In this document: positions 1 through 64,000 of the stretch, piece by piece
Position numbering within the stretch: the first letter of the stretch is position 1
How the letters are laid out: every line of letters starts with the position of its first letter
Assembly (NCBI GenBank): GCA_963786805.1
Contig: CAWBAK010000004.1
Location: forward strand, 455,813-519,812
Origin: an uncultured Actinomycetes bacterium
Lineage (GTDB): Bacteria > Actinomycetota > UBA4738 > HRBIN12
Reading direction: 5' to 3'
Length of the DNA stretch: 64,000 nucleotides
Made by a program: the position numbers and the translations under genes
Notes under the pieces: generated by a model
What the model was told of the DNA's origin: nothing
What the model saw: only the letters and a program-made list of their open reading frames with translations
The model's database searches: none

Positions 1-424
1 GCTCCTGCTCGCCCGTGAACACCCGCTCGCCGCCGGCAACCCGCGCGAGCGCGTCGGCGATGAACCGGACCCCCGAGGTCTTCTCGAGGTAGCCGTCCAC
101 GCCGGCCCGGATGCTCTCGAACAGCGTCTGGTCGTCGGTGCGTCCGGTGAGGACCAGGATCTTGATCGGAAGACCTTCCTCTCGGATCCGGCGGGCGACG
201 TCCAGCCCCTGGGTCTCCCCGGGGAGAGCCAGGTCGAGCACCAGGACGTCGGGCTTGAGGGTGCGGCAGAGCTCCAGGGCGGCATCGCCGTCGATCACCT
301 CGCCCACGACCTCGAGCCCTTGCGTCTGGTCGCAGGCCACGCGGATGACGCCGCGGATCAGCGGATGGTCCTCGACCACGAGGACCCGCGCCGCCGGCGC
401 TTCGGCGGGAAGGGGGCGTCCCAT
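1..424 (-). CDS. response regulator receiver protein (NarL/LuxR-type), partial; 3' end lies beyond window start
   Basis: Reverse-strand translation from ATG (422-424) gives [67 protein letters not shown], a canonical REC domain. It is absent from the ORF table because no stop lies inside the window. Confidence 0.8.
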
Positions 425-428
425 CCGG

Positions 429-1118
429 CTATCGCTTGCTTCCGCCGCGGCGGGCAGGGGCGAGCCCGTGCCGCCAGGCGAGCGTGACCGCCTCGATCTT
501 GGAGTGAACCCCGAGCTTGGCGAGGATGCTCTTCACATGGCTCTGCACCGTGAGGGCGCTGATCCCGAGTTGCTCGGCAACCTGCGACGTGGTCTCCCCC
601 GCCGCGAGGGTTCGCAGGATCTCGCTCTCGCGTGGAGTGAGCCGCCTGAGCATCCGTTCCCCTTGCGGTGCACGGCCGTTCCGCAGCTGCTCGATCACCG
701 GAGCGAGGTCTCGCTCCGGCATCACGAGCTCGCCGGCGGCCGCGCGACGCACGATGTCCATCAGCTCATCGACCGCCCGGGTCTTCGGGACGTAGCCACA
801 GGCACCGGCCGCGAGGGCGTCGGCGATGATCTCGGGGTCTTGCATCGCGGTCAGCACGACGACTTTGGCGTCGGGCGACATCTCGCGGATGCGACGGGTC
901 GCCTGGATCCCGTCGATCCCGGGCAGGTCCAGGTCCATCAGCACGACGTCGGGCTCGATCTCCTCGACGTCGATGAGCCGGATGGCCTCCTCGGCATCGC
1001 GGGCCGAGCCCACCAGGACGACGTCGGGCTGGCGCGTCAGCAGCATCGCGAGCGCCTCGGAGAACATCTCGTGGTCATCGACCACGAGCACGCGTGTCTT
1101 TCCCGACTTGGTGTCCAT
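429..1118 (-). CDS. two-component response regulator, NarL/LuxR family (REC + LuxR HTH)
   Basis: Last 229 codons of table ORF 429..3092: [85 protein letters not shown] is at 1116-1118. The long upstream extension of that ORF is antisense to the yyaL-like gene and is discarded. Confidence 0.85.
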
Positions 1119-1181
1119 ACGCCGTCGCAGCTTGCATCGGCGTCCCGCTCGGCAAACATGAGCCCCCGTAGACTGGGTGGC

Positions 1182-3281
1182 ATGAACCGGCTCGCCGGCG
1201 AGACGAGCCCCTACCTGCTCCAGCACGCGGACAACCCGGTCGACTGGCATCCCTGGGGGTCCGAGGCGCTGGAGCTCGCCGAACGGCAGGACAAGCCGAT
1301 CCTGCTGTCGATCGGGTACGCGGCGTGTCACTGGTGCCACGTCATGGAGCGCGAGTCCTTCGAGGACGCCGGGACCGCCGCGCTGATGAACCAGCACTTC
1401 GTCTCGATCAAGGTCGACCGCGAGGAACGGCCCGACATCGACTCCATCTACATGGATGCGGTGCAAGCGATGACGGGGCACGGCGGCTGGCCGCTGACGG
1501 CGTTCCTGACCCCCGAGGGCAAGCCCTTCTACGCGGGAACGTACTTCCCCAACGAGGATCGCCACGGGATCCCCTCCTTCCGAAAGGTCCTCACGGCGAT
1601 CGCGGACACCTGGAAGAACCGCCGGGCCGAGGTCGAGCAGCAGAGCGGCCGCATCGTCGAGGCGATCGGCCGGGCGGCCGGTCTGGCCGAGTCGACCGAG
1701 GCCCTCACCGAGGATCTGCTGAGCCGGGCCTCGAGGGGCCTGCGTGCCGCGTTCGATGCCACGTGGGGTGGGTTCGGGAGCGCGCCGAAGTTCCCGCAGT
1801 CGATGAGCCTGGAGTTCCTCCTGCGCCGGCATCTTCGGGGCGATCCCGACGCGCTCGACATGGTGCGGGTGACCCTGGATCGCATGGCCGCGGGAGGGAT
1901 GTACGACCAGCTCGGGGGCGGCTTCCATCGCTACTCGACGGACGAGCGCTGGCAGGTCCCCCACTTCGAGAAGATGCTCTACGACAACGCCTTGCTCCTG
2001 CGGCTGTACACGCATGCGTGGCTCGTGACGCGCGAGGAGCGTTACCGGCGCGTCGTGGTCGAGACGGCCGACTACCTGCTCCGCGAGATGCAGCATCCGC
2101 AGGGTGGCTTCTTCTCCTCGCAGGACGCCGACAGCGAAGGCGTCGAGGGGCGGTTCTTCGTCTGGACTTGGGACGAGCTCGTCGCGGCCGCGGGCGAGGC
2201 CGTCGTCGGTGGGTCCGATGCCGTCGCGGGCCTCGGCGAGGCCGTCGCCACCGCGATGGGTGCCACCCCGCAGGGCAACTGGGAGGGAACGAACGTGCTG
2301 TGGTTCCCGGTCCCGGTCACCGCGGTCGCGCAGGAGCTCGAGCTCGATCCGGCGGAGCTCGAACGCGAGGTCGAGGCGGCGCGCGCGCAGCTCTTCTCGA
2401 TCCGGGAGGGACGCGTCCGCCCGGCGACCGACGACAAGGTGCTCGCGGCATGGAACGGGCTGGCCATCACCGCGCTCGCCGAGGCCGGCCGCGCCTTCGA
2501 TCGGCCGGAGTACGTCGAGGCCGCGGTGCGTGCGGCCGAGTTCGTGCTCACGAACCTGCGGCGCGAGGACGGGCGGTTGTTGCGTTCGTGGCGCGAGGGC
2601 CGGCCGGGCCGGCCCGGCTTCGCCGACGACCACGCCCTGGTGGCAGAGGGCTTGCTGACGTTGTACGAGACGACGTTCGAGCTCCGCTGGTTCGTCGAGG
2701 CTCGCGCGCTCGCGGACGAGCTGATCCGGCTGTTCCACGACCCCGAGCGGGGCGGCTTCTTCCAGACCGGCGCGGACGCGGAGGCGCTCGTCCTTCGGCC
2801 GAAGGAGCTGTACGACAACGCCGTGCCGAGCGGGAACTCGGCGGCCGCCGACGTCCTGCAGCGGCTCGCCCACCTGACCGGGGAGCCCGACTACGAACGC
2901 GCGGGCGTCTCGGCGCTTCGGCTCGTGCGGGACGGGATGGCGGGCGCGCCGGGCGGGTTCGGCCACGCGCTCTCGGCGCTCGACCTGTATCTCGACCGGG
3001 TGCGCGAGGTCGCGATCGTCGGAGATCCCGCCTCGGCCGAGACGCGAGCGCTCGCCGAGGAGGTGACCACGAGACGGTTCCTGCCGAACCACGTCCTCGC
3101 GGTCGCCGACGCCGGCGACGAACGCTCGCGCGAGGAGGTGGCCCTCCTCCTGGAGCGGCCGAACGATCGACGGCAGGCCGACCGCCTACGTCTGCGAGCG
3201 CTTCGCGTGCAAGCTCCCGGTGACCGAGCCGGCGGCGCTCGCCGAGCAGCTGGTGGGGTGACCTCAGCCCGATCCGTTTGA
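1182..3281 (+). CDS. thioredoxin-domain protein YyaL/DUF255 family (N-acylglucosamine-2-epimerase-like); apparent frameshift at ~3156
   Basis: [47 protein letters not shown].. is typical of YyaL. The conserved C-terminus [34 protein letters not shown] (stop 3259-3261) sits in the adjacent frame from ~3157. Confidence 0.8.
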
Positions 3282-3316
3282 CAGGCCAGTCCGTAAGTTG
3301 TACCTTACGGTAAGTC

Positions 3317-3649
3317 ATGGCCTACCAAGTGCATGAGGCTCGGGTCCTGGACGCGCTCGGGGATCCCACGAGACGAGCGGTCCTCGAGGTGCTCCGCGGC
3401 GGCGCCCAGCCGGTGGGCCGGATCGCCGAGCGCCTGCCGGTCAGCCGGCCGGCGGTCTCACAGCACCTGCGGGTTCTGAAGGAGGCGGGTCTCGTGCGGG
3501 ACCGCAAGGACGGGACGAGACGGCTCTATAGCGTCGACCCCGCGGGGCTCGCGGAGCTCCGCGCCTACCTGGAGCGGTACTGGGACACGGCGCTCGCCGC
3601 GTTCAAGGAGGCGGCCGACGCGGCCGCCGGAGAAGGGGGCACCCGATGA
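3317..3649 (+). CDS. ArsR/SmtB family transcriptional regulator
   Basis: 110 aa; DPTRRAVLEVLRGGAQPVGRIAERLPVSRPAVSQHLRVLKEAGLV is a winged-HTH ArsR signature; ATG start. Confidence 0.85.
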   Translation: MAYQVHEARVLDALGDPTRRAVLEVLRGGAQPVGRIAERLPVSRPAVSQHLRVLKEAGLVRDRKDGTRRLYSVDPAGLAELRAYLERYWDTALAAFKEAADAAAGEGGTR

Positions 3650-4122
3650 GCACCATCGAGCCGATCCGCGCGTCGACCTCGGTCCGTCTGGACCCCGCGC
3701 AAGCCTTCGCGCTGTTCACCGCGCGCATCGACACGTGGTGGCCGCTCGAGACGCACTCTTGGGCAGCGGGCGGCGTCGAAGGAGAGGGCCTCAAGGTCGA
3801 GCGCGTCGACTTCCAACCATTCGTCGGGGGGAAGGTTCTCGAGCACCTGTCGAACGGGCAGGCCCTCCCGTGGGGTGAGGTTCTCGTGTGGGAGCCACCG
3901 ACGCTGTTCGTGCTGGCATGGAAGCCGAACTCGAACGCGAACCCGCCGACGGAGCTCGAGGTTCGTTTCACACCGCAGGCGGACAGCACGTTGGTCGAGC
4001 TGGAGCATCGCGGCTGGGAGCGGCTCGGCAAGATCGCGCTCGAGGCGCGCGGAAGCTACGGCGAGGGATGGAGTATCAGCCTCGGCCGGTTCCGAGAGGC
4101 CGCAAACCGAGAGGTGGCGTGA
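3646..4122 (+). CDS. SRPBCC (Aha1/START-like) domain protein
   Basis: 158 aa; start overlaps the ArsR stop (ATGA). The ArsR + SRPBCC pair is a very common two-gene unit. Confidence 0.75.
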   Translation: MSTIEPIRASTSVRLDPAQAFALFTARIDTWWPLETHSWAAGGVEGEGLKVERVDFQPFVGGKVLEHLSNGQALPWGEVLVWEPPTLFVLAWKPNSNANPPTELEVRFTPQADSTLVELEHRGWERLGKIALEARGSYGEGWSISLGRFREAANREVA

Positions 4123-4259
4123 TGGACGACCGCATCCACTGGGAGCTCTACCGGCACCGCATCGCCGAGGCCGAGCGGCGCGCAGCCCGTGAGCGGCACC
4201 TCGGCCGGGCGCGCCGGCACAGCACCCGGCTGCCCCACAAGCCTCGCGACGAAGAGTAA
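4122..4259 (+). CDS. small hypothetical protein (45 aa)
   Basis: ATG overlaps the preceding stop (gtgATGg): MDDRIHWELYRHRIAEAERRAARERHLGRARRHSTRLPHKPRDEE. No recognisable domain; could be spurious. Confidence 0.25.
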   Translation: MDDRIHWELYRHRIAEAERRAARERHLGRARRHSTRLPHKPRDEE

Positions 4260-4298
4260 GGGACCCCGCTCCTCCATCGGCGGTAGGCTCGCGCCGAC

Positions 4299-5384
4299 GT
4301 GATCGCGTTGCGGGTTCTGTTGTTCCTCGCCGGGATGGCCGTCGTGCTGTTCGCCGTCTGGTCCGTCATCCGGACGTTCATCGTCCCGCGGGCGCTCCGG
4401 AACACCCTGACCCGCGTGGTCTTCGTCGCCGTTCGGAAAGTCTTCGATCTCCGCGCGAGCGAACGCCACGATTATCCGACGCGGGACCGCGTGATGGCGT
4501 ACTACGCGCCGGTCGCACTCCTCACGATGCTCGTGGTGTGGGTCGGGATCCTGCTCATCGGCTTCACCACGATGTTCTACGCGCTCGGCGGCCTCAGTGT
4601 TCTGCAGGCGTTCACGTTCGCGGGATCCGCCATGTTCACCTTGGGGTTCGCGAGCCGCGCCGACGCGCCGACGGTGCTCCTGGACTTCGTCGCCGCCGGG
4701 ACGGGACTGGTCTTCCTCGCGCTCTTCATCACCTATCTCCCCAGTCTCTACGCGAGCTTCCAGCGGCGGGAGCGCGGGGTCGCCAAGCTCGAGGTCCGTG
4801 CCGGGCAGCCACCGACGGGCATCTACCTGATCGAGCTGGCGTGGGTGGTCGGGCGGCTCGAGAACCTCGATGAACTGTGGGCCGAGTGGGAAGACTGGTT
4901 CACCGATGTCGACGAGAGCCACAGCTCGCTCCCGGTCCTCGCGTTCTTCCGGTCGACCCACCCGGATCAATCCTGGGTGACCTCGGCCGGCGCGATCTTG
5001 GACGGCGCCTCGCTGTTCGACTCGACGGTCGACATGCCGAGGATCCCGGAACCGCAGTACATGATCCGCTCGGGGTACCTGTGCCTGCGGCATCTCGCGG
5101 ACTATTTCCGGATCCCCGTCGACCACGACCCCAAACCCGACGATCCGATCTCGATCGGCCGGGAGGAGTTCGATGCGGTCTACGAGCGGCTCGCCGGCAC
5201 CGGCGTCCCCGTCCGCGCGGACCGGGACCAGTGCTGGCGCGACTTCGCCGGCTGGCGAGTGAACTACGACGCCGCGCTCCTCGGGTTGGCGAAGCTCACG
5301 ATGGCGGCGGATGCCCCGTGGTCCTCGGCCCCGCGCGTCGTCGCCCCGGCTTTCCAGAACCCGCCGCCCGACGGCGAACGCTAG
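4299..5384 (+). CDS. hypothetical integral membrane protein
   Basis: 361 aa; GTG start; several hydrophobic helices (LLFLAGMAVVLFAVWSV, LLTMLVVWVGILLIGF, GTGLVFLALFITYLP) followed by a soluble C-terminal region. Confidence 0.5.
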   Translation: MIALRVLLFLAGMAVVLFAVWSVIRTFIVPRALRNTLTRVVFVAVRKVFDLRASERHDYPTRDRVMAYYAPVALLTMLVVWVGILLIGFTTMFYALGGLSVLQAFTFAGSAMFTLGFASRADAPTVLLDFVAAGTGLVFLALFITYLPSLYASFQRRERGVAKLEVRAGQPPTGIYLIELAWVVGRLENLDELWAEWEDWFTDVDESHSSLPVLAFFRSTHPDQSWVTSAGAILDGASLFDSTVDMPRIPEPQYMIRSGYLCLRHLADYFRIPVDHDPKPDDPISIGREEFDAVYERLAGTGVPVRADRDQCWRDFAGWRVNYDAALLGLAKLTMAADAPWSSAPRVVAPAFQNPPPDGER

Positions 5385-5417
5385 ACTGCGGCTCCCTCGA
5401 CCGGAAAGGCCCGCGCC

Positions 5418-5930
5418 ATGACCACCGCAACCTTCGTGACGAACAAGGGCTCATTCACCGTTCGCCTCATGCCCGAGCACGCGCCGAAGACCGTCGCGAA
5501 CTTCGTCGGGCTCGCGACCGGCGCCAAGGAGTGGACGGATCCGCGCAGTCGCGATCGCAAGAGCGGACCCCTCTACGACGGAACGGTCTTCCACCGGGTG
5601 ATCCCGAACTTCATGATCCAAGGCGGCGACCCCTTGGGAACCGGGACCGGGGGGCCCGGCTACCAGTTCGAGGACGAGGTTCCCTCGAACGGGCCGAGGT
5701 TCGACCGCCCCGGGTTGCTCGCGATGGCGAACGCCGGCCCGAACACCAACGGATCCCAGTTCTTCGTGACCGTCACCGCCACCGACTGGTTGACGGGCAA
5801 GCACACGATCTTCGGCGAGGTCACCGAGGGCTACGACGTGGTCGAGGCGATCTCCAAGCTTCCGACCGGTTCGCAGGACCGACCCGTGAGCGAGGTCGTC
5901 CTCGAGCGGATCGAGATCGCGGAGGCCTGA
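5418..5930 (+). CDS. peptidyl-prolyl cis-trans isomerase, cyclophilin type (cytoplasmic)
   Basis: 170 aa; FHRVIPNFMIQGGDP..GGPGYQFEDE..AMANAGPNTNGSQFF are cyclophilin signatures. Confidence 0.9.
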   Translation: MTTATFVTNKGSFTVRLMPEHAPKTVANFVGLATGAKEWTDPRSRDRKSGPLYDGTVFHRVIPNFMIQGGDPLGTGTGGPGYQFEDEVPSNGPRFDRPGLLAMANAGPNTNGSQFFVTVTATDWLTGKHTIFGEVTEGYDVVEAISKLPTGSQDRPVSEVVLERIEIAEA

Positions 5931-6098
5931 CCGAAAGGACGTCGGTCCGGGCCCGAGCGATCGACCTCTGGAGGCCCGAAGCCGCGGCCCCGTGCGTGCT
6001 CGAGTCGTTCGGGGTAGCGTTCCGGTGCCCGATCCACCGCACGCTCGTCCGGAGCCGGGCACGATCGGACGTTCCGACCACGCAGGAGGGGATGCACG

Positions 6099-7370
6099 AT
6101 GCAGCACCCGAGGCAGGCTCGGCCCCCGCTCAGCCGGCGCGAGTTCCTCCGGCGCGCCGGGGCGACCGGGATCGCCGTCCCGAGCCTCGCCGCGATCCTG
6201 GCGGCGTGCGCCGACGACGGCGGAACCGGCGGGACCGGCGGGACCGGCGGTGAGCCGGAGCTCCAGCTGGCGCGTCCGGACAGCCCGGTCGAGCTCCCGC
6301 TCCTGGGTTCCAACCCGCCGATCGAGGACGGGCTGTCCCCCGAGGCGGGACCGCTCCGGATCTTCGGGTACAACGACTACATCTGGAAGAAGGTCCGGAA
6401 CCAGTTCGCCGCGGAGTACGGAGTGGAGATCGAGTACACGGTCTTCGACACCCCCGAGGAGATGGTGGCCAAGATCCAGTCCAGCGGTTCGGACTTCGAC
6501 ATCATCGTCAGCGTCACGCCCGAGAACGTGGGCAAGCTCGCGTTCGGCGAGCTGATCCAACCTCTGAACAAGACCTACATCCCGAACTTCTCGCACGCAT
6601 GGGCCGTCTTCAACGAGCCCTTCTACGACGTCGGCGCGCGCTACACGGCGCCCTACACGGTGTACACGACGGGGATCGCCTACCGGAACGACATCGTGAC
6701 GGACGACATCGCCGCCATGGACAACCCGTACGACATCCTGTGGGATGCCTCGTACGCGAGCGAGGGCGTGCATCTGCTGAACGGCGCCCGCGACACGCTG
6801 TCTGCGGCGCTGCTGCGGAGCGGTGCCGACATCAACACGGACGACCCCGCCGTCCTCGAGAGCGCCAAGCAGATGCTGCTCGAGGGCGTCGACACGATGA
6901 ACTGGAAGTTCGACCACGTGGACTACAACGAGCTGGGGACCTTCGCGATCCACCAGACCTGGTCGGGGCAGGTCGTGTACTACCAGTACTACCTGCCGGA
7001 CGGCCTGAGCATCGAACAGTACTCCTTCGTGTGGCCACCGAAGGACGCGGCCGGGGGCGACGGCATCATCACGAACGACATGTTCGCGATCCCCAAGGGC
7101 GCACCCAGCCCGGTGCTCGCGCACCTGCTGATCGACTGGATGCTGGACCCCGCGAACGCCGCGTCGAACTACAGCTACGAGGGCTTCCAGCCACCGATCA
7201 ACGAGATCACGCCGGACTCGATCCTGGCCGACGAGCTCGTCCCGCCGAACGTGGCGAACATCCTCATCACCGAGGAGGACTTCCCCCTCGGGATCCCACA
7301 GGTGGAGCTCGCACCGGCGACCAACCAGCTCTGGCAGCAGATCTACACGGAGGTGACGGGCGGGGCCTAG
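6099..7370 (+). CDS. spermidine/putrescine-type ABC transporter substrate-binding lipoprotein (PotD/PotF-like)
   Basis: 423 aa; Tat-like RREFLRRAG plus lipobox LAACADDGG; PotD-fold body; AGGAGG 8 nt upstream of the ATG. Confidence 0.85.
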   Translation: MQHPRQARPPLSRREFLRRAGATGIAVPSLAAILAACADDGGTGGTGGTGGEPELQLARPDSPVELPLLGSNPPIEDGLSPEAGPLRIFGYNDYIWKKVRNQFAAEYGVEIEYTVFDTPEEMVAKIQSSGSDFDIIVSVTPENVGKLAFGELIQPLNKTYIPNFSHAWAVFNEPFYDVGARYTAPYTVYTTGIAYRNDIVTDDIAAMDNPYDILWDASYASEGVHLLNGARDTLSAALLRSGADINTDDPAVLESAKQMLLEGVDTMNWKFDHVDYNELGTFAIHQTWSGQVVYYQYYLPDGLSIEQYSFVWPPKDAAGGDGIITNDMFAIPKGAPSPVLAHLLIDWMLDPANAASNYSYEGFQPPINEITPDSILADELVPPNVANILITEEDFPLGIPQVELAPATNQLWQQIYTEVTGGA

Positions 7371-7391
7371 GGGCCCGTCCGCACGCGTCCG

Positions 7392-8315
7392 ATGCCCGAG
7401 GGAGCCGACTCCGGCACGCGCGGAGCGTGGTTCCCGCGCTGGTTCTGGCCCTCGTTCGCCGCCCCGGCGGCGCTGTGGCTGATCGGGCTGTTCGTCGTCC
7501 CGTTCTACGTGATCGTCTCGATCGCGTTCGGCGACCTCGACCCGATCTTCCTCACCCCGGTGCCCGTGTACAACCCGGCACGATGGGATCCCGCCGCGTT
7601 CGGGAACCTGCTCGGCGACATCGTGACGAGCGGCTCGATCTACCGGGCCGCGTTCGGCCGCACGCTCCTGTACGTCCTGTCCGCGACCGTCCTGTGCCTC
7701 GCGATCGGGTATCCGGTCGCGTACTTCATCGCGCGGCATGCGGGCCGGTGGAAGACGTTGTTCCTCGTCCTGTTCGTCGCCCCGTTCTGGATCAGCTACA
7801 TGATGCGGATGCTCGCGTGGATCAACCTGCTGCGGCCGGAAGGTCTCGTCAACCGCACCTTGGAAGCGATCGGGATCATCGACGGGCCGGTGAGCTGGTT
7901 GAACGGGCGTCCGATGACGGTGATCCTCGGCCTGACGTACGGCTACATCCCGTACATGATCCTGCCGCTGTTCGGAACCCTCGACCGGATCGCCGGCCCG
8001 ACGCTCGAGGCCTCGCGCGACCTCGGAGCCGGGCAGGTCGCCACGTTCCTGCGGGTGACGCTGCCGCTGTCCCGACAGGCGATCCTCGCCGGCTGCGTGA
8101 TCGTGACGCTGCCGATGTTCGGCGACTACTTCACGACGTCGTTGCTCGCGGCGACGAGGGACACCTCGATGATCGGGAACCTCATCGTGTCCTCGGTCCA
8201 GAGCTCCCTCGTCCAGACCGGTGCGTCGCTCGTCCTCATCCTGATCGCGCTGTTGATCGTTCCGATGCTCTACTACCTGCGCTCCACAGCGCGGGCTCTG
8301 GAGATGGAACGATGA
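7392..8315 (+). CDS. ABC transporter permease (PotB-like)
   Basis: 307 aa; six TM segments; EAA-like loop RDLGAGQVATFLRVTLPL. Confidence 0.85.
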   Translation: MPEGADSGTRGAWFPRWFWPSFAAPAALWLIGLFVVPFYVIVSIAFGDLDPIFLTPVPVYNPARWDPAAFGNLLGDIVTSGSIYRAAFGRTLLYVLSATVLCLAIGYPVAYFIARHAGRWKTLFLVLFVAPFWISYMMRMLAWINLLRPEGLVNRTLEAIGIIDGPVSWLNGRPMTVILGLTYGYIPYMILPLFGTLDRIAGPTLEASRDLGAGQVATFLRVTLPLSRQAILAGCVIVTLPMFGDYFTTSLLAATRDTSMIGNLIVSSVQSSLVQTGASLVLILIALLIVPMLYYLRSTARALEMER

Positions 8316-9163
8316 GCTGGCTGCGCAACCCGTGGGCCAAGGCGCGCTTCCTGTGGGCGATCGCGATCGCGTACATCCTGTGGACCCTCCTGCCGGTCGT
8401 GATCGCCGTGTTGTTCTCGTTCAACGGCGGCCGCTCACTGACCGCGTGGCAAGGGTTCTCGACGCAGTGGTACGCGGGGAACGTCGGCTCCGTCTTCGAC
8501 GATCCCGACCTCCGTTCGGCGCTCGGTCAGAGCTTCAAGCTGGCCGGCCTGACCGTGCTGTTCGCCGTGCCGCTCGGCGTCGGGTTCGCCCTCGCGCTCG
8601 ACCGCTGGCACGGTCGGGGCTCGGGGGCGGGGAACTTCGTCATGCTCTTCTCGTTCATCACCCCGGAGATCGCGATCGGCGTGGCGCTGTTCCTGTTCTT
8701 CACGCAGCTCGCCACGGGGATCGGGACCGGGTTCCTCGCGCAGGTGCTCGCGCTCTCGATGTTCATGATGGCCTACCCGGTCATCGTCGTTCGCGCGCGG
8801 CTGCTCTCGATCGGCAAGGAGTTCGAGGAGGCGGCGATGGATCTGGGCGCCTCGCCCGTGGGAGCGATCGGCCGGGTGCTGTTGCCGCTCCTGTCGCCGG
8901 CGATCCTCGCGAGCGTCGCGATCGTGTTCGCGGCGGCCATCGACAACTTCGTCATCAGCCAGCAGCTGTCCTCTGGCGCCGGCACGCAGACGATCCCGAT
9001 CCTGATCTACAGCGCCGCCCGGCGCGGCCCGCTCCCCTCGGTGAACGCCCTCGCGAGCATCACCTTGTTCGCGTCCACGTTCGTGATCGCGATCGCGGTG
9101 CTCTTCTATCGTCGCCGGACGGCGGGCGAGCGCGGCGACCACCTCGCGGCGCTCCGACTCTGA
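8312..9163 (+). CDS. ABC transporter permease (PotC-like)
   Basis: 283 aa read from the end of table ORF 6599..9163; ATG 8312 overlaps the PotB stop (ATGA); MDLGASPVGAIGRVLLPLLSP loop. Confidence 0.85.
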   Translation: MSWLRNPWAKARFLWAIAIAYILWTLLPVVIAVLFSFNGGRSLTAWQGFSTQWYAGNVGSVFDDPDLRSALGQSFKLAGLTVLFAVPLGVGFALALDRWHGRGSGAGNFVMLFSFITPEIAIGVALFLFFTQLATGIGTGFLAQVLALSMFMMAYPVIVVRARLLSIGKEFEEAAMDLGASPVGAIGRVLLPLLSPAILASVAIVFAAAIDNFVISQQLSSGAGTQTIPILIYSAARRGPLPSVNALASITLFASTFVIAIAVLFYRRRTAGERGDHLAALRL

Positions 9164-9164
9164 G

Positions 9165-10396
9165 TCAGAGCTCACACGCGCGCGTGAACGCTCCCTGCGC
9201 GCCACGGACGCACGTGTCGATCCCCGAGCCGCCGTCGAGCAGGTCGTACTCGGGACCTCCGTTCAGGAGGTCGTCGCCCTGGTCCCCGTGGATCACGTCG
9301 ATCCCGAACTGCCCCTCGACGGTGTCGTTCCCCCGTCCCCCGAAGACGAGGTCGTTTCCGAGCCCGGCACTCACGACGTCGTCGCCCCCGTGCGCGCAGA
9401 TCACGTCGTTCGCGTCGGTGCCTCGGAGATCCGGGTCGCTCACGCCCGCCCCCTCGATCGTGCAGATCGGGAGCGGCTGCCAGTCCGGAGACAGGTCGGG
9501 AGCCGGGTCCTGCGTCAGTCTCGTGAGGAACGTGCCGTCCGGATGGATCGACCAGATGTCGATGTTGCCCTCGCCGATCTGGAACGAGACGAACGCGATG
9601 GTCGTTCCGTCCGGCGACCACGAGGGATCGAAGTCCATGAAGGACGCGCTCGACGTCAGATTGGTCTCGATGCCGGTGAACACGTCGATCGTGATGATGT
9701 CCGACGTTCCCTTCGAACAGCAGCGCTCGACCGCGATCCGGGTGCCGTCCGGCGACCACGAAGGGTTGGCGTCGATGTCGGAGTTCACCGTGAGGGCGTG
9801 CTCTCCGGTCCCGTCCGCGTTCATCACGTAGATCTCGGGGAACCCCCCGTCGCGGTTCGACGTGAACGCGATCCTCGTGCCGTCCGGCGACCACGCGGGC
9901 GAACGATCGGCCGAACCCGAGGGCTGGGTGGTGAGCTGAGCGCGGGCGGTCCCGTCGGCCTTGACGACGAAGATCCGGAACGGGCCGCTCCCCCTGGTCC
10001 GCGCCGCGTAGACGATCTTCGTGCCGTCGGGCGACCACGACGGGTCTCGCTCCGGGAACGGCGTTCTCGTGATCCGCACACGCGCCTTCCCGTCGGACGT
10101 GGCGGTCCACAGGTCCGATCTGCCGCTCTGCGGCAGTGTTCGGACGAACGCGATCCGCCGGCCGTCCGGCGACCATGCCGGCTGCGAATCGGCGATCCCG
10201 TCGTTCTCGGTCAGCGGCGCCGGGTTCTCTCCCGTTGCGTCGAGGGTGAACAACTCGGCATCGCCGTCACGATCGGAGCGGAACGCGAGCATCCGTTGGA
10301 AGACGGCCACAGTGCACTCTGCGCGCTCGCCGGCGGCATCGTGGCGACCGTCAGGGCGCAGATCAGCAGCAGCATGAGACCGGTGGCTCGACGCAT
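9165..10396 (-). CDS. secreted TolB-like beta-propeller (PD40 repeats) fused to RTX calcium-binding repeats; N-terminal frameshift
   Basis: Body (table ORF 9165..10490) has about 7 WSPDG..IAF PD40 blades, then GGDDVVSAGLGNDLVFGGRGNDTVEG..GDQGDDLLNGG nonapeptide repeats. A strong signal peptide MRRATGLMLLLICALTVATMPPASAQ with SD AAGGA starts at 10396 but is one base out of frame with the body (shift ~10300-10320). Confidence 0.7.
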
Positions 10397-10419
10397 GGAG
10401 TCCTTTAGGATGTGTCGCC

Positions 10420-11605
10420 GTGAAACCTACCACCCGTCGTTCGGCGTTCCTGGCCGCCGCACTCGCGTGCTCTGGTGGCGTTGGCCGCAACCGCGCTCGC
10501 AGAGGCGCGCGATCCGAACGAGGAGCCGCGTCCGCTCCGCCCGATCGTGAAGACGCGGAAGATCGCTCCGGGCCTGCTGTTCACCCGGATCATCGAGAGA
10601 CGACCGCCGCGGCGTACCTTCGTCCTGAAAGCCGATCTCTCCCGGCCACTCACGGTGGACATGACCTTGGCCGGTCCGGCGATGCCGAGCTCGCGCACGA
10701 CGAGCGACATCGCGAAGTCCCACGATGCCCTCGCCGCCACCAACGGCGACTTCAGCGTGCCGGGCGTTCGCCCCGTCCACCTGTTCGCGCAGGACGGCGA
10801 CATCCTGCACACGGCCGCGCAGGGCCCGATGTTCGCCCTGCGACGCGACGAAACGGGCGCGTACGTCGGCACGCCCGAACTCGAGATCGCGGTCACCGAT
10901 CTGGACAGCGGACAGACGTTCGATCTGGACCGTTGGAACCGCGGTTCGCCTACCCCGGGAGAGATCGCGGGTTTCTCCCCCGTCGGCGGCACGCTCGAGC
11001 TCACTCCGCCGTTCGCCTGCTCGGTCCGGCTGCTGCCCGACGGCCCTCTTTCGTTCGACGCCGGCGGGACGGGCGTAGTCCGCGCGTTCCACGTCGACGT
11101 CGCCGAGTGCTCCTCCGAACCGATGCCCCGCAAGGGCGGTGTGGTCCTGTCGGCGCCCCCCGCGACGGACGAGGCGACCCAGCTCCTCGCCATGACGCCG
11201 GGAACGCCGATGCGACTCCGATGGTCCCTCGGCTGGGAGAACGTGTACGACGCGATCGGCGGCATGCCCATCCTCGTCGAGGACGGCCGGGTCGTCGCGG
11301 AGGGCTGTTCGAGCGCGTTCTGCCGACGCAACCCGCGGACCGCGATCGGCTGGACGGCGAGCGGGCGCGTTCTGTTGGTCGTTATCGACGGGCGCCAGCC
11401 CCGCTGGTCGGTCGGCTCCGCGCTCGGCGAGCTCGCCAAACTGATGGTCGACCTCGGTGCGGTGTACGCCCTGAACCTGGACGGAGGCGGAACCAGCGCG
11501 ATGTGGGTCGACGGCGAGCTCGTGAACCGGCCCTCGGACGGGCAGCAGCGGGTCACGACCACTTCGGTGCTGGTCCTGCCCGGCAACGATCCCGGAGAGG
11601 TGTGA
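10420..11605 (+). CDS. phosphodiester glycosidase family protein (DUF2233/NAGPA-like), secreted; frameshift inside signal peptide
   Basis: Body is ORF 10475..11605 (..NGDFSVPG..LNLDGGGTSAMWVDGELVNRPSDG). The signal/lipobox MKPTTRRSAFLAAALACSGG begins at GTG 10420 in another frame; both merge into one hydrophobic leader if one base is corrected near 10465-10475. Confidence 0.65.
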
Positions 11606-11638
11606 ATCCCTCCGAGGCCCTCACCTCTGCCTTCCCGA

Positions 11639-13028
11639 TCAAGCGTTGAACGCCACAGGAGACCTGGCGCGGGGGCACACGTCACTGCCCAAGACCAGCT
11701 TGCGAGCGACCGAGCGGTACGCGCCGCCTCGGTCGGGGATCCGCTCCCGATAGAGACCGGCGGCGTCCGTCGTCGCCAGCTCGACCGTCCGCCAGTCGCC
11801 GGAGACACGCCGCTGGATCCGGACGGTGACGTTCCGGAAGCAGCTGGCGAATCCGTCCGAAGCAGAGACCATTCCGCGCGCCACGAGGTGACGGCTGAGG
11901 GCAAGCGTGATGGATCGAGCGTGCACCGTGGCCGTGACGGTGAAGTCCGTCGCGCTCGTGCCGGTCCCGCTCGCGTTCGTCACGGTGATCCGGCCGGTCG
12001 TCGCTCCGACCGGCACGACGGCGGTGATCCTCGTGGACGAGACGACGTTGAAGCTGCTCGCCGCGGTTCCGTTGAACCTCACCGAGGTCGTCCCCGTGAA
12101 GTTCGTCCCATCGATCGCGACGGTCGTCCCGCTGGGACCGCTGGTGGGCGAGAACGACGTGATCGTCGGCGACCCGGTCGGCGTCACCGTGAAGTTGCCC
12201 GTGCTCGTCGTCGGTCCCGCCGGGCGTGGTCACGCTGATCCGGCCAGTCATGGCACCGGATGGCACCACGGCGGTGATCTGCGTCGGGGAGTTGACCGTG
12301 AAGTTGGTCGCGCTGGTGTTCTTGAACTTCACCTCCGTTGCGCCGGTGAAGTTCGTCCCCGTGATGACCACCGAGGTGCCCACAGGGCCGGAGGTCGGAA
12401 CGAACGAGGTGATCGTCGGCGCCGCCGCCGCGCCGGTCACCGTGAAGTCCTGGTTGCTGGTCGCCGTCCCGCCCGGCGTGGTCACGCTGATCCGACCCGT
12501 CGTCGCGCTGTTCGGCACGGTGGCGGTGAGCTGGGTGCCGGAGGGATTCCACGAGAACGTCGTCGCGTTCGTGAGGTTGAACTTGACCGCCGTCGTTCCC
12601 ACGAGGTTCGAGCCGTTGATCGTGACGGAGGTCCCGACGGCTCCACTTGTTGGGGAGAAGTTCGTGATGCTCGGAGCGCACGACGAGGAGACCGTGAAGT
12701 TGTCGGTGCTCTCGCCCGAGCCGTCCGGCGTCGTGACCAAGATCCTCCCGCTCGTGGCGCCGGCGGGCACGACGGCGGTGATCGAGTTGGGCGAGCCCGT
12801 GAAGGTCGTCTGATCGACGCCGTTGAACTCAACCAGGGTGGCACCCTGGAAGTGGCTGCCGGAGATCGTGATCGAGGTGCCGACCGGGCCACACGCGGGC
12901 GTGAACGCACCGACCGTGGGCGCCGGGGCCGCTTCGGCAACAGGCGCAACGGAAAGGCTCAGCACGACGACCGCCAGCGACACCGAACCGATGAGGCGGC
13001 GGGGCAGCGAGCGACTCGAAGGACTCAT
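11639..13028 (-). CDS. cell-surface protein with tandem IPT/TIG domains; frameshift ~12200
   Basis: ATG 13028 with GGGAGG SD 4 nt upstream; MSPSSRSLPRRLIGSVSLAVVVLSLSVAPVAEA signal; at least five repeats of ..PTSGPVGTSVTITGTNFTGAT.VKF..T.AT.FTV.S.T.ITAVVP.GATTGRI.VTTPGG spread over ORFs 11682..13040 and 11639..12187 (different frames). Confidence 0.7.
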
Positions 13029-13121
13029 TTCGCCTCCCAAGTGAGGCGATAAAGCCTAGCCGCTCTCCTCCGAGGCACACAAGACGAAACCCACTTTCGC
13101 CCACCGCACGGTGAGCGCGGC

Positions 13122-13857
13122 TTACGCGGCCGCAGAGAGCGTCACGTAGTTCGCCCGCGCGCTCTCTGTGTAGAGGGCGTACGCCTCGTCGGACTGGAGG
13201 TATGCCGGGACGTATCCGAGGATCCGCTCGTACCTGGCAGCCTCGAACTCCCGCGCGGACGCGAGGCTCCACCCCGCGTTGTTCCGTAGCTCTTCGAGGA
13301 GGTCCGTGCCGATCACCTCGGTGCTCCCGAACATGGCGGACCCGATCTCGTGACCTAGGACGACACCGGTCGCGAGGTCGACGACCGCATCCCCGTTCCG
13401 GATCACCGCGACGCGCAAGGGATCGAAGAACGAGTTCCTCGTGATGCCGAAGCGGTCAGCTGCCGCCTGTGCCAGAACGAGCTGTCTTGGAGAGCCGAGG
13501 CCGGCCGCACGAGACAGGACCGCATCCCCGCGCGCCGATACGAACAGGCCCACCGTCGTCAGTTGCCGAACGAATGCGGGAGTGAGCTGCGACGCTGCTT
13601 GCCCGTGCCCGGACATCGCCTCGCTTGGGCTCCGGTTCCGAGAGTCCCGCCTGCGCCGAGGGCTGCGCCTCGGCCGGAACCACCTCCTGGCTGGAGCCGC
13701 CGACAGGAAACGAGAGGTCCTCGAAGGGGACCGGCACCGAAAACGTCGGGGCGGTCCCTCCATCCGGAATCGCCCGCGCCATCAACGGTACCGTCATCAA
13801 CAGGCCGAGCAACAGGATCATGGTTGGGCTGACCGACGTACGCGACCGAAGTTCCAT
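13122..13857 (-). CDS. secreted hypothetical protein; frameshift ~13620
   Basis: ATG 13857 with GGAGGAGGG SD; MELRSRTSVSPTMILLLGLLMTVPLMARA signal and Pro/Glu-rich linker in ORF 13456..13959; conserved-looking C-terminal domain (..VIRNGDAVVDLATGVVLGHEIGSAMFG..) in ORF 13122..13763, another frame. Confidence 0.5.
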
Positions 13858-14027
13858 GGACGGATCCCTCCTCCAACGCGCAAGACCGTTCAGTGTCCCG
13901 CCTTCGCTCGAATCGTGCAAGGGACCTCGTCTGCCGGTCGATTCGGCTCTCGATCTCAACCAGGCGCGTGCGGGAATACCGACCGACCCCCGGCACAGGC
14001 CGGGGGTCGGTCGAAACGTACCGACGG

Positions 14028-15773
14028 TCAGTTCTCGCAGCCCGCGATCGAGTCGCTGCCCGGGCCTCCGTTGCAGGTGTCGTTGCCCGGACCGCCGTTG
14101 ATCGCATCGTTCCCTCCGCCGCCGCGGATGTTGTCATTCCCGGCGCCACCGCGGAGGCCGTCGTTACCAGAGCCACCCTTCAACGCGTCGTCGCCGCCGC
14201 CGCCGAGAACGGTGTCGTTGCCCGCCCCCGCTCTGACGGTATCGCGGCCGCCACCGCCTCGTGCCGTGTCGTCACCAGCGCCGCCGCGCAGAGTGTCGTC
14301 GCCATCTCCACCGGACAGCGTGTCGTTACCGGCTCCCCCGGCGAGCGTGTTGGCGGAGCCGTTCCCGACGAGCGTGTCAGCGAACGCCGAGCCCGTCACG
14401 TTCTCCACGGTGGTGAGGACGAGGGTGTCTGTCCCCTGGCCGGTCGCGACGCCCGTCGCGAGATTCACGTTGACGGCAGCAGCAGCAGCACCGTAGTGCG
14501 CGACATCCGTGCCGTTGCCGCCGTTCATGATGTCGTTCCCGTTGCCTCCGACCAGCCGGTCGTTGCCGTCGTCGCCGTTCAGGGTGTCGTCCCCGTCGCC
14601 CCCGTCGATCGTGTCGTCGCCGACACCCCCCGAGATCACGTTGTTGCCCGTGCTGCCGGTGAGGAGGTCGGCGCCGGAGCCACCGGTCAGGTTCTCCGTG
14701 GTCGTGATGGTGTCGGTCCCCGCGCCGACCGTGTTCTGGGCGGCCACGACCGCAAGGCTCACCGTAACGGCCGCGGCCGACGTGGAGTAGCTGGCCGTGT
14801 CCGTTCCGATGCCGCCGTTGATCCCGTCGTTGCCGAGATCACCGATCAGCGTGTCGTTGCCATCGTCGCCGTTCAGGGTGTCGTCGCCTGCTCCACCGTT
14901 GATCACGTCGTCGCCGGCGGCACCCGAGATGACGTTGTTGACGGTGCTGCCTGTCAGGATGTCTGCTGCCGAGCCACCCGTCAGGTTCTCGACGTTCGTG
15001 ATCGTATCGCTCCCCGCGCCTCCGGTGTTCTGCGCCGTTGTCGTCGCGAGGTTCACGGTCAGGGCGGCAGCGATCCCAGTGTACGTCAGCGTATCGGTCC
15101 CGGCGCCCCCGTTGAGCGTGTCCGCGTCCGTTCCGGTACCGCCGTTCAAGGTGTCGTTGCCGTTACCGCCCGTGAGGCTGTCGGCCCCGGCTTCGCCGTT
15201 GATCGTGATCGCGGTCGCGAACGTGGCACCGTTCACGCTGTCGTTACCACCGCCGGTGTTGACGGTGAAGTTCTCGATGCCCGCTTGGGTGATATCGGAC
15301 CCGTTCACCTCGAACGGAACGAACGTGATGGTGTCGACTCCTCCCGAGCCCGTGATCGTCAACGAGTCGGTCCCGCCGAGCAGGTCGATGTTGAAGTCGT
15401 CGTCGTCGTCGAACGAGCCGCCCGCACCACCGTCATTGATGGTGACGCTCTCGTTCCCGGCGGCGCCGTCCACATCGATCGTGCCGATGTCGGCGGAATC
15501 GTTGTTGTCGCAGTCCCCGTCCGCCTGGGGCGCGATGACGATGTCGCCGTTGGCGGCGAGCGAGAAGGTGACGGAATCGCCCGACGCCAGGTCGACATTG
15601 AGGACTTGATTCGGTGACACGCCCGTGGCTGCTTCGCAGGTCACCGCGGCCATGGCGGGGATCGCCGTTAGGCCGACGACGAAGGTCGCCGTGAGTACGG
15701 AGAACAAGAGCGCGCCGAGCCGCCTCGCAACCTTGCGCGGCCGAGTCGCACGGGCAGTAGCGTGAGCCAACAT
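14028..15773 (-). CDS. secreted RTX (hemolysin-type calcium-binding repeat) protein 1
   Basis: ATG 15773 with AAGGGAGG SD; signal MLAHATARATRPRKVARRLGALLFSVLTATFVVGLTAIPAMA; more than 25 GGxGxDxL/I nonapeptide repeats (GGAGDDTLNGDDGNDTLIG..). Confidence 0.8.
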   Translation of the reverse strand: MLAHATARATRPRKVARRLGALLFSVLTATFVVGLTAIPAMAAVTCEAATGVSPNQVLNVDLASGDSVTFSLAANGDIVIAPQADGDCDNNDSADIGTIDVDGAAGNESVTINDGGAGGSFDDDDDFNIDLLGGTDSLTITGSGGVDTITFVPFEVNGSDITQAGIENFTVNTGGGNDSVNGATFATAITINGEAGADSLTGGNGNDTLNGGTGTDADTLNGGAGTDTLTYTGIAAALTVNLATTTAQNTGGAGSDTITNVENLTGGSAADILTGSTVNNVISGAAGDDVINGGAGDDTLNGDDGNDTLIGDLGNDGINGGIGTDTASYSTSAAAVTVSLAVVAAQNTVGAGTDTITTTENLTGGSGADLLTGSTGNNVISGGVGDDTIDGGDGDDTLNGDDGNDRLVGGNGNDIMNGGNGTDVAHYGAAAAAVNVNLATGVATGQGTDTLVLTTVENVTGSAFADTLVGNGSANTLAGGAGNDTLSGGDGDDTLRGGAGDDTARGGGGRDTVRAGAGNDTVLGGGGDDALKGGSGNDGLRGGAGNDNIRGGGGNDAINGGPGNDTCNGGPGSDSIAGCEN

Positions 15774-15905
15774 GTGGTCCTCCCTTAGTCCAAGACGCTG
15801 CGGGGGAAGCGCCCCCCGCCAGACCCCCAACCCTATGCATCGTTGCTTCCAGAATCAAGGCATGCCGAAGGGAACCTGAGACCGACCCAGAGCGTCTACA
15901 CCCGT

Positions 15906-16262
15906 TTACGCATTTCCGGCACCCGAAACTACCCGGCTCCTGCCAGACCATCCGGGCGGAAGCGGATCGCACAGCGACTGCGCCGTGGCGGGACGTCTCT
16001 CGACGACCCTACTGAACCGTTGGCGCGTGATCAGGTTCTGCAGCTCATACGGATCCTCGTCGTATCGGTAACTCCTCCTCTCCCGTCGTGAGCCGTGTAT
16101 AGAGGTCGTTCGCCGTGCGGAACGAGCAAAACGGCGGCGCCCTCCCCTCGAGGCCTCGCCGAACAGTCCCGTCCGATAACCGACCTCGTTCAGCCACGTC
16201 GCGAGCGTCGAGGAGTCGTCGAAGGCCGCGAAGCCGCCGCTCGGGCCGTCGTTCCCGTACAC
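15906..16262 (-). pseudogene. possible sulfatase gene remnant
   Basis: Stop-free ORF in the 620-bp gap between the two RTX genes. It contains sulfatase-like ..DDSSTLATWLNEVGYRTGLFGE.. joined to a C-terminal-like ..YRYDEDPYELQNLI.. in about 118 aa, consistent with a collapsed arylsulfatase. Confidence 0.3.
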
Positions 16263-16332
16263 CCCATTGGGAGTGCAGGAACACGATCCCGCGCTTCATC
16301 CGCACTCCCGACGAGACGAGGGCCTTAGACAA

Positions 16333-16362
16333 GGAATCGGCCCCCTTTCGGGGGCCGATTCC
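16333..16362. terminator. perfect 13-bp stem / 4-nt loop hairpin (GGAATCGGCCCCC-TTTC-GGGGGCCGATTCC), likely terminator of RTX gene 2
   Basis: Lies 31 nt downstream of the RTX2 stop (16394) on the minus strand; followed by TTTGCGTT on the plus strand and UUGUCUAA on the minus strand. Confidence 0.45.
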
Positions 16363-16393
16363 TTTGCGTTCTGCGGTGCTACGCGTTTGGTCC

Positions 16394-18211
16394 TTAGACC
16401 AGACGAGCCGCCTGCGGAGCCCGAGGGTTCCCTCGTGTCCCGCAGCTCCGCCGGATCTCGACCTGGCTGCAAGTGTCGTTGCCCTTGCCGCCGTTGCCGA
16501 CGTCCGTGCCGGAGCCACCGAACAGCCGGTCGTTGCCGGCAGCACCACGGAGGGTGTCGTCGCCATTGACGCCGCGAAGCACGTCGTTGCCCTTGCCACC
16601 CTTCAGTGTGTCGTTCCCGCTGAAGCCGGTCAGCGTGTCGTTACCGCCGCGGCCGTTGAACAGGAAGTTGACCGTGCCGCCGCCCGCGAACGGGCCGCCG
16701 GTGATCTGGTCGTTGAACTGGGAGCCTACGACGATCTCGACGATGTCGCCGAAACCATCATCGCCTTCGCCGCTGGCGAACCCGAGGCTCAGGTCGACGT
16801 TGACACCGTTGGCCGAGTTGATGAAGCTCACTCGGTCGGCGCCGGTTCCACCGGTGAAGGTGTCGTTGCCCTCACGGCCGACCAGCGTGTCGTTGCCCGC
16901 GAAACCACTCAGGATGTCGTCGCCGACACCACCATCGAGGAGGTTGCGCACGTCGTTACCGAGGAGCGTGTCGTTCGACGAGCCACCGATCGCATGGTCC
17001 AGGCTGTCAGCCGTGAACGGTCCGAGCGGAGCGACGCCGTTGTCCAGCGCATCCAGGTCGATCAACTGGCCCGAGGTCTTCGCGGACGCGTCGACCAGGT
17101 CGATCCCAGCCCCACCGACGAACGTGTTGGTGGTCGGGTCGTCCCAGATCAGGACGTTGCCGGCCGCTGCCCCGACGAAGTTGGTCGGGCCGTCGAACGT
17201 GTCGGCACCCTGACCCGTGGCGGTACCGAGCGCCGGGGTGATCGTCATCGCGGCCGACGAGGTCGACCAGTCGATCGTGTCACCAGCGTCGCCGGTGACA
17301 TCGTCGTCGCCGTCACCCGGAGTGTAGGCCGAATCCCCACATCCACCATCGTCCAGCGTGTCGGCCCCAGTACCGGTGATGACGATCTCGAAGCAGTCGA
17401 TGGAGTCGACCTCTTCTCCCGCGTCATCGTTGTCACCGTCGGCGTTGGCATCACGGCCCGCGTCGCTCCCGTTCAGGACGAACGTGGAGGTCGTGCGGGT
17501 CGCGTAGCTGAGCGTGTCCACGCCGCTGCCGCCGCTGACGTCGCCGTCATCGGCCGTGCCCGGAGACAGGACGTCGTCGCCGTCGTGGCCGTGCAGACGG
17601 TCAACCACGAAGGTCAATGCGCTCGCGTCCCACACGTCGTCTCCGTCGCAGCCCTCAGCGTCGTATTGCTCGACCCCGAGGACCTCACCGAGGCCGCCGT
17701 TCAGGTTGAACGTCGTGTTCGTCAGGACGACCGTGTTGTCCTGGTCGCAGTTGACGAAGATCCCCAGCAGGTCGGTCGTGAGCGCCGGGTTCGCTCCGAG
17801 GTCGATGTGCCACGCGATCGCGGTACTGAACGTTCCGCCGCTGGCCTCATCGATGTCGAATTCCTCGGCGTCGCTCGGCGCGCCGAGAACGACGATGGAG
17901 ACGGTGTTCGAGTTCGACGCGCTACCACAGGCGACGAAGCCGGTGACTCCGTCGTCGAACAGGATCGCCCCCGCCGGCGCCGCCGGATCGAGGTCGTCCG
18001 CAGTCGTCTCCACAGCCACGGCCGCAGTGGCGCCCGGGTCGATCGTGATGTTGATCGTGTCGGTGGCGGGGTTGTACGTGCAGGCTGTTACGGCCGACGC
18101 TACCCCGGCTCCGACGATCGCCAGGGCCTGGAAGCCGACGAGAGCGAAGGTGGTTACCAGCGCTCTCGAGGCCATGCCCCGGCGAGATTTCCCTTTACGG
18201 AGGAAGCTCAT
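16394..18211 (-). CDS. secreted RTX (hemolysin-type calcium-binding repeat) protein 2
   Basis: ATG 18211 with AAAGGAG SD 7 nt upstream; signal [40 protein letters not shown]; Asp/Gly-rich N-terminal region, then GGxGxD repeats ([59 protein letters not shown]). Confidence 0.8.
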
Positions 18212-18470
18212 AAATGGGCTCCTTTCTCTCCTCCGTCCAAAACGAACAAGTTCCGCGCAGGGACGCAAAGACCCTGCAGGGGGAAGTCCGGGCGGATGCT
18301 ATGCCCGTGAACCTGGCGAGTCAAATACGCCAACCTCCCCTTGCCACACCCAGCTTCCGGTGCTGGGGCGCCGCGTCCCCCCTTTCGGGCGTCCATACGC
18401 GGGAGCGGCCTTCGCCGCTTCCGGTCTAGATAACGGCGCTCGTATCGAAAGGTTGCTGGGGGCCAAGGTT

Positions 18471-20060
18471 TTAGGCAGCCGCGTCGCTCAGGCTCATCGA
18501 CCCGCCGTACATCGTGCCATCCACCCAGACCCTCAGCGTGGCTGAGACGAAGCCTCGGCTGGGGAGGCCCGCGACGGGGGTCTCTGGGTTCAACAGGTCG
18601 AAGGTTCCCTCGAAGCGATACACCGTGGAGCCGTCAGCATTCGGTGCCGTGTCGGCCAGGGTGGCAACGCCACCGTAGAGATGGATCCCCGCGGCCGACG
18701 TGAGCCCGACTCGGAATTCGATCTGTCCGCCCGTGGGGTCAACCCCGCCCCATTGCTGGAGAGAGAACGGCCACGTGAGATCTCCTACCGAGTCCCGGGC
18801 GCCTCCCTTGACGACCTGGGAGAACTGGAATCCTCCATCGGTCCGCTCAACCTGCGACGATGCTCGCGAAGACCCATCACACGTGCAAACTTCAACGGAT
18901 TCGGTTGAAGTGCCGAAGTCGAAGGACCAGGCCGGCGCGGGTGGCACGGTCGGCTCGGGCGAGGGCTCCGGCTCGGGCGACGGCTCGGGGGATGGGGCCG
19001 GAGCCGGGGGTACCGTCGGCTCCGGGGAAGGAATCACGACGGGAGTCGGCTCCACCGGATCGGGATCGACGCGGTCGCGGTCTCTCGGCACTCGCTCCCG
19101 CACCGGCGGAGACAGGACCTCCGCCTTCGGCTCGAGCGGTGGCGCGTCGATGACCTCTGGGGCGGCGATGGGGGCTTCCGCCCGGTCGACCCGCTCGCCG
19201 CGGTCCTTCACGATCGTGGCCGCGCCGACGGTGACGCCGCCGGCCACCAACAGAGTCATCCCGGCGGCAAGGACCCGCTCGCCGAATCCGGCCCCGCTCG
19301 CGACGACCGCGGGACTGGACGCGACGCTCGACACGACCTCGGGGGTGGCCACCTGGGCGACCTGTCCGACGTGGGCAACCCGATCGACGACGCGCTTGGC
19401 GAGGTGCGTGGCCTGGAGCAGCCAGAGGAGCGGAAGCACCGCGATGGCGGCCAGTCCGCCCTTCTCGGTCACGGCGAGGAGCCAGCGGCGCCGGAAGCTG
19501 CCTTTGGCCCGATGGATCAGGGCCTTGGCCTGCGCGGGCGACATCTCCATGACCTCGCCGATCTCCCGGTGCGAGCGCCCCTCAAGCTCGCGAAGGACGA
19601 GCGCGGTCCGGTGGCTCTCGGGAAGGCCAGACAGGACCGAGAGCACCAGGTCCCGTTCGATGAGCCGTTCGACGGCATCTTCCGGGCCCTGGGCGGGATC
19701 GACCCGCTCGAACTGCTCAAGCGGCTCGTCGTCTACCAAAGGACGGCGCGTGCGCGTTCGGATCGCGTCCAACGACACGTTCGTCGCGATCCGTCCGATC
19801 CACGGCTGGAGCGCATACCTGCCGTTGAATCGGTAGAGGCCCTGGAAGACCCGGATCATGGTCTCCTGCAGGGCCTCGTCGGCGTCGTGCGCATTGGGTA
19901 GGAATCGCTGGCACACGTGCCTGGCGAGCCCGGAGTACCGACGGTGGATCTCGACGAAGGCCTCGGGGTGCCCGGCCTGGAAGTCGAGAACGAGCATGCG
20001 GTCATCCAGGGCTTTGTAATCGCCCTGTCCGTTGCGTAGGTCGGTAACCCTGATGACCAC
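18471..20060 (-). CDS. ECF (sigma-70 family) sigma factor fused to transmembrane segments, Pro-rich linker and C-terminal extracytoplasmic-type domain
   Basis: GTG 20060 preceded by AAAGGGAGA SD. Sigma region 2 (LVLDFQAGHPEAFVEIHRRY..ETMIRVFQGLYRF) and region 4 (LPESHRTALVLRELEGRSHREIGEVMEMSPAQAKALIHRAKGSF) are followed in the same frame by hydrophobic stretches (GLAAIAVLPLLWLLQA; GMTLLVAGGVTVGAATIV), a PEPSPEPEPSPEP linker and a ~150-aa Gly/Thr-rich domain. Confidence 0.7.
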   Translation of the reverse strand: MVIRVTDLRNGQGDYKALDDRMLVLDFQAGHPEAFVEIHRRYSGLARHVCQRFLPNAHDADEALQETMIRVFQGLYRFNGRYALQPWIGRIATNVSLDAIRTRTRRPLVDDEPLEQFERVDPAQGPEDAVERLIERDLVLSVLSGLPESHRTALVLRELEGRSHREIGEVMEMSPAQAKALIHRAKGSFRRRWLLAVTEKGGLAAIAVLPLLWLLQATHLAKRVVDRVAHVGQVAQVATPEVVSSVASSPAVVASGAGFGERVLAAGMTLLVAGGVTVGAATIVKDRGERVDRAEAPIAAPEVIDAPPLEPKAEVLSPPVRERVPRDRDRVDPDPVEPTPVVIPSPEPTVPPAPAPSPEPSPEPEPSPEPTVPPAPAWSFDFGTSTESVEVCTCDGSSRASSQVERTDGGFQFSQVVKGGARDSVGDLTWPFSLQQWGGVDPTGGQIEFRVGLTSAAGIHLYGGVATLADTAPNADGSTVYRFEGTFDLLNPETPVAGLPSRGFVSATLRVWVDGTMYGGSMSLSDAAA

Positions 20061-20221
20061 AGTTCTCCCTTTAACGGAACGCCGGGTGATCGTCAAAGGT
20101 TGCACGCAGAACGGCTATTCTCGCCCGCCCTCGGTCCCAACCAGCGTAACAGGAGCCCAGAGCCACCGGCCTCGGCTGACCTGGGGACGCTCATCGGAGG
20201 CAGGGAGCCGGCGGAGCCGGC

Positions 20222-21667
20222 CTAGGGGGTCGGGTCCAGGATCAGCGGGTCCCGCGGTTGCTGCCGGAAGTTGAAAGCGCCGGTGAGATCGCCGAGAACC
20301 TCGACCTCCTCGCGCACCGTCGGGCGTGAGTCCGGGCGGTCGAGCGTCGCCGGATCCAAGCGCTCCCCATCGAGGAACCGATCCTCGATCAGCTTCAGGT
20401 AGGCGTCGAAGCTCAGCATCTGGTGGTCGATGTAGCCCTGCCTGGCGAACGGACTGATGACCAGCGAGGGAACGCGCAGGCCGTAGCCGGCATCGTCGAC
20501 CCTGGGCGGCAGCACGTGGTCGTAGAAACCGCCCCAGTCGTCCCAGGTGAGGAAGATCGCGCTCGACTCCCAGGCATCGCTGTTGCCGACCGCGTTGATC
20601 AATCGCGTCACGTACGCCTGGCCCGCGTCGATCCCGCGCCCCGAGGACGGGTGGTCGCTCGCGCTTCCCGGGATGACCCAACTCACCGAGGGAAGGCTCC
20701 CGTCTCGAACCTGAGCAAGGAAGTCGTCGTGGGTCAGGATGCGGTCGAGCTGGTCGGTCTCGTGCAGCGTCGTGAAGCCCGGCAGCGGGTTGCGGGTGGA
20801 CGGCGTGTTCTCGCCGCGAAGGTCGTCGCACGGCGGGAACACACAGGTCCCGTCGGCCACGTAGTACCCCCACGACACGTCCTCTCGGTCCAGAAGCCAC
20901 GTGATGTCGGTCCAGGCGTAGATCGGCCGCTCGCCGTACTCCCACCGCTGTTCGGGAGTCTTCAGGTCCACGTTCGAGATGCACGACATCGGGTCCCGCG
21001 GGTCGGAGCAGACGGCCGACCATCCGGACACGAGGAACAGGTGGGCCGGCAACGTCCAGCCGTCGGTGGGGCCGAACATCCGGTCGTGGAGAACGAACTC
21101 GTCCGCGTAGCGCCAATAGTTGGGGATGTTCCGCCGGTCCAGGTAGCTCATGACGTCGGGCTGCAGATCGGGACCGACGAAGGGACGGCACTTCGCCGAG
21201 CGCCGCGCGACGCACCACTTCTCCGCTTCCGGGAGCGCCGCGATGTGGCCCTGCATCGATCCGCCGTCGATCGAGCGGACGGACGCCTTCTGGTTGTGCG
21301 GGCCTCCTTTGTATTCCTGCGCGCGCGAGTGATACGGGCAGGAGGGGTGCCCCAGGATGGGATCGGGGATGCAGTTCACCGGCTCGCCGTCGACGATCGT
21401 GAAACCGTCGGCTCCCGGATAGGTCCCGAAGTAGTGATCGAAGGACCGGTTCTCCTGCACGATGAAGATCAGGTGATCGAGCTTGCGGAGGCCGGAGCCG
21501 GGCCCGACGACCTCGCCACTCGCGTTCCGGATCGCCGCGTCGACGGCTGAGCCCGAGGACGCGAGGATCGCGCTCGGCAGCACGACGGCCAGCGCAACGA
21601 GCGCGCCGATGATCGGCGCACGCAAGCTCTCGATCCGCGAGGGCACGCGGAGCCGATCGATCCTCAT
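20222..21667 (-). CDS. secreted phosphoesterase family protein (phospholipase C / acid phosphatase-like)
   Basis: ATG 21667; signal [38 protein letters not shown]; [21 protein letters not shown] is the hallmark of the phosphoesterase (PlcN/AcpA) family. Only the last 482 codons of table ORF 20222..23620 are used. Confidence 0.85.
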
Positions 21668-21862
21668 CGAGGCCTCGACTCTAAGCGCACGCACGTTCGG
21701 GCGGGTGTGGGGCGACCTGGTGACTTGGCCACTTCGAGCGTATCGGCCGCCTGGCGCCGGAACCGTAGGCGGCGGTGTGGGCCGAGGGGGCAACCACGGC
21801 CGGCCGCAGCCTAGGACGTTGCGCGGTAGAGGGGTGCCGGATGCCGCCGTACGGTCAGTTCG

Positions 21863-22912
21863 ATGCACCTCGTCCCCACCACCCGACGTTTGGTGGCGGT
21901 CGCCCTCGCGGCGGCCCTGGTCGTTGGCGTCGCGCCGGGTGTGGTTGCCGGTGCGGACGACGAGGTGGATCAGGTCCTCAAGGAGCTCCACAAGACCAAG
22001 GATCGGATCCGGGCCCGCTCCCACAAGCTCCGCCTGCTCCAGCGAGACCTCAACCGGCTCGCGACCTCCATCTCGCAGAACGAGGCACAGATCCACGAGG
22101 CCGACGAGCGGATGGGGGTGCTCGAGGGCGAGATCGACGTGCTGGAGGACGAGAACCTCGTGCTCGAGGGCCGGCTCGGGGACCGCAACCGCGAGGCCTA
22201 CATCCTGGGACCGGGCGCGCCATTCCTCTACTTGCTGACCGCGACCTCGGCCGAGGACGCGGCGGCGCGGATGTCGATCCTCACCGAGATGAACCGCCGG
22301 GACGCCGAGCTCGCGGTCGCGGTTCACCAGAACACGCAACGGCTCGGACGCGCGCGGGTCGAGCTGGTCCGGCTCCAAAGGACCCGGCAGCTCTCGATCC
22401 AGCAGCTCGAGCTCGACAAGGCCGAACTCCGGGAGCGACTCGCCGACGTCCGGAAGCTCTACGCGAGCCTCCAGATCATCAAGGAAGAGATCCTGTACCG
22501 GCTCTCCCGGATCCGGCCCTTCGCCGTGTGTCCGATCCAGGGTCCGCACGCGATCGCGAACGACTTCGGCATCTGGGTCCATCGCTCGAAGGAGCGGGGC
22601 GGAGACCACGTCCACCAGGGCAACGACATGATGTCCCCGATGGGAACCCCGGTCGTCGCGCCGTTCGATGGCGTCGCGGTCGCCGCCCCGAACAAGCTGG
22701 GCGGCCTGGCGGTCAAGGTGTTCGGCGACTACGGATACGTGTACATGGCCCACTCGTCCAGCTACGGCCAGCTCGGAGCGGTCGAGACCGGCGATGTGGT
22801 CGCGTACGTCGGAGCCACCGGAAACACGGGCGCGCCACACGTTCACTTCGAGTGGCATCCGGGCAACGGCGCGGCGGTCGACCCCTACCCGTTCCTGATG
22901 AAGGTCTGCTAG
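21863..22912 (+). CDS. M23 family metallopeptidase with N-terminal coiled-coil (murein hydrolase activator-like)
   Basis: 349 aa; signal [31 protein letters not shown]; long coiled-coil; C-terminal LytM domain [36 protein letters not shown]. Confidence 0.85.
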
Positions 22913-22941
22913 GCGCTCCGGGCGAGTCGGCCGCTCCTCGT

Positions 22942-23520
22942 TCAGCGACTCTTCTGAAGGGCGATCAGCTCCGAGATCTGTCCGCGCATCTCCTGGAGGC
23001 TTCGCGAGATCCCCGACAGTTGTTCCTGCACCCGGTCCGAGCGCAGACCGAGGGCCTGGAAACGCTCCTCGGTGAGCTCGAGCATCCCTCGGATCGACCG
23101 GGCCTGCTGCGATCCGGGCGCCGTCGCTCGGCCGGCCGGGACCGCCGCGATCTGCGCGGCTTGTGAGCGCAGGATCGTCTCGGCCATCGCGAAGACGCGC
23201 TTCTGCGCCGCGCGGGCGAGGGCCTCCTGCCGCCACCAGTGACGGAAGTTCCTCACCATCCCCTTCCGGCCGTGGCGCGGGCCGGGGGTTGAAGGCGCCG
23301 GCGGGATGAACGCGATCGGGGACCGTTCGAGCTCGACCACGGGACCGCCCATCGAATCCATCAAGGCCTCGACCAGCGAGAGGCGAACCCCCGGCTCCTC
23401 CTCCATGGGAGCCCACGGGTCCGCGGTGGTCGCTCGCGGGCCGGGGACGGCGTCCGACCTCCGTGCGATCGTGAACAGCGGCTCCGATGCGGGGCGTGCC
23501 GTTCGATCCTCCAGCGTCAT
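22942..23520 (-). CDS. hypothetical protein (C-terminal coiled-coil)
   Basis: 192-aa ORF with plausible composition and no domain recognised; the start could be an internal Met. Confidence 0.4.
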
Positions 23521-23718
23521 CTCCGTTCGCCTCCTCGGGGGGGAAGAACCCGCGGATCGGCGCGAGCGTCACCGCCGGTCCGGGGTGGAGAACCGTAGAG
23601 CCGGGCGAGGGGCCTTTCAACGACCCGGGCCTGTCTCACTCTTCGGCCCGTTGTTCGGCCTCGTTGGATCGCTGCCGTTCCCGGTAGGGTCGATGCAGAC
23701 ACGACCGAGGAGGCCGAG

Positions 23719-24150
23719 ATGCCGGTTCGCACCGCCGATGCCGAGTGGACGGGGACCCTTCAGGAGGGCACGGGGCGCATGCGTTTCGGAGGGGGCGCGT
23801 TCGAGGGCCAGTACTCGTTCGGCTCGCGCTTCGAGGAGGGCGAGGGAACGAACCCCGAGGAGCTCATCGCGGCGGCGCACGCCGGGTGTTACTCGATGGC
23901 GTTCTCGGGCAACCTCGTCAAGGCGGGATTCGCGCCCGAGCACATCTCGACGACGGCGGTGGTTCATCTCGACAAGGGCGAGTCCGGCTTCTCGATCTCG
24001 GGGATCGAGTTGAAAACCGAAGCGAAGGTGGGCGGCGACATCGACGATGCACGCTTCCAGGAGATCGCGGCGCAGACCAAGGACGGATGTCCCGTGTCCC
24101 GAGCGCTCGCCGCGATCGGAGACATCAGCGTGACGGCCAAGCTGCTCTGA
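23719..24150 (+). CDS. OsmC/Ohr family peroxiredoxin
   Basis: 143 aa; ..[25 protein letters not shown].. has the two conserved Cys motifs. Confidence 0.9.
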
Positions 24151-24165
24151 GAACGGGCGGTCGGC

Positions 24166-24195
24166 GGCGGGGCGACATCCGGACGCCGCCCCGCC
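24166..24195. terminator. GC-rich stem-loop (GGCGGGGCG ~12 nt CGCCCCGCC) after the osmC-like stop
   Basis: 9-bp perfect stem 16 nt downstream of TGA 24148-24150; no U-tract, typical of high-GC intrinsic terminators. Confidence 0.25.
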
Positions 24196-24248
24196 TCGTA
24201 CCATCCATGGTTCCCCGACGTTCCGAGAGACCGGGAGGTGGCACACCT

Positions 24249-24612
24249 ATGAAGAGGTCACATGCCCGTATCGCCGTGGTCGCGGCAACCGCGATCGCGC
24301 TGGTGGTCCCCGCCATCGCGGCCGAGGCGCAGCGTCAGCCGGCGCGGCCTGGGCCCGCTCGGCACCGCCGCGAGGGTCAGGATGGTGGACGGCAATCGTT
24401 TCCGGCCGGCCACCTTGACCGTCGCCCGCGGCACGAGGGTGCGATGGGTGAACAGCGACAACGTCTCGCACACCACCACGTCGAACACGGGGGTCTGGGC
24501 GGCGACGCTTTCCCCTGGTGAGCGCTTCGCGCGCCGGTTCCGCCGCGCGGGCGAGTTCAACTATCGGTGCACGATCCACACGGGGATGATCGGGAGGATC
24601 GTCGTCAACTAG
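24249..24612 (+). CDS. secreted cupredoxin (plastocyanin/amicyanin-like blue copper protein); frameshift ~24340
   Basis: ATG 24249 with GGGAGGTGG SD; signal MKRSHARIAVVAATAIALVVPAIAAEAQ in the frame of ORF 23745..24521. The mature domain VRMVDGNRFRPATLTVARGTRVRWVNSDNVSHTT..YRCTIHTGMIGRIVVN (His..Cys-x2-His-x2-Met copper ligands) is in the frame of ORF 24262..24612. Confidence 0.65.
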
Positions 24613-24646
24613 CAGCGCCTCTCTATCATCCGGTCAGGCGAGACGG

Positions 24647-24994
24647 GATGGGAGCGGCGATGGCCGAGCTCGGCGCTGGGGTCTACGTCACCAGGATCGA
24701 TACCGACGACTGGGAGCCCGACGAGGAAGTTGGTGGCTCCGCCCACATGCTGTTCGACGAGGCAGACGATTCCAAGGTCGGTCTGTGGAAGGCTGAGCGG
24801 GCCCGGTGAACCCGACCGAGGTGGAGCTCCCGGCCAGGGAGACGATCATCGTCCTCGAGGGCAAGGTGCGCATCGAGATCGAAGGGAGCCCGACGCTCGA
24901 GCTGGGATCGGGCGACCTGGTCTCGATCCCGAGGGCCGCCCGGATCACGTGGGCTCCCGATCCCGATTGCCGGGTGGTCTGGGTCTACTCGTGA
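24647..24994 (+). CDS. cupin domain protein (DUF861/cupin_3-like); frameshift ~24805
   Basis: N-half ..VTRIDTDDWEPDEEVGGSAHMLFDEADDSKVGLWKAE ends at TGA 24807-24809; C-half NPTEVELPARETIIVLEGKVRIEIEGSPTLELGSGDLVSIPRAARITW continues one base out of frame. Together they form one ~115-aa cupin. Confidence 0.6.
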
Positions 24995-25029
24995 GCTCGG
25001 CCGGGTGATCGTCGGTCGACGAACGCCGG

Positions 25030-25849
25030 CTAGGAGGCCGCTCGCTCGAGGGCTCGCCTCGCCGCCTGGCCGTTCAGCCGGACCGCGATCAAGATGGTCG
25101 TGAAGCTCACGGCCAGGAGCAGGGTCGCGATCGCGTTGATCACCGGCGTCAGACCGAATCGGATCCTCGAGTAGACGCGGATCGGGAACGTGACCGAGGT
25201 AGGCCCGGACGTGAAGAACGCGATGATGAACTCGTCGAAGGAGAGCGTGAAGGCGATGAGTGCGCCCGCTGCGATGCCGGGGACGATCAGGGGCAGCGTC
25301 ACTCGGAGGAAGGTCGCGGCGTTGCTCGCACCGAGATCGTGCGCCGCCTCTTCGATCGACCGATCGAAGTACGCGAGGCGCGTCCGGACGATCGCCGACA
25401 CGAAGATCATGTCGAACACGACGTGAGCGGCGATGACCGTGTGCAGCCCGAGGGCGACTCCCGCCAGGGTGAAGAACGACAGGAGGCCGATCGCCAAGCA
25501 CGATGTCGGGAACGACGGCCGGGAGGAAGAGGAGGCTGTCGAGCACCCGGCTCCGAACGGTCCGCTCGAGCCCGAGCGCAAGCAAGGTGCCGAGCACGGT
25601 CGAGATGACCGTCACGGCGAGGGCGACGAACACCGTGTTCTTGAGGGCATCGATCAGATCCTGGCTCCTCAGGAGCTCGCCGTACCACTCGGTCGAGAAC
25701 CCGCTCCAGCGCGTGGGCTGACCGCCTCGATTGAAGGACAGCACCACGATCACGAGGATCGGCAGGTACAGGAACCCGTAGACGAAGACGCTGCTCGCGG
25801 TCAGCAACGCGATCGCGCGTGCGCCCGGCCTACGTGACATGGGGCGCAT
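25030..25849 (-). CDS. ABC transporter permease (PotC-like); frameshift ~25500
   Basis: ATG 25849 (MRPMSRRPGARAIALLTASSVFVYGFLYLPILVIVVLSF..) in one frame; C-terminal two-thirds (..IGLLSFFTLAGVALGL..DLGASNAATFLRVTLPLIVPG..) in ORF 25030..25581. Confidence 0.7.
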
Positions 25850-26630
25850 GCCGTTTCTCTCGGTTGAGGATCCAGGATTGAACCAGCAGCAGGAGCAGCG
25901 TGATCATCATCACGAACAGGGCGAACGTCGCTCCGAACGGCCAATCTCGCGCCTGGAAGAACTGGCTCTGGATCAGGTTGCCGACCATGATCTCCTTCCC
26001 GCCCCCCAAGCAGATCGGGCACGATGAAGTTCCCGAGGCTCGGCACGAAGACGAAGATGCAACCGGCCATCACCCGGGAAGCGTGAGCGGGAGCGTGACC
26101 CGGAAGAACGCCCGCACCGGGCCCGCGCCGAGGTCGGAGGCCGCTTCCCGCGGCGGCCGGCCGAGGCGCTCGATCGACGCGTAGAGCGGCAGGATCATCA
26201 GCGGCAGGTACGCGTAGAGCAGGCCGACGACGATCGCGAACTCGTTGTTGAGGAGCGGGAGGGAGCCCTCGACGAGCCCGGCGCCGCGCAACGACCGGTT
26301 GATCAAGCCCTCGTTGCCCAGGAGCACGATCCACGCGTACGTCCGGATCAGCAGGTTCGTCCAGAACGGAAGGACGACCAGGACCAGCAGGCCGAGCCGG
26401 TATCGCGCGGGCCGAGTGGCGATGAAGTACGCAACCGCGTAGCCGAGGAAGAGGGCGATCGCCGTGGTGAGCAGCGCGGTTCGCAGCGAGAACAGCAGGA
26501 CGTCGACGAAGAGCGGGTCCAACGCGCGCCCGTAGTTGTCGAACGTGAACGTGTAGTCGATGCCCCCGGTGGGACTTCTGCGGAAGAAGCTGTACGCGAG
26601 GACCAGCCCAGCGGGGACCAGGAACAGCAC
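25830..26630 (-). CDS. ABC transporter permease (PotB-like); at least 2 frameshifts
   Basis: N-part ORF 26070..26630 (..TFTFDNYGRALDPLFVDVLL..DLGAGPVRAFFRVTLPLTLPG) aligns with E. coli PotB. The C-part IAGCIFVFVPSLGNFIVPDLLGG then ..MVGNLIQSQFFQARDWPFGATFALFVMMITLLLLL..* (stop 25830-25832) is spread over two more frames; one switch is at the C6 run 26002-26007. Confidence 0.7.
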
Positions 26631-26750
26631 GCGACCAGTAGGCCAGACCCGGCCCGATCAAGAGCGCGCGCCGAGCCCACGGGCCGCTCTGGCCGGCCGC
26701 TCCAGGCGATCGCTTCTTCGTGCTCGCCGGGACCCCGCTCGGCGGTACGG

Positions 26751-27863
26751 CTACGCCGCCTTGATCTCTGCCACCGCCTGCGTCCACGCCGCCTGAGCAT
26801 CGGCGCCGAGCGGGAGGTCCTCCTCGTAGCCGAGGAGCTCGTCCGGCGAGATCCCCATGTTCGGGTAGGCCTCGACGATGGCGGGATCGAGCAGGTCCAT
26901 CGCGGCGCCGCTCGGGACCTTGTAGAGCACCAGCTCGGCGACCTTCACGTGGTTCGCGGGGTCGAGCACGAAGTTGATGAAGGCGTGCGCCCCTTCCTTG
27001 TTCTCCGAGGACTCGAGGATGATCATCGTGTCGGCGAACAGGTCGCTGCCCTCGCTCGGCACGACGAACTCGACGTTCTCGTTCGTCGCGTAGTTGCACC
27101 AGCCGTCCCACGCGTGGACGAGGCCGGCACTCCCGTCGTCGAGCCGGGCATAGAAGTCGGTGTCGTTGAACTGAAGCAGGCTGTCCTTCGCGGCGAGCGT
27201 GAGCTGCTTCGCCTCCTCGATCTGGGCAAGGTCCTCCGTGTTGATCGAATACCCCAGGCTGAGCAGCGCGGGCTGCAGCATCCACCGCTCCGTGGTGAGG
27301 ATCGTGACCTTGCCTTCGAGCTCGGGTGCCGGCTCGAGGAGGTCCTGCCAGCTATCGATCTCGGTGTCGACGAGGTCGGTGCGGTAGCACAGACCGGTCG
27401 TCCCCCACGTGTAGGGAACGGAGTACACGTTGCCCGGGTCGAAGGCGAGCTCGGTCGCCTCGGGGTAGAGGTTCGAGATGTTCGGGAGCTGCGAATGATC
27501 GAGCTCGGCCAGCCACCCGTTGTCGACGAGCGTCTGGATGTAGTTGCCAGTGACCATGACCACGTCGAAGCCCGCTCCCCCGGCGGCCTGGACCTTCCCG
27601 AGCATGTCCTCGTTGTTCACGAACTCCGAGAGCGTGACCTCGACGCCGGTCTGGGCGGTGAAGTCCTCGAGGAAACCCTCGGGCGTGTACGCGCCGAAGT
27701 TCCCGAAGACGATCTCCTGGTCCTCGAGCGGGACGGCGGGATCGTCGGGGCTTGACGGACCCGGGTCATCCGAACCGCAAGCCGCGGCAACCAGCAACGT
27801 TGCGAGGACGAGCGGAAGGAAACGAACGACGCGAGATCGGTACACGAATGCCCCCCTGACCAC
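26751..27863 (-). CDS. spermidine/putrescine-type ABC transporter substrate-binding lipoprotein (PotD-like)
   Basis: 370 aa, intact; signal/lipobox FLPLVLATLLVAAACGSDD; PotD-like body. Confidence 0.85.
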   Translation of the reverse strand: MVRGAFVYRSRVVRFLPLVLATLLVAAACGSDDPGPSSPDDPAVPLEDQEIVFGNFGAYTPEGFLEDFTAQTGVEVTLSEFVNNEDMLGKVQAAGGAGFDVVMVTGNYIQTLVDNGWLAELDHSQLPNISNLYPEATELAFDPGNVYSVPYTWGTTGLCYRTDLVDTEIDSWQDLLEPAPELEGKVTILTTERWMLQPALLSLGYSINTEDLAQIEEAKQLTLAAKDSLLQFNDTDFYARLDDGSAGLVHAWDGWCNYATNENVEFVVPSEGSDLFADTMIILESSENKEGAHAFINFVLDPANHVKVAELVLYKVPSGAAMDLLDPAIVEAYPNMGISPDELLGYEEDLPLGADAQAAWTQAVAEIKAA

Positions 27864-28034
27864 CCGATTCGGCTCGGACTATATGCGGGCGCCGCGAAGA
27901 CCGGTCAACGCACGCTTCCCGGACGTGCTTCGGAGACGGCGTGCTCCGGAGACGGCGTGCTTCGTACTAGGCTCCCTCGATCACGGCACGCGGTGCGCTG
28001 CCGACAGGCGAGATTCCAGGAGGTCGGAACGGCG

Positions 28035-29339
28035 ATGTCGGACGACCGGCTGACGATCGTCTTCATGCCCGAGAGCGCGTACGGGCCGACGAACAACTGC
28101 GTGGGCATCGGCAAGATCCTCGAGCGGCGAGGCCACCGCGTCGTCTTCGCGGCGGAGGCGTCGTGGAAGGGACGGCTCGAGCCGCTCGGGTTCGAGGAGG
28201 ATCTGGTCGATCTCGCCCCGCCACCCGAGGCCGAGGGCGACCAGGATGCCGGCCAGTTCTGGACGGACTTCATCACCGAGACGGCGCCCGAGTTCCGCAA
28301 GCCGACGATCGAGCAGCTCGACACCTTCATCGAGCCGGTGTTCCGTTCCCTCGTCGACGGCGCCAAGTACTGCGAGCCGCAGCTGAAGGAGATCCTGGAG
28401 CGGGCGGATCCCGACGTGATCGTCGAGGACAACGTGAGCGTGTTCCCGGCGCTGCTCACCCACGGCGCGCCGTTCGTCCGGATCATGTCGTGCAACCCGC
28501 TGGAGATGAAGGATCCGGACCTCGCGCCGACCTTCAGCGGCTACGCGGCCGAGGACCGGAAGGGCTGGGACGAGTTCCGAGCGGAGTACGAGCGGACCCA
28601 TCGCGCGCTGTGGAACGAGACGAACGAGTGGGTGCGCGAGCAGGGCGCTCCCCCGCTCCCGGACCTCGAGTTCATCCACGAGTCCCCGGACCTGAACCTG
28701 TACGTGTATCCCGAGATCGCCGACTACTCACGCGCTCGTCCGCTCGGGAGCACGTGGCACCGGTTGGATTCGAGCGTTCGCGGAACCGAGGACGACTTCG
28801 AGGTTCCTGACGCGCTGGCTGGCGGCGAGGGATCGCTGATCTACCTGTCGCTCGGCTCGCTCGGCTCGGCCGACGTCGAGCTGATGCGGCGTCTCGTCGA
28901 CGTGCTAAGCCGGACGCCGCATCGCTACATCGTTTCCAAAGGGCCGCGCGCGGGCGACTTCGACCTGCCCGGCACCATGTGGGGAGAAGCACGCGTGCCG
29001 CAGACCTCGATCATCCCGCTCGCCGACCTCGTGATCACTCACGGCGGCAACAACACGACGACGGAGGCGTTCCACTTCGGCAAGCCGATGATCGTGCTGC
29101 CGTTGTTCTGGGATCAGTACGACAACGCCCAGCGCGTCCAGGAGCTCGGGTTCGGCGCCCGGCTCGACACGTACGCGTTCGAGGAGCGCGAGATGCACGA
29201 CGCGATCGAGCGCCTCCTCGGCGACACCGCGCTGCGCGAACGGATGGCCAAGGAAGGCGAGGAGATCCGCCGCCGCGACGGAACGGCCAAGGCCGCGGAC
29301 CTCATCGAGGATCTCGGCCGGCGCGGTTCGCGACGCTAG
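28035..29339 (+). CDS. GT1-family glycosyltransferase (MGT/UDP-glucuronosyltransferase-like)
   Basis: ATG 28035 (MSDDRLTIVFMPESAYGPTNNCVGIG..); C-terminal ..ITHGGNNTTTEAFHFGKPMIVLPLFWDQYDNA.. is the GT1 nucleotide-sugar motif. Confidence 0.8.
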   Translation: MSDDRLTIVFMPESAYGPTNNCVGIGKILERRGHRVVFAAEASWKGRLEPLGFEEDLVDLAPPPEAEGDQDAGQFWTDFITETAPEFRKPTIEQLDTFIEPVFRSLVDGAKYCEPQLKEILERADPDVIVEDNVSVFPALLTHGAPFVRIMSCNPLEMKDPDLAPTFSGYAAEDRKGWDEFRAEYERTHRALWNETNEWVREQGAPPLPDLEFIHESPDLNLYVYPEIADYSRARPLGSTWHRLDSSVRGTEDDFEVPDALAGGEGSLIYLSLGSLGSADVELMRRLVDVLSRTPHRYIVSKGPRAGDFDLPGTMWGEARVPQTSIIPLADLVITHGGNNTTTEAFHFGKPMIVLPLFWDQYDNAQRVQELGFGARLDTYAFEEREMHDAIERLLGDTALRERMAKEGEEIRRRDGTAKAADLIEDLGRRGSRR

Positions 29340-29363
29340 GCCGAGACGTCCGCGGCCGGGAGC

Positions 29364-29888
29364 TCAAGCCGCCGCGCGATGCTCCTCGGTCGGCTCGTCG
29401 GACGCGGTCGAGGGCGCGGCGGTCGAGCGCATCGTGACCTCCACCGCGACGCCGGCGAGCAGGCCGACGGAGAGGGCGAGCACGCCCCAGAGCTTGCCGT
29501 CCAACCCGAGAGCCAGCGCGCGGTCGATCGCATACCGGCCGGGATCGAACGCGATCGCCGTCGCCGCCGCGATCATCACGAGCGGGAACTCGATGCCTCC
29601 GTTGGAGTTCCACAGTCCCTTGTCGAGGTGGACGGACAAGATCGCGCTCACCATCATCCCGATGAGCAACGCCGAGCCGAGCGGCGTGAGCAGGCCGAGG
29701 AGCACGAGCACGCCGCCCACCGTCTCGGTCAGACCGCCGACGAGCGCCATCGTCCGGGGCGATCGGTAGCCGATGGAACCGAAGAACCCCGAGGTCCCTT
29801 CCGGCCCTCCTCCACCGAACCAACCGAACAGCTTCTGCGTGCCGTGGCCGATGAACAGCAACCCGACCACGACGCGAAGGATGAGCAT
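29364..29888 (-). CDS. DoxX family membrane protein
   Basis: MLILRVVVGLLFIGHGTQKLFGWFGG.. is DoxX-like with four TM helices; Met at 29888 chosen over the ORF-table start. Confidence 0.75.
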   Translation of the reverse strand: MLILRVVVGLLFIGHGTQKLFGWFGGGGPEGTSGFFGSIGYRSPRTMALVGGLTETVGGVLVLLGLLTPLGSALLIGMMVSAILSVHLDKGLWNSNGGIEFPLVMIAAATAIAFDPGRYAIDRALALGLDGKLWGVLALSVGLLAGVAVEVTMRSTAAPSTASDEPTEEHRAAA

Positions 29889-29991
29889 CCCGACGGACAC
29901 GCAGACCACCTCCTCGTGCACGCCCCGTACCCAGCCGGGAGCGATCTAAGCCTGGGACGGCGAAGATGGCGGGCCGATCTGGGGACCTCGT

Positions 29992-30074
29992 GCCCGGGGT
30001 GGGATTCGAACCCACACGCCCTTTCGGACCGGTGCTTTTAAGGCACCTCCGTCTGCCGTTCCGGCACCCGGGCG
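29992..30074 (-). tRNA. tRNA-Leu (anticodon TAA)
   Basis: GCCCGGGTGCCGGAACGGCAGACGGAGGTGCCTTAAAAGCACCGGTCCGAAAGGGCGTGTGGGTTCGAATCCCACCCCGGGCA folds as a cloverleaf: 7-bp acceptor stem, anticodon loop CTTAAAA, long variable arm, TTCGAAT T-loop; CCA not encoded. Confidence 0.85.
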
Positions 30075-30104
30075 AACTTCAGGATAGCGAGGGCGGAGAC
30101 CGAC

Positions 30105-30989
30105 CTACTGCTCCCCCGAGACCTCGATCGTGACCTTCTCGATGTAGACGGCCTGGGCCGGCTGCTGCCCGGAGATGTCGCCGGCCGCGGCCGCGTCGGG
30201 ATCCTGGATCGGGAGGGCCTGGATCTCGCGGGCCACCGTGAGCCCATCGATCACGGTCCCGAAGATCGTGTACGCCGGGTTGGCATCCAACCGGTGGCCG
30301 TTGTTCCCCGTGATGAGGAAGAACTGACTCCCTCCGCTGTTCGGAGCGCCGCTGTTCGCCATCGCGAACACGCCCGGGCCGTACGTCTCTCCGCCCTCAA
30401 GCTCGTCGGGGATCGTGTAGCCCGGTCCGCTCGTGCCTTCCCCGACCGGGTCTCCGCCCTGGATCACGTCGAGCGAGGTGTCGAGGCGATGGATCCGGGT
30501 GCCGTCGAAGTAGCCCTCCTGCGCGAGGAACACGAAGCTGTTCACGGTCTCGGGCGCGGTGTCGGCGAGCAGCTCGATGACGATGTCGCCGCATGAGGTC
30601 TCGAAGGTTGCCGTATAGACCGAACCGACCTCGATCACCTGCGCCGGCGCGTTGAACTGCGGCTTGGGACGGAGCGCGCCCTGGGGAACCTCCGCACCGC
30701 AGGCCACCTCATCGGGGCCGGGCTCGGGCCGAACGGTGCCGGTCTTCGTGCCCAGGTCTCCACTGGGGCTCGCACTCGGACTCGCGCTCGGGTCGGGCGT
30801 CGGCGTGGCGGAGGGGTCCCCGTCGCCGCCGCCGATGAACGTGGTGAAGAGCAGGACACCGCCGACGAGGGCGATGACGAGGGCGACGGCGATCGTCCCC
30901 ATCTGGCGCTTGCGCTGCTGCTGACGCTTCTGTGCTCTCCGCAGCGCCGCCTGGCGAGCGAGCTGCCGGTTCCGCGTTTGTTTGGGCAC
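30105..30989 (-). CDS. membrane-anchored cyclophilin-type peptidyl-prolyl isomerase
   Basis: GTG 30989 (VPKQTRNRQLARQAALRRAQKRQQQRKRQ), TM anchor MGTIAVALVIALVGGVLLFTTF, Pro/Ser linker, cyclophilin domain (..HRLDTSLDVIQGGDP..FAMANSGAPNSGGSQFF..). Confidence 0.8.
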   Translation of the reverse strand: MPKQTRNRQLARQAALRRAQKRQQQRKRQMGTIAVALVIALVGGVLLFTTFIGGGDGDPSATPTPDPSASPSASPSGDLGTKTGTVRPEPGPDEVACGAEVPQGALRPKPQFNAPAQVIEVGSVYTATFETSCGDIVIELLADTAPETVNSFVFLAQEGYFDGTRIHRLDTSLDVIQGGDPVGEGTSGPGYTIPDELEGGETYGPGVFAMANSGAPNSGGSQFFLITGNNGHRLDANPAYTIFGTVIDGLTVAREIQALPIQDPDAAAAGDISGQQPAQAVYIEKVTIEVSGEQ

Positions 30990-31024
30990 GGCGACGAGGG
31001 TACACAACGGCTGCGGTTCCGCTG

Positions 31025-32410
31025 TCAGGGCTCGGCCAGCATCTCCAACGCGAGGCCGTCGAGGATGTCGGTCTCCGAGACCAACGCGTCTTCGAACGCG
31101 AACCGCCCCATGACCTCGACGAGGATCACCGTGCCGGCCACGATCACGTCGGCGCGCCCCGGGGCCATCACCGGCAGCGCGGCGCGCTCGGCCGTCGTCA
31201 TCCCGGCGAGCCGGAGCAGGACGTCTTCGGCGGCACTCCGGGCGAGTTTCGTTCGGTGGATGGCTTCGGGGTCGTCGTGCGGCAGACCGAGGGCGATGGC
31301 CTGCACCGTCGTGGACGTGCCGGCCACGGCGACGAGCGTCCGGGCATCGCCGACCGGAACGGCGCGTGCCACCTCGTCGAGCCGCTCCCGGACGAACGAT
31401 CGCATCGCATCGACCTCGCCGCCGGTGGGCGGATCGTGAGGATCGAACCGCTCCGTCAGCCGCACGCTTCCCATCTGCACGGAGATCGCCGCATGCGGCG
31501 CGTCCGTCCCGACGACGAACTCGGTCGACCCGCCACCGATGTCGAGGACCAGGAACGGGCCGGGAGCGTCGAGTCCTCGCGTCCCGCCGAGGAAGGACAT
31601 CGCCGCCTCCTCCTCGCCGCTGAGGACCTCGAGCTCGGAACCGGCGTGCTCGAGCACGGCCCGCGCGAGGTCGTCGCGGTTCGAGGCGTCCCGCACCGCG
31701 GCCGTCGCCGCGACGCGGATGCGTTCGGCGTGGAGGGCTCGGGCGCGCCGGCAGTATCGCGCGAGAACGCCGACCGTCCGTTCGAGCGCCTCGGGCGCGA
31801 TCGTCCCGGTTCGATCGACCCCCTCGCCCAGCCGCGTGATGACCATGTCGCGCGCGAGCTCTCGGAACCCGCCGTCGTCCTCGGGCTCGGCGACGAGCAG
31901 GCGGATCGAGTTCGTCCCCTGATCGATCGCGGCCACGCGGCCGGCGCGTTCGTCGTGGACCGGCTCGATCCGCTCGGCGGTCCATCTCCCCACCGGGTCG
32001 TCGCCGCCGGCGACGTGATTCGCGTAGTGCGCGTGCAGACATTTCACGCCGGTCCGCGTCCCGCCGACCCCACCGAAAGCCTCCGCCCCCGGGTGGCGTC
32101 GTGCGCGCTCGTTCGCGTACTCGTCATGCGCGCGCTCGATCGCGGCGGAGAGCTCGGGCTCCTCGGTGAGCCGTTCGTTGAGGCGCGCGATCCATCCCTC
32201 GGACTCCAGACGCGAGACGGCTTTCGATGCGGCCGGACAGGTCAGCCAGAAGAGCGTCGGGAAGGGCTTCCCGTCGGCGCCGTAGGGCTCGTTGCGGATC
32301 ACGAGCGGATGGCCGTCGGGACAGCGCGCGACGACGGTGAACGGCGTGGTGGGCTCGCGGCCGAGCTGGTCCGCAACGGTGGTGAGGTCGCTGCCCCGGA
32401 GCTCGCCCAC
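31025..32410 (-). CDS. DUF501 domain fused to exopolyphosphatase/pppGpp phosphohydrolase (Ppx/GppA) domain
   Basis: 461-aa single ORF. N-terminal ~150 aa (..VIRNEPYGADGKPFPTLFWLTCP..) matches DUF501; the rest (..RVAAIDQGTNSIRLLVAE..LVLDIGGGSTEFV..) is the Ppx/GppA actin-like fold. These are separate adjacent genes (Rv1025/Rv1026) in Mycobacterium. Confidence 0.75.
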   Translation of the reverse strand: MGELRGSDLTTVADQLGREPTTPFTVVARCPDGHPLVIRNEPYGADGKPFPTLFWLTCPAASKAVSRLESEGWIARLNERLTEEPELSAAIERAHDEYANERARRHPGAEAFGGVGGTRTGVKCLHAHYANHVAGGDDPVGRWTAERIEPVHDERAGRVAAIDQGTNSIRLLVAEPEDDGGFRELARDMVITRLGEGVDRTGTIAPEALERTVGVLARYCRRARALHAERIRVAATAAVRDASNRDDLARAVLEHAGSELEVLSGEEEAAMSFLGGTRGLDAPGPFLVLDIGGGSTEFVVGTDAPHAAISVQMGSVRLTERFDPHDPPTGGEVDAMRSFVRERLDEVARAVPVGDARTLVAVAGTSTTVQAIALGLPHDDPEAIHRTKLARSAAEDVLLRLAGMTTAERAALPVMAPGRADVIVAGTVILVEVMGRFAFEDALVSETDILDGLALEMLAEP

Positions 32411-32418
32411 GGGGGGCG

Positions 32419-32781
32419 TTACTTGCGCTTGTGCTCGACGGAGCGCTTGAAGTCCACCTGGCGCTCCTCGCTCTGGCGCATGAACTTCTTCAGGCGCGCC
32501 TCGAAGTCGGGGTCGCTGCCGCGCCGAGCGCGAGGAGGCGCGGGGTCCTGCAGGGCCTTGATCGAGAGGTCGATCTTGCCGTCCTCTTTGATGGCGATGA
32601 CCTTCGCCTGGACGACGTCGGTCTCCCGCAGGTGCTCGTGGACGTCCTTGACGTAGTTCCGATCGATCTCGGAGATGTGGACGAGCCCCATCTTTCCACC
32701 CTCCAGGGTCAGGAAGGCCCCGTAGGGAGTGATGCGCGAGACGGTCCCGTCGACGACCGCCCCGACCTCGAGCTCTGCCAG
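32419..32781 (-). CDS. S1 RNA-binding domain protein (YabR/GSP13-like); apparent CTG start
   Basis: ..AELEVGAVVDGTVSRITPYGAFLTLEGGKMGLVHISEIDRNYVKDVHEHL.. aligns with B. subtilis YabR from its residue 3. The only good RBS (AGGAGG, 5-nt spacer) precedes CTG 32779-32781; no in-frame ATG/GTG nearby; TTG lies 78 nt upstream. Confidence 0.65.
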   Translation of the reverse strand: MAELEVGAVVDGTVSRITPYGAFLTLEGGKMGLVHISEIDRNYVKDVHEHLRETDVVQAKVIAIKEDGKIDLSIKALQDPAPPRARRGSDPDFEARLKKFMRQSEERQVDFKRSVEHKRK

Positions 32782-32926
32782 CGTCTCCTCCTCACGTGGT
32801 TCGCGGTTCCGCCCCGGCGCATCGCCGGGGTCGCCACTATCCCATCGGCCCTTTTTCGGCGTCAACAAAACGGGCGGGCCCGGTCCAGTCGAGGGGGCGC
32901 GCTCGGCTCGATCGAGGGAGCCGAGC

Positions 32927-36039
<3,113 letters not shown>

Positions 36040-36043
<4 letters not shown>

Positions 36044-36855
36044 CGAGCCTGACGGAACAACGCGCGGATCTCGGTCTCGGCGAGATCCTCGAGCGACTCG
36101 CCGCGTTCGCGAAGGAGTTCGTTGAACCGCTCGTAGCGCGCGGCGAACCCACGTGTCGTCCGCCGCAACGCGCTCTCTGCGTCGACGCCGAGCTTGCGCG
36201 CGACCGCGACCGTCGCGAACAGCACGTCGCCGATCTCCTCCTCCGCGTTGTCGGCGTCCGTGTGCGCCTCCAGCTCGCCGACCTCTTCCTTGAGCGCCTC
36301 GAGCGCGGAGTCCACCGAGCGCCACTCGAACCCCCAGCCGCCGGCGCGTCGTTGCACCTTCCCCGCGCGCGCGAGCGCGGGCAGCGACTCGGGGATGTCG
36401 TCCTCGAGCGGCTTCTCCCCCTTCTCGTCGGCCTTGATGCGCTCCCAGTTGACGAGCACCTCGTCCGCACCGGAGACCTCGACGTCACCGAACACGTGCG
36501 GGTGCCGGCGGATCAGCTTCCGCACGATGCCCTCGGCGACGTCGTCGACGTCCCAGGCGCCGTCGTCGGCCGCCATCTGCGCGTGGAACACGACCTGGAG
36601 CAGCACGTCGCCGAGCTCCTCGCGGAGCAGATCCCGGTCGTCGGCGTCGATCGCCTCGAGCGTCTCGTGCGTCTCTTCGAGGAGGTGCCGCGCGAGCGAA
36701 CGGTGCGTCTGCTCGAGGTCCCATGGGCAGCCCCCAGGCCCGCGGAGGCGCGCCATCACGCGGACGAGATCGAGCAGCCGTTCACCCGCTCGCGAGGATG
36801 GGACGGGGCCTTCCGGAACGTGCGCGAGGACCGGGTCGACCGCTTCGTCCGTCAC
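36040..36855 (-). CDS. mazG: nucleoside triphosphate pyrophosphohydrolase MazG
   Basis: ..LLDLVRVMARLRGPGGCPWDLEQTHRSLARHLLEETHETLEAID..EELGDVLLQVVFHAQ.. is MazG-like; GTG 36855 overlaps the upstream stop (GTGA). Confidence 0.85.
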
Positions 36856-37871
36856 GGGACGGGCGAAGGCGGGATCGTCTGGGTGACGACGCCGTCCTCG
36901 GTGCTCCGCACGGCGACGACCTCGCCGGTCGCGACGTCGAGGCGGCCGTACCGCGGGTTCACCTCGACGCTCACCGTCCCGTACTGCTCGTCCAACCAGG
37001 TCTGGAACACCTGCGCGCCCTGTTGTGCCGAGATCTGCTCGCGCACGTCGTCGAACGACGCCACGTCTCGCCTCGCGAGGTAGATGACGTGGAACCCGAA
37101 CGTGGTCTGCACGACGCCCGAGACGTCGCCGGGCTGCAACGCGAGCGAGGCCTCGACGAACGTGGGATCGAACTGCGTGCGGAACTGCTGCTCGGAGTAG
37201 GAGCCGAGACTCCCGCCAGAGGGAGCCGAACCGGTATCGACCGAGCGGGTGCGCGCGAGGCGCGCGAAGTTCTCCGGCGTCGCCTCGGCCGCCACGTCCT
37301 CGGCCGCCTTCTGCGTTTCGAGCAGGATGTGGGAGACCTCGACCGTCGTGAATTGCGGCTTTTCCTGCTCGTAGATCTCCATCAAGGCGGCATCGTCCAG
37401 CCGGTCGGCGACGATCGCCCCCTGGACCTCGCCGAACAAGAGGAGCCGCGCCGCCAGCAGCTGCAGGTCGTTGCGCGTGAGGCCTTCGCCGGACAGCTGA
37501 GCCTCGAGCGCATCCGCACCGCCGAGGTTGGTCTCGAGCTGCGCGATCGCGTCCGTCACGTCGGCGTCGGGAACGACGAGGTCGTTCGCCGCGGCGTACG
37601 CCTTCACGAACTCCTCCTGGATGTCGTTCGTGAGGGCGAACCGTGCGCACGCGGCATCCTGGGTCTCACCCTGAACGGGCGAGCCGCACGGCGCGCCCGA
37701 AAGGCCCGCGAGGAAGCGGAACGCCGAGACGTCGGAGGCGAGCTGCTCGTGAGTGATCTGCGCGTCCCCGACGCTCGCCGCCGGGGCACCCGATCCGGCG
37801 CACGCCGCGAGCGCCATCGGAACGACGGCGAGCACGGCGAACGTGCGCATACGCAGGCGGGAACGGATCAC
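36852..37871 (-). CDS. parvulin-type peptidyl-prolyl isomerase lipoprotein (PrsA/SurA-like)
   Basis: Lipobox MALAACAGSG; rotamase domain ..VEVSHILLETQKAAEDV..GGSLGSYSEQQF..GVVQTTFGFHVIYLARR. Confidence 0.8.
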   Translation of the reverse strand: MIRSRLRMRTFAVLAVVPMALAACAGSGAPAASVGDAQITHEQLASDVSAFRFLAGLSGAPCGSPVQGETQDAACARFALTNDIQEEFVKAYAAANDLVVPDADVTDAIAQLETNLGGADALEAQLSGEGLTRNDLQLLAARLLLFGEVQGAIVADRLDDAALMEIYEQEKPQFTTVEVSHILLETQKAAEDVAAEATPENFARLARTRSVDTGSAPSGGSLGSYSEQQFRTQFDPTFVEASLALQPGDVSGVVQTTFGFHVIYLARRDVASFDDVREQISAQQGAQVFQTWLDEQYGTVSVEVNPRYGRLDVATGEVVAVRSTEDGVVTQTIPPSPVP

Positions 37872-37893
37872 CCGGCCATCCTAGCAACGGCCT

Positions 37894-40800
37894 CTAGATC
37901 CGCTCCGCCTTCGCAAGCGAAGGCGGAGCGGGGCCTACCGCTGCGCTACTTGAGGCCGATTCCAAACCCGTCGCTCGCCGGAGCGCGTCCTCGATCCAGC
38001 CGGGGAGGTCCGCGCCCGCGATGCGACCGGGCTCGAGGTTCAGCGTCCGCGTCGTCGGGTGGTACGTCGCCTCCGGCACGCGTTCCGTCAGATCGACCTC
38101 GAGCTCGGACGGCAGCTCGACGGACCTCACGCGCACCTGTTGCTTGTACGTCGAGATCTCGTCGATCCCCAGAACCCCGGCCGTCACGCGGAGTGAGGCG
38201 ACGGCGAACAGCGTTTCGACCTCGGCGGGAAGCCGGCCGTAGCGGTCCACGGTCTCCGATCTCACGCGCTCGAGCACGTCGTGCGCTCCCGCCGTCGCGA
38301 TCCGTCGGTACAGGTCGAGCCGGAGCGCCTCCTGCGCCACCCAGCCCGGCGGCACGAACGCCTTCACCGGCAGGTCGATCCGGATCTCCTTCTCTTCTGG
38401 CAACGGCTCGCCCTTCATCTCGGCCACCGACTCCTGCAGGAGGCGGGCGTACGTGTCGAACCCGACCGCGGCGATGTGACCGTGCTGCTCCGCGCCAAGG
38501 ACGTTGCCCGCCCCCCGGATCTCGAGGTCGCGCAGCGCGATCTGGAACCCGCTGCCGAGCGCCTGGTGGCGGCTGATCGTCGTGAGCCGTTCGTGCGCTT
38601 CCTCGCTGAGCTCGCGCTGCGGCGGGAAGAAGAAATAGGAGAACGCGCGCTCGGGGCTCCGCCCGACACGCCCGCGGAGCTGGTACATCTGCGCCAGGCC
38701 GAGCAGGTGCGACGAGTCGACGACGAGCGTGTTCGCGTTCGGCACGTCGAGACCGGACTCGATGATGACGGTGCAGACCAGCACGTCGGCGTCCCGATCC
38801 CAGAACCGCATCATCTGCTGCTCGAGCACCGACTCGTCCATCTGGCCGTGCGCGACGACGATGCGCGCCTCCGGCACCTGCTCCTGGAGCCACGCGACCT
38901 GACGGTCGATCGTCGCCACTCGGTTGTGGACCCAGAAGACCTGGCCCTCCCGCAGCAGCTCTCGCCGGACCGCGCCGAGCGCGAGGCCCTCGTCGTACTG
39001 GCCGACGTACGTGAGGACGGGCTGCCGGTCTTCCGGAGGCGTGTCGATCGTCGACATGTCGCGGATCCCGGTGAGCGCCATCTCCAACGTGCGCGGGATC
39101 GGCGTGGCGGTCATCGTCAGCACGTCCACCTGCGCCCGGAGCCTCTTCAGCCGTTCCTTGTGCGCGACGCCGAAGCGCTGCTCTTCGTCGACGACGAGAA
39201 GACCGACGTCCTTGAAGCCGATGTCCCGGCTGAGGAGGCGGTGCGTTCCGATCACCACGTCGACCGCGCCCTTCTTCAAGTCCTCGACGACGCGGTCCTG
39301 CTCTGCCTTGGAGACGAAGCGCGAGAGCATCGCGACCTTCACGGGGAAGGGCGCGAAGCGTTCGGAGAACGTGATGAAGTGCTGCTCGGCGAGCAGCGTC
39401 GTCGGCACGAGGACGGCAACCTGCTTGCCCTCCATCACGGCCTTGAACGCTGCGCGAACCGCGATCTCGGTCTTGCCGAACCCGACGTCGCCGCAGATCA
39501 ACCGGTCCATCGGCTTGGGCCGCTCCATGTCGGCCTTCACCTCCTCGATCGCCGTGAGCTGATCGCCGGTCTCGGCGTGCGGGAAGGCGTCCTCGAGCTC
39601 GGCCTGCCACGGCGTGTCCGGCCCGAACGCGTGGCCTTCGACCGACATCCGGACCGAGTACAGACGCACGAGCTCGCCGGCCATGTCCTTCACCGCGCGC
39701 TTCACGCGCGTGGTCGCGCGAGCCCAGTCGCTCGTACCGAGACGCGACAGACGTGGCACGTCTCCGCCGACGTAGCGCGCGACCATCCCGACCTGGTCCG
39801 TCGGAACGCTGAGGCGATCGCCCTGCGCGTACTCGAGGACCATGTAGTCGCGTTCGGCGCCGGCGATCGCGCGGCGCTGGATCCCCATGTACCGCGCAAC
39901 GCCGTGGACGCGATGGACCGCGAACTCCCCGGTCTCGAGCTCCTCAGCCAGCGTGTCCTGCTTGCGCGAGGTGAACCTCGGCGCAGAGCGAGTGTGCCGC
40001 CTCGACCCGAACAGGTCCTCCTCGGTGGCGACCGCGACCTTGCCGGCGTCGAACACGAAACCGTTCGCGAGCTCGGCCTCGACCGCCTCGTCCACCGCGG
40101 TGCCGAGTACCTCCTTCGCCCGCTCGAGCGAGCCGTGCCCGCCGGCCGTGATCACGACCCGATAGCCGCGCTCGTGCAGGCCACCCGCGCGCTTCGCGAG
40201 CTCGGCCGGGTTGCCCTGCGCGGACCCCCAGTGCGTCAGGCCGAGGTCGATCCCCTCGGTGAACTCGCTCAGGTGCAGCTGCGGGCGGTCGCCGAGCGCC
40301 TCCTCCAGCGCGACGAGGGCGGGCGGTCCGGGCCACTCGCTCGCGTCGGCGAGCGCACGCCCCTCCTCGAACGCCTGCGCGGCACGGTCGCGCGTCCTCC
40401 GCGCCTGCGCGAGGACCGCCCACGAGCCCTTCGGCATCACCTGGGCGGGCGTGGGGAGCTCGTCGAAGAGCAGCGGAGCAAGCGACTCCATGCCCTCGAC
40501 GTGCAACCCGTCGGCGACCCGCTGGAGCATGTCTCGGAACCGGTCCAGGTGCTTGGGCGCGAGCGCGGCCGCGCGCGCGCGGACCTCCTCGTCGACGATC
40601 AGCTCGCGGACCGGCGGAACATCGATCCGCTTGACCGGAGCGGTCGAGAGCTGCGAGGAGGGCGAGAACTCGCGGAGCGACTCGATCTCGTCGCCCCAGT
40701 ATTCGAGACGAACCGGCCGGCGCGCCGTCCCGGGGAACACGTCGAGGACCCCGCCGCGGACGGCGAACTCGCCGCGGTGCTCGATCACGTCGGTGCGGAG

Positions 40801-41297
40801 GTAGCCGAGGCCGACGAGGCGTTCGGCGAGGACGTCCGGCGGGAGCTCGTCGCCGGCGACGAGCTCGACGGGCGGCGCCGCGCCGAGCGTCGGCGGAAGC
40901 CCGTGCATCGCCGCGAGCCCGGTCGTGACGAGGACGAAGGGCCCCGCGGCGCCCCGGAGCCGGCGGACGGCGTCCGCCCGTCGAGCGGCGACCTCCGGCG
41001 ACGGGCTGATCCCCTCGTACGGCAGGGCCTCCCACGGCGGGAGGTAGGCGACGCGGTCGGCGCCGAGCCACGCCTTCGCCCCGCGAACGAGGGTCTCCGC
41101 CTCTCGTGGACCGGCGGCGACCACCATGACCGGCGCATCGAGCGCCCGAGCGAGCGCCGACACCACGAAATCCTCGGCGGCGTCGGCCCTGGCCAGGACC
41201 GGCCGGGCGCGCTCGGTCAGCAGACGCTCGAAGGCGTCCGAGCCGATCAGCGTGTCGAGCAGCCGTTCCAGAATGTCGATCCCGTCCCGTACAGCAC
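37894..41297 (-). CDS. mfd: transcription-repair coupling factor Mfd (5' end uncertain)
   Basis: 1090-aa ORF 37894..41166 carries UvrB-homology, RNAP-interaction, DEAD/DEAH translocase and TRCF C-terminal domains. Mfd-like sequence (GIDILERLLDTLIGSDAFERLLTERARP..) continues in frame upstream of 41166 with no ATG/GTG/TTG. The nearest GTG (41295-41297) is one base out of frame. Confidence 0.88.
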
Positions 41298-41370
41298 GAA
41301 GAGACCGGGTTCGGCGAACCAGGCCTATCCCGATTGTAGAGCGCCTCGAAGGCGCCGAATGCCCGAGGGT

Positions 41371-43828
41371 TCAGACGAGCGACTCGAGGGCGAGCGAAAC
41401 CGCGGCGTCCGGCGTCAGCCTCCGGCCTGCATCCCATCCGAGCGCGAATGTGGAGTCGTCGAGCTCCCTGCGGACCCTTGTGAGCGTCCGCTGGATCTCT
41501 GAACTCAGCCACGGACGCACGCTCATGCCGATCTCCTCGCGCAGAGCTTCCGAGCCCCCCAGTAGCCGTACTGCCACATCCGGCTGTCCCATCAGGGCGG
41601 TGATGTCTGCGCAGCGACAGAGCTCGATCGCGATCCCGCCGAGATCACCAAGATCTCGGTACAAGCGAACCGACTCCGCCGCGAGCGAGACGGCGTCCTC
41701 GACTCGGCCTTCGTCCGCCGCGTACGACGAAAGTGCACCGAGCGTGGTCGCCATGATCGGCGCGTTGCCGAGCGCACGGGCTCGAGCGAGGTTCTCCTCG
41801 TGGGTCGCCCGGGCGCGCGTTCGATCACCCAGCGTGTCGTACATCCACGCGATCAGGCGAGTGGCCAAGAACCAGTGGTGCCGATCGCCGAGCTCGCGAA
41901 ACGCGTCCGCGGCCTCTTCGAACAACCGCCTCGCCATTTCAGGTTCCTCTTGATCCGCGGCGGCGTGACCCAACAGGAGGAGCGAGTACCCGGCGCCCCA
42001 CCGATCCCCGAGCGATCGATGGAGCGCAAGCGCTTCGTCGCCCCAGCGTTGCACGCTCGCGGCGTCACCGGTATCGATCGCGAGGTCCGCGGCGCCGAGG
42101 AGTGCCCTCGCTCGAGCCGCCGTCGGACGGTCATCGGCCCTGAGCGCGTCCTCGACGCGACGCCGGCCTTCGACGAGATGGAATCGCATGGACCAGAACA
42201 TCGACGCCGCTCCCGCCAGGCGCAGGACGAGCTCGGTCGCTCCGGAGGACTCGAGCACGTCGAGGGCCGTCCGCAGGTTGTCGTGCTCACGCTCGAGCCG
42301 GTCCAGCCAGTCCTTGGACTCCTCGCGCAGGTGCGGCGCCGCCTCCTCGGCAAGGGACAAGAAGTGCTCGGCGTAGGAACGCCGCCACCCATCAGCTTCA
42401 CCCGATGCGTCGAGCCGCTCGATCGCGTACTCGCGGATCGTCTCGAGCATCCAGAACCGGTCCTCGGTGCGACGGAGCAGGCTCTTGTCGACGAGCGACT
42501 GCAGCACGTCGAGGTCGGCGTCGACGACCTCCTCGGCCGACTCGAGCGTGCACCCGCCGGCGAATACTGCGAGGCGCGCGAACAGCCTCCGCTCCCCGTC
42601 GTCGAGCAGCTCGTGCGACCACTCGATCGCGGCTCGCAGCGTCTTCTGCCGGGGGTCGGCGTCGCGCCCTCCCTTCAACACGTCGAGGCGGCCAGAGAGC
42701 CGCTCGAGGATCTTCGCCGGCGAGAGCACTCTCGCCCTCGCGGCGGCGAGCTCGAGGGCGAGGGGAAGGTTGTCGAGGGCCTGGCAGAGCTGCGTGGACG
42801 ATTTCGTTCGGCTCGGTCCGCGCACGGGCACAGAACAGTTCGACAGCCTCGGGATCGGCGAGCGGCACCACGGCGTACTCGACCTCACCTCGCACGCGAA
42901 GGAGCTCGCGGCTCGTGACGAGCACCTTCAGGTGCGGGCAGGACTCCACGAGGGACACGAGCTCGGGTGCCGAGTCGATGACCTGCTCGAGGTTGTCGAG
43001 CAGGAGGAGGAGCTCGCGCTCGCCGATGTGCTCGGCGAGGCCGTCCCTCGCGCCGAGCGTCTGCGCGACCGCGTCGACGACGAGCGCCGGATCGCGCAGA
43101 GGCGCCAGGCCGACCCAGAAGACGCCCGCCTTGAACTCGGGGACGAGCGCGGCGGCCGCCTCGATCGCGAGCCGGGTCTTGCCCGAACCTCCCGGTCCCG
43201 TGAGCGTGAGCAGGCGGGCGCCGTCCCGGAGCATCGACACGACCTCCCCAACCTCCCGGTCCCTGCCGACGAACGAGCTCGCCGGCCGTGGCAAGTTCGT
43301 GTTCGAGATGGTCTTGAGTGGCGGAAAGCGCTCGGCGCCGAGCTGGAAGATGGCTACCGGCTCGTCGAAGTCCTTCAGTCGATGTTCGCCGAGATCGGTG
43401 ACCTCGCCGAGGACAAGATCGCGAGTCGCCTTCGAGAGGAGGACCTGGCCTCCGTGGCCGGCCGAGGCGATGCGCGCGCCGAGGTGAACGTCCTCGCCGA
43501 CGTACCCTTCGGGCGACACGTGCGGCGTGCCCGTGTGCAGCCCCACACGGACGCGGATGGGTCCGTCGGCGAGCCCATCCAGCGCCTCGCGTGCCGCCTC
43601 GAGCGCGCCGGTCGCCGTCGCGAACGCGACGAAGAAGGCGTCGCCCTGCGTGTCGACCTCCACGCCGCCGTGACGTTCGAAGGCCGAGCGCAGGACGCGG
43701 CGGTGCTCGTTCAGGACGTCCGCGTACCGATCCGCGCCGAGCTCGTGCAGGATCTTCGTCGAGCCCTCGACGTCGGTGAAGACGAAGGTGACCGTCCCGG
43801 ACGGGAGATCGCGGCGCACGGACGCCAT
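41371..43828 (-). CDS. class III adenylate/guanylate cyclase domain + NB-ARC/AAA ATPase + TPR-like repeat protein; frameshift ~42810
   Basis: ATG 43828: MASVRRDLPSGTVTFVFTDVEGST..TQGDAFFVAF..RVRVGLHTGTP (cyclase), then ..LTLTGPGGSGKTRLAIE..LLLLDNLEQV.. (P-loop, ORF 42398..44179), then ..ALDNLPLALELAAARARVL.. and TPR-like helices (ORF 41371..42888, other frame). Confidence 0.75.
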
Positions 43829-43847
43829 GATGCGCCGATGGGTCGCG

Positions 43848-44429
43848 CTAGGCGCGCGGCCCCGAACGGTTGTATCGGTCCTGCGTCGCTGGGAGGCCGT
43901 CGCGGACGATCGACAGCGTCGCGTCGGCGCCGTCGTCGACGAGTTGCGCGACGTCGGGCTCCTCGCGCTTGGCGAAGTCCTCGAGGACCCAGTCGGCGGC
44001 GTCCTTGCGACCCGTGGGACGCCCGACACCGAGGCGCACCCGGTAGAACTCGGGCGTCCGCAGCGCGCCGGCGAGCGAGCGCAGACCGTTGTGTCCCGCC
44101 GTCGAGCCGCCGAACTTGACGCGGAGCGCGCCGAACGGGAGGTCGATCTCATCGTGCACGGCGATGAGGTGGTCGGCATCGACGTGGTGCTTGCGCGCGA
44201 GCGATGCGAACGCCGGCCCGTTCTCGTTCATGAACGCATGGGCCTTCGCGAGGACGATGCGCTCGTCCCCCTCTCGGATCTCGCACGCGTCGACGGGGAC
44301 GAACCGCACCTTCTTGAAGCGCTCGCCCGAGCGCGAGCAGAGCTCGTCCACGACCATGTAGCCGAGGTTGTGGCGGTTCTTCGCGTATCGCGGACCCGGG
44401 TTGCCGAGCCCGGCGACGAGCCAGGTCAT
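43848..44429 (-). CDS. pth: peptidyl-tRNA hydrolase
   Basis: MTWLVAGLGNPGPRYAKNRHNLGYMVVDEL..; 193 aa. Confidence 0.9.
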   Translation of the reverse strand: MTWLVAGLGNPGPRYAKNRHNLGYMVVDELCSRSGERFKKVRFVPVDACEIREGDERIVLAKAHAFMNENGPAFASLARKHHVDADHLIAVHDEIDLPFGALRVKFGGSTAGHNGLRSLAGALRTPEFYRVRLGVGRPTGRKDAADWVLEDFAKREEPDVAQLVDDGADATLSIVRDGLPATQDRYNRSGPRA

Positions 44430-44441
44430 GGCCGTGAGGGC

Positions 44442-45110
44442 TTAGCCCTCGGACTGCTCGGCCGCGTTCTCGGCCTCCTCGCCGGTGGCGCCCTCGCCCT
44501 CTTCCTCGGCGGCCTCGCCCTCGACGCCCTCCGCCGCCTCCTCCTCGGGCTCGATCGCCATCTGTGGCTGCACCGCGGCGATGACGGATTCATCGGGGTT
44601 CGTGAGGATCGTCACGCCGTCAGGCGCCACGAGGTCGGCGACGCGCAGTGAGTCGCCGATCTCCAGTGATGAAACGTCGACCTCGATCGCCTCGGGGACG
44701 TTCGTCGGCAGACACTCGACGCGGATGTCCCAGAGGTGATGCTCGAGCACGCCCCCGGCCTTCACGCCGGGCGACTCGCCGACCACGCGGACCGGCACGT
44801 CGATCTCGATGTTCTCGTCGCGGCGGACGACGAGGAAGTCGACGTGGATGAAGCGGCCCTTGATGTGATCGCGCTGGACCTCCCGCGGCATCGCGAGGTG
44901 CTCCGTCCCGTCGACGACGAGGTCCACCAGGACGTTCGCCCCGGCGCCCGTGTGGAAGACGTGGAAGAGCTCTTTGGAGTCGACGGAGAGCGGAAGCGGC
45001 GGCATCCCGTGGCCGTAGAGGACGGCGGGCACTCGGCCGGATGCCCGAAGCTTGCGGGCGACGCCCTTGCCGGAGTCTTCCCGCTTCTCGGCGGCTAGCT
45101 TCTGTTCCAT
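44442..45110 (-). CDS. rplY: 50S ribosomal protein L25 / general stress protein Ctc
   Basis: ..ARKLRASGRVPAVLYGHG..FHVFHTGAGANVLVDLVVDG..QRDHIKGRFIHVDFL.. with acidic C-terminal tail; Met 45110 chosen. Confidence 0.9.
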   Translation of the reverse strand: MEQKLAAEKREDSGKGVARKLRASGRVPAVLYGHGMPPLPLSVDSKELFHVFHTGAGANVLVDLVVDGTEHLAMPREVQRDHIKGRFIHVDFLVVRRDENIEIDVPVRVVGESPGVKAGGVLEHHLWDIRVECLPTNVPEAIEVDVSSLEIGDSLRVADLVAPDGVTILTNPDESVIAAVQPQMAIEPEEEAAEGVEGEAAEEEGEGATGEEAENAAEQSEG

Positions 45111-45221
45111 CTGGCGGTTCTCCTTCGCGGCTGCCGCTTCGGTGCTCGAGCCCTCGGCCGGGAATGGTACCAACACGCTGCAGCGATGGACTTCACCGAC
45201 ACCCGGCGGGTGTCTCGTTCG

Positions 45222-46397
45222 TCACCCTGCGGCACTGCCGGTCAGCTCTCGAACGGCGGATCGCCCGACGACGTCGGCATCAGCGGCGGAGCCCGGTGAC
45301 GGACCCGCCCGGTAGCGAGCTCCGTTCGGGCGTCGCCACGTCACGCCGCCATCGCGCTCCCGTTCCACAGACCATCCGTACTCGTGGACGAGTCGGTGAT
45401 GGAACGAGCAGATCAACAAGAGGTTGTCGAGATCGGTGCGACCGCCGTGCCGCCACCAGACGATGTGGTGCGCCTCGGTGAATCGCTTCGCTCCGCATCC
45501 GGGGAACCGGCACTCGCGGTCGCGGTAGCGGACCTGGCGGATCATCCACGGAGCGGGATCTCGGGACATCCGTCCGAGCCCGAGGACGCGCCCGTCGCCA
45601 TCCTCCACGACGGTCTGGACCCGGCCGTTGCAGAGCAATCGTCGCACCGTCTGCGAGTGGACCACCGGACCGCCCTCGAGCTCGCAGCCGGCAAGACCCC
45701 CCTCCGTCATCCCAAGTCGGGCGTGGACGACCACGGTCGCACGATCGGGCTCGGCGTCGACCGCGATCCGGGCGGAGCAGAGCGCCACGAGGGCATCGGC
45801 TCTGCGGGCAGGGGCATCGTGATCGCGCTCCTCGTCGGGCATCGTCGGCACGGTCTCGGCCACGCGCTCGAGCGCCCGAGCTACGATCGCACCCTGCGAC
45901 GCGGGGAGCTCGGCCTCCAGGCCGAACCGGCGCCCATCGTCGAAGTACCACCACGACGCCGAGCGAGCCTGCTCGGTTTCGCGGACGTCGTCGATCGAGG
46001 GCTTCGTCTCGATGTCGCCGCGATGCCGCACCGTGCCGCACGACACCGCTCGCGCCCATGGGATCAGGCGGCTTTCGGTCTCGGGCGTCGCGAATCGAGC
46101 GAGCTCCACAACCTTGTCGATGCCGAGGTGCCCGGTCTGCAGGGCTTCGGAGATCCGAGGCAGTGCCTCCAGCGCATGGGCGGCGGCGATCCATCGCCTC
46201 GCCTTCCACTGCGAGATGCCGTAGCGCATGCCGAGCCAGTGCGCGGCGTCTCGAGCTCCTGAGTTCCGCCATGTCTCGAAGCGATCGGCCGCGGCGACAA
46301 GCTGCAGAAACATCAGCTGAGCGCGACCGACGGACGCGTGGGCAGCGTCCAGCTCCATGGCAACCGCTTCGCGGTCCCGGAACGGGGCGTCGAACAT
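45222..46397 (-). CDS. HNH endonuclease with N-terminal DUF222 domain (REP13E12-type)
   Basis: 391 aa, intact; C-terminal ..CRFPGCGAKRFTEAHHIVWWRHGGRTDLDNLLLICSFHHRLVHE.. is the HNH motif; N-terminal 300 aa resemble the DUF222 of mycobacterial REP13E12 elements. Confidence 0.85.
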   Translation of the reverse strand: MFDAPFRDREAVAMELDAAHASVGRAQLMFLQLVAAADRFETWRNSGARDAAHWLGMRYGISQWKARRWIAAAHALEALPRISEALQTGHLGIDKVVELARFATPETESRLIPWARAVSCGTVRHRGDIETKPSIDDVRETEQARSASWWYFDDGRRFGLEAELPASQGAIVARALERVAETVPTMPDEERDHDAPARRADALVALCSARIAVDAEPDRATVVVHARLGMTEGGLAGCELEGGPVVHSQTVRRLLCNGRVQTVVEDGDGRVLGLGRMSRDPAPWMIRQVRYRDRECRFPGCGAKRFTEAHHIVWWRHGGRTDLDNLLLICSFHHRLVHEYGWSVERERDGGVTWRRPNGARYRAGPSPGSAADADVVGRSAVRELTGSAAG

Positions 46398-46627
46398 GTG
46401 TTCGAGCCTACCGATTCACCGTTCTGGCGTCTGTGAACTGCATCACTTCCGGCAAGGGATCCGTACAAGCGTCGCGCCCCAACGGCGTTCGTCCGGACGC
46501 GCGACGTTCGAGCCGGACGCGTCGCATCACTCTGTCCTTCGACAACCGCCGCGAAGAAACGCCGCACCCACCGCGAGGGAACCGCTCGCTCGCGCGTCTC
46601 CTAGATAGGAGGCGAGCGGAGACCCGT

Positions 46628-47149
46628 ATGGTGAGCGCAGCGGTGACCGAGAGCGAAGAGCGGCGTGCGGGCGGGCTCGAGGACCTGTACGAGCGGCACG
46701 CGCCGGCAGCGGTGCGGTTGGCGTTCCTGATCACCTCCGACCGGGAACTCTCACGCGACATCGCCCAGGAGGCGTTCGTCCGGGTGGCCGGCCGCTTCCG
46801 TCACCTTCGCGTCCCCGACGCGTTCGACACCTACCTGCGACGGACCGTCGTCAACCTGTGCATGTCGTACTTCCGTCGCCGTCGGCTCGAGCGAGCGCAT
46901 CTCGAGCGCGAGGCGGCCTCGCCGTCGCGCGTCCAGGAGCCGCCCGAGCTCGGCGCAAGGGACGAGCTGCGGCGGGCGCTCCAACGGCTCCCCGCGCGGC
47001 AGCGAACGGCGATCGTCCTCCGCTACTACGAGGACCTTTCCGAGGAAGGCGTGGCGTCCGCGATGCGGTGCTCCGTCCCGGCGGCGCGATCGCTCGTTTC
47101 ACGGGGCATGGAGACGCTTCGAACGATCGTGAGGAGTGAGGACCGATGA
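46628..47149 (+). CDS. ECF (sigma-70 family) RNA polymerase sigma factor
   Basis: 173 aa; region 2 LYERHAPAAVRLAFLITSDRELSRDIAQEAFVRV and region 4 LPARQRTAIVLRYYEDLSEEGVASAMRCSVPAARSLVSRG. Confidence 0.8.
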   Translation: MVSAAVTESEERRAGGLEDLYERHAPAAVRLAFLITSDRELSRDIAQEAFVRVAGRFRHLRVPDAFDTYLRRTVVNLCMSYFRRRRLERAHLEREAASPSRVQEPPELGARDELRRALQRLPARQRTAIVLRYYEDLSEEGVASAMRCSVPAARSLVSRGMETLRTIVRSEDR

Positions 47150-48696
47150 ACGACCTCGAACGGGACATCCGCGACCTGTTGGACGAAGAGGTCCGCTCGG
47201 CGCCGGCGCCGCACGAGAGGACCGGCGCTCTCCGAAAGACCCGCCGCCGCCAGGGAGCCGTGATCCTCGGCGGCGCACTCGTCGCCGTCGCACTCGTCGC
47301 GGGATCCTTCGCCGGCCTTCGCTTCATCGACCGCGCCGACGACCCGACCTTCGGCGACCAGCCGATCGTCACGACGTCCGTCAACGGCATCACGATGTCG
47401 CATCCCGAGGGCTGGTACGTGGTCGACCCGGACGAAGCGGGGCTGAACGGATCCGAACCGTCGCCGGACCTCCCCAAGCTGATCCTCGCCGTCGCCCCGT
47501 TCGATCCCGGCGAGCTGTTCGCCTGCCCGGGGATGACGCAAGGGACGCCACACCAGTTCCTCCTGACGATCCAGGAGGCGCCGCGCGCGCTCAACGGCCC
47601 CGCGTCGGCGCCGTGGCCGGTCGAGCTCGAGCCGCTCGAGGTCGGCGCGGCCGAATCCGGCTGCTACCCGGACTGGGGATTCCTGCGTGCCGCGTGGACG
47701 GCCGCAGGCCGGACGTTCGAGGCGCGAGCGGGGTTCGCGCCCGACGTGAGCGACGCAGACCGCGACGCGCTTCTCGTTGCCTTCGCGAGCCTCACCTTCG
47801 ACGCGGGAACCGGCGGCGCGACGTCGTTCGTCCTCGCCACGGGGACCACGGACGGCGAGGACTGGGAGCTCATCGCGGGTGCGGGACTCCTCCCGGCCTC
47901 TGGTGAGTCGGGCGGGCTGGAGCTGACGCTGAACGCAGAGAGCGTGAGTGCCGGGATCGGAGGGTTCCAACCATCGAACCCGACGATCTCGATGGCCCAA
48001 CAACAGCTCGGGACCGGGGACCAAGCCCAGCGGGTGGTGTTCGGAGCGGTGCCGTCGGAGGCGGTTCGCCTCGGCCTCGAGGTGTCCGGTGGCGATCCTG
48101 TCGCGATCGCGGCCCCGGAGATCCTCGACGTGCCGGACGAGATGGACCGGCGGCTGAACGCCTTCGTCTTCACGCTCCGTCTCGACCAGACCGGGGTCGT
48201 GACGGCCTACGACGCATCGAACGCGGCGATCGCCACCGGCACCGTCGGATCCGACGGCGGTGGCGCGCGCCCGACGCCGGTACCGAACGAGGGCATGCTC
48301 GAGGACGGACGGCATTTCGGGTTCATCCGCGCGGTGCATCCCACCGAGCGCACGCTCGAGTTCGACCTCGCGTACTGGCTCACCGGAGATGAGGCCGATG
48401 CCGCCTACCAGGAGGCGACGGGAGACACCGGCCCGGTTCCGAACGACGTCTTCGTGGTGAACGACAACCCACGGTTGCGCGAGCTCGTGCTCTCGCCCGA
48501 GCTCCAGCTTGTGCTGCTCGACTGGAACCGGTGCTGCGACACGTTCTTCGAGGGCGACCTCGAGCTCTTCGCGCAGGCGATCGAGGAGCAAGGGGACGTC
48601 CTGGACGGCGGCGTCGTCTACCGGGGCATCAGCCAATGGTGGATCACCGTCGAGAACGGCGTCGTCACCCGGATCGAGGAGCAGTACGCGCCGTAG
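47146..48696 (+). CDS. membrane-anchored anti-sigma-factor-like protein (short cytoplasmic N-terminus, one TM, ~450-aa extracytoplasmic domain)
   Basis: ATG overlaps the sigma gene stop (ATGA); TM GAVILGGALVAVALVAGSFAGL after a 35-aa N-terminus; no frameshift; no recognisable zinc anti-sigma motif. Confidence 0.6.
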   Translation: MNDLERDIRDLLDEEVRSAPAPHERTGALRKTRRRQGAVILGGALVAVALVAGSFAGLRFIDRADDPTFGDQPIVTTSVNGITMSHPEGWYVVDPDEAGLNGSEPSPDLPKLILAVAPFDPGELFACPGMTQGTPHQFLLTIQEAPRALNGPASAPWPVELEPLEVGAAESGCYPDWGFLRAAWTAAGRTFEARAGFAPDVSDADRDALLVAFASLTFDAGTGGATSFVLATGTTDGEDWELIAGAGLLPASGESGGLELTLNAESVSAGIGGFQPSNPTISMAQQQLGTGDQAQRVVFGAVPSEAVRLGLEVSGGDPVAIAAPEILDVPDEMDRRLNAFVFTLRLDQTGVVTAYDASNAAIATGTVGSDGGGARPTPVPNEGMLEDGRHFGFIRAVHPTERTLEFDLAYWLTGDEADAAYQEATGDTGPVPNDVFVVNDNPRLRELVLSPELQLVLLDWNRCCDTFFEGDLELFAQAIEEQGDVLDGGVVYRGISQWWITVENGVVTRIEEQYAP

Positions 48697-48699
48697 TCG

Positions 48700-49677
48700 C
48701 TACTGGTTCTCGCCGTTGAAGAGCTCGGAGACGCTCGTGTCCTCGAACACCGCACGGAGTGCGTCGGCGATCAGCGGCGCGATCGAGAGCACCGTGAGCT
48801 TCCCGAAGACCTTCTCCTCGGGGATCGGCACGGTGTTCGTCACGACCACCCCCTGGATCGGAGACTCCTCCAGCAGCTGGACAGCCTTGCCCGAGAGCAC
48901 GCCGTGGGTCGCCGCGGCGTAGATCGGGCCGGCGCCGTGCTGCGCGAGGATCCCCGCGCCGGCCGCGACCGTCGAGGCGGTGTCGATCATGTCGTCGACG
49001 ATGACGCACGGCCGTCCCTCGACCTCACCGACCACCGCCATCTCCTCGATCTTGTGCGCCTCGTGGCGTGACCGCCGCTTGTACAGGAACGCAAGGTCCG
49101 CGTGCATGCTCTCGCGCAGCCGCTCGGCGGTCTTGATCCGGCCGGCGTCGGGCGCGACGACGACCACGTCCTCGTCGTGCAGCCCGAGGTCGTCGTGCAG
49201 GTACTTCGTCAAGACCGGCAGCGCCGTCAGGTGGTCGAACGGGAAGTCGAAGAAGCCCTGGATCTGTCCCGCATGCAGGTCGACCGATACGACACGGTTC
49301 GATCCGGCCACCGTCAGGAGATCGGCGACGAGCTTCGCGCTGATCGGTTCCCGCGCGAGCCCTTTCTTGTCCTGCCGCGAGTAGCCGTAGTACGGCACGA
49401 CGGCCGTGATGCGCTTGGCGCTCGCGCGCTTCATCGCGTCGATCATCACGATCTGCTCCATGATCGACTCGTTGATCGGGTCGGCGTGCGTCTGGATGAT
49501 GAAGACGTCGGCGCCGCGGACGCTCTCCTCGGCGCGGAAGTAGATCTCGCCCGACGCGAACCGCGACATCTTCGCGTTCGCGAGCGGTACCCCGAGGTTG
49601 TCGGCGATCTCCTGGGACAGCGCGGGATGCGTCGTCCCGGAGAACAGCATCATCTTCTTCTTGGTGACGATCTCCAC
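48700..49677 (-). CDS. prs: ribose-phosphate diphosphokinase
   Basis: ..KKKMMLFSGTTHPALSQEIADNLGV..GADVFIIQTHA..VVPYYGYSRQDKK..CVIVDDMIDTAST..; GTG 49677 lies 1 nt after the glmU stop. Alternative ATG at 49653. Confidence 0.9.
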   Translation of the reverse strand: MEIVTKKKMMLFSGTTHPALSQEIADNLGVPLANAKMSRFASGEIYFRAEESVRGADVFIIQTHADPINESIMEQIVMIDAMKRASAKRITAVVPYYGYSRQDKKGLAREPISAKLVADLLTVAGSNRVVSVDLHAGQIQGFFDFPFDHLTALPVLTKYLHDDLGLHDEDVVVVAPDAGRIKTAERLRESMHADLAFLYKRRSRHEAHKIEEMAVVGEVEGRPCVIVDDMIDTASTVAAGAGILAQHGAGPIYAAATHGVLSGKAVQLLEESPIQGVVVTNTVPIPEEKVFGKLTVLSIAPLIADALRAVFEDTSVSELFNGENQ

Positions 49678-49678
49678 C

Positions 49679-51106
49679 TCAGTGCGCCCCCTTGCTCTTC
49701 CCCCGCGCTTCGGCCTCGTCGTCCTTACGCTTGCGATATCCCTTCACGGTGCGCTGCTCCGAGCGCTCGACGGCGAGGGCACCCGGCGGAACGTCCTTCG
49801 TGATCACCGATCCCGCCCCCGTCACCGCGCCGTCCCCCACCCGCACCGGCGCCACCAGCATCGTATCCGAACCGATCCGCACGTCGTCCCCGATGACCGT
49901 CTTGTGCTTCTCGTATCCGTCGTAGTTCACGGTCACCGTCGACGCGCCGACGTTCGTCCGCTCTCCGATCGTCGCGTCGCCGACGTAGGACAGATGCGGC
50001 ACCTTCGAACCGCGCCCCACCTTCGAGGCCTTGACCTCCACGTACGTCCCGACCTTCGACCCGTCCTCGAGCACGGTCCCCGGCCGCAGCCGGGCGAACG
50101 GTCCGACGTCGACGCCCCGGCCGATCTTCGCGCCGTCGACGACCGAGAACCGAACGGTCGAACCCTCCCCGACACGAGAGTCGGCGATCTGGGTCGACGG
50201 CCCGATGACCGCTCCCGCGCCGATCCGCGTCGTGCCCTCCAGGAAGGTGTTCGGGTAGATCGTCGCGTCGGGCCCGATCGCCACGTCGGCGTCGATGAAC
50301 GTCGTCGCGGGGTCGAGCAGGGTGACCCCGTTCGCCATGTGGGCCGCGTTGATCCGCTCGCGGACGATGCGCGTGGTCTGCGCCAGGTTGGCGCGTGAGT
50401 TGATGCCCATCGCGCCCCCGACGTCGACCTTGACGGCCGAGATGCGCTCGCCCTTGTCCATCAGGATCGGGAACACTTCGTTCAGGTAGTACTCCTTCTG
50501 CGAGTTGTCGCGGCCGACGAGCGGAAGGGCGCGGAACAGGTCGGCGCGCCGGAAGGCGAACAGGAGCAGCGACACCTCGTTGATCCGCTTCAGGTCCGCG
50601 GGAGCGTCGGTCCCCTCGACGATCTGCACCAAGCGCGTGCCGTCTCGAACGATCCGCGCGTAGCCGCCGGGCTCCGACACCTCCGTGGTGAGGATCGTCC
50701 CGGCGCTCTTGGTCCTGCGGTGCACGCGCAGCAACTGGCGGATGTGATCGGGTTCGACGGGATCGAAGTCACCGCCGACGACGAGGACCTCCTTGGCCCG
50801 CCCGATCGCCTGCTCGGCCGCGAGGACCGCATGCCCGGTCCCGAGCGGCTCACCCTGCTCGACGAAGACCGGCTCGGGACGGCACCCCCACGACGCCACG
50901 GCCTCGCGGACCTCGTCGGCGCCGTGGTGGACGACGATCACGATCCGGGACGGCCGCGCGGCCGCGACGTTCCGCAGCACCCACCAGAGCGCCGGCCGGC
51001 CGGCGATCGGATGCAGGACCTTCTGGGTTGCGGACTTCAGACGCTTGCCCTTCCCCGCCGCCAGCACGACCGCGGCGAGCGAGGGGGACGAAACGGTCTT
51101 CGGCAC
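49679..51106 (-). CDS. glmU: bifunctional UDP-N-acetylglucosamine diphosphorylase / glucosamine-1-phosphate N-acetyltransferase
   Basis: LAAVVLAAGKGKRLKS..GTGHAV.. nucleotidyltransferase domain plus C-terminal hexapeptide left-handed beta-helix repeats. Confidence 0.9.
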   Translation of the reverse strand: MPKTVSSPSLAAVVLAAGKGKRLKSATQKVLHPIAGRPALWWVLRNVAAARPSRIVIVVHHGADEVREAVASWGCRPEPVFVEQGEPLGTGHAVLAAEQAIGRAKEVLVVGGDFDPVEPDHIRQLLRVHRRTKSAGTILTTEVSEPGGYARIVRDGTRLVQIVEGTDAPADLKRINEVSLLLFAFRRADLFRALPLVGRDNSQKEYYLNEVFPILMDKGERISAVKVDVGGAMGINSRANLAQTTRIVRERINAAHMANGVTLLDPATTFIDADVAIGPDATIYPNTFLEGTTRIGAGAVIGPSTQIADSRVGEGSTVRFSVVDGAKIGRGVDVGPFARLRPGTVLEDGSKVGTYVEVKASKVGRGSKVPHLSYVGDATIGERTNVGASTVTVNYDGYEKHKTVIGDDVRIGSDTMLVAPVRVGDGAVTGAGSVITKDVPPGALAVERSEQRTVKGYRKRKDDEAEARGKSKGAH

Positions 51107-51201
51107 GAGGTCCTTTCCGTTCGGCGCCGCTCCTTTGTACTTGCGCGCCCGCCGGGTGGCAAGACGACCGCTCGCGCCGTCTTGCGACGGTGCCCGGGGA
51201 G

Positions 51202-51272
51202 TTCCGGGGGGAGGAGTCGAACCTCCATCGAAGGCTCCAAAGGCCCGCGTCTTGCCGTTAGACCACCCCGGA
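51202..51272 (-). tRNA. tRNA-Gln (anticodon TTG)
   Basis: TCCGGGGTGGTCTAACGGCAAGACGCGGGCCTTTGGAGCCTTCGATGGAGGTTCGACTCCTCCCCCCGGAA has a 7-bp acceptor stem with U1-A72 (typical of Gln), D-stem GTCT/AGAC, anticodon loop CTTTGGA, T-arm GGAGG-TTCGACT-CCTCC; one mismatch in the anticodon stem; no CCA encoded. Confidence 0.7.
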
Positions 51273-51280
51273 CGGACCGA

Positions 51281-52159
51281 TTATCCCTCGCGCGCGGGCG
51301 GGCCCGACGCCACGAGGGAGTTCGGGAACCCCGATGCGAGCTGCTCCGCGTGGTTCCGGTCGCGCGCGAGGCCGACGACCGAGGAGCCGCTCCCGCTCAT
51401 GACGGCGCCGAGGGCCCCGGCCGCGAGCAGTTGCTGTTTCGCCTCGCCGACGGCCGGATGGCGCCGCGCGACGACGGCCTCCAGGTCGTTGAACAGCAGC
51501 GGGCCGAGCCTCTCGGCGTCTCCGGCCGCCGCCGCTTCCAACAGCGGATCGGGATCGGGCCCCGCGACCCCTCCGTCCTCGTCCCACCACCGGTACGCGT
51601 CGGGCGAACGGACGCCGAAGTCGAAGTGCACGACGACCCACCAGAAGGACGCGACCTCCGCCGGCGCCAGGATCTCGCCACGTCCCGACATCAGCACCGG
51701 GCCGCCGAGCAGCAACGCCGGGACGTCGGAACCGATCCGCTCGGCAACCTCGCCGAGCGTCGCAGGATCGAGGTCGCATCCCCACAACCGGTTCAAGGCG
51801 AGCAAGGTCGCCGCCGCGTCGGCGCTGCCGCCGCCGAGCCCCGCCGCGACGGGGATCCGCTTGTCGATCTCGACGAGCGCGCCCCCGGCGTCCGGGCAGG
51901 CATCCGCGAGCGCGAGCGCGGCAACCAGCGCAAGGTTCAGACCCCCCACCGGGACGTCGCCGGAGAGTGCCTGCGCGCCGCGCACCTCGACGTGGAGACG
52001 GTCGGCGGAGCGAACGGTCACCCCGTCGGCGAGCGAGACCGGCACCACCAGGCTCTCGAGGTCGTGGTAGCCGTCCTCGCGCGCGGCGAGCACCCGGAGG
52101 AAGACGTTCACCTTCGCGGGAGCCTCCAGCCGGATCGGCTTCGGCGTCACGGGCGCCAC
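51281..52159 (-). CDS. ispE: 4-diphosphocytidyl-2-C-methyl-D-erythritol kinase
   Basis: ..KVNVFLRVLAAREDGYHDLESL..PVAAGLGGGSADAAATLLALNRLWG.. GHMP kinase motifs; GTG 52159. Confidence 0.85.
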   Translation of the reverse strand: MAPVTPKPIRLEAPAKVNVFLRVLAAREDGYHDLESLVVPVSLADGVTVRSADRLHVEVRGAQALSGDVPVGGLNLALVAALALADACPDAGGALVEIDKRIPVAAGLGGGSADAAATLLALNRLWGCDLDPATLGEVAERIGSDVPALLLGGPVLMSGRGEILAPAEVASFWWVVVHFDFGVRSPDAYRWWDEDGGVAGPDPDPLLEAAAAGDAERLGPLLFNDLEAVVARRHPAVGEAKQQLLAAGALGAVMSGSGSSVVGLARDRNHAEQLASGFPNSLVASGPPAREG

Positions 52160-53010
52160 CCCTCGGCCAGAAGCTCATCCGTCACCCGGGCGAAGTCCTC
52201 GAGCCCGAGCCGCTCGCCCCGGATCGAGGGATCCACACCGCTTCGACCGAGGACCTCGTTCGCCTCCGGCAGGCCGAGGCCCAGCCGCCGGAGCGCGTTC
52301 GCCATCGTCTTCCGGCGCTCCGCGAACGACTCCTCTACCACGACGAACAAGGCGTCGGGATCGACGTCCACCGGCGGCGTGCGCCGGTCGATCCGAACGA
52401 GGACCGAGTCCACCTTGGGCCGGGGCCAGAAGACGTCGGCCGGGATGCGGCGGATGAGTTCCGTGTCGGCGCGGTACGAGACGCGCACGCTCACCGTTCC
52501 GTAGGCCTCGTCGCCCGCGTTCGCGACGAGCCGCTCGCCGACCTCGCGTTGCACCATCACGACGAAGCGATCGATCTGCGGCACGCCCTCGAGCAGGTCG
52601 ACCATCAAGGGCACCGAGATGTTGTAGGGCAGGTTCGAGACCATCGTCCACCGCGCGTCGCCGAGGAGCTCGTGCCAGTCGACGCGCATCGCGTCGAGCT
52701 GTTCCACGCGGACGTTCGGGAACGCCGACACGACCTCGCGCAGGGCGGGTGTCAGACGGCGGTCGAACTCCACGGCGAGGACTTCGCATCCGGCCTCGGC
52801 GAGCGCGACCGTGATCGAGCCGAGCCCCGCGCCGACCTCCAGCACCCGATCCCCTTGGCCGACACCGGCGTCGGCGACGATCGCGCGCGCGAGGTTCGGG
52901 TCGGCGATGAAGTTCTGCCCGAGCGTCTTCGTCGGGCGGATCCCGTAGCGCTCGGCGAGGGCCCTCAGGGCGCCGAGCCCGAGGTTCGGGCTCCCCGGAG
53001 TGATGGGCGT
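52147..53010 (-). CDS. rsmA: 16S rRNA (adenine1518/1519-N6)-dimethyltransferase RsmA/KsgA (5' end unresolved)
   Basis: Table ORF 52147..52845 starts inside the SAM motif (GDRVLEVGAGLGS). The KsgA N-terminal signature ..ERYGIRPTKTLGQNFIADPNLARAIV.. continues in frame upstream to ~53010 with no ATG/GTG/TTG. Confidence 0.8.
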   Translation of the reverse strand, partial: TPITPGSPNLGLGALRALAERYGIRPTKTLGQNFIADPNLARAIVADAGVGQGDRVLEVGAGLGSITVALAEAGCEVLAVEFDRRLTPALREVVSAFPNVRVEQLDAMRVDWHELLGDARWTMVSNLPYNISVPLMVDLLEGVPQIDRFVVMVQREVGERLVANAGDEAYGTVSVRVSYRADTELIRRIPADVFWPRPKVDSVLVRIDRRTPPVDVDPDALFVVVEESFAERRKTMANALRRLGLGLPEANEVLGRSGVDPSIRGERLGLEDFARVTDELLAEGWRP

Positions 53011-53014
53011 CGCG

Positions 53015-54097
53015 CTACCAGGTGAGGCGGACCTGGCAGACCCCTTGGCTGAGGGGGGCGATCCGAGCGAAGGCCTGGTCGCTGAGGTCGATGATCCGGC
53101 CTCCGAAGGGTCCTCGATCGTTGATCACCACCTGGACGCGGTTGCCGTTCGCGAGGTTCGTGACGGTGACCACCGTACCGAAGGGCAACCAGGGGTGGGC
53201 CGCCGTGAGGCCGTCTCCGGGGGCGAACCCGTACCAGCTCGCCTCGCCCACCTGGGTCCCGGGCGAGGGGTTCGTGCGGCCGACGATCCGCTTGGCCGGG
53301 ACCGCCTCACGGACGACCTGCCTCCCGAGGAGCGTCCGGGTCACCACGTCACCGTTCACGACCTTGACGCGGTAGCGCTCCACCATGAGGCCGTCGACGC
53401 CCGCCTGAACGAACTGCACATGACCCGGACGAAGCTCGTCCGAGTACTCCGTGTACGTGGTGTGCGGCACGGGAACCTCGAGCTCACGGATGCGGTAGTC
53501 GATCGAGACGAACCGCACCAGGAGGTCGGGTTGAAGGGGGGTCTTGAGTGACGGAAGGACACGATCGCTACGGTCGGGCTCGATCCCCATGGCCGAGAGG
53601 AGCTTGCCGACGGTGCTGGCATTGGTGAGCACCTCGTGGTCCTTCCCCATCACCACGACGCGCGCCGCCACCACCTCCGACTGCCCGACCGGCTCTCCCG
53701 TGGAGAACCAGTCCTCGGTGCTTCGAACCGCCAGCAACGCCGGCGCTCTCTGCACCCCTTCCATCACCCAGACCCCCACATCCGAGGGAGCCGGGATCAC
53801 GATCCCGTTCTCGAAGTCCAAGTCGACGAGGACCCGCATCCCGTCTGCGAGTGGTGTCTGCGACGGCGGGCTGACGATGTCGTCCCATCCGAGGACGATC
53901 CCCTCGGTATGCAGCAGCTCGCCGACGTTCGCGCTCATCGTCCGGACGGCTTCGGGCTGCCCGTCCACGACCAGGGTCACGGTCTTCTGCACCACCCAGA
54001 ATCCGCCGGCGATCGCGAGGCCGACCCCCACGAGGGTGACGTTCGCGACCGTCCTTCGAACCCGGAGCCGCCGGACCCGTGAGGGGCGAACCTCCAT
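53015..54097 (-). CDS. YabE/RpfB-like cell-wall protein: DUF348 + G5 + RlpA-like double-psi beta-barrel (3D) domain
   Basis: ATG 54097 with AGGAGG SD; [23 protein letters not shown]; C-terminus [56 protein letters not shown] is RlpA/3D-like. Sits beside rsmA exactly where rpfB (Mycobacterium) or yabE (Bacillus) sit. Only the last 360 codons of ORF 53015..54565 are used. Confidence 0.8.
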
Positions 54098-54252
54098 ACA
54101 CCTTCCTCCTGTCGGAAGAAGGCTCCGCGGGGAAGCGGCTAGGCCGGACCGAAGCCTCCACGTGCAAGGCTCGGAACCTACCAAACCCTCAACCCTCACT
54201 GCAAACTTGAAACCGAACGACCGTTCGGGACGTTTTCCGGCCTCTGGAGGCC

Positions 54253-55044
54253 CTATCGGAGCCGAGGGAACGCGTTCGATGCGTTGCGCGAGGTTGCGGT
54301 TCGCACGTTTTCCACAGTCTCTTCGCGTACCGACGCGATGGTCTCGATGACGTCGACGACGTTCGCGGGTGCGTTGTCGCGTCCGCGGATCCGCTGCGGC
54401 GCGAGGAACGGGCTGTCGGTCTCGACGAGGACGCGCTCGAGCGGGATCGCCGCGGCCGCATCGCGGATCTGCGCGTTCTTCGGGTACGTGATGTTCCCGG
54501 CGAAGGACAGGTGCCATCCGCGATCCACACACTCGAGCGCCGTCGCGACGTCGCCCGTGAAGCAATGGAGGACGACCTCGGCCGAACCCTCATCGAGCAG
54601 TCGAAGGATCTCGGGCCACGCGTCGCGGACGTGGACGACGAGTGGCAGTCCGGCGTCGCGGGCGATGGCGACCTGCTCGGTCAGGACGCGGACCTGGACC
54701 TCGCGAGGCGAATGCATGCGGTAGAAGTCGAGCCCGCACTCCCCCACGGCCACGACCTGCGGGTTCGCGAGCAGCGTCTCGATCTCCGAACGGGCTCGGG
54801 CGTCGAATCGGGACGCCTCGTGCGGGTGCATGCCCGCCGTCGCGAACACGTCCGGATGGGACTCGGCGAGCTGGACGGCTCGATGGCTCGACTCGGGATC
54901 GATCCCTGGGCAGACGACGGTCCCCACGCCGGCCGCCCGGGCCTCCTCGAGGACCTCGCCGACGTCGCGCTCCAGGAGGAACAGGTGGCAGTGCGTGTCC
55001 ACCGCCGCGCTCTGCACCCGGAGTTCACGGTTCGGTCGCTCCAC
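54253..55044 (-). CDS. tatD: TatD family hydrolase
   Basis: ..[46 protein letters not shown].. metal-binding motifs; GTG start (55044 or 55017). Confidence 0.85.
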
Positions 55045-55188
55045 GCGGCGGTCCGCCTAGCCTTCCTCGACCTGGAGTCGAAACGCGCTCTGCCGCGCGA
55101 CGCGCCTTCCCGAAGGAGAGGGGCGGCGCCATCCACCGTGAGTCGAGGGGCCGGGTCGCACGTGAAACGCGTTGGCGCGAACCTTCAC

Positions 55189-56730
55189 TCAGGAGTCGAG
55201 GCGCGGGAACAGCGCCTCACCTTTCGTCGTCTTGGTCCCGGGCGCCAGAGCACCCCATCGAGCCGCCTCGGGGAGCCGCTGGGCGTCGAGCGGGGCGTCG
55301 ATACCGAGTTGGCTCCAGAGCTCCGCGGCAGCCCTCGGCATGACCGGATGGATCAGCACGGCGAGGATCCGGAGCGTTTCGGCCGACGCGTACAGGACGG
55401 CCCCCACCTCGGCCCGGCGGGGCTCGTCCTTGATCGCCTTCCAAGGTTCCTTCTCGACCAGGTACTGGTTCGCACGGGTCACGATCTCCCACAGGGCGGC
55501 GATCGCCTGGCTCGGCGAGACCTCGAGCATGAGCTCGTCGTACCGGCGGACCGCCTCCTCGATCACCGTCGGGAGGTCCGCCTCCTCGCCCCCGCTTCCC
55601 GGGGCGGGAACCGTCCCGTCGAAGTAGGAGGCGAGCATCGCGAGGACCCGGCTCGCGAGATTCCCGAGCCCGTTCGCGAGATCGGCGTTGTGGCGCTCGA
55701 CCATCGACTCCCACGAGAAGCTGCCGTCCTGGCCGAACTGGATCTCGCGCATGAAGTAGTAGCGATAGGAGTCCACCCCGAAGTGATCGAGGAGCTCGAA
55801 CGGATGGATCCCCGTCGCGTTGGTCTTCGACATCTTCTTGCCGCCGACCGTCAGGAACCCGTGCGCCCACACCTGCTTCGGGAGCTCCACGTCTCCGGCC
55901 ATGAGCATGGCGGGCCAATAGACCGCGTGGAACCGGAGGATGTCCTTCCCGATCAGGTGGATGTCTGCGGGCCACATCGCATCGAACCGCTCGGTGTCGC
56001 TCGCGTACCCGGCCGCGGTGAGGTAGTTCGTCAGCGCGTCGAACCACACGTAGCAGACGTGCTCGGGGTCCCAGGGGAGCGGGATCCCCCATCGGAAGTT
56101 CGTCCGGCTGACCGAGAAGTCCTGGAGCCCGCCCCGGAGCAGTGAGAGGACCTCGTTGCGGCGGGTCTCCGGCTCCACCGCCTCGGGGTGGCGCTCGTAG
56201 TGCTCCAGGAGGCGGTCGCGGTAGGCCGAGAGCCGGAAGAAGTAGTTCTCCTCGGTGACCCGCTCGACGGGGCGCTCGTGGATCGGGCACAGCCCGCCGG
56301 GCAGGAGGTCGTCCTCCGTGTAGTAGGCCTCGCAGGACACGCAGTACAGCCCCTCGTAGGTCCCGAGGTAGATGTCCTCTCGGCCGTTGTCGTACACGGC
56401 CTGGAGGAGCCGGCGCACCGCCTGCTCGTGGCGGGATTCCGTCGTACGGATGTAGTCGTCGTACGCGATCTCCAGGCGGGCCCAGACCTCCTTCCAGCGC
56501 GGCTCCATGGCGTCGACCCACTCCTGCGGGGTCATGCCCGCCTGCTCCGCCGCCCGCTGGATCTTCAGCCCGTGCTCGTCGGTGCCGGTGAGGTGGAACA
56601 CCCGCTCACCGCGGAGACGGTGGTAGCGGGCGATGAAGTCGGTCGCCACGGCGTTGTACGCGTGCCCGATGTGCGGGACGTCGTTCGGGTAGTAGATCGG
56701 CGTCGTGATGTAGAAGACGTTCCGCCCCAT
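55189..56730 (-). CDS. metG: methionine--tRNA ligase (short form, no C-terminal tRNA-binding domain)
   Basis: ATG 56730: ..FYITTPIYYPNDVPHIGHAYNAVATDF.. (HIGH) and ..KMSKTNATG.. (KMSKS); zinc knuckle CVSCEAY..CPIH. Confidence 0.9.
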   Translation of the reverse strand: MGRNVFYITTPIYYPNDVPHIGHAYNAVATDFIARYHRLRGERVFHLTGTDEHGLKIQRAAEQAGMTPQEWVDAMEPRWKEVWARLEIAYDDYIRTTESRHEQAVRRLLQAVYDNGREDIYLGTYEGLYCVSCEAYYTEDDLLPGGLCPIHERPVERVTEENYFFRLSAYRDRLLEHYERHPEAVEPETRRNEVLSLLRGGLQDFSVSRTNFRWGIPLPWDPEHVCYVWFDALTNYLTAAGYASDTERFDAMWPADIHLIGKDILRFHAVYWPAMLMAGDVELPKQVWAHGFLTVGGKKMSKTNATGIHPFELLDHFGVDSYRYYFMREIQFGQDGSFSWESMVERHNADLANGLGNLASRVLAMLASYFDGTVPAPGSGGEEADLPTVIEEAVRRYDELMLEVSPSQAIAALWEIVTRANQYLVEKEPWKAIKDEPRRAEVGAVLYASAETLRILAVLIHPVMPRAAAELWSQLGIDAPLDAQRLPEAARWGALAPGTKTTKGEALFPRLDS

Positions 56731-56811
56731 GGTCGAGCCATCGTAGCCGAGGCATCCGTGTCCCCCAGGCCTCAACGTGTCGGGACCGGCGACTCGCGGT
56801 CCGCCCGCGGG

Positions 56812-57639
56812 TTACCGGGGCGAGCGGGTGAGCGCCTCGTAGATCGCGTTCGCGCTGCCGCCTCGGTCCCGAGCCACGGCCGAGGCCGCCTCGCGCTTGC
56901 GCATCCCGCCCTGGACGAGGCGCGTGGCCTCGGCGACCAGATCGTCGAGGCCGGGGACCTCCTCGTCCCGGCGACCCTCGACCACGAGGACGATCTCTCC
57001 CTTCGGGTCGGCGTCGCCGAGTCGGTCCGAGACCTCGGAGGCTCGCCCGCGCAGGACCTCTTCGTGGAGCTTCGTCAGCTCGCGCGCCACGGCGACCCGG
57101 CGGTCGCCGAGCTCGGCCGCGACCTCGCGGAGCAGCGACCGCAGACGTCGCGGCGACTCGAAGAGGACCAATGTGCGTGGGTCATCGGCCAGGGAACGCA
57201 GCCGCTCGCGACGCTCTCCCGCTTTGCGCGGCAGGAACCCTTCGAACGTGAACCGGTCCACGGGAAGGCCGGAGACGACGAGCGCGGCGGTCACCGCCGA
57301 AGGGCCGGGAACGACTCGGACCTCGATACCTTCCTCGGTGCACGCGCGAACGATCAGGAAGCCGGGATCGGAGATCGACGGCATGCCGGCATCGCTCACG
57401 AGGGCGACGTCCTTCCCCTCGCGAAGTTCCGCGACGATCGCCCCGATGCGTTCGCGCTCGTTGCCCTCGAAGAGCGACACGAGCCGGCGCTTGATCCCCA
57501 TCCGCGCGAGCAACCGACCGGTGCGCCGGGTGTCTTCCGCCGCAACGAGTTCGACGGAGGCGAGTGTCTCCCGCGCGCGCTCGGTCATGTCTCCGAGATT
57601 GCCGATCGGCGTCCCGACGACGAACAGGGTTCCGCTCAC
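56812..57639 (-). CDS. rsmI: 16S rRNA (cytidine1402-2'-O)-methyltransferase
   Basis: GTG 57639: VSGTLFVVGTPIGNLGDMTERARETL..GFLP.. is tetrapyrrole-methylase-fold RsmI. Confidence 0.85.
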   Translation of the reverse strand: MSGTLFVVGTPIGNLGDMTERARETLASVELVAAEDTRRTGRLLARMGIKRRLVSLFEGNERERIGAIVAELREGKDVALVSDAGMPSISDPGFLIVRACTEEGIEVRVVPGPSAVTAALVVSGLPVDRFTFEGFLPRKAGERRERLRSLADDPRTLVLFESPRRLRSLLREVAAELGDRRVAVARELTKLHEEVLRGRASEVSDRLGDADPKGEIVLVVEGRRDEEVPGLDDLVAEATRLVQGGMRKREAASAVARDRGGSANAIYEALTRSPR

Positions 57640-57721
57640 GTGCCGATGCTCCCACGGTTGCGCCGCCTTCCACACGGCGCGGCGTGTCCACCCGTCGTCG
57701 CCCCGCCGATACAGTGCTCGG

Positions 57722-58186
57722 ATGGCGGGCGGACACAAGGACTACTCGGGGACGCCGCTCCCGAAGAAGCTCGGCATCGTCGAGGGTTCGCGCGTGCTCG
57801 TCGCGGGAGCACCGACGTCCTTCTCGCTTCCGCCCCTCCCCTCCGGGGTCGAGCTCATCGAGCGAGCGCGGTCACCGCTCGACGTCGTGCTGCTGTTCGT
57901 CACCACGAGATCCGAGCTGTCGAAGCGGTTCTCGGCGCCGGCGCGGGCCCTTGCCCCGGCCGGCCGGCTGTGGGTGGCGTGGCCGAAGAAGGCCTCGGGG
58001 ATCCCGACCGACCTGACCTTCGAGATGGTCCAGGGGTACGGCCTCGAGGCGGGACTGGTCGACAACAAGTCGGGCTCGATCGACGAGCGCTATCAGGGCC
58101 TTCAGTTCGTCTATCGGCTCAAGGACCGGCCCGGCCGCTCGACGTCCGGGCGCTCTGCCCGTTCACCCGGCCGTTCGGCCTCGTAG
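57722..58186 (+). CDS. DUF3052 family protein
   Basis: 154 aa, MAGGHKDYSGTPLPKKLGIVEGSRVLVAGAP..; conserved actinobacterial protein near metG/pmt. Confidence 0.65.
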   Translation: MAGGHKDYSGTPLPKKLGIVEGSRVLVAGAPTSFSLPPLPSGVELIERARSPLDVVLLFVTTRSELSKRFSAPARALAPAGRLWVAWPKKASGIPTDLTFEMVQGYGLEAGLVDNKSGSIDERYQGLQFVYRLKDRPGRSTSGRSARSPGRSAS

Positions 58187-58213
58187 CCGGAACCCTGCCG
58201 TACCATCGGCCGG

Positions 58214-59704
58214 ATGCTCCCGTTGCTCGCCAAGCTCAACCGGCCCATCGTGGCGATCTTGGCCGTCGGTGCGATCGCCGGCGTGCTGCGCTTCAACCAT
58301 CTCGGCTATCCGGAGCGCCGGATCTTCGACGAGTACTACTACCCGAAGTCGGCGTGCATCTTCCTCGGCTACTCGAACGACCGCTGCGACATCAACAGCT
58401 CGGCCGAGCGCCTCTGGCGCGATCAGCAGAACGACACGGGCGCCTGGGTGCACCCTCCCCTCGGCAAGTGGATGATCGCGCTCGGCGAGCTCGGCTTCGG
58501 CACCGAGTCGCTCGGCTGGCGTGTCTCGTCGGCGGTGACCGGCACGGCGACCGTGATGTTGCTCGCGTTCATCGTGCACCTCCTGTTCGCGAGCGCCATC
58601 TGGACGTTCGTCGGAGGGCTGCTGCTCGCGGTCGAGAACCTCAACTTCGTGCAGTCCCGAACGGCGATGCTCGACATCTTCGTCACGTTCTGGATCGTCC
58701 TCGGCTTCGCGTTCCTGCTCATGGACCGGCGCTGGATCGAGCGCCGAACGCCCGAGCCCGGCGGCCCGCCGGGCGATCCGGCCGCCCGGTCCATCGGTGA
58801 TCCGGCACCCGGCCCGCCGTTGCGGCGCCGCCTCCCGGCGCCCCTGTGGCGACCGTGGCGTTTCGCGGCCGGGGTCGCGCTGGGGGCCGGGCTCGCCACG
58901 AAATGGTCGGCGTTCACCGCCGTCGCCGTGGCGATCGCCCTCTCGATCCTCTGGGAGGTCTCTCGGCGCCGGCGCGCAGGCGTTGCGCGTCCGGTGGGCA
59001 ACGCCATCCCGGCCGAGGGGTTCGGCCTCGTTCTGGCCTTCCTGATCGTCCCCTCGATCGTCTACGTGGCCTCGTACGCCGGATGGTTCGCCCACTTCGG
59101 ATTCGACCTCGGCCAGTGGATGACCCTGCAGGGGTCGATGTACGACTGGCACCGCAACCTCAGCTCGATCGACCTCGCGACGGGCGAGCCGATCCATCCG
59201 TACCTCGCTCAGGCGTGGAAGTGGATCCTGTTGTGGCGTCCCGTCGTCTACTACGCCGACTTCGGGGACGGCGTTCGACAGGTGATCTACGCGAACGGGA
59301 ATCCCGCGATCTTCTGGGGCAGCATCCTCGCGATCCCGTACGCGGCGTTCTCGTGGTGGAACAAGCGCGACTGGCGTGCCGGCTTCGTCGTCCTCACCGT
59401 TGCGGGGCTCTACCTGCCGTGGTTCCTCGTTGAACGACCGCAGTTCATCTTCTACGCGACGCCGATCACCCCGTTCTTCGTGCTCGCCTGCGTGTACGCC
59501 TTGAAGCAGCTCTCCGAGGTTCGCTTCGCGGCGCTCCACGCGGCGGGAAACCGGGCTCGCACGGTTCGGCCCTACCTGCCGCTCGTGGTGGCGTTCGTCG
59601 TCGTGGCGGTGGGGCTGTTCGTCTGGTTCTGGCCGACCCTGACCGGCGGCCCGCTGTCGGACGAGGGCTGGCTCGTGCGGGCGTGGTTCCCGACCTGGAC
59701 GTGA
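58214..59704 (+). CDS. pmt: dolichyl-phosphate-mannose--protein mannosyltransferase (PMT/GT39 family)
   Basis: 496 aa; multiple TM helices; ..DEYYYPKSAC.. and PMT-like loops; corresponds to Rv1002c by position. Confidence 0.8.
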   Translation: MLPLLAKLNRPIVAILAVGAIAGVLRFNHLGYPERRIFDEYYYPKSACIFLGYSNDRCDINSSAERLWRDQQNDTGAWVHPPLGKWMIALGELGFGTESLGWRVSSAVTGTATVMLLAFIVHLLFASAIWTFVGGLLLAVENLNFVQSRTAMLDIFVTFWIVLGFAFLLMDRRWIERRTPEPGGPPGDPAARSIGDPAPGPPLRRRLPAPLWRPWRFAAGVALGAGLATKWSAFTAVAVAIALSILWEVSRRRRAGVARPVGNAIPAEGFGLVLAFLIVPSIVYVASYAGWFAHFGFDLGQWMTLQGSMYDWHRNLSSIDLATGEPIHPYLAQAWKWILLWRPVVYYADFGDGVRQVIYANGNPAIFWGSILAIPYAAFSWWNKRDWRAGFVVLTVAGLYLPWFLVERPQFIFYATPITPFFVLACVYALKQLSEVRFAALHAAGNRARTVRPYLPLVVAFVVVAVGLFVWFWPTLTGGPLSDEGWLVRAWFPTWT

Positions 59705-59769
59705 CCCGTTCCGGGCGTCTCGTCGCCGAGCCGAACGTGAGCGTTCCCCGCCGGTAGGATTCGCGGCCG

Positions 59770-61755
59770 ATGGCCCGCACGCAGAACGAGTGGATCGCGA
59801 TGGCGGATGGGGTGCGTCTGGCCGCCACGCTGTACCTCCCCGACGGCGAAGGTCCGTGGCCGGCGCTGCTCGAGGCCCTCCCCTACCGCAAGGACGACCT
59901 GACGGCCTCCTACCGGGAGGAGTACCACCGCTTCGCCGACGAGTTCGGCTACCTCGTGTGCCGCCTCGACGTCCGCGGCACGGGGTCCTCGGACGGCGTG
60001 CCCGTCGACGAGTACACGCGACAGGAGCACGGAGACATCAGCGAGGTCATCGCGTGGCTCGCATCGCAGGGATGGTCGAACGGCAACGTCGGGATGTACG
60101 GCACTTCGTGGTCCGGCTTCAACACCCTGCAGGTGGCGATGCTTCGTCCACCGGCGCTCAAGGCGATCTGTTCCATCTTCGCTTCCGACGATCGCTACGG
60201 CGACGACGTCCACTACTTCGGCGGCGCGCTGAAACAGCTCGACCTCGTCGACTACCCGACCTACATGGACGCGGGCAACGTGCTTCCCCCCGTGCCGAGG
60301 GTTCACGGAGCGGATTGGCGCGAGGCGTGGGAGCGGCGCGTCATGAGCTACGAGCCCTGGACCCTCACGTGGCTCGAGCACCAGACCTACGACGACTATT
60401 GGAAGCACGGCTCCCTTCGAGAGGACTACGCGTCGATCCACGCGGCGACGATGCTCGTCACCGGCTGGGCCGACGGATATACGAACATCGCGCTGCGCGG
60501 GTTCGCGGGACTGCAGTGCCCCAAACGCCTGCTCGCCGGACCCTGGGCGCACGCGTCGACCGAGACCTCGCGCCCGGGCCCGAACGTCGACCTCGTCCCG
60601 GAGATGGCGCGGTGGTGGGACCGGTGGCTGAAGGGCTCCGACAACGGGGTAGACCGGGAGCCCCCGATCGTCCTGTTCGTCCGCCGCCCGACGCCCCCGG
60701 CAGCCGACCTCGAGGCGTACCGCGGAGAGTGGCGCTTCGAACCCGGATGGCCGCTCGAGCGCAGCGTCGACGTCTCGCTCGAGCTGTCGAAGGCGGGGGC
60801 GATGGGACGGCACGAGAACGACGGACCGGACGAGCTGGACGTCCGCGGCGACGTCGGCTGGACCGCGTGGATCAGCTGCGCCGGCGGGCTTCCGTGGGGC
60901 CAGTCGATCGACCAACGTCCCGACGAGACGTTCAGCCTCGTCTACGACTGGGACCCGCTCGAGGACGACCTCGAGATCCTGGGCCATCCCCGGCTGACGG
61001 TTCCCGTGTCGAGCTCGGCGCCGGTCGCGTACCTGTCGGCCAAGCTCTGCGACGTCCATCCCGACGGCACGTCGCAGCTCGTGACGCGAGGGCTGCTGAA
61101 CCTCACCCACCGCGATTCCCGGGAGCACCCCGCGCCGCTCGTTCCGGGCGAGACGTACGAGATCGCGCTCGAGCTCGAGGTCACCTCGTGGATCTTCGAA
61201 CCGGGTCACCGGGTCCGGCTCGATCTCGCCGGTTCGGACTGGCCGAACGCGTGGGCGCCGCCGACGCCGTCCATGCTCTCGATCGACCGCGCCGGCGCGA
61301 CGCTGGTCCTGCCGGCCCTGCGCGGTCCCTCGCCGGCCGGAGGCCGTCCGGTGCTGCCGCCTCCTCGGAAACCGCAGGCGGATCGCGAGTCGGCCCGAGG
61401 GGACGAGCTCGCCGAGCTCGTCTGGCTCATCGAGCACGACGTCCTCGGGCGCGAGACCCGCGCGATCGCTCGCTACGGCGGCCCCAGCGAGGGCAACGAG
61501 GTCGCGCCCCCGTTCGAACAGTGGTACGGAGGGACCGTCGGCGTCTCGACGGAGGATCCGGGCCGGGCGTTCGTCGACGCGGGCGCGACGTACGTCATGC
61601 GCTATCCGGAGGCGACCGTGCGGACCGAGTCGCGGACGCGGATCGACAGCGACGCCGACGCGTACCACGTGCGGATCGAGGTCGACGTGAGCGAAGGCGA
61701 CGAGCCGCGATGGTCTCGGCGTTGGGAACGCCGTATCCCGCGGAACCTGCAGTAA
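59770..61755 (+). CDS. CocE/NonD family hydrolase (S15 X-Pro dipeptidyl-peptidase-like alpha/beta hydrolase)
   Basis: 661 aa; ..MADGVRLAATLYLPDG..GPWPALLEALPYRKDD..GMYGTSWSGFNTL.. (nucleophile elbow GxSxG). Confidence 0.8.
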   Translation: MARTQNEWIAMADGVRLAATLYLPDGEGPWPALLEALPYRKDDLTASYREEYHRFADEFGYLVCRLDVRGTGSSDGVPVDEYTRQEHGDISEVIAWLASQGWSNGNVGMYGTSWSGFNTLQVAMLRPPALKAICSIFASDDRYGDDVHYFGGALKQLDLVDYPTYMDAGNVLPPVPRVHGADWREAWERRVMSYEPWTLTWLEHQTYDDYWKHGSLREDYASIHAATMLVTGWADGYTNIALRGFAGLQCPKRLLAGPWAHASTETSRPGPNVDLVPEMARWWDRWLKGSDNGVDREPPIVLFVRRPTPPAADLEAYRGEWRFEPGWPLERSVDVSLELSKAGAMGRHENDGPDELDVRGDVGWTAWISCAGGLPWGQSIDQRPDETFSLVYDWDPLEDDLEILGHPRLTVPVSSSAPVAYLSAKLCDVHPDGTSQLVTRGLLNLTHRDSREHPAPLVPGETYEIALELEVTSWIFEPGHRVRLDLAGSDWPNAWAPPTPSMLSIDRAGATLVLPALRGPSPAGGRPVLPPPRKPQADRESARGDELAELVWLIEHDVLGRETRAIARYGGPSEGNEVAPPFEQWYGGTVGVSTEDPGRAFVDAGATYVMRYPEATVRTESRTRIDSDADAYHVRIEVDVSEGDEPRWSRRWERRIPRNLQ

Positions 61756-61759
61756 GGCG

Positions 61760-62401
61760 CTACGCCTTCGGCTCTCGCACCGACATCCGCAGGGCGAGCG
61801 AGCACCGAACGCCGCGCTTCGGACCGTACACGGCGTGGTACGGGCGACCGTCCCGCGCACCGGCGAGTCCCGGTCCGCGCATGAAGGTCACGCCACCGGC
61901 CCGCGCATCCCACGCCTCGATCGGCTCGCCCTCGCGCGCGGCGCGAACCTCGAACCTCGCGGCGCCCACGAGCGTGAACACGGCGACCAGCCGCCGGTAC
62001 CACCTGCCGTCCATGTGAGCCGTGACACCCACCGAGCCCGGCCGGTAGACGCCGACGCCGGCTTCGTTCGGACGCCACGTGGCGAGACCGTGGACGGCCG
62101 CGCCCTCCGAACGGATGCGCTCGGTCAGCGCTCGGGAGAGCTCGGCGACGAACGGGAACCCCTCGAACGGCGACTCGACGTCGAAGCCATCGATCTCCAT
62201 CCGGACGCCGGCCGCACCGAACGTGCCGGCCATCCGTCGCATCGGTCCCGACTCGATCTCGCGCCAGAGCACCTCGCAGAAGCGCTCGGTCAGGACGCCG
62301 TCGAGATGGGCGAAGCCCTCGCTCGCCGTGCGTTGCAAGGCGTCGGAGAGTTCGACCCGGCGATCGAAGGGGCCGCCCAACCCGGGCGCCTGGCGGCTCA
62401 C
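61760..62401 (-). CDS. AlkB-like Fe(II)/2-oxoglutarate-dependent dioxygenase
   Basis: GTG 62401 (last 213 codons of table ORF 61760..62926). ..YRPGSVGVTAHMDG..LVAVFTLVGAARFEV..GGVTFMRGPG..RPYHAVYGPKRGVRCSLALR mirrors the AlkB H-x-D...H...R-x5-R layout. Confidence 0.55.
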   Translation of the reverse strand: MSRQAPGLGGPFDRRVELSDALQRTASEGFAHLDGVLTERFCEVLWREIESGPMRRMAGTFGAAGVRMEIDGFDVESPFEGFPFVAELSRALTERIRSEGAAVHGLATWRPNEAGVGVYRPGSVGVTAHMDGRWYRRLVAVFTLVGAARFEVRAAREGEPIEAWDARAGGVTFMRGPGLAGARDGRPYHAVYGPKRGVRCSLALRMSVREPKA

Positions 62402-63147
62402 GAGACCCCGGGGAGGTGCTCGCGGAACGCGATGTAGCCGATGCCCGCCGCGACGTCGAGCAGGAGATGCGCGATCACGATCGGCCAGGCGCGGCGCGTC
62501 CGCAGGAACACGAGCCCGAACAGAACGCCCATCGCGAGGTTGCCGAGGAACCCTCCCCATCCCTGATACAGGTGATAGGTCCCCCGCAGGAGCGCGCTCG
62601 CGCCGACCGCCGCGAGCTGGGTCATCCCGAGCTGCCGGAGTCGCGTGACGAGGTACGCGACGACCACGACCTCCTCGAGCAGCGCGGCCTGGATCGCGTT
62701 CACGAACAGGACCGGCACGGTCCACCAGTGGCCGAGCGGCGGCACCGGCACGACGAACCGGTTCACGCCGAGCGCGACGGCGCCGAGATAGACCCCGATC
62801 CCGCCGAGGCCGACGACGACGAACAGGAGGAAGCCCCGAAGCAGATCCTCGCGCGGCCGGTCCCACGCGAGCCCGATCGACGAGAGCCCTTCGCCGTTGC
62901 GGCGCACCAGGTACACGACGAGCCACACGGGGGCGAGCGCGAACAGCGGCCCGAGGAGCTGGCGAGCGAGCTGCGCGCTCTGCGACACCGACGCCACCCG
63001 TACGCCGCGGATGGGCAGCTCGAAGAGGCTGAGGATCGCGAACGCCGCGCTCGCGAGCAACGAGAGCGACAGGACGACCAGGGTCTCCTCGGCGAGCGTC
63101 CGGCGCGGCAGTGGCGGGCTCGGCGTTCCTCGCTCGACACTCCTCAT
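62398..63147 (-). CDS. CPBP family intramembrane glutamic endopeptidase (CAAX protease/Abi)
   Basis: ATG 63147 (last 249 codons of ORF 62398..63906); ..AIQAALLEEVVVVAYLVTRL..GASALLRGTYHLYQ..IAHLLLDVAAG.. are the EExxxR / FxxxH / HxxxN(D) motifs; stop overlaps the next GTG (GTGA). Confidence 0.75.
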   Translation of the reverse strand: MRSVERGTPSPPLPRRTLAEETLVVLSLSLLASAAFAILSLFELPIRGVRVASVSQSAQLARQLLGPLFALAPVWLVVYLVRRNGEGLSSIGLAWDRPREDLLRGFLLFVVVGLGGIGVYLGAVALGVNRFVVPVPPLGHWWTVPVLFVNAIQAALLEEVVVVAYLVTRLRQLGMTQLAAVGASALLRGTYHLYQGWGGFLGNLAMGVLFGLVFLRTRRAWPIVIAHLLLDVAAGIGYIAFREHLPGVS

Positions 63148-63174
63148 GGAAGGAGCGTACGGCGAGTGCGTACG

Positions 63175-64000
63175 ATGCGCGCCGACATGGCCGACTCCCG
63201 GACTCGGACCAAGGATGTCGCCGACGTGGTCGTGGTCGGCGGGGGCACGATCGGTGGCTGGGCGGCGTGGTTCGCGAGACGGAACGGCGCGAAACGCGTC
63301 GTCGTCCTCGAGCGCGATCTCCTCGGTCAGGGGGCGAGCAGCCGGGCTGCCGGGGTGGTCCGGGCGCAGGGCGGCACGCCGGAGACCGTCGCTCTCGGGC
63401 GGTGGTCGATCGACTTCTACCGCCGCCAGCACGAGCTCCTCGGCACGGACTCGGGATTCCGCGAGCTCGGCTACCTGCTCCTGGCGATCACGAGCAAGGA
63501 CGAGCGCGAAGGGCGGGAACGCGTGGCGATGCAGCAGGGCTTGGGCCTGGATGCACGCTGGGTGAGCCCCGACGAGGCGGCAACGCTCAACCCGACCCTC
63601 GTGAACGAGGGGTACCGCGGCGCGTCCTACGTCGCGACGGACGGATGCATCGACCCGCCCCGGAACGTCCGCGCGTACTCGCTCGCGATGCAGCGGGCGC
63701 GGGTGGACGTTCGCGAGCGCACCGCGTTCACCGGCCTGCGGCGCTCGCGCGGCCGCGTGGTCGGCGTCGAGACGGCAAACGGGTCGATCGCCACCGAACG
63801 GGTGATCCTCACGGGCGGCCCGACGCTCCGCGCCGTGGGGAGGATCGCCGGCGCCCGGATCCCCGCGGGCGCCGTCCGGCATCAGGTCGTCATCGGCGAG
63901 CCGCACGACGCGTTCGACGTTGAGCGGCTGCCGATGGTGTTCGACGTCGGCGCGGGACTGTACTGGCGCATCGAGGAGGGCGGGCTCCTCTGGGGGATGA
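63175..64000 (+). CDS. FAD-dependent oxidoreductase (DAO/glycine-oxidase-like), partial; continues beyond window end
   Basis: ATG 63175: MRADMADSRTRTKDVADVVVVGGGTIGGWAAWFARRNGAKRVVVLERDLLGQGASSRAAGVV.. (Rossmann GxGxxG). Open to position 64000; absent from the ORF table because it has no stop. Confidence 0.8.
   Translation, partial: MRADMADSRTRTKDVADVVVVGGGTIGGWAAWFARRNGAKRVVVLERDLLGQGASSRAAGVVRAQGGTPETVALGRWSIDFYRRQHELLGTDSGFRELGYLLLAITSKDEREGRERVAMQQGLGLDARWVSPDEAATLNPTLVNEGYRGASYVATDGCIDPPRNVRAYSLAMQRARVDVRERTAFTGLRRSRGRVVGVETANGSIATERVILTGGPTLRAVGRIAGARIPAGAVRHQVVIGEPHDAFDVERLPMVFDVGAGLYWRIEEGGLLWGM

Follow-up and report, generated by a model that had tools for sequence, protein, structure and literature searches.

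Within the 64,000-nt stretch of DNA analysed here (the window), we located 14 small indels, which together break ten genes. Twelve sites involve 1 nt and one involves 2 nt, the size of the change at ~42795 being left aside. The broken genes are listed below together with one intact neighbour; indels are called private where they occur in the window's assembly only.

1158..3223, plus strand: yyaL-like gene (DUF255/thioredoxin-domain); private 1-nt insertion (C) at 3164
9165..10396, minus strand: TolB-like PD40 beta-propeller with an RTX C-terminus (family by Pfam); private 1-nt deletion at 10291
10420..11605, plus strand: phosphodiester glycosidase (NAGPA) lipoprotein (Pfam); private 1-nt insertion (T) at 10471
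11682..13028, minus strand: secreted protein with four IPT/TIG repeats; private 1-nt insertion (C) at 12209
13122..13857, minus strand: secreted protein with no family assigned, 244 aa when repaired; private 1-nt insertion at 13626
24249..24612, plus strand: cupredoxin with a signal peptide (Pfam); private 1-nt insertion (C) at 24333
24660..24994, plus strand: Cupin_3 protein; private 2-nt insertion at 24797-24798
25030..25849, minus strand: PotC-like ABC permease; private insertions at 25497 and 25805, private deletion at 25825
25830..26754, minus strand: PotB-like ABC permease; private insertions at 26632 and 26009, private deletion at 26073
26751..27845, minus strand: solute-binding lipoprotein (SBP) of the PotB/PotC operon (Pfam); intact, at the upper edge of the indel-dense stretch
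41371..43819, minus strand: adenylate cyclase with STAND/NB-ARC ATPase and TPR (cyclase-ATPase; Pfam); frame change at ~42793-42797

A first-pass annotation of this DNA had named 12 genes with a frame change. Ten of them were recovered, each no more than about 20 nt from the position given there; the remaining two, mfd and rsmA, were rejected as frameshifts. At the mfd 5' end (~41290) a gap of ~41 nt takes away the RBS and GTG start, and the rsmA 5' end (~52990) has an identical structure in the conspecific assembly. The compensated pair at 25805/25825 in PotC is new and absent from that earlier listing.

Reading frames of the affected genes

Three-frame reading of the yyaL-like gene (Pfam Thioredox_DsbH match 2-162 of 163) finds its conserved C-terminus pushed into another frame, and the extra C is present in the window relative to the conspecific contig L164. 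In the TolB-like gene the deletion parts the signal peptide MRRATGLMLLLICALTVATMPPASAQSALWPSSNG from the body and is seen against three relatives and, by DNA alignment, against L164. When the intact proteins of L161, L162 and L163 are used as tblastn queries, residues 1-36 fall in frame -1 and residues 36-410 in frame -3. The NAGPA homologues P0001-P0008 are 394-395 aa long, and the corresponding N-terminus MKPTTRRSAFLAASLAGLVALAATALAE falls in two frames of the window; the insertion also shows in DNA alignments.

The insertion in the TIG protein lies at the end of repeat 3, with the repeat unit running on in the other frame; the repaired protein has four TIG stretches, and the window's extra C is evident against L164. 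GC3 frame scoring alone was misleading for this gene, as it put it on the wrong strand, where the pieces gave no Pfam match; its placement was settled by reading the minus strand. For the second secreted protein there are full-length homologues (P0121-P0126), and P0141, from the same 90%-identity cluster, is 244 aa long. P0141 reads EPEPSEAVSGH across the junction and outside it is a near-exact match to the window's two-frame reading. In the source, the gene was called in truncated form, as the 164-aa P0127.

Further along the window, the cupredoxin insertion is found neither in L165, L166, L167 and L168 nor in the conspecific L171, and L165 and L171 carry intact 120-aa genes. The cupin is a single ORF in L081, L085 and L088, while the L171 gene encodes 110 aa and has a 2-nt gap relative to the window; repair extends coverage of the Cupin_3 profile from 21-64 in the fragment to 5-64. 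In PotC, the tblastn match passes from frame -1 to -2 at ~25500, and the compensated pair 25805/25825 scrambles GRTRDRVL. The indels of this gene were seen in DNA alignments against five or six relatives and against L171, and the repaired protein matches BPD_transp_1 over 2-175 of 184. The PotB N-terminus passes from frame -2 to -3 at ~26633, and a second compensated pair, made up of the deletion at 26073 and the insertion at 26009, encloses VMAGCIFVFVPSLGNFIVPDLLGG. The PotB fragment matches BPD_transp_1 over 3-108 at 23 bits, under the cut-off, and the repaired protein over 4-177 at 48 bits. The adjoining SBP gene has no window-private indel against six relatives.

For the cyclase-ATPase, tblastn with the homologues P0398 and P0406 (826-827 aa) moves from frame -1 to -2 at ~42795, and distant homologues span the junction as one protein. 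No close relative of this gene was found, only distant homologues covering the site, and positions 41270-43855 of the window have no counterpart in the conspecific contig (L169/L170); the site sits in a 2.6-kb strain-specific gene. In the TolB-like, PotC, PotB and cyclase-ATPase genes, the homologue matches switch frame close to the junctions that had been predicted from the sequence.

Distribution of the indels

As had been proposed, the indels are far from evenly spread, and placement simulations bear this out. Eight of the 14 sites lie within 2299 nt (P < 5e-6 against uniform placement, 0 of 200,000 simulations). With the two compensated +1/-1 pairs (spacing 20 nt and 64 nt) merged, the value is P = 2e-4, and with one event counted per gene it is P = 0.02. 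Four of the other six sites lie within 3335 nt (P = 0.008). Both stretches had been singled out by the first-pass annotation with different counts: the five sites ascribed to 9.2-13.9 kb are four, and the six ascribed to 24.2-26.7 kb are eight indels in four genes. The dense stretch stops sharply at 26632, next to the clean SBP gene. The expectation that the other long ORFs read through was upheld, with open frames and Pfam domains covered end to end: there is no uncompensated frameshift in the remaining window genes, a result that concerns uncompensated shifts only, as compensated pairs may remain in 28-41 kb and beyond 58.7 kb.

Homopolymers of at least 4 bases account for a single site of the 14, unlike the classic nanopore signature. 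Two sites touch short G/C runs, 25825 lying in CCCC and 26009 adjoining CCCCCC. Homopolymer error was considered as a cause and dropped: alignment to the conspecific contig identifies the extra base at 26009 as an A/T beside the run, and the base missing at 26073 lies outside the run, in a wobble position.

The contact with these two G/C runs could be taken to favour programmed recoding or phase variation, whether by ribosomal frameshifting, by transcriptional slippage or by slipped-strand switching at repeats. Phase-variable contingency loci and programmed frameshifting also present one gene in two frames, but the window has no repeat tracts or slippery sites at these genes, and each protein is single-frame in its orthologues. 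With no common slippery motif, 13 of the 14 sites outside runs of at least 4 bases, and two or three shifts required in several of the genes, we regard recoding as scarcely conceivable.

Comparison with relatives

Thirteen of the sites could be compared with relatives, and at each the indel is private to the window's assembly: every relative that covers the site (70-97% DNA identity) is in frame, and none shares a lesion. The relatives compared, wherever they cover a site, were L164/L171, L161, L162, L163, L165-L168 and L081-L088. Those with intact frames include the conspecific contig L164/L171 (~97%), the 93% relative L161, the 94.5% short-read contig L165 and relatives at 76-86%; the L171 stretch was reached through an 85-aa ORF that it shares with the window. 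Orthologues are single-frame and none has the window's split structure, which upholds the reading of each split locus as one gene. A scan with the window's phosphoesterase found no close relative (best 62%) and showed distant synteny with the Acidimicrobiia MAG L017.

The conspecific assembly (ENA ERZ25039576 contig_201285) is independent of the window's and ~97% identical to it. Elsewhere it carries private indels of its own, 86 in 20.7 kb and 102 in 14.4 kb (~50 per 10 kb), and eno, mfd, prs and glmU, whole in the window, are called there as fragments. For several of those indels, comparison with third sequences places the change in ERZ25039576 contig_201285. Its private indels in these four genes show that errors of this kind do arise when the population is assembled.

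With regard to gene content, the cassette at 24.5-28.8 kb is absent from L166, is represented in L165 by a 70%-identical allele, and occurs in the conspecific contig at ~96% identity without the window's indels. Because all four genes of the 9.2-13.9 kb cluster (TolB-like, NAGPA, TIG and secreted protein) also occur in the conspecific contig, strain-variable content is less clear there than in the dense cluster; the TIG and secreted-protein genes are absent from the 85% relative L163. The indels thus appear, in part, to concentrate where the population has alternative alleles or gene content, namely in the dense cluster and at ~42795.

The coincidence of the dense cluster with a cassette that is divergent or absent in relatives, together with the sharp end of the indels at 26632 beside a clean SBP gene, might be read as a trace of recombination-linked mutagenesis, in which recombination would have brought in or exchanged the two segments and error-prone repair synthesis would have scattered small indels along the tract. 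Against this, the conspecific contig has the cassette without the lesions, and poor consensus offers the simpler account. We also know of no mechanism that yields ~3 indels per kb without matching substitutions, and consider this origin very improbable.

Substitutions in the broken genes

To the extent that they can be tested, purifying selection on the affected genes is otherwise normal. Six shifted genes were testable and carry 33 non-synonymous and 64 synonymous private substitutions (dN/dS 0.19). Eight intact neighbour genes have a private ratio of 34:78 (dN/dS 0.14), which does not differ from that of the shifted genes (Fisher P = 0.66), and the shifted-gene ratio departs strongly from the neutral expectation of 73% non-synonymous changes (P = 1e-15). 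A dN/dS so far below neutral gives no sign of decay. The repaired frames hold no internal stops, and full-length Pfam matches are regained.

These values bear most directly on the possibility that the genes are real and very recent pseudogenes, the strain having just inactivated accessory secreted and transport genes that it perhaps no longer needs. The affected genes are indeed all accessory (secreted proteins, the ABC importer, the strain-specific cyclase-ATPase), no housekeeping gene is struck by an uncompensated frameshift, the importer lacks a neighbouring ATPase gene, and a close relative does without the 24.5-28.8 kb cassette. As in pseudogenes formed by decay, small indels disrupt accessory genes; unlike them, the window shows no relaxed selection, nonsense codons or shared lesions, and as many as three or four lesions fall in one 0.9-kb gene.

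Very recent mutations would give the same dN/dS, so decay, if real, would have to be extremely recent. It would nevertheless have to account for six genes that between them carry at least 11 independent indels, yet show near-zero neutral substitutions, no non-synonymous excess over intact genes and repaired frames free of nonsense codons. The 6-7 indels in two adjacent permease genes are far above what inactivation needs, and the essential genes of the sister assembly are broken by the same kind of private indel. Recent pseudogenes therefore seem unlikely. A narrower version, in which one Acidimicrobiia-like strain suffered a real burst of very recent frameshift mutations confined to its strain-variable cassettes, appears more doubtful still; if it were true (for example through mutagenic repair along recombination tracts), the ABC importer and several secreted proteins would have been inactivated near-simultaneously.

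Origin of the frame changes

As the indels are seen only in the window's assembly and the broken genes show no decay, we interpret the frame changes as sequencing or assembly errors rather than biology. More specifically, they are most likely residual small-indel consensus errors in a metagenome-assembled contig and not features of the organism's genes (probability roughly 0.8). Of the two explanations that the first-pass annotation had left side by side, the private indels and constrained substitutions favour poor local consensus in strain-variable accessory DNA over real decay.

The 734-kb size of the source contig points to a probable long-read origin. Long reads err most often by indels, which shift reading frames, and where neighbouring allelic variants are collapsed, reads become misaligned and further indels enter the consensus (PMC8445201); near-finished consensus in nanopore MAGs takes ~40x coverage (PMC9262707). 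In the window, reads of co-occurring strains or divergent alleles may have been piled onto one consensus or, alternatively, local coverage of the assembled strain may have been low. Polishing would then leave or add single-base indels, at times as nearby +1/-1 pairs. The pattern resembles known long-read and collapsed-haplotype errors (IDEEL-type truncated ORFs), in which ORFs are disrupted by single-base indels that occur in one assembly only, are enriched near close allelic variants and are gone in independent assemblies (PMC8445201; PMC9262707). It differs from them in that the window's sites are mostly outside long homopolymers.

The frameshifts themselves bring no new biology, and their main value is as a quality flag. 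Deposited gene calls on this contig are truncated or split, as with P0127 in place of the 244-aa protein, and pseudogene counts or metabolic inferences drawn from them would be wrong, a "broken" polyamine-type importer being one example. As these sites show, indel damage to a metagenomic assembly can be very uneven and can follow strain-variable cassettes, so that a uniform error model underestimates the local damage.

Testing the frame changes against relatives

The G+C content of the window is 65-75% along its whole length, and it carries an actinobacterial housekeeping block (pth-mfd, eno, prs-glmU, ksgA, metG, pmt); its best distant synteny match is an Acidimicrobiia MAG (L017). At this composition non-coding frames also contain long ORFs, which makes the length of an ORF uninformative by itself; each claimed frame change was therefore tested against homologous proteins and the DNA of related contigs.

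For the segment at 24.2-26.7 kb, relatives were obtained from a metagenome scan using the intact solute-binding protein (SBP; 26751-27845, minus strand) as the query, which gave six loci with 76-83% DNA identity. In a three-frame reading of the window the PotB-like and PotC-like permeases are split across frames, while in all six loci each is a single ORF (PotB ~300 aa, PotC ~275 aa). Tblastn of the relatives' intact proteins against the window placed a change from frame -1 to -2 at ~25500 in PotC, and one from -2 to -3 at ~26633 in the N-terminus of PotB. Multiple DNA alignment identified the following indels in the window only.

Window-only indels in the PotB and PotC genes (minus strand)
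~26632, insertion
~26074, deletion, paired with the next
~26009, insertion
~25824, deletion, paired with the next
~25806, insertion
~25497, insertion

The pair at ~26074/~26009 encloses VMAGCIFVFVPSLGNFIVPDLLGG, which is the same as the relatives' sequence, shifted to another frame. The pair at ~25824/~25806 garbles GRTRDRVL at the N-terminus of PotC; the first-pass annotation had located the PotB and PotC breaks correctly and missed this second pair, which emerged from the DNA alignment. The neighbouring cupin is one ORF in three relatives, and at 24797 the window copy is two nucleotides longer than that of the conspecific contig. In the cupredoxin gene an additional C at 24333 is private to the window, being absent from four relatives and from the conspecific contig. 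Repair restores full-length family matches: the BPD_transp_1 match of PotB extends from residues 3-108 (23 bits) to 4-177 (48 bits), and the repaired PotC and cupin match their families over 2-175 and 5-64. The SBP-PotB-PotC operon (25030-27845) has no adjoining ABC ATPase gene, and is flanked by an opposite-strand glycosyltransferase and the cupin.

In the segment at 9.2-13.9 kb, the window differs from related contigs L161 (93% identity), L162 (86%) and L163 (85%) by two private indels: the TolB-like gene has lost 1 nt at 10291, and the NAGPA gene has gained a T at 10471. NAGPA homologues (394-395 aa, identity up to 94%) have an N-terminus starting MKPTTRRSAFLAASLAGLVALAATALAE, the first half of which lies in one frame of the window and the second half in another. 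In the minus-strand TIG gene, the third repeat ends in ISVTTPGGT and the expected TTSTGNFTVT is found one frame over; repair yields a protein with four TIG stretches. Antisense to this gene, plus-strand 11890-12810 is open for hundreds of codons with a GC1/GC2/GC3 pattern more typical than that of the real gene, and in L161 the gene caller chose the same antisense ORF (118 aa). Full-length homologues of the secreted protein have 237-259 aa, and the source's own call is a truncated 164-aa protein (P0127). Upstream, at the junction of two permease genes in an ABC operon (8250-8320, against L162 3690-3753), an in-frame difference of ~60 nt leaves the second permease without the first ~21 codons that the gene has in the 86% relative.

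A conspecific assembly

A 244-aa member of P0127's 90%-identity cluster (P0141) comes from the 135.8-kb contig_201285 of ENA ERZ25039576, four loci of which (L164, L169, L170, L171) span window positions 3152-58680 at 96-98.5% identity. At 13 of 13 sites (3164, 10291, 10471, 12209, 13626, 24333, 24797, 25497, 25805, 25825/6, 26009, 26073 and 26632) the window indel is absent from this contig. Indels private to contig_201285 itself are far more numerous (86 in 20.7 kb and 102 in 14.4 kb, ~50 per 10 kb). They are mostly 1-nt insertions and lie in the patches richest in mismatches; the contig's eno, mfd, prs, glmU, SBP and permease calls are fragmented where the window copies are whole. Where third sequences are present they place these indels on contig_201285, showing that assemblies of this population do yield private single-base indels. 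The alternation of clean and noisy patches over kilobase distances suggests that its consensus is a strain mosaic. In pairwise comparison with L164 alone, the window has one base more in the TIG signal peptide (12959) and in an intergenic spacer (3265). The former is probably an error of the conspecific contig, since the window reads there as a normal signal peptide.

Sites outside the two segments

In yyaL, a private C insertion at 3164 shifts the conserved C-terminus (15 residues) to another frame. The cyclase-STAND ATPase-TPR gene (41371-43819, minus strand) changes frame at ~42795: its 826-827 aa homologues align in frame -1 over residues 1-341/346 and in frame -2 from 342/348 to their C-termini. 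The whole gene lies in a strain-specific segment of 2.6 kb that separates pth from mfd (window 41270-43855); the ~97% identical conspecific contig lacks it, and this indel is consequently not polarised. A further strain-variable spot adjoins a DUF222/HNH gene, where 2.5 kb more is present in the conspecific contig (L169 2477-5026, against window 45223-45272), encoding an ECF sigma factor and a 646-aa protein.

Two possible frameshifts proposed earlier were not counted. At the mfd 5' end (~41290), next to the strain-specific segment, the anomaly is a gap of ~41 nt relative to the conspecific contig, comprising GGAGGAG (RBS) and the GTG start, with ATT CTG as the homologous codons; the mfd start in the window would need ATT/CTG, or a GTG ~40 codons downstream (41166). 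At the rsmA/ksgA 5' end (proposed at ~52990), no ATG, GTG or TTG lies upstream of the conserved GQNF motif (52880-53020, minus strand) in the window or in the conspecific contig, and no indel distinguishes the two at this end. Since both share this structure, it is not an error in the window's assembly, and the sequence suggests a non-canonical start codon (CTG?) or coupled translation. The upstream rpfB-like gene has its stop at 53015.

Clustering, and artefact or decay

Simulation bore out the proposal that the frame changes are clustered rather than uniform, on an extended site list. Eight of 14 indels lie inside 2299 nt, a count reached in 0 of 200,000 uniform simulations (P = 2e-4 with compensated pairs merged; P = 0.02 with one event per gene), and four of the remaining six lie inside 3335 nt (P = 0.008). 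No uncompensated frameshift was seen in the window's other genes; compensated pairs could go undetected in 28-41 kb, where the noisy conspecific contig is the sole comparison, and beyond 58.7 kb, where no relative was compared.

Substitutions were polarised using the conspecific contig and outgroups. Window-private changes number 33 non-synonymous and 64 synonymous in six shifted genes (dN/dS 0.19), and 34 and 78 in eight intact genes (dN/dS 0.14). The ratios are alike (Fisher P = 0.66), and that of the shifted genes departs from the neutral 73% non-synonymous (P = 1e-15). Decay would not leave eleven indels in these six genes while neutral substitutions are all but absent and nonsense codons are lacking; either these lesions are artefacts, or they arose at most a few generations ago. 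Very recent inactivation is improbable in our assessment.

The variability of the affected DNA may bear on why the indels lie where they do. The cupin/PotC/PotB/SBP cassette (~24.5-28.8 kb) is absent from NCBI MAG GCA_040902755.1 (L166, 91% identity). L165, a relative at 94.5%, has in its place an allele of only 70% identity, in which the permease is fused (569 aa) and the cupin is missing. The ~42795 site is inside a strain-specific gene. The segment at 9.2-13.9 kb is less clearly variable, its TIG and secreted-protein genes being missing from L163 and present in the conspecific contig. Among long-read errors, indels are the most frequent and give rise to frameshifts, and close-by allelic variants misalign reads, giving indels in a collapsed consensus (PMC8445201); consensus quality of nanopore MAGs hinges on ~40-fold coverage (PMC9262707). 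The length of the 734-kb source contig suggests long-read assembly. In strain-variable DNA, reads of close-by allelic variants would be misaligned and leave indels in the collapsed consensus. With private indels and low dN/dS, the first of the two readings offered in the first-pass annotation, that the consensus of a metagenomic assembly is locally poor in strain-variable DNA, is the best supported (probability roughly 0.8), and makes these frameshifts a matter of assembly quality rather than a biological feature.

Insertions make up 10 of the 13 polarised indels, and only one site lies in a run of at least four bases. Three private insertions (13626, 25497, 26009) turn CCAGC/GCTGG, a pentamer of which the window has 178, into CCAAGC/GCTTGG; they may reflect errors of basecalling or polishing that depend on sequence context, such as a modified motif.

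What the first reader, a model, noticed from the sequence alone, without database searches (positions are those of the whole stretch)
9165..22912. Dense block of secreted/surface genes with its own embedded ECF sigma fusion: candidate envelope-remodelling or Ca-binding surface-layer island
Within 13.7 kb almost every gene carries a Sec signal peptide with a strong SD. They are: a TolB-like propeller fused to RTX repeats; a phosphodiester glycosidase; a five-domain IPT/TIG protein; a secreted unknown; two large RTX proteins (about 580 and 605 aa, more than 25 GGxGxD repeats each, N-terminal Sec signals rather than the usual C-terminal T1SS signal); a sulfatase remnant; a PLC/acid-phosphatase-type phosphoesterase; and an M23 peptidase. 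In the middle sits a membrane-tethered ECF sigma fusion protein. No T1SS (ABC/HlyD/TolC) genes are present, so these RTX proteins are presumably Sec-exported calcium-binding surface or S-layer-type proteins. Several of the same genes carry the frameshifts, so the block may be strain-variable.
Basis: partly seen in the sequence, partly recalled or inferred. Interest (0 to 1): 0.7.

Follow-up and report, generated by a model that had tools for sequence, protein, structure and literature searches.

The report
Membrane-anchored sigma factor with RTX neighbours
This is a real gene neighbourhood, conserved in uncultured soil Actinomycetota, built around a membrane-anchored ECF sigma factor whose own promoter type recurs in front of only one neighbouring exported calcium-repeat (RTX) protein; it is a new variant of a known regulator type, not a foreign island or a block-wide regulon.

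Summary
The domain calls hold. The block contains a PD40 propeller with RTX repeats, NAGPA, four TIG repeats plus a tail domain, two RTX proteins (581 and 605 aa), a sulfatase remnant, a PF04185 phosphoesterase, an M23 peptidase and an ECF sigma fusion. After frame correction, eight proteins have signal-peptide-like N-termini. Three frameshifts are definite and one is probable.

In 55 non-redundant related loci, all from uncultured Actinomycetota MAGs, the order M23–(phosphoesterase/variable slot)–sigma–RTX_B–RTX_A–…–NAGPA–PD40-RTX is conserved. An RTX gene follows sigma in 25 of 26 loci.

GCAACC-N15/16-CGTT lies 43 nt before the sigma start in 41 of 54 loci and before RTX_B in 31 of 38. In the window it occurs only at those two places. 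RTX_A, and RTX_B as well, carry conserved housekeeping-type promoters.

The sigma protein is σ2–σ4, a conserved hydrophobic helix, a TM helix, a Pro-rich spacer and a β-barrel found only in this family. It has no zinc-finger anti-sigma motif.

The block sits in conserved core-chromosome context, so it is not an island. An S-layer role is untested.

Verdict: a new variant of the fused-extension ECF sigma factors, with a two-promoter local regulon. Interest is moderate.

The parts
9165..10396 (-). PD40 beta-propeller protein with a short C-terminal RTX block and a Cys-capped tail (about 410 aa after correction). The signal peptide MRRATGLMLLLICALTVATMPPASA is in a different frame from the mature part; the frameshift lies near 10296-10300.
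   Evidence: Pfam PF07676 5e-48 and PF00353 1e-13. TIGR02800 TolB scores 185 bits, below its cut-off of 343. Frames were read. Orthologues of 408-409 aa are intact in L002, L005 and L006. The gene is present downstream of sigma in 22 of 26 loci.
10420..11605 (+). NAGPA-family phosphodiester glycosidase, divergent from PD40-RTX. The two start codons are 23 nt apart. A frameshift lies inside the signal peptide, near 10440-10470.
   Evidence: PF09992 9e-36. N-terminus compared with L005 and L006 orthologues. Present in 20 of 26 loci.
11639..13028 (-). Exported protein with four IPT/TIG repeats and a C-terminal non-TIG domain (462 aa after correction). A 1-nt frameshift lies at 12211-12213.
   Evidence: PF01833. 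NF058597 CoaZ repeat, 4 stretches, 5e-36. Frames and DNA read. A TIG homologue lies in this neighbourhood in 7 of 26 loci, 6 of them among the 7 most distant.
13122..13857 (-). Unknown protein. A signal-peptide-like ORF with a strong SD starts at 13857. The conserved C-terminal part (about 164 aa, to 13122) is in another frame. This is either one frameshifted gene or two ORFs.
   Evidence: Six-frame reading and GC3 phase. No Pfam or NCBIfam hit. Only one homologue in the loci, L037, 43% identical.
14028..15773 (-). RTX_A: a 581-aa exported beta-roll protein with 21 GGxGxD motifs. It ends ...NDTCNGGPGSDSIAGCEN.
   Evidence: PF00353 1.5e-55, 9 stretches. Motif counts and signal-peptide features. 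Orthologues 47-57% identical in L001-L007. Conserved tail.
15830..15858 (-). Housekeeping-type promoter of RTX_A: TTGATT-N17-TAGGGT.
   Evidence: Conserved upstream of RTX_A orthologues. Exact position. The same pattern is at the equivalent place in L001, L002, L006 and L013.
15945..16262 (-). Degenerate sulfatase remnant in the RTX_B-RTX_A spacer.
   Evidence: tblastn with the L001 sulfatase (478 aa) gives three pieces (residues 92-135, 401-425 and 429-467) in two frames, E 3e-7 and 3e-6.
16394..18211 (-). RTX_B: a 605-aa exported protein. It has an Asp-rich N-terminal half with no known domain, an RTX beta-roll at about 355-594, 8 Cys, and the tail [13 protein letters not shown].
   Evidence: PF00353 2.4e-22. 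PDB sequence hits cover only the beta-roll. Orthologues follow sigma directly.
18296..18324 (-). Proximal housekeeping-type promoter (P2) of RTX_B: TTGACT-N17-TAGCAT, about 85 nt before the ATG.
   Evidence: Consensus scan. TTGAC(T/C)-N17/18-TAnnnT was found in 23 of 27 aligned leaders; the T, A and final T of the second hexamer are kept while the middle three bases vary.
18432..18456 (-). Distal ECF-type promoter (P1) of RTX_B: GCAACCTTT-N12-CGTTATCT, 15 nt after the sigma stop codon.
   Evidence: The motif is in this intergenic region in 31 of 38 eligible loci. It is the best PWM score in the whole window, 27.3 bits.
18471..20060 (-). ECF sigma fusion, 529 aa. Order of parts: sigma2, sigma4, a conserved hydrophobic helix (LAAIAVLPLLWL), a TM helix (VLAAGMTLLVAGGVTVGAA), a Pro-rich spacer, and a C-terminal beta-barrel of about 150 aa.
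20078..20103 (-). ECF-type promoter of the sigma gene: GCAACCTTT-N13-CGTT. The motif starts 43 nt before the GTG.
   Evidence: Present at about -43 in 41 of 54 loci, with a non-conserved spacer. PWM score 22.9 bits.
20222..21667 (-). Exported PF04185 phosphoesterase (PLC/acid-phosphatase family), 481 aa.
   Evidence: PF04185 3e-59. TIGR03396 and TIGR03397 both score below their cut-offs. Found upstream of sigma in 17 of 43 loci. Relatives carry a sulfatase, toxin-antitoxin pairs or an HNH gene in the slot between M23 and sigma, either in place of an intact phosphoesterase or beside it.
21863..22912 (+). Exported M23 peptidase with an N-terminal coiled-coil region, 349 aa.
   Evidence: PF01551 9e-14. 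Present upstream of sigma in 29 of 43 loci, and in 25 of the 31 with sigma identity of at least 44%.

Best explanation
The block is a vertically inherited, lineage-conserved chromosomal neighbourhood of an uncultured soil Actinomycetota clade. It is organised around a one-component ECF sigma factor.

Shown:
- The sigma protein is sigma2-sigma4 fused to a conserved hydrophobic helix, one robust TM helix, a Pro-rich spacer and a confidently predicted beta-barrel. The barrel occurs only at the C-terminus of this protein family.
- An ECF-type promoter, (A)GCAACC(T/C)T-N-(G)(A)CGTT, is conserved 43 nt before the sigma start. It recurs at the head of the next gene, RTX_B.
- RTX_B also has a conserved TTGACT-N17/18-TAnnnT promoter. 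RTX_A has TTGATT-N17-TAGGGT.
- No other gene of the block has the ECF motif.

Inferred:
- The barrel lies outside the cell and senses an envelope or environmental cue.
- The sigma domain is held inactive at the membrane, either by tethering or by the conserved hydrophobic helix acting as a minimal anti-sigma element.
- It is activated by proteolytic release or a conformational change, as proposed for ECF52/ECF53 and shown for IutY.
- Once active, it amplifies its own gene and boosts RTX_B above its constitutive level.
- RTX_A, RTX_B and PD40-RTX are Sec-exported calcium-binding beta-roll proteins that fold outside the cell.
- The remaining exported enzymes (NAGPA, phosphoesterase or sulfatase, M23, TIG protein) are long-standing neighbours, probably working on the same cell surface, but separately transcribed.
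For: - Domains.
- Family: 370 homologues, most full-length (about 515-550 aa), 44-81% identical among the 120 listed; 52 loci among GTDB species representatives, nearly all Actinomycetota MAGs.
- Synteny. Counts: an RTX gene downstream of sigma in 25/26 loci, PD40-RTX 22/26, NAGPA 20/26, M23 29/43, phosphoesterase 17/43.
- Promoter: window sites. Conserved in 41/54 loci (upstream of sigma) and 31/38 (upstream of RTX_B), with unconserved spacers. About 10 chance matches are expected in 1.6 Mb of both strands; 94 were seen, 42 of them assigned upstream of sigma and about 19 upstream of the first RTX gene (the expectation is my own calculation). A PWM scan of the 64-kb window finds only these two sites within the training range.
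- Housekeeping-type promoters. Relatives also have an intrinsic terminator after RTX_B.
- Barrel exclusive to this family: 72 hits among 1.84 billion representatives, always C-terminal. The six short hits I inspected are N-truncated copies of the same fusion.
- The closest solved sigma cores are SigW, M. tuberculosis SigE and RpoE.
- Precedent for fused membrane-anchored ECFs and proteolytic activation: PMC8999054, PMC5826349.
Against: - No experiment or transcript data exist. That this sigma, rather than another ECF in the genome, reads the GCAACC...CGTT promoters is inferred from position and from the usual autoregulation of ECFs. A second ECF sigma lies at 46406-47146.
- Topology is unsettled. 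The first hydrophobic helix scores 1.3-1.9 on a 19-residue Kyte-Doolittle window. If it also spans the membrane, the barrel would be cytoplasmic.
- There is no recognisable anti-sigma domain and no protease gene in the cluster, so the activation step is conjecture.
- RTX_B also has a housekeeping promoter, so its dependence on the sigma may be modest.
- Signal peptides were judged by a heuristic, not by SignalP. Several n-regions contain RR, so Tat export is not excluded.
Confidence: 0.6

Rival explanations
1. The whole 13.7-kb block is one co-regulated functional island. The embedded sigma drives all the exported genes, which together build or remodel a calcium-dependent surface (S-) layer.
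For: All members but sigma look exported. Linkage is conserved over deep divergence. RTX S-layer proteins are known in other phyla (PMC3034196). RTX_A has a strong SD and a conserved housekeeping-type promoter, which would suit an abundant protein.
Against: The ECF motif is at only 2 of about 11 genes. A PWM scan finds nothing else in the block. RTX_A and RTX_B have their own housekeeping-type promoters, and relatives have a terminator between them. The block is not an island: flanks are conserved, the window context is core chromosome, and there is no tRNA or integrase. No SLH or other anchoring domain was found. RTX_A has 4 Cys and RTX_B has 8, whereas S-layer proteins typically lack Cys (PMC3034196).
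Confidence: 0.12
2. The neighbours form a module for scavenging phosphate or sulfate esters and for turning over wall polymers. NAGPA would cleave GlcNAc-1-phosphodiester links in wall glycopolymers. The PF04185 phosphoesterase or a sulfatase would release the anion, and M23 would open peptidoglycan. The sigma would sense the starvation or envelope state.
For: A phosphoesterase or a sulfatase lies in the slot between M23 and sigma in many relatives. NAGPA is conserved in 20/26 loci. All are exported hydrolase families.
Against: This rests purely on family names. No Pho-box or shared promoter was found. The slot also holds toxin-antitoxin and HNH genes, so it behaves as a variable insertion site rather than a functional position. 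The reading does not explain the three RTX-bearing proteins, which are the most conserved neighbours.
Confidence: 0.1
3. The frameshifts mark real gene decay. The PD40-RTX / NAGPA / TIG / unknown end of the block would then be pseudogenised or phase-variable in this strain.
For: Four frame breaks lie within about 3.6 kb (10296-13620), against 2-3 candidates in the other ~59 kb of the window. Two of them separate a signal peptide from its mature protein.
Against: Codon-position GC signal stays strong across the breaks. There are no premature stops other than those the shifts cause. Each confirmed break is a single-base indel. Frameshift candidates exist elsewhere in the window, for example a split guanylate-cyclase/TPR gene near 42796. 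Related long-read MAGs show fragmented ORFs in the same genes, for example RTX_B in L001. Assembly indel error is the simpler reading.
Confidence: 0.2
4. The clustering of exported genes around the sigma is coincidental, and the sigma controls unrelated genes elsewhere.
For: Only one neighbour carries the motif. The genome-wide regulon is unknown.
Against: An RTX gene follows sigma in 25/26 loci, down to 31-44% sigma identity. The motif precedes it in 31/38 loci.
Confidence: 0.03

Closest known systems
ECF52 / ECF53 / ECF48 sigma factors of Actinobacteria (e.g. SCO4117 of Streptomyces coelicolor)
   Same: An actinobacterial ECF core is fused at its C-terminus to transmembrane helices, a Pro-rich spacer and an extracytoplasmic domain. 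There is no separate anti-sigma gene. Positive autoregulation and activation by proteolytic release have been proposed (PMC5826349, PMC8999054).
   Different: No zinc-finger (ZAS, PF13490) element lies between sigma4 and the membrane. The C-terminal domain is a closed beta-barrel with no Pfam model, not the carbohydrate-binding module of SCO4117. The promoter here is a clean GCAACC-N15/16-CGTT, whereas CSGYN-N17-SRHA was proposed for SCO4117. The conserved partner gene is an RTX protein.
IutY of Pseudomonas putida (ECF243), a sigma/anti-sigma fusion activated by regulated intramembrane proteolysis
   Same: A single polypeptide carries an ECF domain, a TM segment and an outside sensor. It is the only fused ECF for which release by proteolysis (Prc, RseP) has been demonstrated (PMC8999054).
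   Different: IutY belongs to FecI/FecR-type cell-surface signalling in a diderm. No FecR-like domain was detected here, and the host lineage is Actinomycetota.
RpoE / SigW / M. tuberculosis SigE-type ECF sigma factors
   Same: These are the best sequence matches for the sigma2-sigma4 core. The promoter architecture, with an 'AAC' -35 element and a 'CGT' -10 element, is the classic ECF type (own knowledge).
   Different: Those sigmas are about 190-260 aa and are controlled by separate anti-sigma factors (RseA, RsiW, RseA-Mtb). All NCBIfam equivalog cut-offs are missed by a wide margin.
RTX (repeats-in-toxin) exoproteins and RTX S-layer proteins of Gram-negative bacteria (HlyA, CyaA, serralysins, RsaA)
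   Same: They share the nonapeptide GGxGxD calcium-binding beta-roll, PF00353.
   Different: These proteins have N-terminal signal peptides, no non-repeat C-terminal secretion signal and no T1SS genes. They end in a conserved Cys-x(8-13)-Cys tail. RTX genes without T1SS were already noted in six Actinobacteria genomes in 2010 (PMC3034196), so this alone is not new.
Membrane-tethered one-component regulators with an outside beta-barrel ligand sensor (e.g. VtrA/VtrC of Vibrio parahaemolyticus)

Membership tests
ECF (group 4) sigma-70 factors | Sigma2 and sigma4 regions only, matching the ECF superfamily model | tested here: met
   PF04542 2e-13 and PF08281 7e-11. TIGR02937 scores 93.4 bits against a cut-off of 42.9. 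No sigma3 or sigma1 hit.
ECF (group 4) sigma-70 factors | Bipartite 'AAC' -35 / 'CGT' -10 promoter before its own gene (autoregulation) | tested here: met
   GCAACC-N15/16-CGTT lies at about -43 in 41/54 loci. That this sigma is the one that binds it has not been tested.
ECF52 (SCO4117-like) | Zinc-finger / ZAS anti-sigma element (PF13490) after sigma4 | tested here: not met
   No zf-HC2 hit at E <= 0.01. There is no Cys, and so no HxxxCxxC motif, in residues 200-300 of the 23 aligned sequences.
ECF52 (SCO4117-like) | TM helix or helices followed by a Pro-rich spacer | tested here: met
   Hydrophobicity peaks. Pro-rich, low-confidence segment at 297-392.
ECF52 (SCO4117-like) | C-terminal carbohydrate-binding module | tested here: not met
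ECF243 / FecI-FecR-type sigma/anti-sigma fusions (IutY) | FecR-like anti-sigma domain fused to the sigma | tested here: not met
   No FecR (PF04773) hit.
A named ECF group of the 2021 classification (ECF Hub) | Score against the group HMMs of the sigma core | not testable with these tools
   The group HMMs are not available, and the paper's supplements are not held.
RTX repeat (beta-roll) proteins | Tandem GGxGxD nonapeptides matching PF00353 | tested here: met
   RTX_A 1.5e-55, RTX_B 2.4e-22, PD40-RTX 1e-13. Motif counts.
T1SS-secreted RTX exoproteins | Uncleaved C-terminal secretion signal and linked ABC / MFP / TolC genes | tested here: not met
   The proteins end 12-25 residues after the last repeat. 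No ABC exporter, HlyD or TolC was found in the window or in the Pfam-annotated gene tables of L001-L007.
S-layer proteins | Cell-wall anchoring module (e.g. SLH) and, typically, no cysteines | tested here: not met
   No SLH or other anchor domain. RTX_A has 4 Cys and RTX_B has 8. Lattice formation itself cannot be tested here.
TolB | Full-length match to the TolB equivalog (N-terminal domain plus propeller, Tol-Pal context) | tested here: not met
   TIGR02800 scores 185 bits against a cut-off of 343. There are no tol-pal genes nearby. It is a PD40 propeller only.
Phosphocholine-specific PLC / Burkholderia-type acid phosphatase | Score above the equivalog or subfamily cut-off | tested here: not met
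   TIGR03396 scores 158 against 580; TIGR03397 scores 123 against 363. Only membership of the broad family PF04185 is established.
Genomic island | Absent from relatives, atypical composition, tRNA or integrase at the borders | tested here: not met
   The core is present and syntenic in relatives. GC is 0.65-0.70 in the block against 0.66-0.72 elsewhere. The nearest tRNAs are at 29990 and 51201. Only the TIG and unknown genes and the M23-sigma slot vary.

The most novel reading that the evidence does not exclude
The fused sigma factor may be a surface-state sensor. Its family-exclusive outside beta-barrel would monitor the Sec-exported RTX beta-roll proteins, or the free Ca2+ they depend on, at the surface of an actinobacterium. 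It would then switch on an inducible paralogue (RTX_B) beside a constitutive one (RTX_A). That would be a self-contained sense-and-replace circuit for a calcium-dependent protein coat in an uncultured soil lineage, run by an ECF sigma that lacks any recognisable anti-sigma domain.
Probability: 0.1. Interest if true: 0.7.

Novelty: new variant of a known kind. Interest (0 to 1): 0.45.

Why it matters
ECF sigma factors with fused membrane-spanning extensions are the least understood class of bacterial signal transducers. Only one, IutY, has a demonstrated mechanism.

This family offers a clean test case:
- a compact architecture with no zinc finger;
- a confidently predicted sensor barrel found nowhere else;
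- a sharply defined promoter;
- a single conserved local target.

The sigma-to-promoter link and the role of the extension could therefore be tested in a heterologous host, even though the organisms are uncultured. The family also documents a deeply conserved set of Sec-type RTX proteins in Actinomycetota, whose function is unknown. The practical value is moderate. It refines ECF classification and gives a defined orthogonal sigma/promoter pair, rather than overturning anything.

Tried and rejected
1. A block-wide regulon. Exact-pattern and PWM scans of the window found ECF-type sites only at 18428-18459 and 20074-20106. The next best site (16.2 bits, 45399-45430) lies inside an HNH/DUF222 gene.
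2. A structured RNA in the 200-240-nt RTX_B leader. Rfam at E <= 1 gave nothing relevant. RNAalifold on 15 short leaders gave no consensus pairs.
3. An anti-SD switch. The idea was that the conserved C-run sequesters the SD in the P2 transcript and the G-run of the P1 transcript releases it. Mean unpaired probability of the SD was 0.62 (long) against 0.53 (short). Only 16 of 23 loci went in the expected direction, and the window itself went the other way. Rejected.
4. A conserved upstream ORF in that leader. No ORF was conserved in frame, length or peptide.
5. The island hypothesis. Composition, tRNAs and flanking synteny all argue against it.
7. Assignment to a numbered ECF group. The supplements of the classification paper are not held.
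8. My first strand calls from GC2 were wrong for the TIG gene, because of its Thr/Ser/Gly-rich composition. Homology and six-frame reading corrected them.

Full report
**What is in the sequence.**
The window is about 69% G+C, so raw ORF lists are mostly noise. I combined codon-position GC, six-frame reading and Pfam/NCBIfam. The resulting gene map for 9165-22912 is:
- PD40 propeller + RTX, 9165-10396(-)
- NAGPA phosphodiester glycosidase, 10420-11605(+)
- four TIG repeats plus a tail domain, 11639-13028(-)
- an unknown protein, 13122-13857(-)
- RTX_A, 581 aa, 14028-15773(-)
- a degenerate sulfatase remnant, 15945-16262(-)
- RTX_B, 605 aa, 16394-18211(-)
- an ECF sigma fusion, 18471-20060(-)
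- a PF04185 phosphoesterase, 20222-21667(-)
- an M23 peptidase, 21863-22912(+)

**Frameshifts and signal peptides.**
Three genes are broken by single-base frameshifts.
- In PD40-RTX the break lies between the signal peptide and the mature protein, near 10296-10300.
- In NAGPA it lies inside the signal peptide, near 10440-10470.
- In the TIG gene it is at 12211-12213.

The unknown is either a fourth case or two ORFs.

After correction, eight products have a basic n-region, a hydrophobic core and AxA-like sites. This rests on a heuristic, because no SignalP was available.

RTX_A has 21 strict GGxGxD motifs. RTX_B has only 7, so 'more than 25 each' is overstated.

No T1SS component was found among the 42 window ORFs and frame segments I scanned, which include all the long high-GC3 ones. 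The adjacent transporter is a binding-protein-dependent importer. The rest of the window is core housekeeping: mfd, eno, rplY, prs, glmU, metG, ksgA and an Rpf-like protein.

**Relatives and linkage.**
The sigma fusion has 370 homologues, most of them full-length (about 515-550 aa) and 44-81% identical among the 120 listed. All come from metagenomes or MAGs labelled Actinomycetota. A scan of GTDB species representatives returned 52 loci. Many are long-read soil MAGs. The two closest (about 95% and 93% protein identity) are cut off inside sigma.

Gene tables for five relatives, and tblastn of all window proteins against every locus, show one recurring order: UDPGT, cupredoxin, OsmC, a coiled-coil protein, M23, a variable slot, sigma, RTX_B, RTX_A, small variable genes, NAGPA, PD40-RTX, then PPIase and a 365-aa protein.

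Counting loci with enough flank:

| Neighbour | Position relative to sigma | Loci |
|---|---|---|
| RTX gene | downstream | 25/26 |
| PD40-RTX | downstream | 22/26 |
| NAGPA | downstream | 20/26 |
| TIG homologue | downstream | 7/26 (6 of the 7 most distant) |
| M23 | upstream | 29/43 |
| phosphoesterase | upstream | 17/43 |

The window carries the same outer flanks: PPIase at 5418-5918, the 365-aa protein at 4299-5327, cupredoxin at about 24352-24606 and UDPGT at 28035-29336. The block is therefore an old, vertically inherited neighbourhood in core-chromosome context. It is not an island. There is also no tRNA at its borders and no marked compositional break.

What varies is the slot between M23 and sigma. 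Depending on the locus it holds the phosphoesterase, a sulfatase, toxin-antitoxin pairs, a sugar isomerase or an HNH/DUF222 gene. The stretch between RTX_A and NAGPA also varies.

**The promoter motif.**
- 20078-20103, starting 43 nt before the sigma GTG;
- 18432-18456, 15 nt after the sigma stop and about 220 nt before the RTX_B ATG.

Across relatives, (A)GCAACC(T/C)T-N-(G)(A)CGTT sits at about -43 in 41 of 54 loci. It is in the sigma-to-RTX_B spacer in 31 of 38 loci. The bases between the two elements are free to vary, which is the signature of a bipartite promoter. In L003 the RTX_B-like gene is displaced behind another gene, and the motif has moved with it.

A position-weight matrix built from 75 sites scores the two window sites at 27.3 and 22.9 bits. 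The next site in 64 kb scores 16.2 and lies inside an unrelated gene. Nothing comparable precedes RTX_A, TIG, the unknown, PD40-RTX, NAGPA, the phosphoesterase or M23.

RTX_A instead has a conserved TTGATT-N17-TAGGGT promoter at 15830-15858. Several relatives have an intrinsic terminator between RTX_B and RTX_A.

RTX_B has a second, proximal promoter, TTGACT-N17-TAGCAT, at 18296-18324. It was found in 23 of 27 aligned leaders. The T, A and final T of its -10 hexamer are kept while the middle bases vary.

So the local ECF regulon is the sigma gene plus RTX_B. Both RTX genes also look constitutively expressed.

**The sigma protein.**
Alignment and AlphaFold give the following layout, in the numbering of the 544-aa ORF:
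- sigma2, residues 35-120;
- sigma4, residues 141-200;
- a strongly conserved short hydrophobic helix, GGLAxIAxLPLLWL, with invariant Gly and Pro;
- an amphipathic helix;
- one robust TM helix, 274-296;
- a variable Pro-rich spacer;
- a C-terminal all-beta domain.

phmmer of this domain against 1.84 billion representatives finds 72 proteins, always with the domain at the C-terminus. The long hits are the same fusion. The six short hits I inspected are N-truncated fragments of it. The barrel is thus exclusive to this family.

There is no zinc-finger anti-sigma motif and no FecR domain. The sigma core is closest to SigW, M. tuberculosis SigE and RpoE, but far below every NCBIfam equivalog cut-off.

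Whether the first hydrophobic helix crosses the membrane is unresolved. Its 19-residue hydropathy is 1.3-1.9, against 1.8-2.3 for the TM helix. If it does not cross, the barrel is outside the cell.

**Most likely mechanism.**
Shown:
- the architecture of the sigma protein;
- the conserved promoter pair;
- the conserved neighbours;
- the separate housekeeping-type promoters.

Inferred:
- The protein is a one-component, membrane-anchored ECF sigma, and its outside barrel senses an envelope or environmental cue.
- The sigma domain is kept inactive by tethering, perhaps helped by the conserved hydrophobic helix acting as a minimal anti-sigma element or as a protease substrate.
- On activation it amplifies its own transcription and raises RTX_B above its basal level.

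This follows the model proposed for ECF48/52/53 and demonstrated for IutY (PMC8999054, PMC5826349).

The three RTX-bearing proteins share a conserved C-terminal tail, D-x-C-x(8-13)-C-E, and have no C-terminal T1SS signal. This fits Sec export followed by calcium-driven folding outside the cell. RTX genes without T1SS in Actinobacteria were already noted in 2010 (PMC3034196).

**What I could not support.**
- An S-layer role is untested. The cysteines and the missing anchor domain count mildly against it.
- A phosphate or wall-polymer scavenging theme for the hydrolases rests on family names only.
- The frameshifts are more concentrated here (four in about 3.6 kb) than elsewhere. But candidates exist outside the block, including a split cyclase/TPR gene near 42796 and another near 25500. 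Related long-read MAGs also show fragmented ORFs in the same genes. Assembly indels are the simpler explanation, and only the reads can decide.
- Ideas about a riboswitch, an anti-SD switch or an upstream ORF in the long RTX_B leader were tested and dropped.

**Verdict.**
The linkage and the motif are real. The 'island' and the block-wide regulon are not supported, and the S-layer role remains untested.

The system is a new variant of the fused-extension ECF sigma factors. It has no ZAS element, carries a family-exclusive barrel, and has an RTX protein as its conserved local target. It is confined to an uncultured Actinomycetota lineage. Interest is moderate.

Noticed in passing
window 46406-47146 (+) and 47140-48696 (+): A second, ordinary-length ECF sigma factor (Sigma70_r2 + r4_2). 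It is followed, with overlap, by a 518-aa ORF with no Pfam hit, which may be its anti-sigma factor. It is an alternative candidate reader of ECF-type promoters in this genome.
   Followed up: no
window about 42796 (-) and about 25498-25600 (-): Frameshift candidates outside the block. A guanylate-cyclase domain (42401-43852) and a TPR part (41374-42927) lie in different frames of what is one 1066-aa gene in relative L002. An ORF pair, 25033-25611 and 24686-25903, also changes frame.
   Followed up: partly
window 24509-28785 compared with L028; L028 6368-7717: Compared with the closest relative (91% nt identity), the window carries about 4.3 kb extra between cupredoxin and UDPGT, including a solute-binding protein at 26754-27878. 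L028 carries a 1.35-kb DUF222/HNH endonuclease gene between the phosphoesterase and sigma, where the window has 45 nt. The window's own DUF222/HNH copy is at 45225-46415.
   Followed up: partly
window 10396-10420; also L003 and L006: The PD40-RTX and NAGPA start codons are divergent and only 23 nt apart (25 nt in relatives). A TAGGAT hexamer lies 8 nt before the NAGPA GTG, and there is no SD. NAGPA may therefore be translated from a leaderless mRNA, with the PD40-RTX promoter inside the NAGPA coding region.
   Followed up: no
C-termini of the genes at 9165, 14028 and 16394 (-); L002, L003, L005, L007: All three RTX-bearing protein families end in a conserved tail, G-x-D-x-C-x(8-13)-C-E(N/L). 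This may be a disulfide cap for the last beta-roll turn. RTX_A and RTX_B also have a conserved Cys pair just after the signal peptide.
   Followed up: partly
window 18212-18431 (-): The RTX_B leader carries a conserved G-run (AAGGGGGG) between the two promoters and a conserved C-run (CTTCCCCC) at the 5' end of the proximal transcript. Neither a consensus structure, an SD-masking effect nor an upstream ORF could be supported.
   Followed up: yes
L005 7100-9272; L006 7681-8210: In relatives, the slot between M23 and sigma holds toxin-antitoxin pairs (PIN/Phd, ParE/Phd, FitA-like) and phosphoesterase or sulfatase remnants. It appears to be a hotspot for insertion and decay next to the sigma gene.
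   Followed up: no
L024 + L029 (one MAG); L044 + L047 + L059 (one MAG): Some MAGs carry two or three paralogous copies of the sigma fusion. At least two of these copies (L029, L059) are followed by an RTX-like gene. The module has therefore duplicated as a unit in some lineages.
   Followed up: no
window 53018-54052 (-): An RpfB-like protein (DUF348 x2, G5, DPBB lytic transglycosylase) lies next to ksgA. This is a typical actinobacterial arrangement.
   Followed up: no

What the first reader, a model, noticed from the sequence alone, without database searches (positions are those of the whole stretch)
18471..20060. One-polypeptide ECF sigma factor fused to transmembrane and extracytoplasmic domains
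Sigma regions 2 and 4 (ending ..AQAKALIHRAKGSFRRRWLL) run without a stop into two hydrophobic segments, a PEPSPEPEPSPEP linker and a ~150-aa Gly/Thr/Ser-rich beta-type C-terminal domain (529 aa total). Normally an ECF sigma and its membrane anti-sigma are separate genes. Here sensing, membrane tethering and the sigma factor are in one chain. That implies activation by proteolytic release or a conformational switch rather than by partner-switching. The start is well supported (GTG 20060 behind AAAGGGAGA).
Basis: partly seen in the sequence, partly recalled or inferred. Interest (0 to 1): 0.65.

Follow-up and report, generated by a model that had tools for sequence, protein, structure and literature searches.

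The report
Membrane-tethered ECF sigma with sensor domain
This is a real, conserved gene of uncultured actinobacteria that joins a sigma (transcription) factor, a membrane anchor and an undescribed outer domain in one chain; the design is already known, but this family, its self-activating promoter and its link to a neighbouring secreted calcium-binding protein have not been described.

Summary
The ORF (window 18471-20060, minus strand, 529 aa) is real. It is an ECF sigma factor with regions 2 and 4. These run in frame into a short hydrophobic motif, one family-wide transmembrane helix, a proline-rich linker and a confidently predicted all-beta domain.

More than 110 full-length homologues (45-81% identity) from independent assemblies keep the fusion, so it is not an assembly artefact. 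All 52 genome loci come from metagenome-assembled genomes, almost all labelled Actinomycetota.

The C-terminal domain matches no Pfam family and no PDB entry. It was found only in this architecture.

An ECF-type promoter (GCAACC-N15/16-CGTT) sits in front of the gene in 47-48 of 51 loci. It recurs directly after the stop codon, ahead of a conserved secreted RTX-type calcium-binding protein. In one sublineage that RTX-type protein replaces the beta domain.

Most likely this is a one-component transmembrane signal transducer: an autoregulated sigma held inactive at the membrane and released by proteolysis. That step is inferred, not shown.

Fused sigma/anti-sigma proteins are already known (IutY; ECF48, ECF52 and ECF53). 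I therefore rate this a new variant of a known kind, of moderate interest.

The parts
18471..20060 (-). Coding sequence of the fused ECF sigma factor (529 aa; stop codon at 18471-18473)
   Evidence: ORF list and translation; more than 110 full-length homologues
19743..19943 (-). Sigma region 2 (aa 40-106)
   Evidence: Pfam PF04542, E 2.1e-13; pLDDT above 90; Foldseek matches to sigmaE, SigW and AlgU
19503..19652 (-). Sigma region 4 (aa 137-186). Its last helix continues to about aa 200.
   Evidence: Pfam PF08281, E 7.3e-11; helix 175-200 in the model; Q177 to W193 nearly all invariant
19398..19460 (-). Hydrophobic segment 1 (aa 201-221, GGLAAIAVLPLLWLLQATHLA), with invariant P210. Probably a cytoplasmic or membrane-surface hydrophobic motif rather than a true transmembrane helix.
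   Evidence: The uncharged run is 8-15 aa in 125 of 158 family members and 19-21 aa in 28, including the window's subclade. The crude insertion-energy sum has a family median of +5.9, against +1.5 for segment 2.
19278..19397 (-). Basic, amphipathic helix followed by a Ser/Ala-rich juxtamembrane stretch (aa 222-261)
   Evidence: Conserved RRVxDRxGHAxQxAQAAxPE; no match to any PDB sequence; no zf-HC2 hit
19206..19277 (-). Family-wide transmembrane helix (aa 262-285, RVLAAGMTLLVAGGVTVGAATIVK), containing a GxxxG-type motif. A265, A273, G274 and A280 are invariant.
   Evidence: Uncharged run of at least 19 aa in 162 of 163 members; invariant columns
18939..19205 (-). Charged juxtamembrane stretch and proline-rich linker (aa 286-374), variable in sequence and length
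   Evidence: Sequence; low conservation; pLDDT below 50
18474..18938 (-). C-terminal all-beta domain (aa 375-529) of an undescribed family; the putative extracytoplasmic sensor
   Evidence: AlphaFold2 pLDDT 95.2, pTM 0.89, nine strands. No Pfam family recurs among 43 members. No PDB sequence match better than E 0.34, and no Foldseek PDB hit better than E 0.34. Only 206 cluster representatives among 1.84 billion proteins, always in this architecture.
20078..20103 (-). ECF-type promoter in front of the sigma gene: -35 GCAACC (20103-20098), 16-nt spacer, -10 CGTT (20081-20078). Putative autoregulation.
   Evidence: Motif at a fixed distance from the start codon in 47-48 of 51 homologous loci
20143..20151 (-). 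Extended -10-like element TGTTACGCT, a possible housekeeping promoter for basal expression
   Evidence: Related TG(C/T)TA(C/G)NNT elements at the same place in many loci, seen by eye. Not tested statistically.
18432..18456 (-). Second copy of the ECF-type promoter (GCAACCTTT-N-CGTT), 15 nt after the sigma stop codon and facing the RTX-type gene
   Evidence: the same motif lies directly after the stop codon in about 30 loci. About 10 further hits occur elsewhere in 632 kb, which is near chance. Motif matrix.
18296..18324 (-). Consensus sigma-70-type promoter TTGACT-17-TAGCAT in front of the RTX-type gene
   Evidence: Scan found 1 site against 0.1 expected; present in 26 of 30 aligned loci
16394..18211 (-). 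Downstream gene for a secreted RTX-type calcium-binding repeat protein (605 aa) with an N-terminal signal peptide; putative regulon member
   Evidence: Pfam HemolysinCabind, E 1.9e-22. A conserved neighbour with the N-terminus [18 protein letters not shown] in many loci. It is fused to the sigma in L019, P0267 and P0268.
16333..16362 (-). Perfect hairpin after the RTX-type gene; probable end of the transcription unit
   Evidence: Sequence

Best explanation
The gene encodes a one-component transmembrane signal transducer built on an ECF sigma factor. The N-terminal ~195 aa form a complete sigma2-sigma4 module in the cytoplasm. They continue into a short Pro-containing hydrophobic motif and a basic amphipathic helix. 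A single conserved Gly/Ala-rich transmembrane helix follows, then a proline-rich linker that probably spans the cell envelope. The chain ends in a ~155-aa beta domain of an undescribed family that is found only in this architecture and most probably lies outside the cytoplasm. Basal transcription probably comes from a housekeeping-type promoter. Once active, the sigma recognises GCAACC-N15/16-CGTT. That motif sits in front of its own gene, which would give positive feedback, and in front of the adjacent gene for a secreted RTX-type calcium-binding protein. The most likely control is that the membrane-tethered form is inactive and that a signal at the outer domain triggers regulated proteolysis: trimming of the outer part, then intramembrane cleavage of the helix by a site-2 protease. 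This would free the sigma domain, as shown for IutY and proposed for ECF52. What the data here show: the architecture, its conservation, the restriction of the C-terminal domain to this family, the two conserved promoter motifs, and the genomic and fusion link to the RTX-type protein. What is inferred: the topology, promoter use by this particular sigma, the nature of the signal, and the proteolytic release.
For: The fusion is conserved in more than 110 full-length proteins and 52 genome loci. The single family-wide transmembrane segment is supported; distant members have only an 8-14-aa 'ALIPA'-type motif followed by a basic helix. The C-terminal domain is confidently folded and has no known relatives. 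It is exclusive to this architecture: 206 representatives were found, and the short ones inspected are N-truncated fragments that still carry the TM or sigma sequence. The promoter motif lies at a fixed position upstream of the gene in 47-48 of 51 loci. It lies directly after the stop codon in about 30 loci. The strict motif gave 80 hits in 632 kb of loci, of which about 70 are at these two positions; shuffles of the window gave 0.72 per 64 kb. The AAC in the -35 and CGT in the -10 are the usual ECF promoter signature (general knowledge). The RTX-type neighbour is conserved even next to sigma homologues of only 31-40% identity. In L019, P0267 and P0268 the beta domain is replaced by the mature part of an RTX-type protein that elsewhere carries a signal peptide. 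This argues that everything after the transmembrane helix is exported and that the sigma and the RTX-type protein are functionally coupled. No adjacent anti-sigma gene was found. Proteolytic activation of a sigma/anti-sigma fusion has a precedent in IutY (PMC5411451) and is proposed for ECF48/52/53 (PMC8999054, PMC5826349).
Against: No experiment or transcript data exist for any family member, and all come from uncultured organisms. Within 15 aa of the transmembrane helix, Lys and Arg are more frequent on the C-terminal side (3.1 against 1.0). This runs against the positive-inside rule for a C-out topology, although acidic residues are also enriched on that side. In the window's own subclade, segment 1 is 21 uncharged residues long and could in principle span the membrane. 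AlphaFold2 gives low confidence for aa 232-340, including the transmembrane helix, and I could not inspect coordinates for contacts between the tail and the sigma domains. No recognisable anti-sigma domain is present, so how tethering would inhibit the sigma is unknown. About 70 aa separate region 4 from the helix, which might let the sigma work while tethered. No protease gene is linked to the locus. The RTX-type gene also has a strong housekeeping-type promoter, so it does not depend on this sigma alone.
Confidence: 0.55

Rival explanations
1. The fusion is an assembly or sequencing artefact. A lost stop codon or an indel has joined a normal ECF sigma gene to a separate membrane anti-sigma gene.
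For: Some homologous loci have shorter ORFs even though tblastn matches the whole query.
Against: More than 110 full-length homologues of 515-555 aa from JGI, ENA, NCBI and Logan assemblies keep a single ORF. The junction residues are invariant in the 93-sequence alignment. The coding signal is continuous. The broken loci break at scattered codons (118, 222, 267, 287, 329 ... 505) rather than at the junction, and they all occur in 'MFD' MAGs. No stand-alone version of the C-terminal part was found among 1.84 billion representatives.
Confidence: 0.01
2. The protein has a two-helix hairpin topology. Both hydrophobic segments span the membrane, so the proline-rich linker and the beta domain are cytoplasmic. 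The protein would then sense an intracellular cue while tethered to the membrane.
For: In the window's subclade, segment 1 has 21 uncharged residues. Lys and Arg are enriched just after segment 2. Both segments are strongly conserved.
Against: Segment 1 is only 8-15 uncharged residues in 125 of 158 family members, and it is followed by a strongly basic helix. Its crude insertion energy is unfavourable, with a median of +5.9. A sublineage carries, in place of the beta domain, the mature part of a protein that elsewhere has a signal peptide. AlphaFold2 predicts no hairpin.
Confidence: 0.2
3. There is no proteolysis. The sigma stays tethered and is switched by a conformational or oligomerisation change passed through the conserved GxxxG-type helix, or it is simply active at the membrane in the manner of ToxR or CadC.
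For: The transmembrane helix is far more conserved than a passive anchor needs to be, with four invariant small residues. About 70 aa, partly flexible, separate region 4 from the helix. No recognisable anti-sigma domain is present and no protease gene is linked.
Against: I know of no sigma factor shown to work while membrane-anchored. The only characterised sigma/anti-sigma fusion, IutY, needs Prc and RseP cleavage (PMC5411451). Small-residue-rich helices are also typical substrates of site-2 proteases (general knowledge). Positive autoregulation fits a switch-like release.
Confidence: 0.2
4. It is simply a member of an already described actinobacterial fused group (ECF48, ECF52 or ECF53), such as the SCO4117 type.
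For: It shares the phylum and the order of parts: sigma, transmembrane helix, proline-rich stretch, distal domain (PMC5826349, PMC8999054).
Against: The zinc-finger (zf-HC2) anti-sigma domain that defines those groups is absent at E up to 1. A profile of aa 177-288 matches no solved anti-sigma factor. No carbohydrate-binding module is present. The promoter motif differs from the one proposed for SCO4117 (PMC5826349). All NCBIfam equivalog models score far below their cut-offs. The ECF Hub group models themselves could not be run.
Confidence: 0.07

Closest known systems
ECF52 sigma factors (Streptomyces coelicolor SCO4117) and the related actinobacterial groups ECF48 and ECF53
   Same: They are from Actinobacteria. 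One polypeptide carries an N-terminal ECF sigma domain, a transmembrane segment, a proline-rich stretch and a distal domain. There is probable positive autoregulation and more than one promoter. Release by an unidentified protease is proposed (PMC5826349, PMC8999054).
   Different: Those groups have a zinc-finger (zf-HC2) anti-sigma domain between the sigma and the membrane, and ECF52 has a carbohydrate-binding module. Neither is detectable here. The distal domain here is a family with no known relatives. The promoter motif and the linked target gene (an RTX-type protein) are different.
Pseudomonas putida IutY (sigma/anti-sigma hybrid of cell-surface signalling, ECF243)
   Same: It has a cytoplasmic ECF sigma domain, a single transmembrane segment and an outer regulatory domain in one chain. 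It is the only case with experimental proof of activation, by sequential proteolysis with Prc and then the site-2 protease RseP (PMC5411451).
   Different: IutY is proteobacterial. Its outer part is a FecR-type anti-sigma domain that works with a TonB-dependent outer-membrane receptor. No FecR domain or receptor is present here.
Canonical ECF sigma plus membrane anti-sigma pairs activated by regulated intramembrane proteolysis (sigmaE-RseA, SigW-RsiW)
   Same: The sigma domain is structurally closest to sigmaE, SigW and AlgU. It has the usual ECF-type promoter with AAC and CGT elements, and autoregulation.
   Different: Those systems use two genes and a cytoplasmic anti-sigma domain that wraps the sigma. 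Here there is no partner gene and no recognisable anti-sigma domain.
Bacillus subtilis pro-sigmaK, cleaved by the intramembrane protease SpoIVFB
   Same: It is a sigma factor that is itself the membrane-associated substrate of an intramembrane metalloprotease and is activated by that cut (PMC12632252).
   Different: Pro-sigmaK is a group 3 sporulation sigma with a short N-terminal pro-sequence. It has no C-terminal transmembrane helix and no sensor domain.

Membership tests
ECF (group 4) sigma-70 family | Regions 2 and 4 are present, with no region 3 or region 1 | tested here: met
   Pfam Sigma70_r2 at aa 40-106 and Sigma70_r4_2 at aa 137-186 only; they are joined by a ~30-aa linker
ECF (group 4) sigma-70 family | Scores above the curated threshold of the ECF superfamily model | tested here: met
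   TIGR02937 scores 93.4 bits against a cut-off of 42.9. No equivalog model (SigW, RpoE, SigM and others) reaches its cut-off.
ECF (group 4) sigma-70 family | Target promoter with AAC in the -35 and CGT in the -10, usually also in front of its own gene | tested here: met
   GCAACC-N15/16-CGTT is conserved upstream of the gene in 47-48 of 51 loci. Use of this promoter by this sigma is inferred.
ECF48 / ECF52 / ECF53 (actinobacterial fused sigma/anti-sigma) | A zinc-finger (zf-HC2, HxxxCxxC) anti-sigma domain lies between the sigma and the transmembrane helix | tested here: not met
   No PF13490 hit at E up to 1. There is no Cys or His motif in aa 193-262. A profile of this region matches no PDB chain.
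ECF48 / ECF52 / ECF53 (actinobacterial fused sigma/anti-sigma) | One or two transmembrane helices followed by a long extracytoplasmic extension that is proline-rich in ECF52 | tested here: met
ECF52 | A carbohydrate-binding module at the C-terminus | tested here: not met
   Pfam gave no hit for the window's domain and no family recurring among the 43 members. There is no significant PDB sequence or fold match.
ECF groups of the ECF Hub classification | Assignment by the group-specific HMMs built on the sigma core | not testable with these tools
   The ECF Hub models are not available here, and the supplementary group descriptions are not held.
IutY-type / FecI-FecR cell-surface signalling (ECF243) | A FecR-type outer domain and an adjacent TonB-dependent receptor | tested here: not met
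   No FecR hit. The neighbours are a phosphoesterase, an M23 peptidase and RTX-type proteins.
ECF41 / ECF56-type sigma factors with soluble C-terminal extensions | A SnoaL/NTF2-like extension and no membrane segment | tested here: not met
   No SnoaL hit. Only weak partial Foldseek matches to NTF2-like sheets, E at least 0.34 and TM about 0.26. A transmembrane helix is present.
Substrates of regulated intramembrane proteolysis | Signal-dependent site-1 trimming, then cleavage of the transmembrane helix by a site-2 protease | not testable with these tools
   Only indirect evidence: a helix rich in small, helix-destabilising residues and analogy with IutY (PMC5411451).

The most novel reading that the evidence does not exclude
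This is a self-contained feedback sensor. A sigma factor with no anti-sigma domain is silenced purely by being tethered to the membrane. Its family-specific outer beta domain monitors the secreted RTX-type calcium-binding protein (or calcium at the cell surface) whose gene the sigma itself switches on. The sublineage in which the RTX-type protein has replaced the beta domain would be the fused form of that sensor-ligand pair.
Probability: 0.2. Interest if true: 0.6.

Novelty: new variant of a known kind. Interest (0 to 1): 0.42.

Why it matters
ECF sigma factors with built-in regulatory extensions are the least understood class of bacterial signal transducers. Only one membrane-spanning example, IutY, has been dissected experimentally.

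This family adds a clean and well-conserved case from a lineage of uncultured Actinomycetota. It has a complete sigma, no recognisable anti-sigma domain, one highly conserved transmembrane helix and a new outer domain.

It also comes with an unusually clear prediction of its promoter and of one target gene. The promoter motif and the truncated sigma (aa 1-195) could be tested directly in vitro or used as an orthogonal switch.

The natural replacement of the sensor domain by the RTX-type protein gives a concrete hypothesis about what is sensed. It does not overturn any current idea.

Tried and rejected
1. Artefact hypothesis. I checked ORF integrity in 52 loci. The breaks are scattered and all fall in 'MFD' MAGs. 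Rejected.

2. Identifying the C-terminal domain. The following gave nothing significant:
- Pfam on 43 members.
- A profile against PDB sequences.
- Foldseek against PDB.
- hhalign against the neighbouring RTX-type protein.

3. Looking for an anti-sigma domain in aa 177-288. A profile against PDB sequences found nothing. My first alignment for this (A3) used the wrong reading frame for the window row and was redone as A4.

4. Looking for stand-alone homologues of the C-terminal part, that is, a split sigma/anti-sigma arrangement. None were found. The short hits are truncated gene calls.

5. ECF group assignment from the literature. The supplementary descriptions are not held, and Huang et al. 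2015 is not held.

6. RNA element in the leader of the RTX-type gene. Rfam gave nothing and RNAalifold gave no consensus structure.

7. Further regulon members in the window. The two other strict motif hits, at 12580 and 45427, lie inside coding sequence and are at chance level. No motif lies upstream of the second RTX-type gene.

8. Contacts between the tail and the sigma domains in the AlphaFold model.
Full report
**The observation.**
The window holds an uninterrupted ORF on the minus strand from 20105 to the stop at 18471-18473. It gives 529 aa and is the right one. Homologous proteins begin at the same residue (MVIRV...), often with ATG in the DNA, and the longer ORF would run over a conserved promoter.

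Pfam finds Sigma70_r2 at aa 40-106 and Sigma70_r4_2 at aa 137-186. The NCBIfam ECF superfamily model TIGR02937 scores 93.4 bits against a cut-off of 42.9, while every equivalog model stays far below its own cut-off. GC at the third codon position stays high in one frame from the start to the stop, including the junction after region 4.

The two hydrophobic segments (aa ~201-221 and ~262-285), the PEPSPEPEPSPEP linker and the Gly/Ser/Ala/Thr-rich C-terminal part are all present as described.

**Is the fusion real?**
A search of 5.8 billion proteins returned 370 hits. The best 120 are almost all 515-555 aa long, cover 96-100% of the query at 45-81% identity, and come from JGI, ENA, NCBI and Logan assemblies.

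In an alignment of 93 of them, the residues around the junction (F189, R190, W193, P210) are invariant. So are four small residues of the second hydrophobic segment.

A scan of one genome per species found 52 loci. All are metagenome-assembled genomes, almost all labelled Actinomycetota or 'uncultured Actinomycetes'. Locus L025 is 95% identical over the part it holds, so the window comes from a close relative of that MAG.

Most loci carry one ORF of 520-560 aa. About a dozen have shorter ORFs even though tblastn matches the whole query. Their breaks lie at scattered codons (118 to 505), not at the junction, and they all occur in 'MFD' MAGs. I take those to be long-read assemblies (from memory) and read the breaks as indel errors.

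**Anatomy.**
AlphaFold2 with the 93-sequence alignment gives a confident sigma module (pLDDT above 90). Its last helix (175-200) continues after a three-residue break into a helix at 204-232 with pLDDT about 70-79. Confidence is low from 232 to 340. The last 155 aa form a very confident all-beta domain. Predicted alone, that domain reaches pLDDT 95.2 and pTM 0.89, with nine long antiparallel strands.

The sigma part matches sigmaE, SigW, AlgU and mycobacterial ECF sigmas in the PDB. The C-terminal domain matches nothing:
- Pfam found no hit for the window's domain and no family recurring among 43 members.
- No PDB sequence scores better than E 0.34.
- No Foldseek PDB hit scores better than E 0.34.

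A profile of the domain searched against 1.84 billion cluster representatives found only 206 proteins. About half have the full ~530-aa length. All the shorter ones I inspected are N-terminally truncated gene calls that still carry the linker, the transmembrane helix or sigma sequence. The domain is therefore specific to this architecture, and no split sigma plus anti-sigma version turned up.

**Topology.**
Two membrane helices would put the C-terminal domain back in the cytoplasm, so the number of helices matters.

Across 158-166 full-length family members, the first segment has an uncharged run of only 8-15 residues in 125 of 158. It reaches 19-21 residues in 28, including the window's subclade. 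The second segment has at least 19 uncharged residues in 162 of 163. A crude sum of Hessa insertion energies (scale values from memory) has a median of +5.9 for segment 1 and +1.5 for segment 2. In distant members, segment 1 shrinks to a motif such as ALIPA followed by a strongly basic amphipathic helix (RLLxRLRR).

Independent support comes from a natural variant. In locus L019 the ORF is 934 aa long. After the same sigma, motif, helix and a linker, it continues into SAAVTCNMSADQTLTVNVG... and RTX repeats. This is the mature part of the RTX-type proteins that elsewhere in these loci start with a signal peptide. Two further proteins from other samples (P0267, P0268; 87-88% identical) have the same junction, so it is not a chimera.

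One observation points the other way. Within 15 residues of segment 2, Lys and Arg are more frequent on the C-terminal side (3.1 against 1.0), although acidic residues are also enriched there.

I put about 70% on a single helix with the C-terminal domain outside, and I keep the hairpin model as a rival.

**Promoters and target.**
Aligning the upstream regions shows a motif, GCAACC-N15/16-CGTT, at a fixed distance from the start codon in 47-48 of 51 loci. In the window the -35 lies at 20103-20098 and the CGTT at 20081-20078. It has the AAC and CGT elements typical of ECF promoters (general knowledge), so positive autoregulation is the natural reading.

Further upstream there is an extended -10-like element, TGTTACGCT at 20151-20143, with counterparts in many loci (judged by eye).

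The same ECF-type motif recurs 15 nt after the stop codon (18456-18432), and at the equivalent place in about 30 loci. With the strict pattern there are 80 hits in 632 kb of loci. Of these, 38 are in front of the sigma gene, about 32 are just behind it, and about 10 are elsewhere. Shuffles of the window give 0.72 per 64 kb. The two other hits in the window lie inside coding sequence.

About 230-250 nt downstream of the second motif starts a gene with a conserved N-terminus (MSFLRKG..RRG...[11 protein letters not shown]). In the window this gene is at 16394-18211. It encodes 605 aa with RTX calcium-binding repeats, HemolysinCabind E 1.9e-22. The pairing holds even for sigma homologues of only 31-40% identity (L046, L053, L030).

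That gene also has a consensus housekeeping-type promoter, TTGACT-17-TAGCAT at 18324-18296. The scan found 1 site against 0.1 expected, and it is present in 26 of 30 loci. The gene ends in a perfect hairpin at 16362-16333. It therefore does not depend on the ECF sigma alone.

The gene order on the minus strand is phosphoesterase, sigma, RTX-type 1, RTX-type 2. Upstream lie an M23 peptidase, OsmC and a cupredoxin. The upstream part varies between loci. No small membrane protein that could serve as an anti-sigma factor is adjacent.

**Mechanism.**
What the data show is a complete, strongly conserved sigma that is covalently linked to a conserved transmembrane helix and a family-specific distal domain. 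It carries its own promoter motif and has one linked target.

What I infer is that the tethered form is inactive and that a signal at the outer domain leads to proteolytic release. The grounds for this inference are as follows:
- IutY of Pseudomonas putida is a sigma/anti-sigma hybrid with one transmembrane segment that is activated by Prc and the site-2 protease RseP (PMC5411451).
- The same model is proposed for the actinobacterial ECF48/52/53 groups, and a truncated SCO4117 supports it (PMC5826349, PMC8999054).
- Pro-sigmaK is a sigma that is itself cut by an intramembrane protease (PMC12632252).
- The helix here is rich in small, helix-destabilising residues with a GxxxG-type spacing.

The same helix features would also fit signalling by dimerisation. 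In addition, about 70 residues, partly flexible, lie between region 4 and the helix, which might allow activity while tethered. I give that rival about 20%.

The region between sigma and helix has no zf-HC2 motif and no similarity to solved anti-sigma factors. How the tail would inhibit the sigma remains open.

The replacement of the beta domain by an RTX-type protein, together with the conserved neighbourhood, suggests that the sensor domain deals with that secreted protein or with calcium. This is a hypothesis only. The two are not homologous.

**Comparison with what is known.**
The protein is a member of the ECF family on all the criteria I could test. It works like the fused sigma/anti-sigma proteins.

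It fails the defining features of ECF48/52/53 (zinc-finger anti-sigma domain; carbohydrate-binding module in ECF52). It also fails those of the IutY/FecR type (FecR domain, TonB-dependent receptor) and those of the SnoaL-type extensions.

I could not run the ECF Hub group models. Whether the sigma core already sits in a numbered group is therefore unknown.

**Verdict.**

The new elements are the family itself (uncultured Actinomycetota only, so far), the absence of a recognisable anti-sigma domain, the orphan beta domain, the clearly defined promoter motif, and the genomic and fusion link to an RTX-type secreted protein.

I rate it a new variant of a known kind, with interest 0.42.

Noticed in passing
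L019:8001-10802 (+); proteins P0267 and P0268: A sublineage carries a 934-aa version in which the C-terminal beta domain is replaced by the mature part of an RTX-type calcium-binding protein. Three independent sequences share the junction.
   Followed up: yes
window 18219-18295 (-): The 5' leader of the RTX-type gene, downstream of its sigma-70-type promoter, carries a conserved CTTCCCCC stretch and a hairpin ahead of the ribosome-binding site GAGAAAGGAG. Rfam found nothing, and RNAalifold on 16 sequences gave no consensus structure.
   Followed up: partly
window 15906-16262 (-): An ORF fragment (…YGNDGPSGGFAAFDDSSTLATWLNEVGYRTGLFGE…) between the two RTX-type genes may be a decayed enzyme gene. 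I guessed sulfatase because L001 has an intact sulfatase gene upstream of the sigma, but I ran no family search on the fragment.
   Followed up: no
window 14028-15830 (-): This is a second RTX-type secreted protein (HemolysinCabind, E 1.4e-55), conserved downstream in many loci. It has no ECF-type motif upstream in the window.
   Followed up: partly
distant family members (rows of alignment A3/A4, e.g. P0241 and P0248): A distant branch of the family has two conserved cysteines (SSCxxMLxQCG, C-x7-C) just before the transmembrane helix. The window's protein lacks them. They may be a redox or metal site.
   Followed up: no
protein P0167 (3231 aa): A giant protein matches the C-terminal-domain profile in 13 partial stretches (profile positions 29-89). 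It is probably a repeat protein built from similar beta hairpins.
   Followed up: no
window 45180-45427 (-): An HNH-like ORF (…LICSFHHRLVHEYGW…) contains a chance match to the promoter pattern. Equivalent chance matches occur in several loci (ACAACCTxGTxCTCGTxTGCACGTT).
   Followed up: partly
window 20222-24612: The upstream neighbourhood holds a phosphoesterase-family protein on the same strand, an M23 peptidase, OsmC and a cupredoxin. It is syntenic in many related MAGs, but the gene directly upstream of the sigma varies (phosphoesterase, sulfatase or M23).
   Followed up: partly
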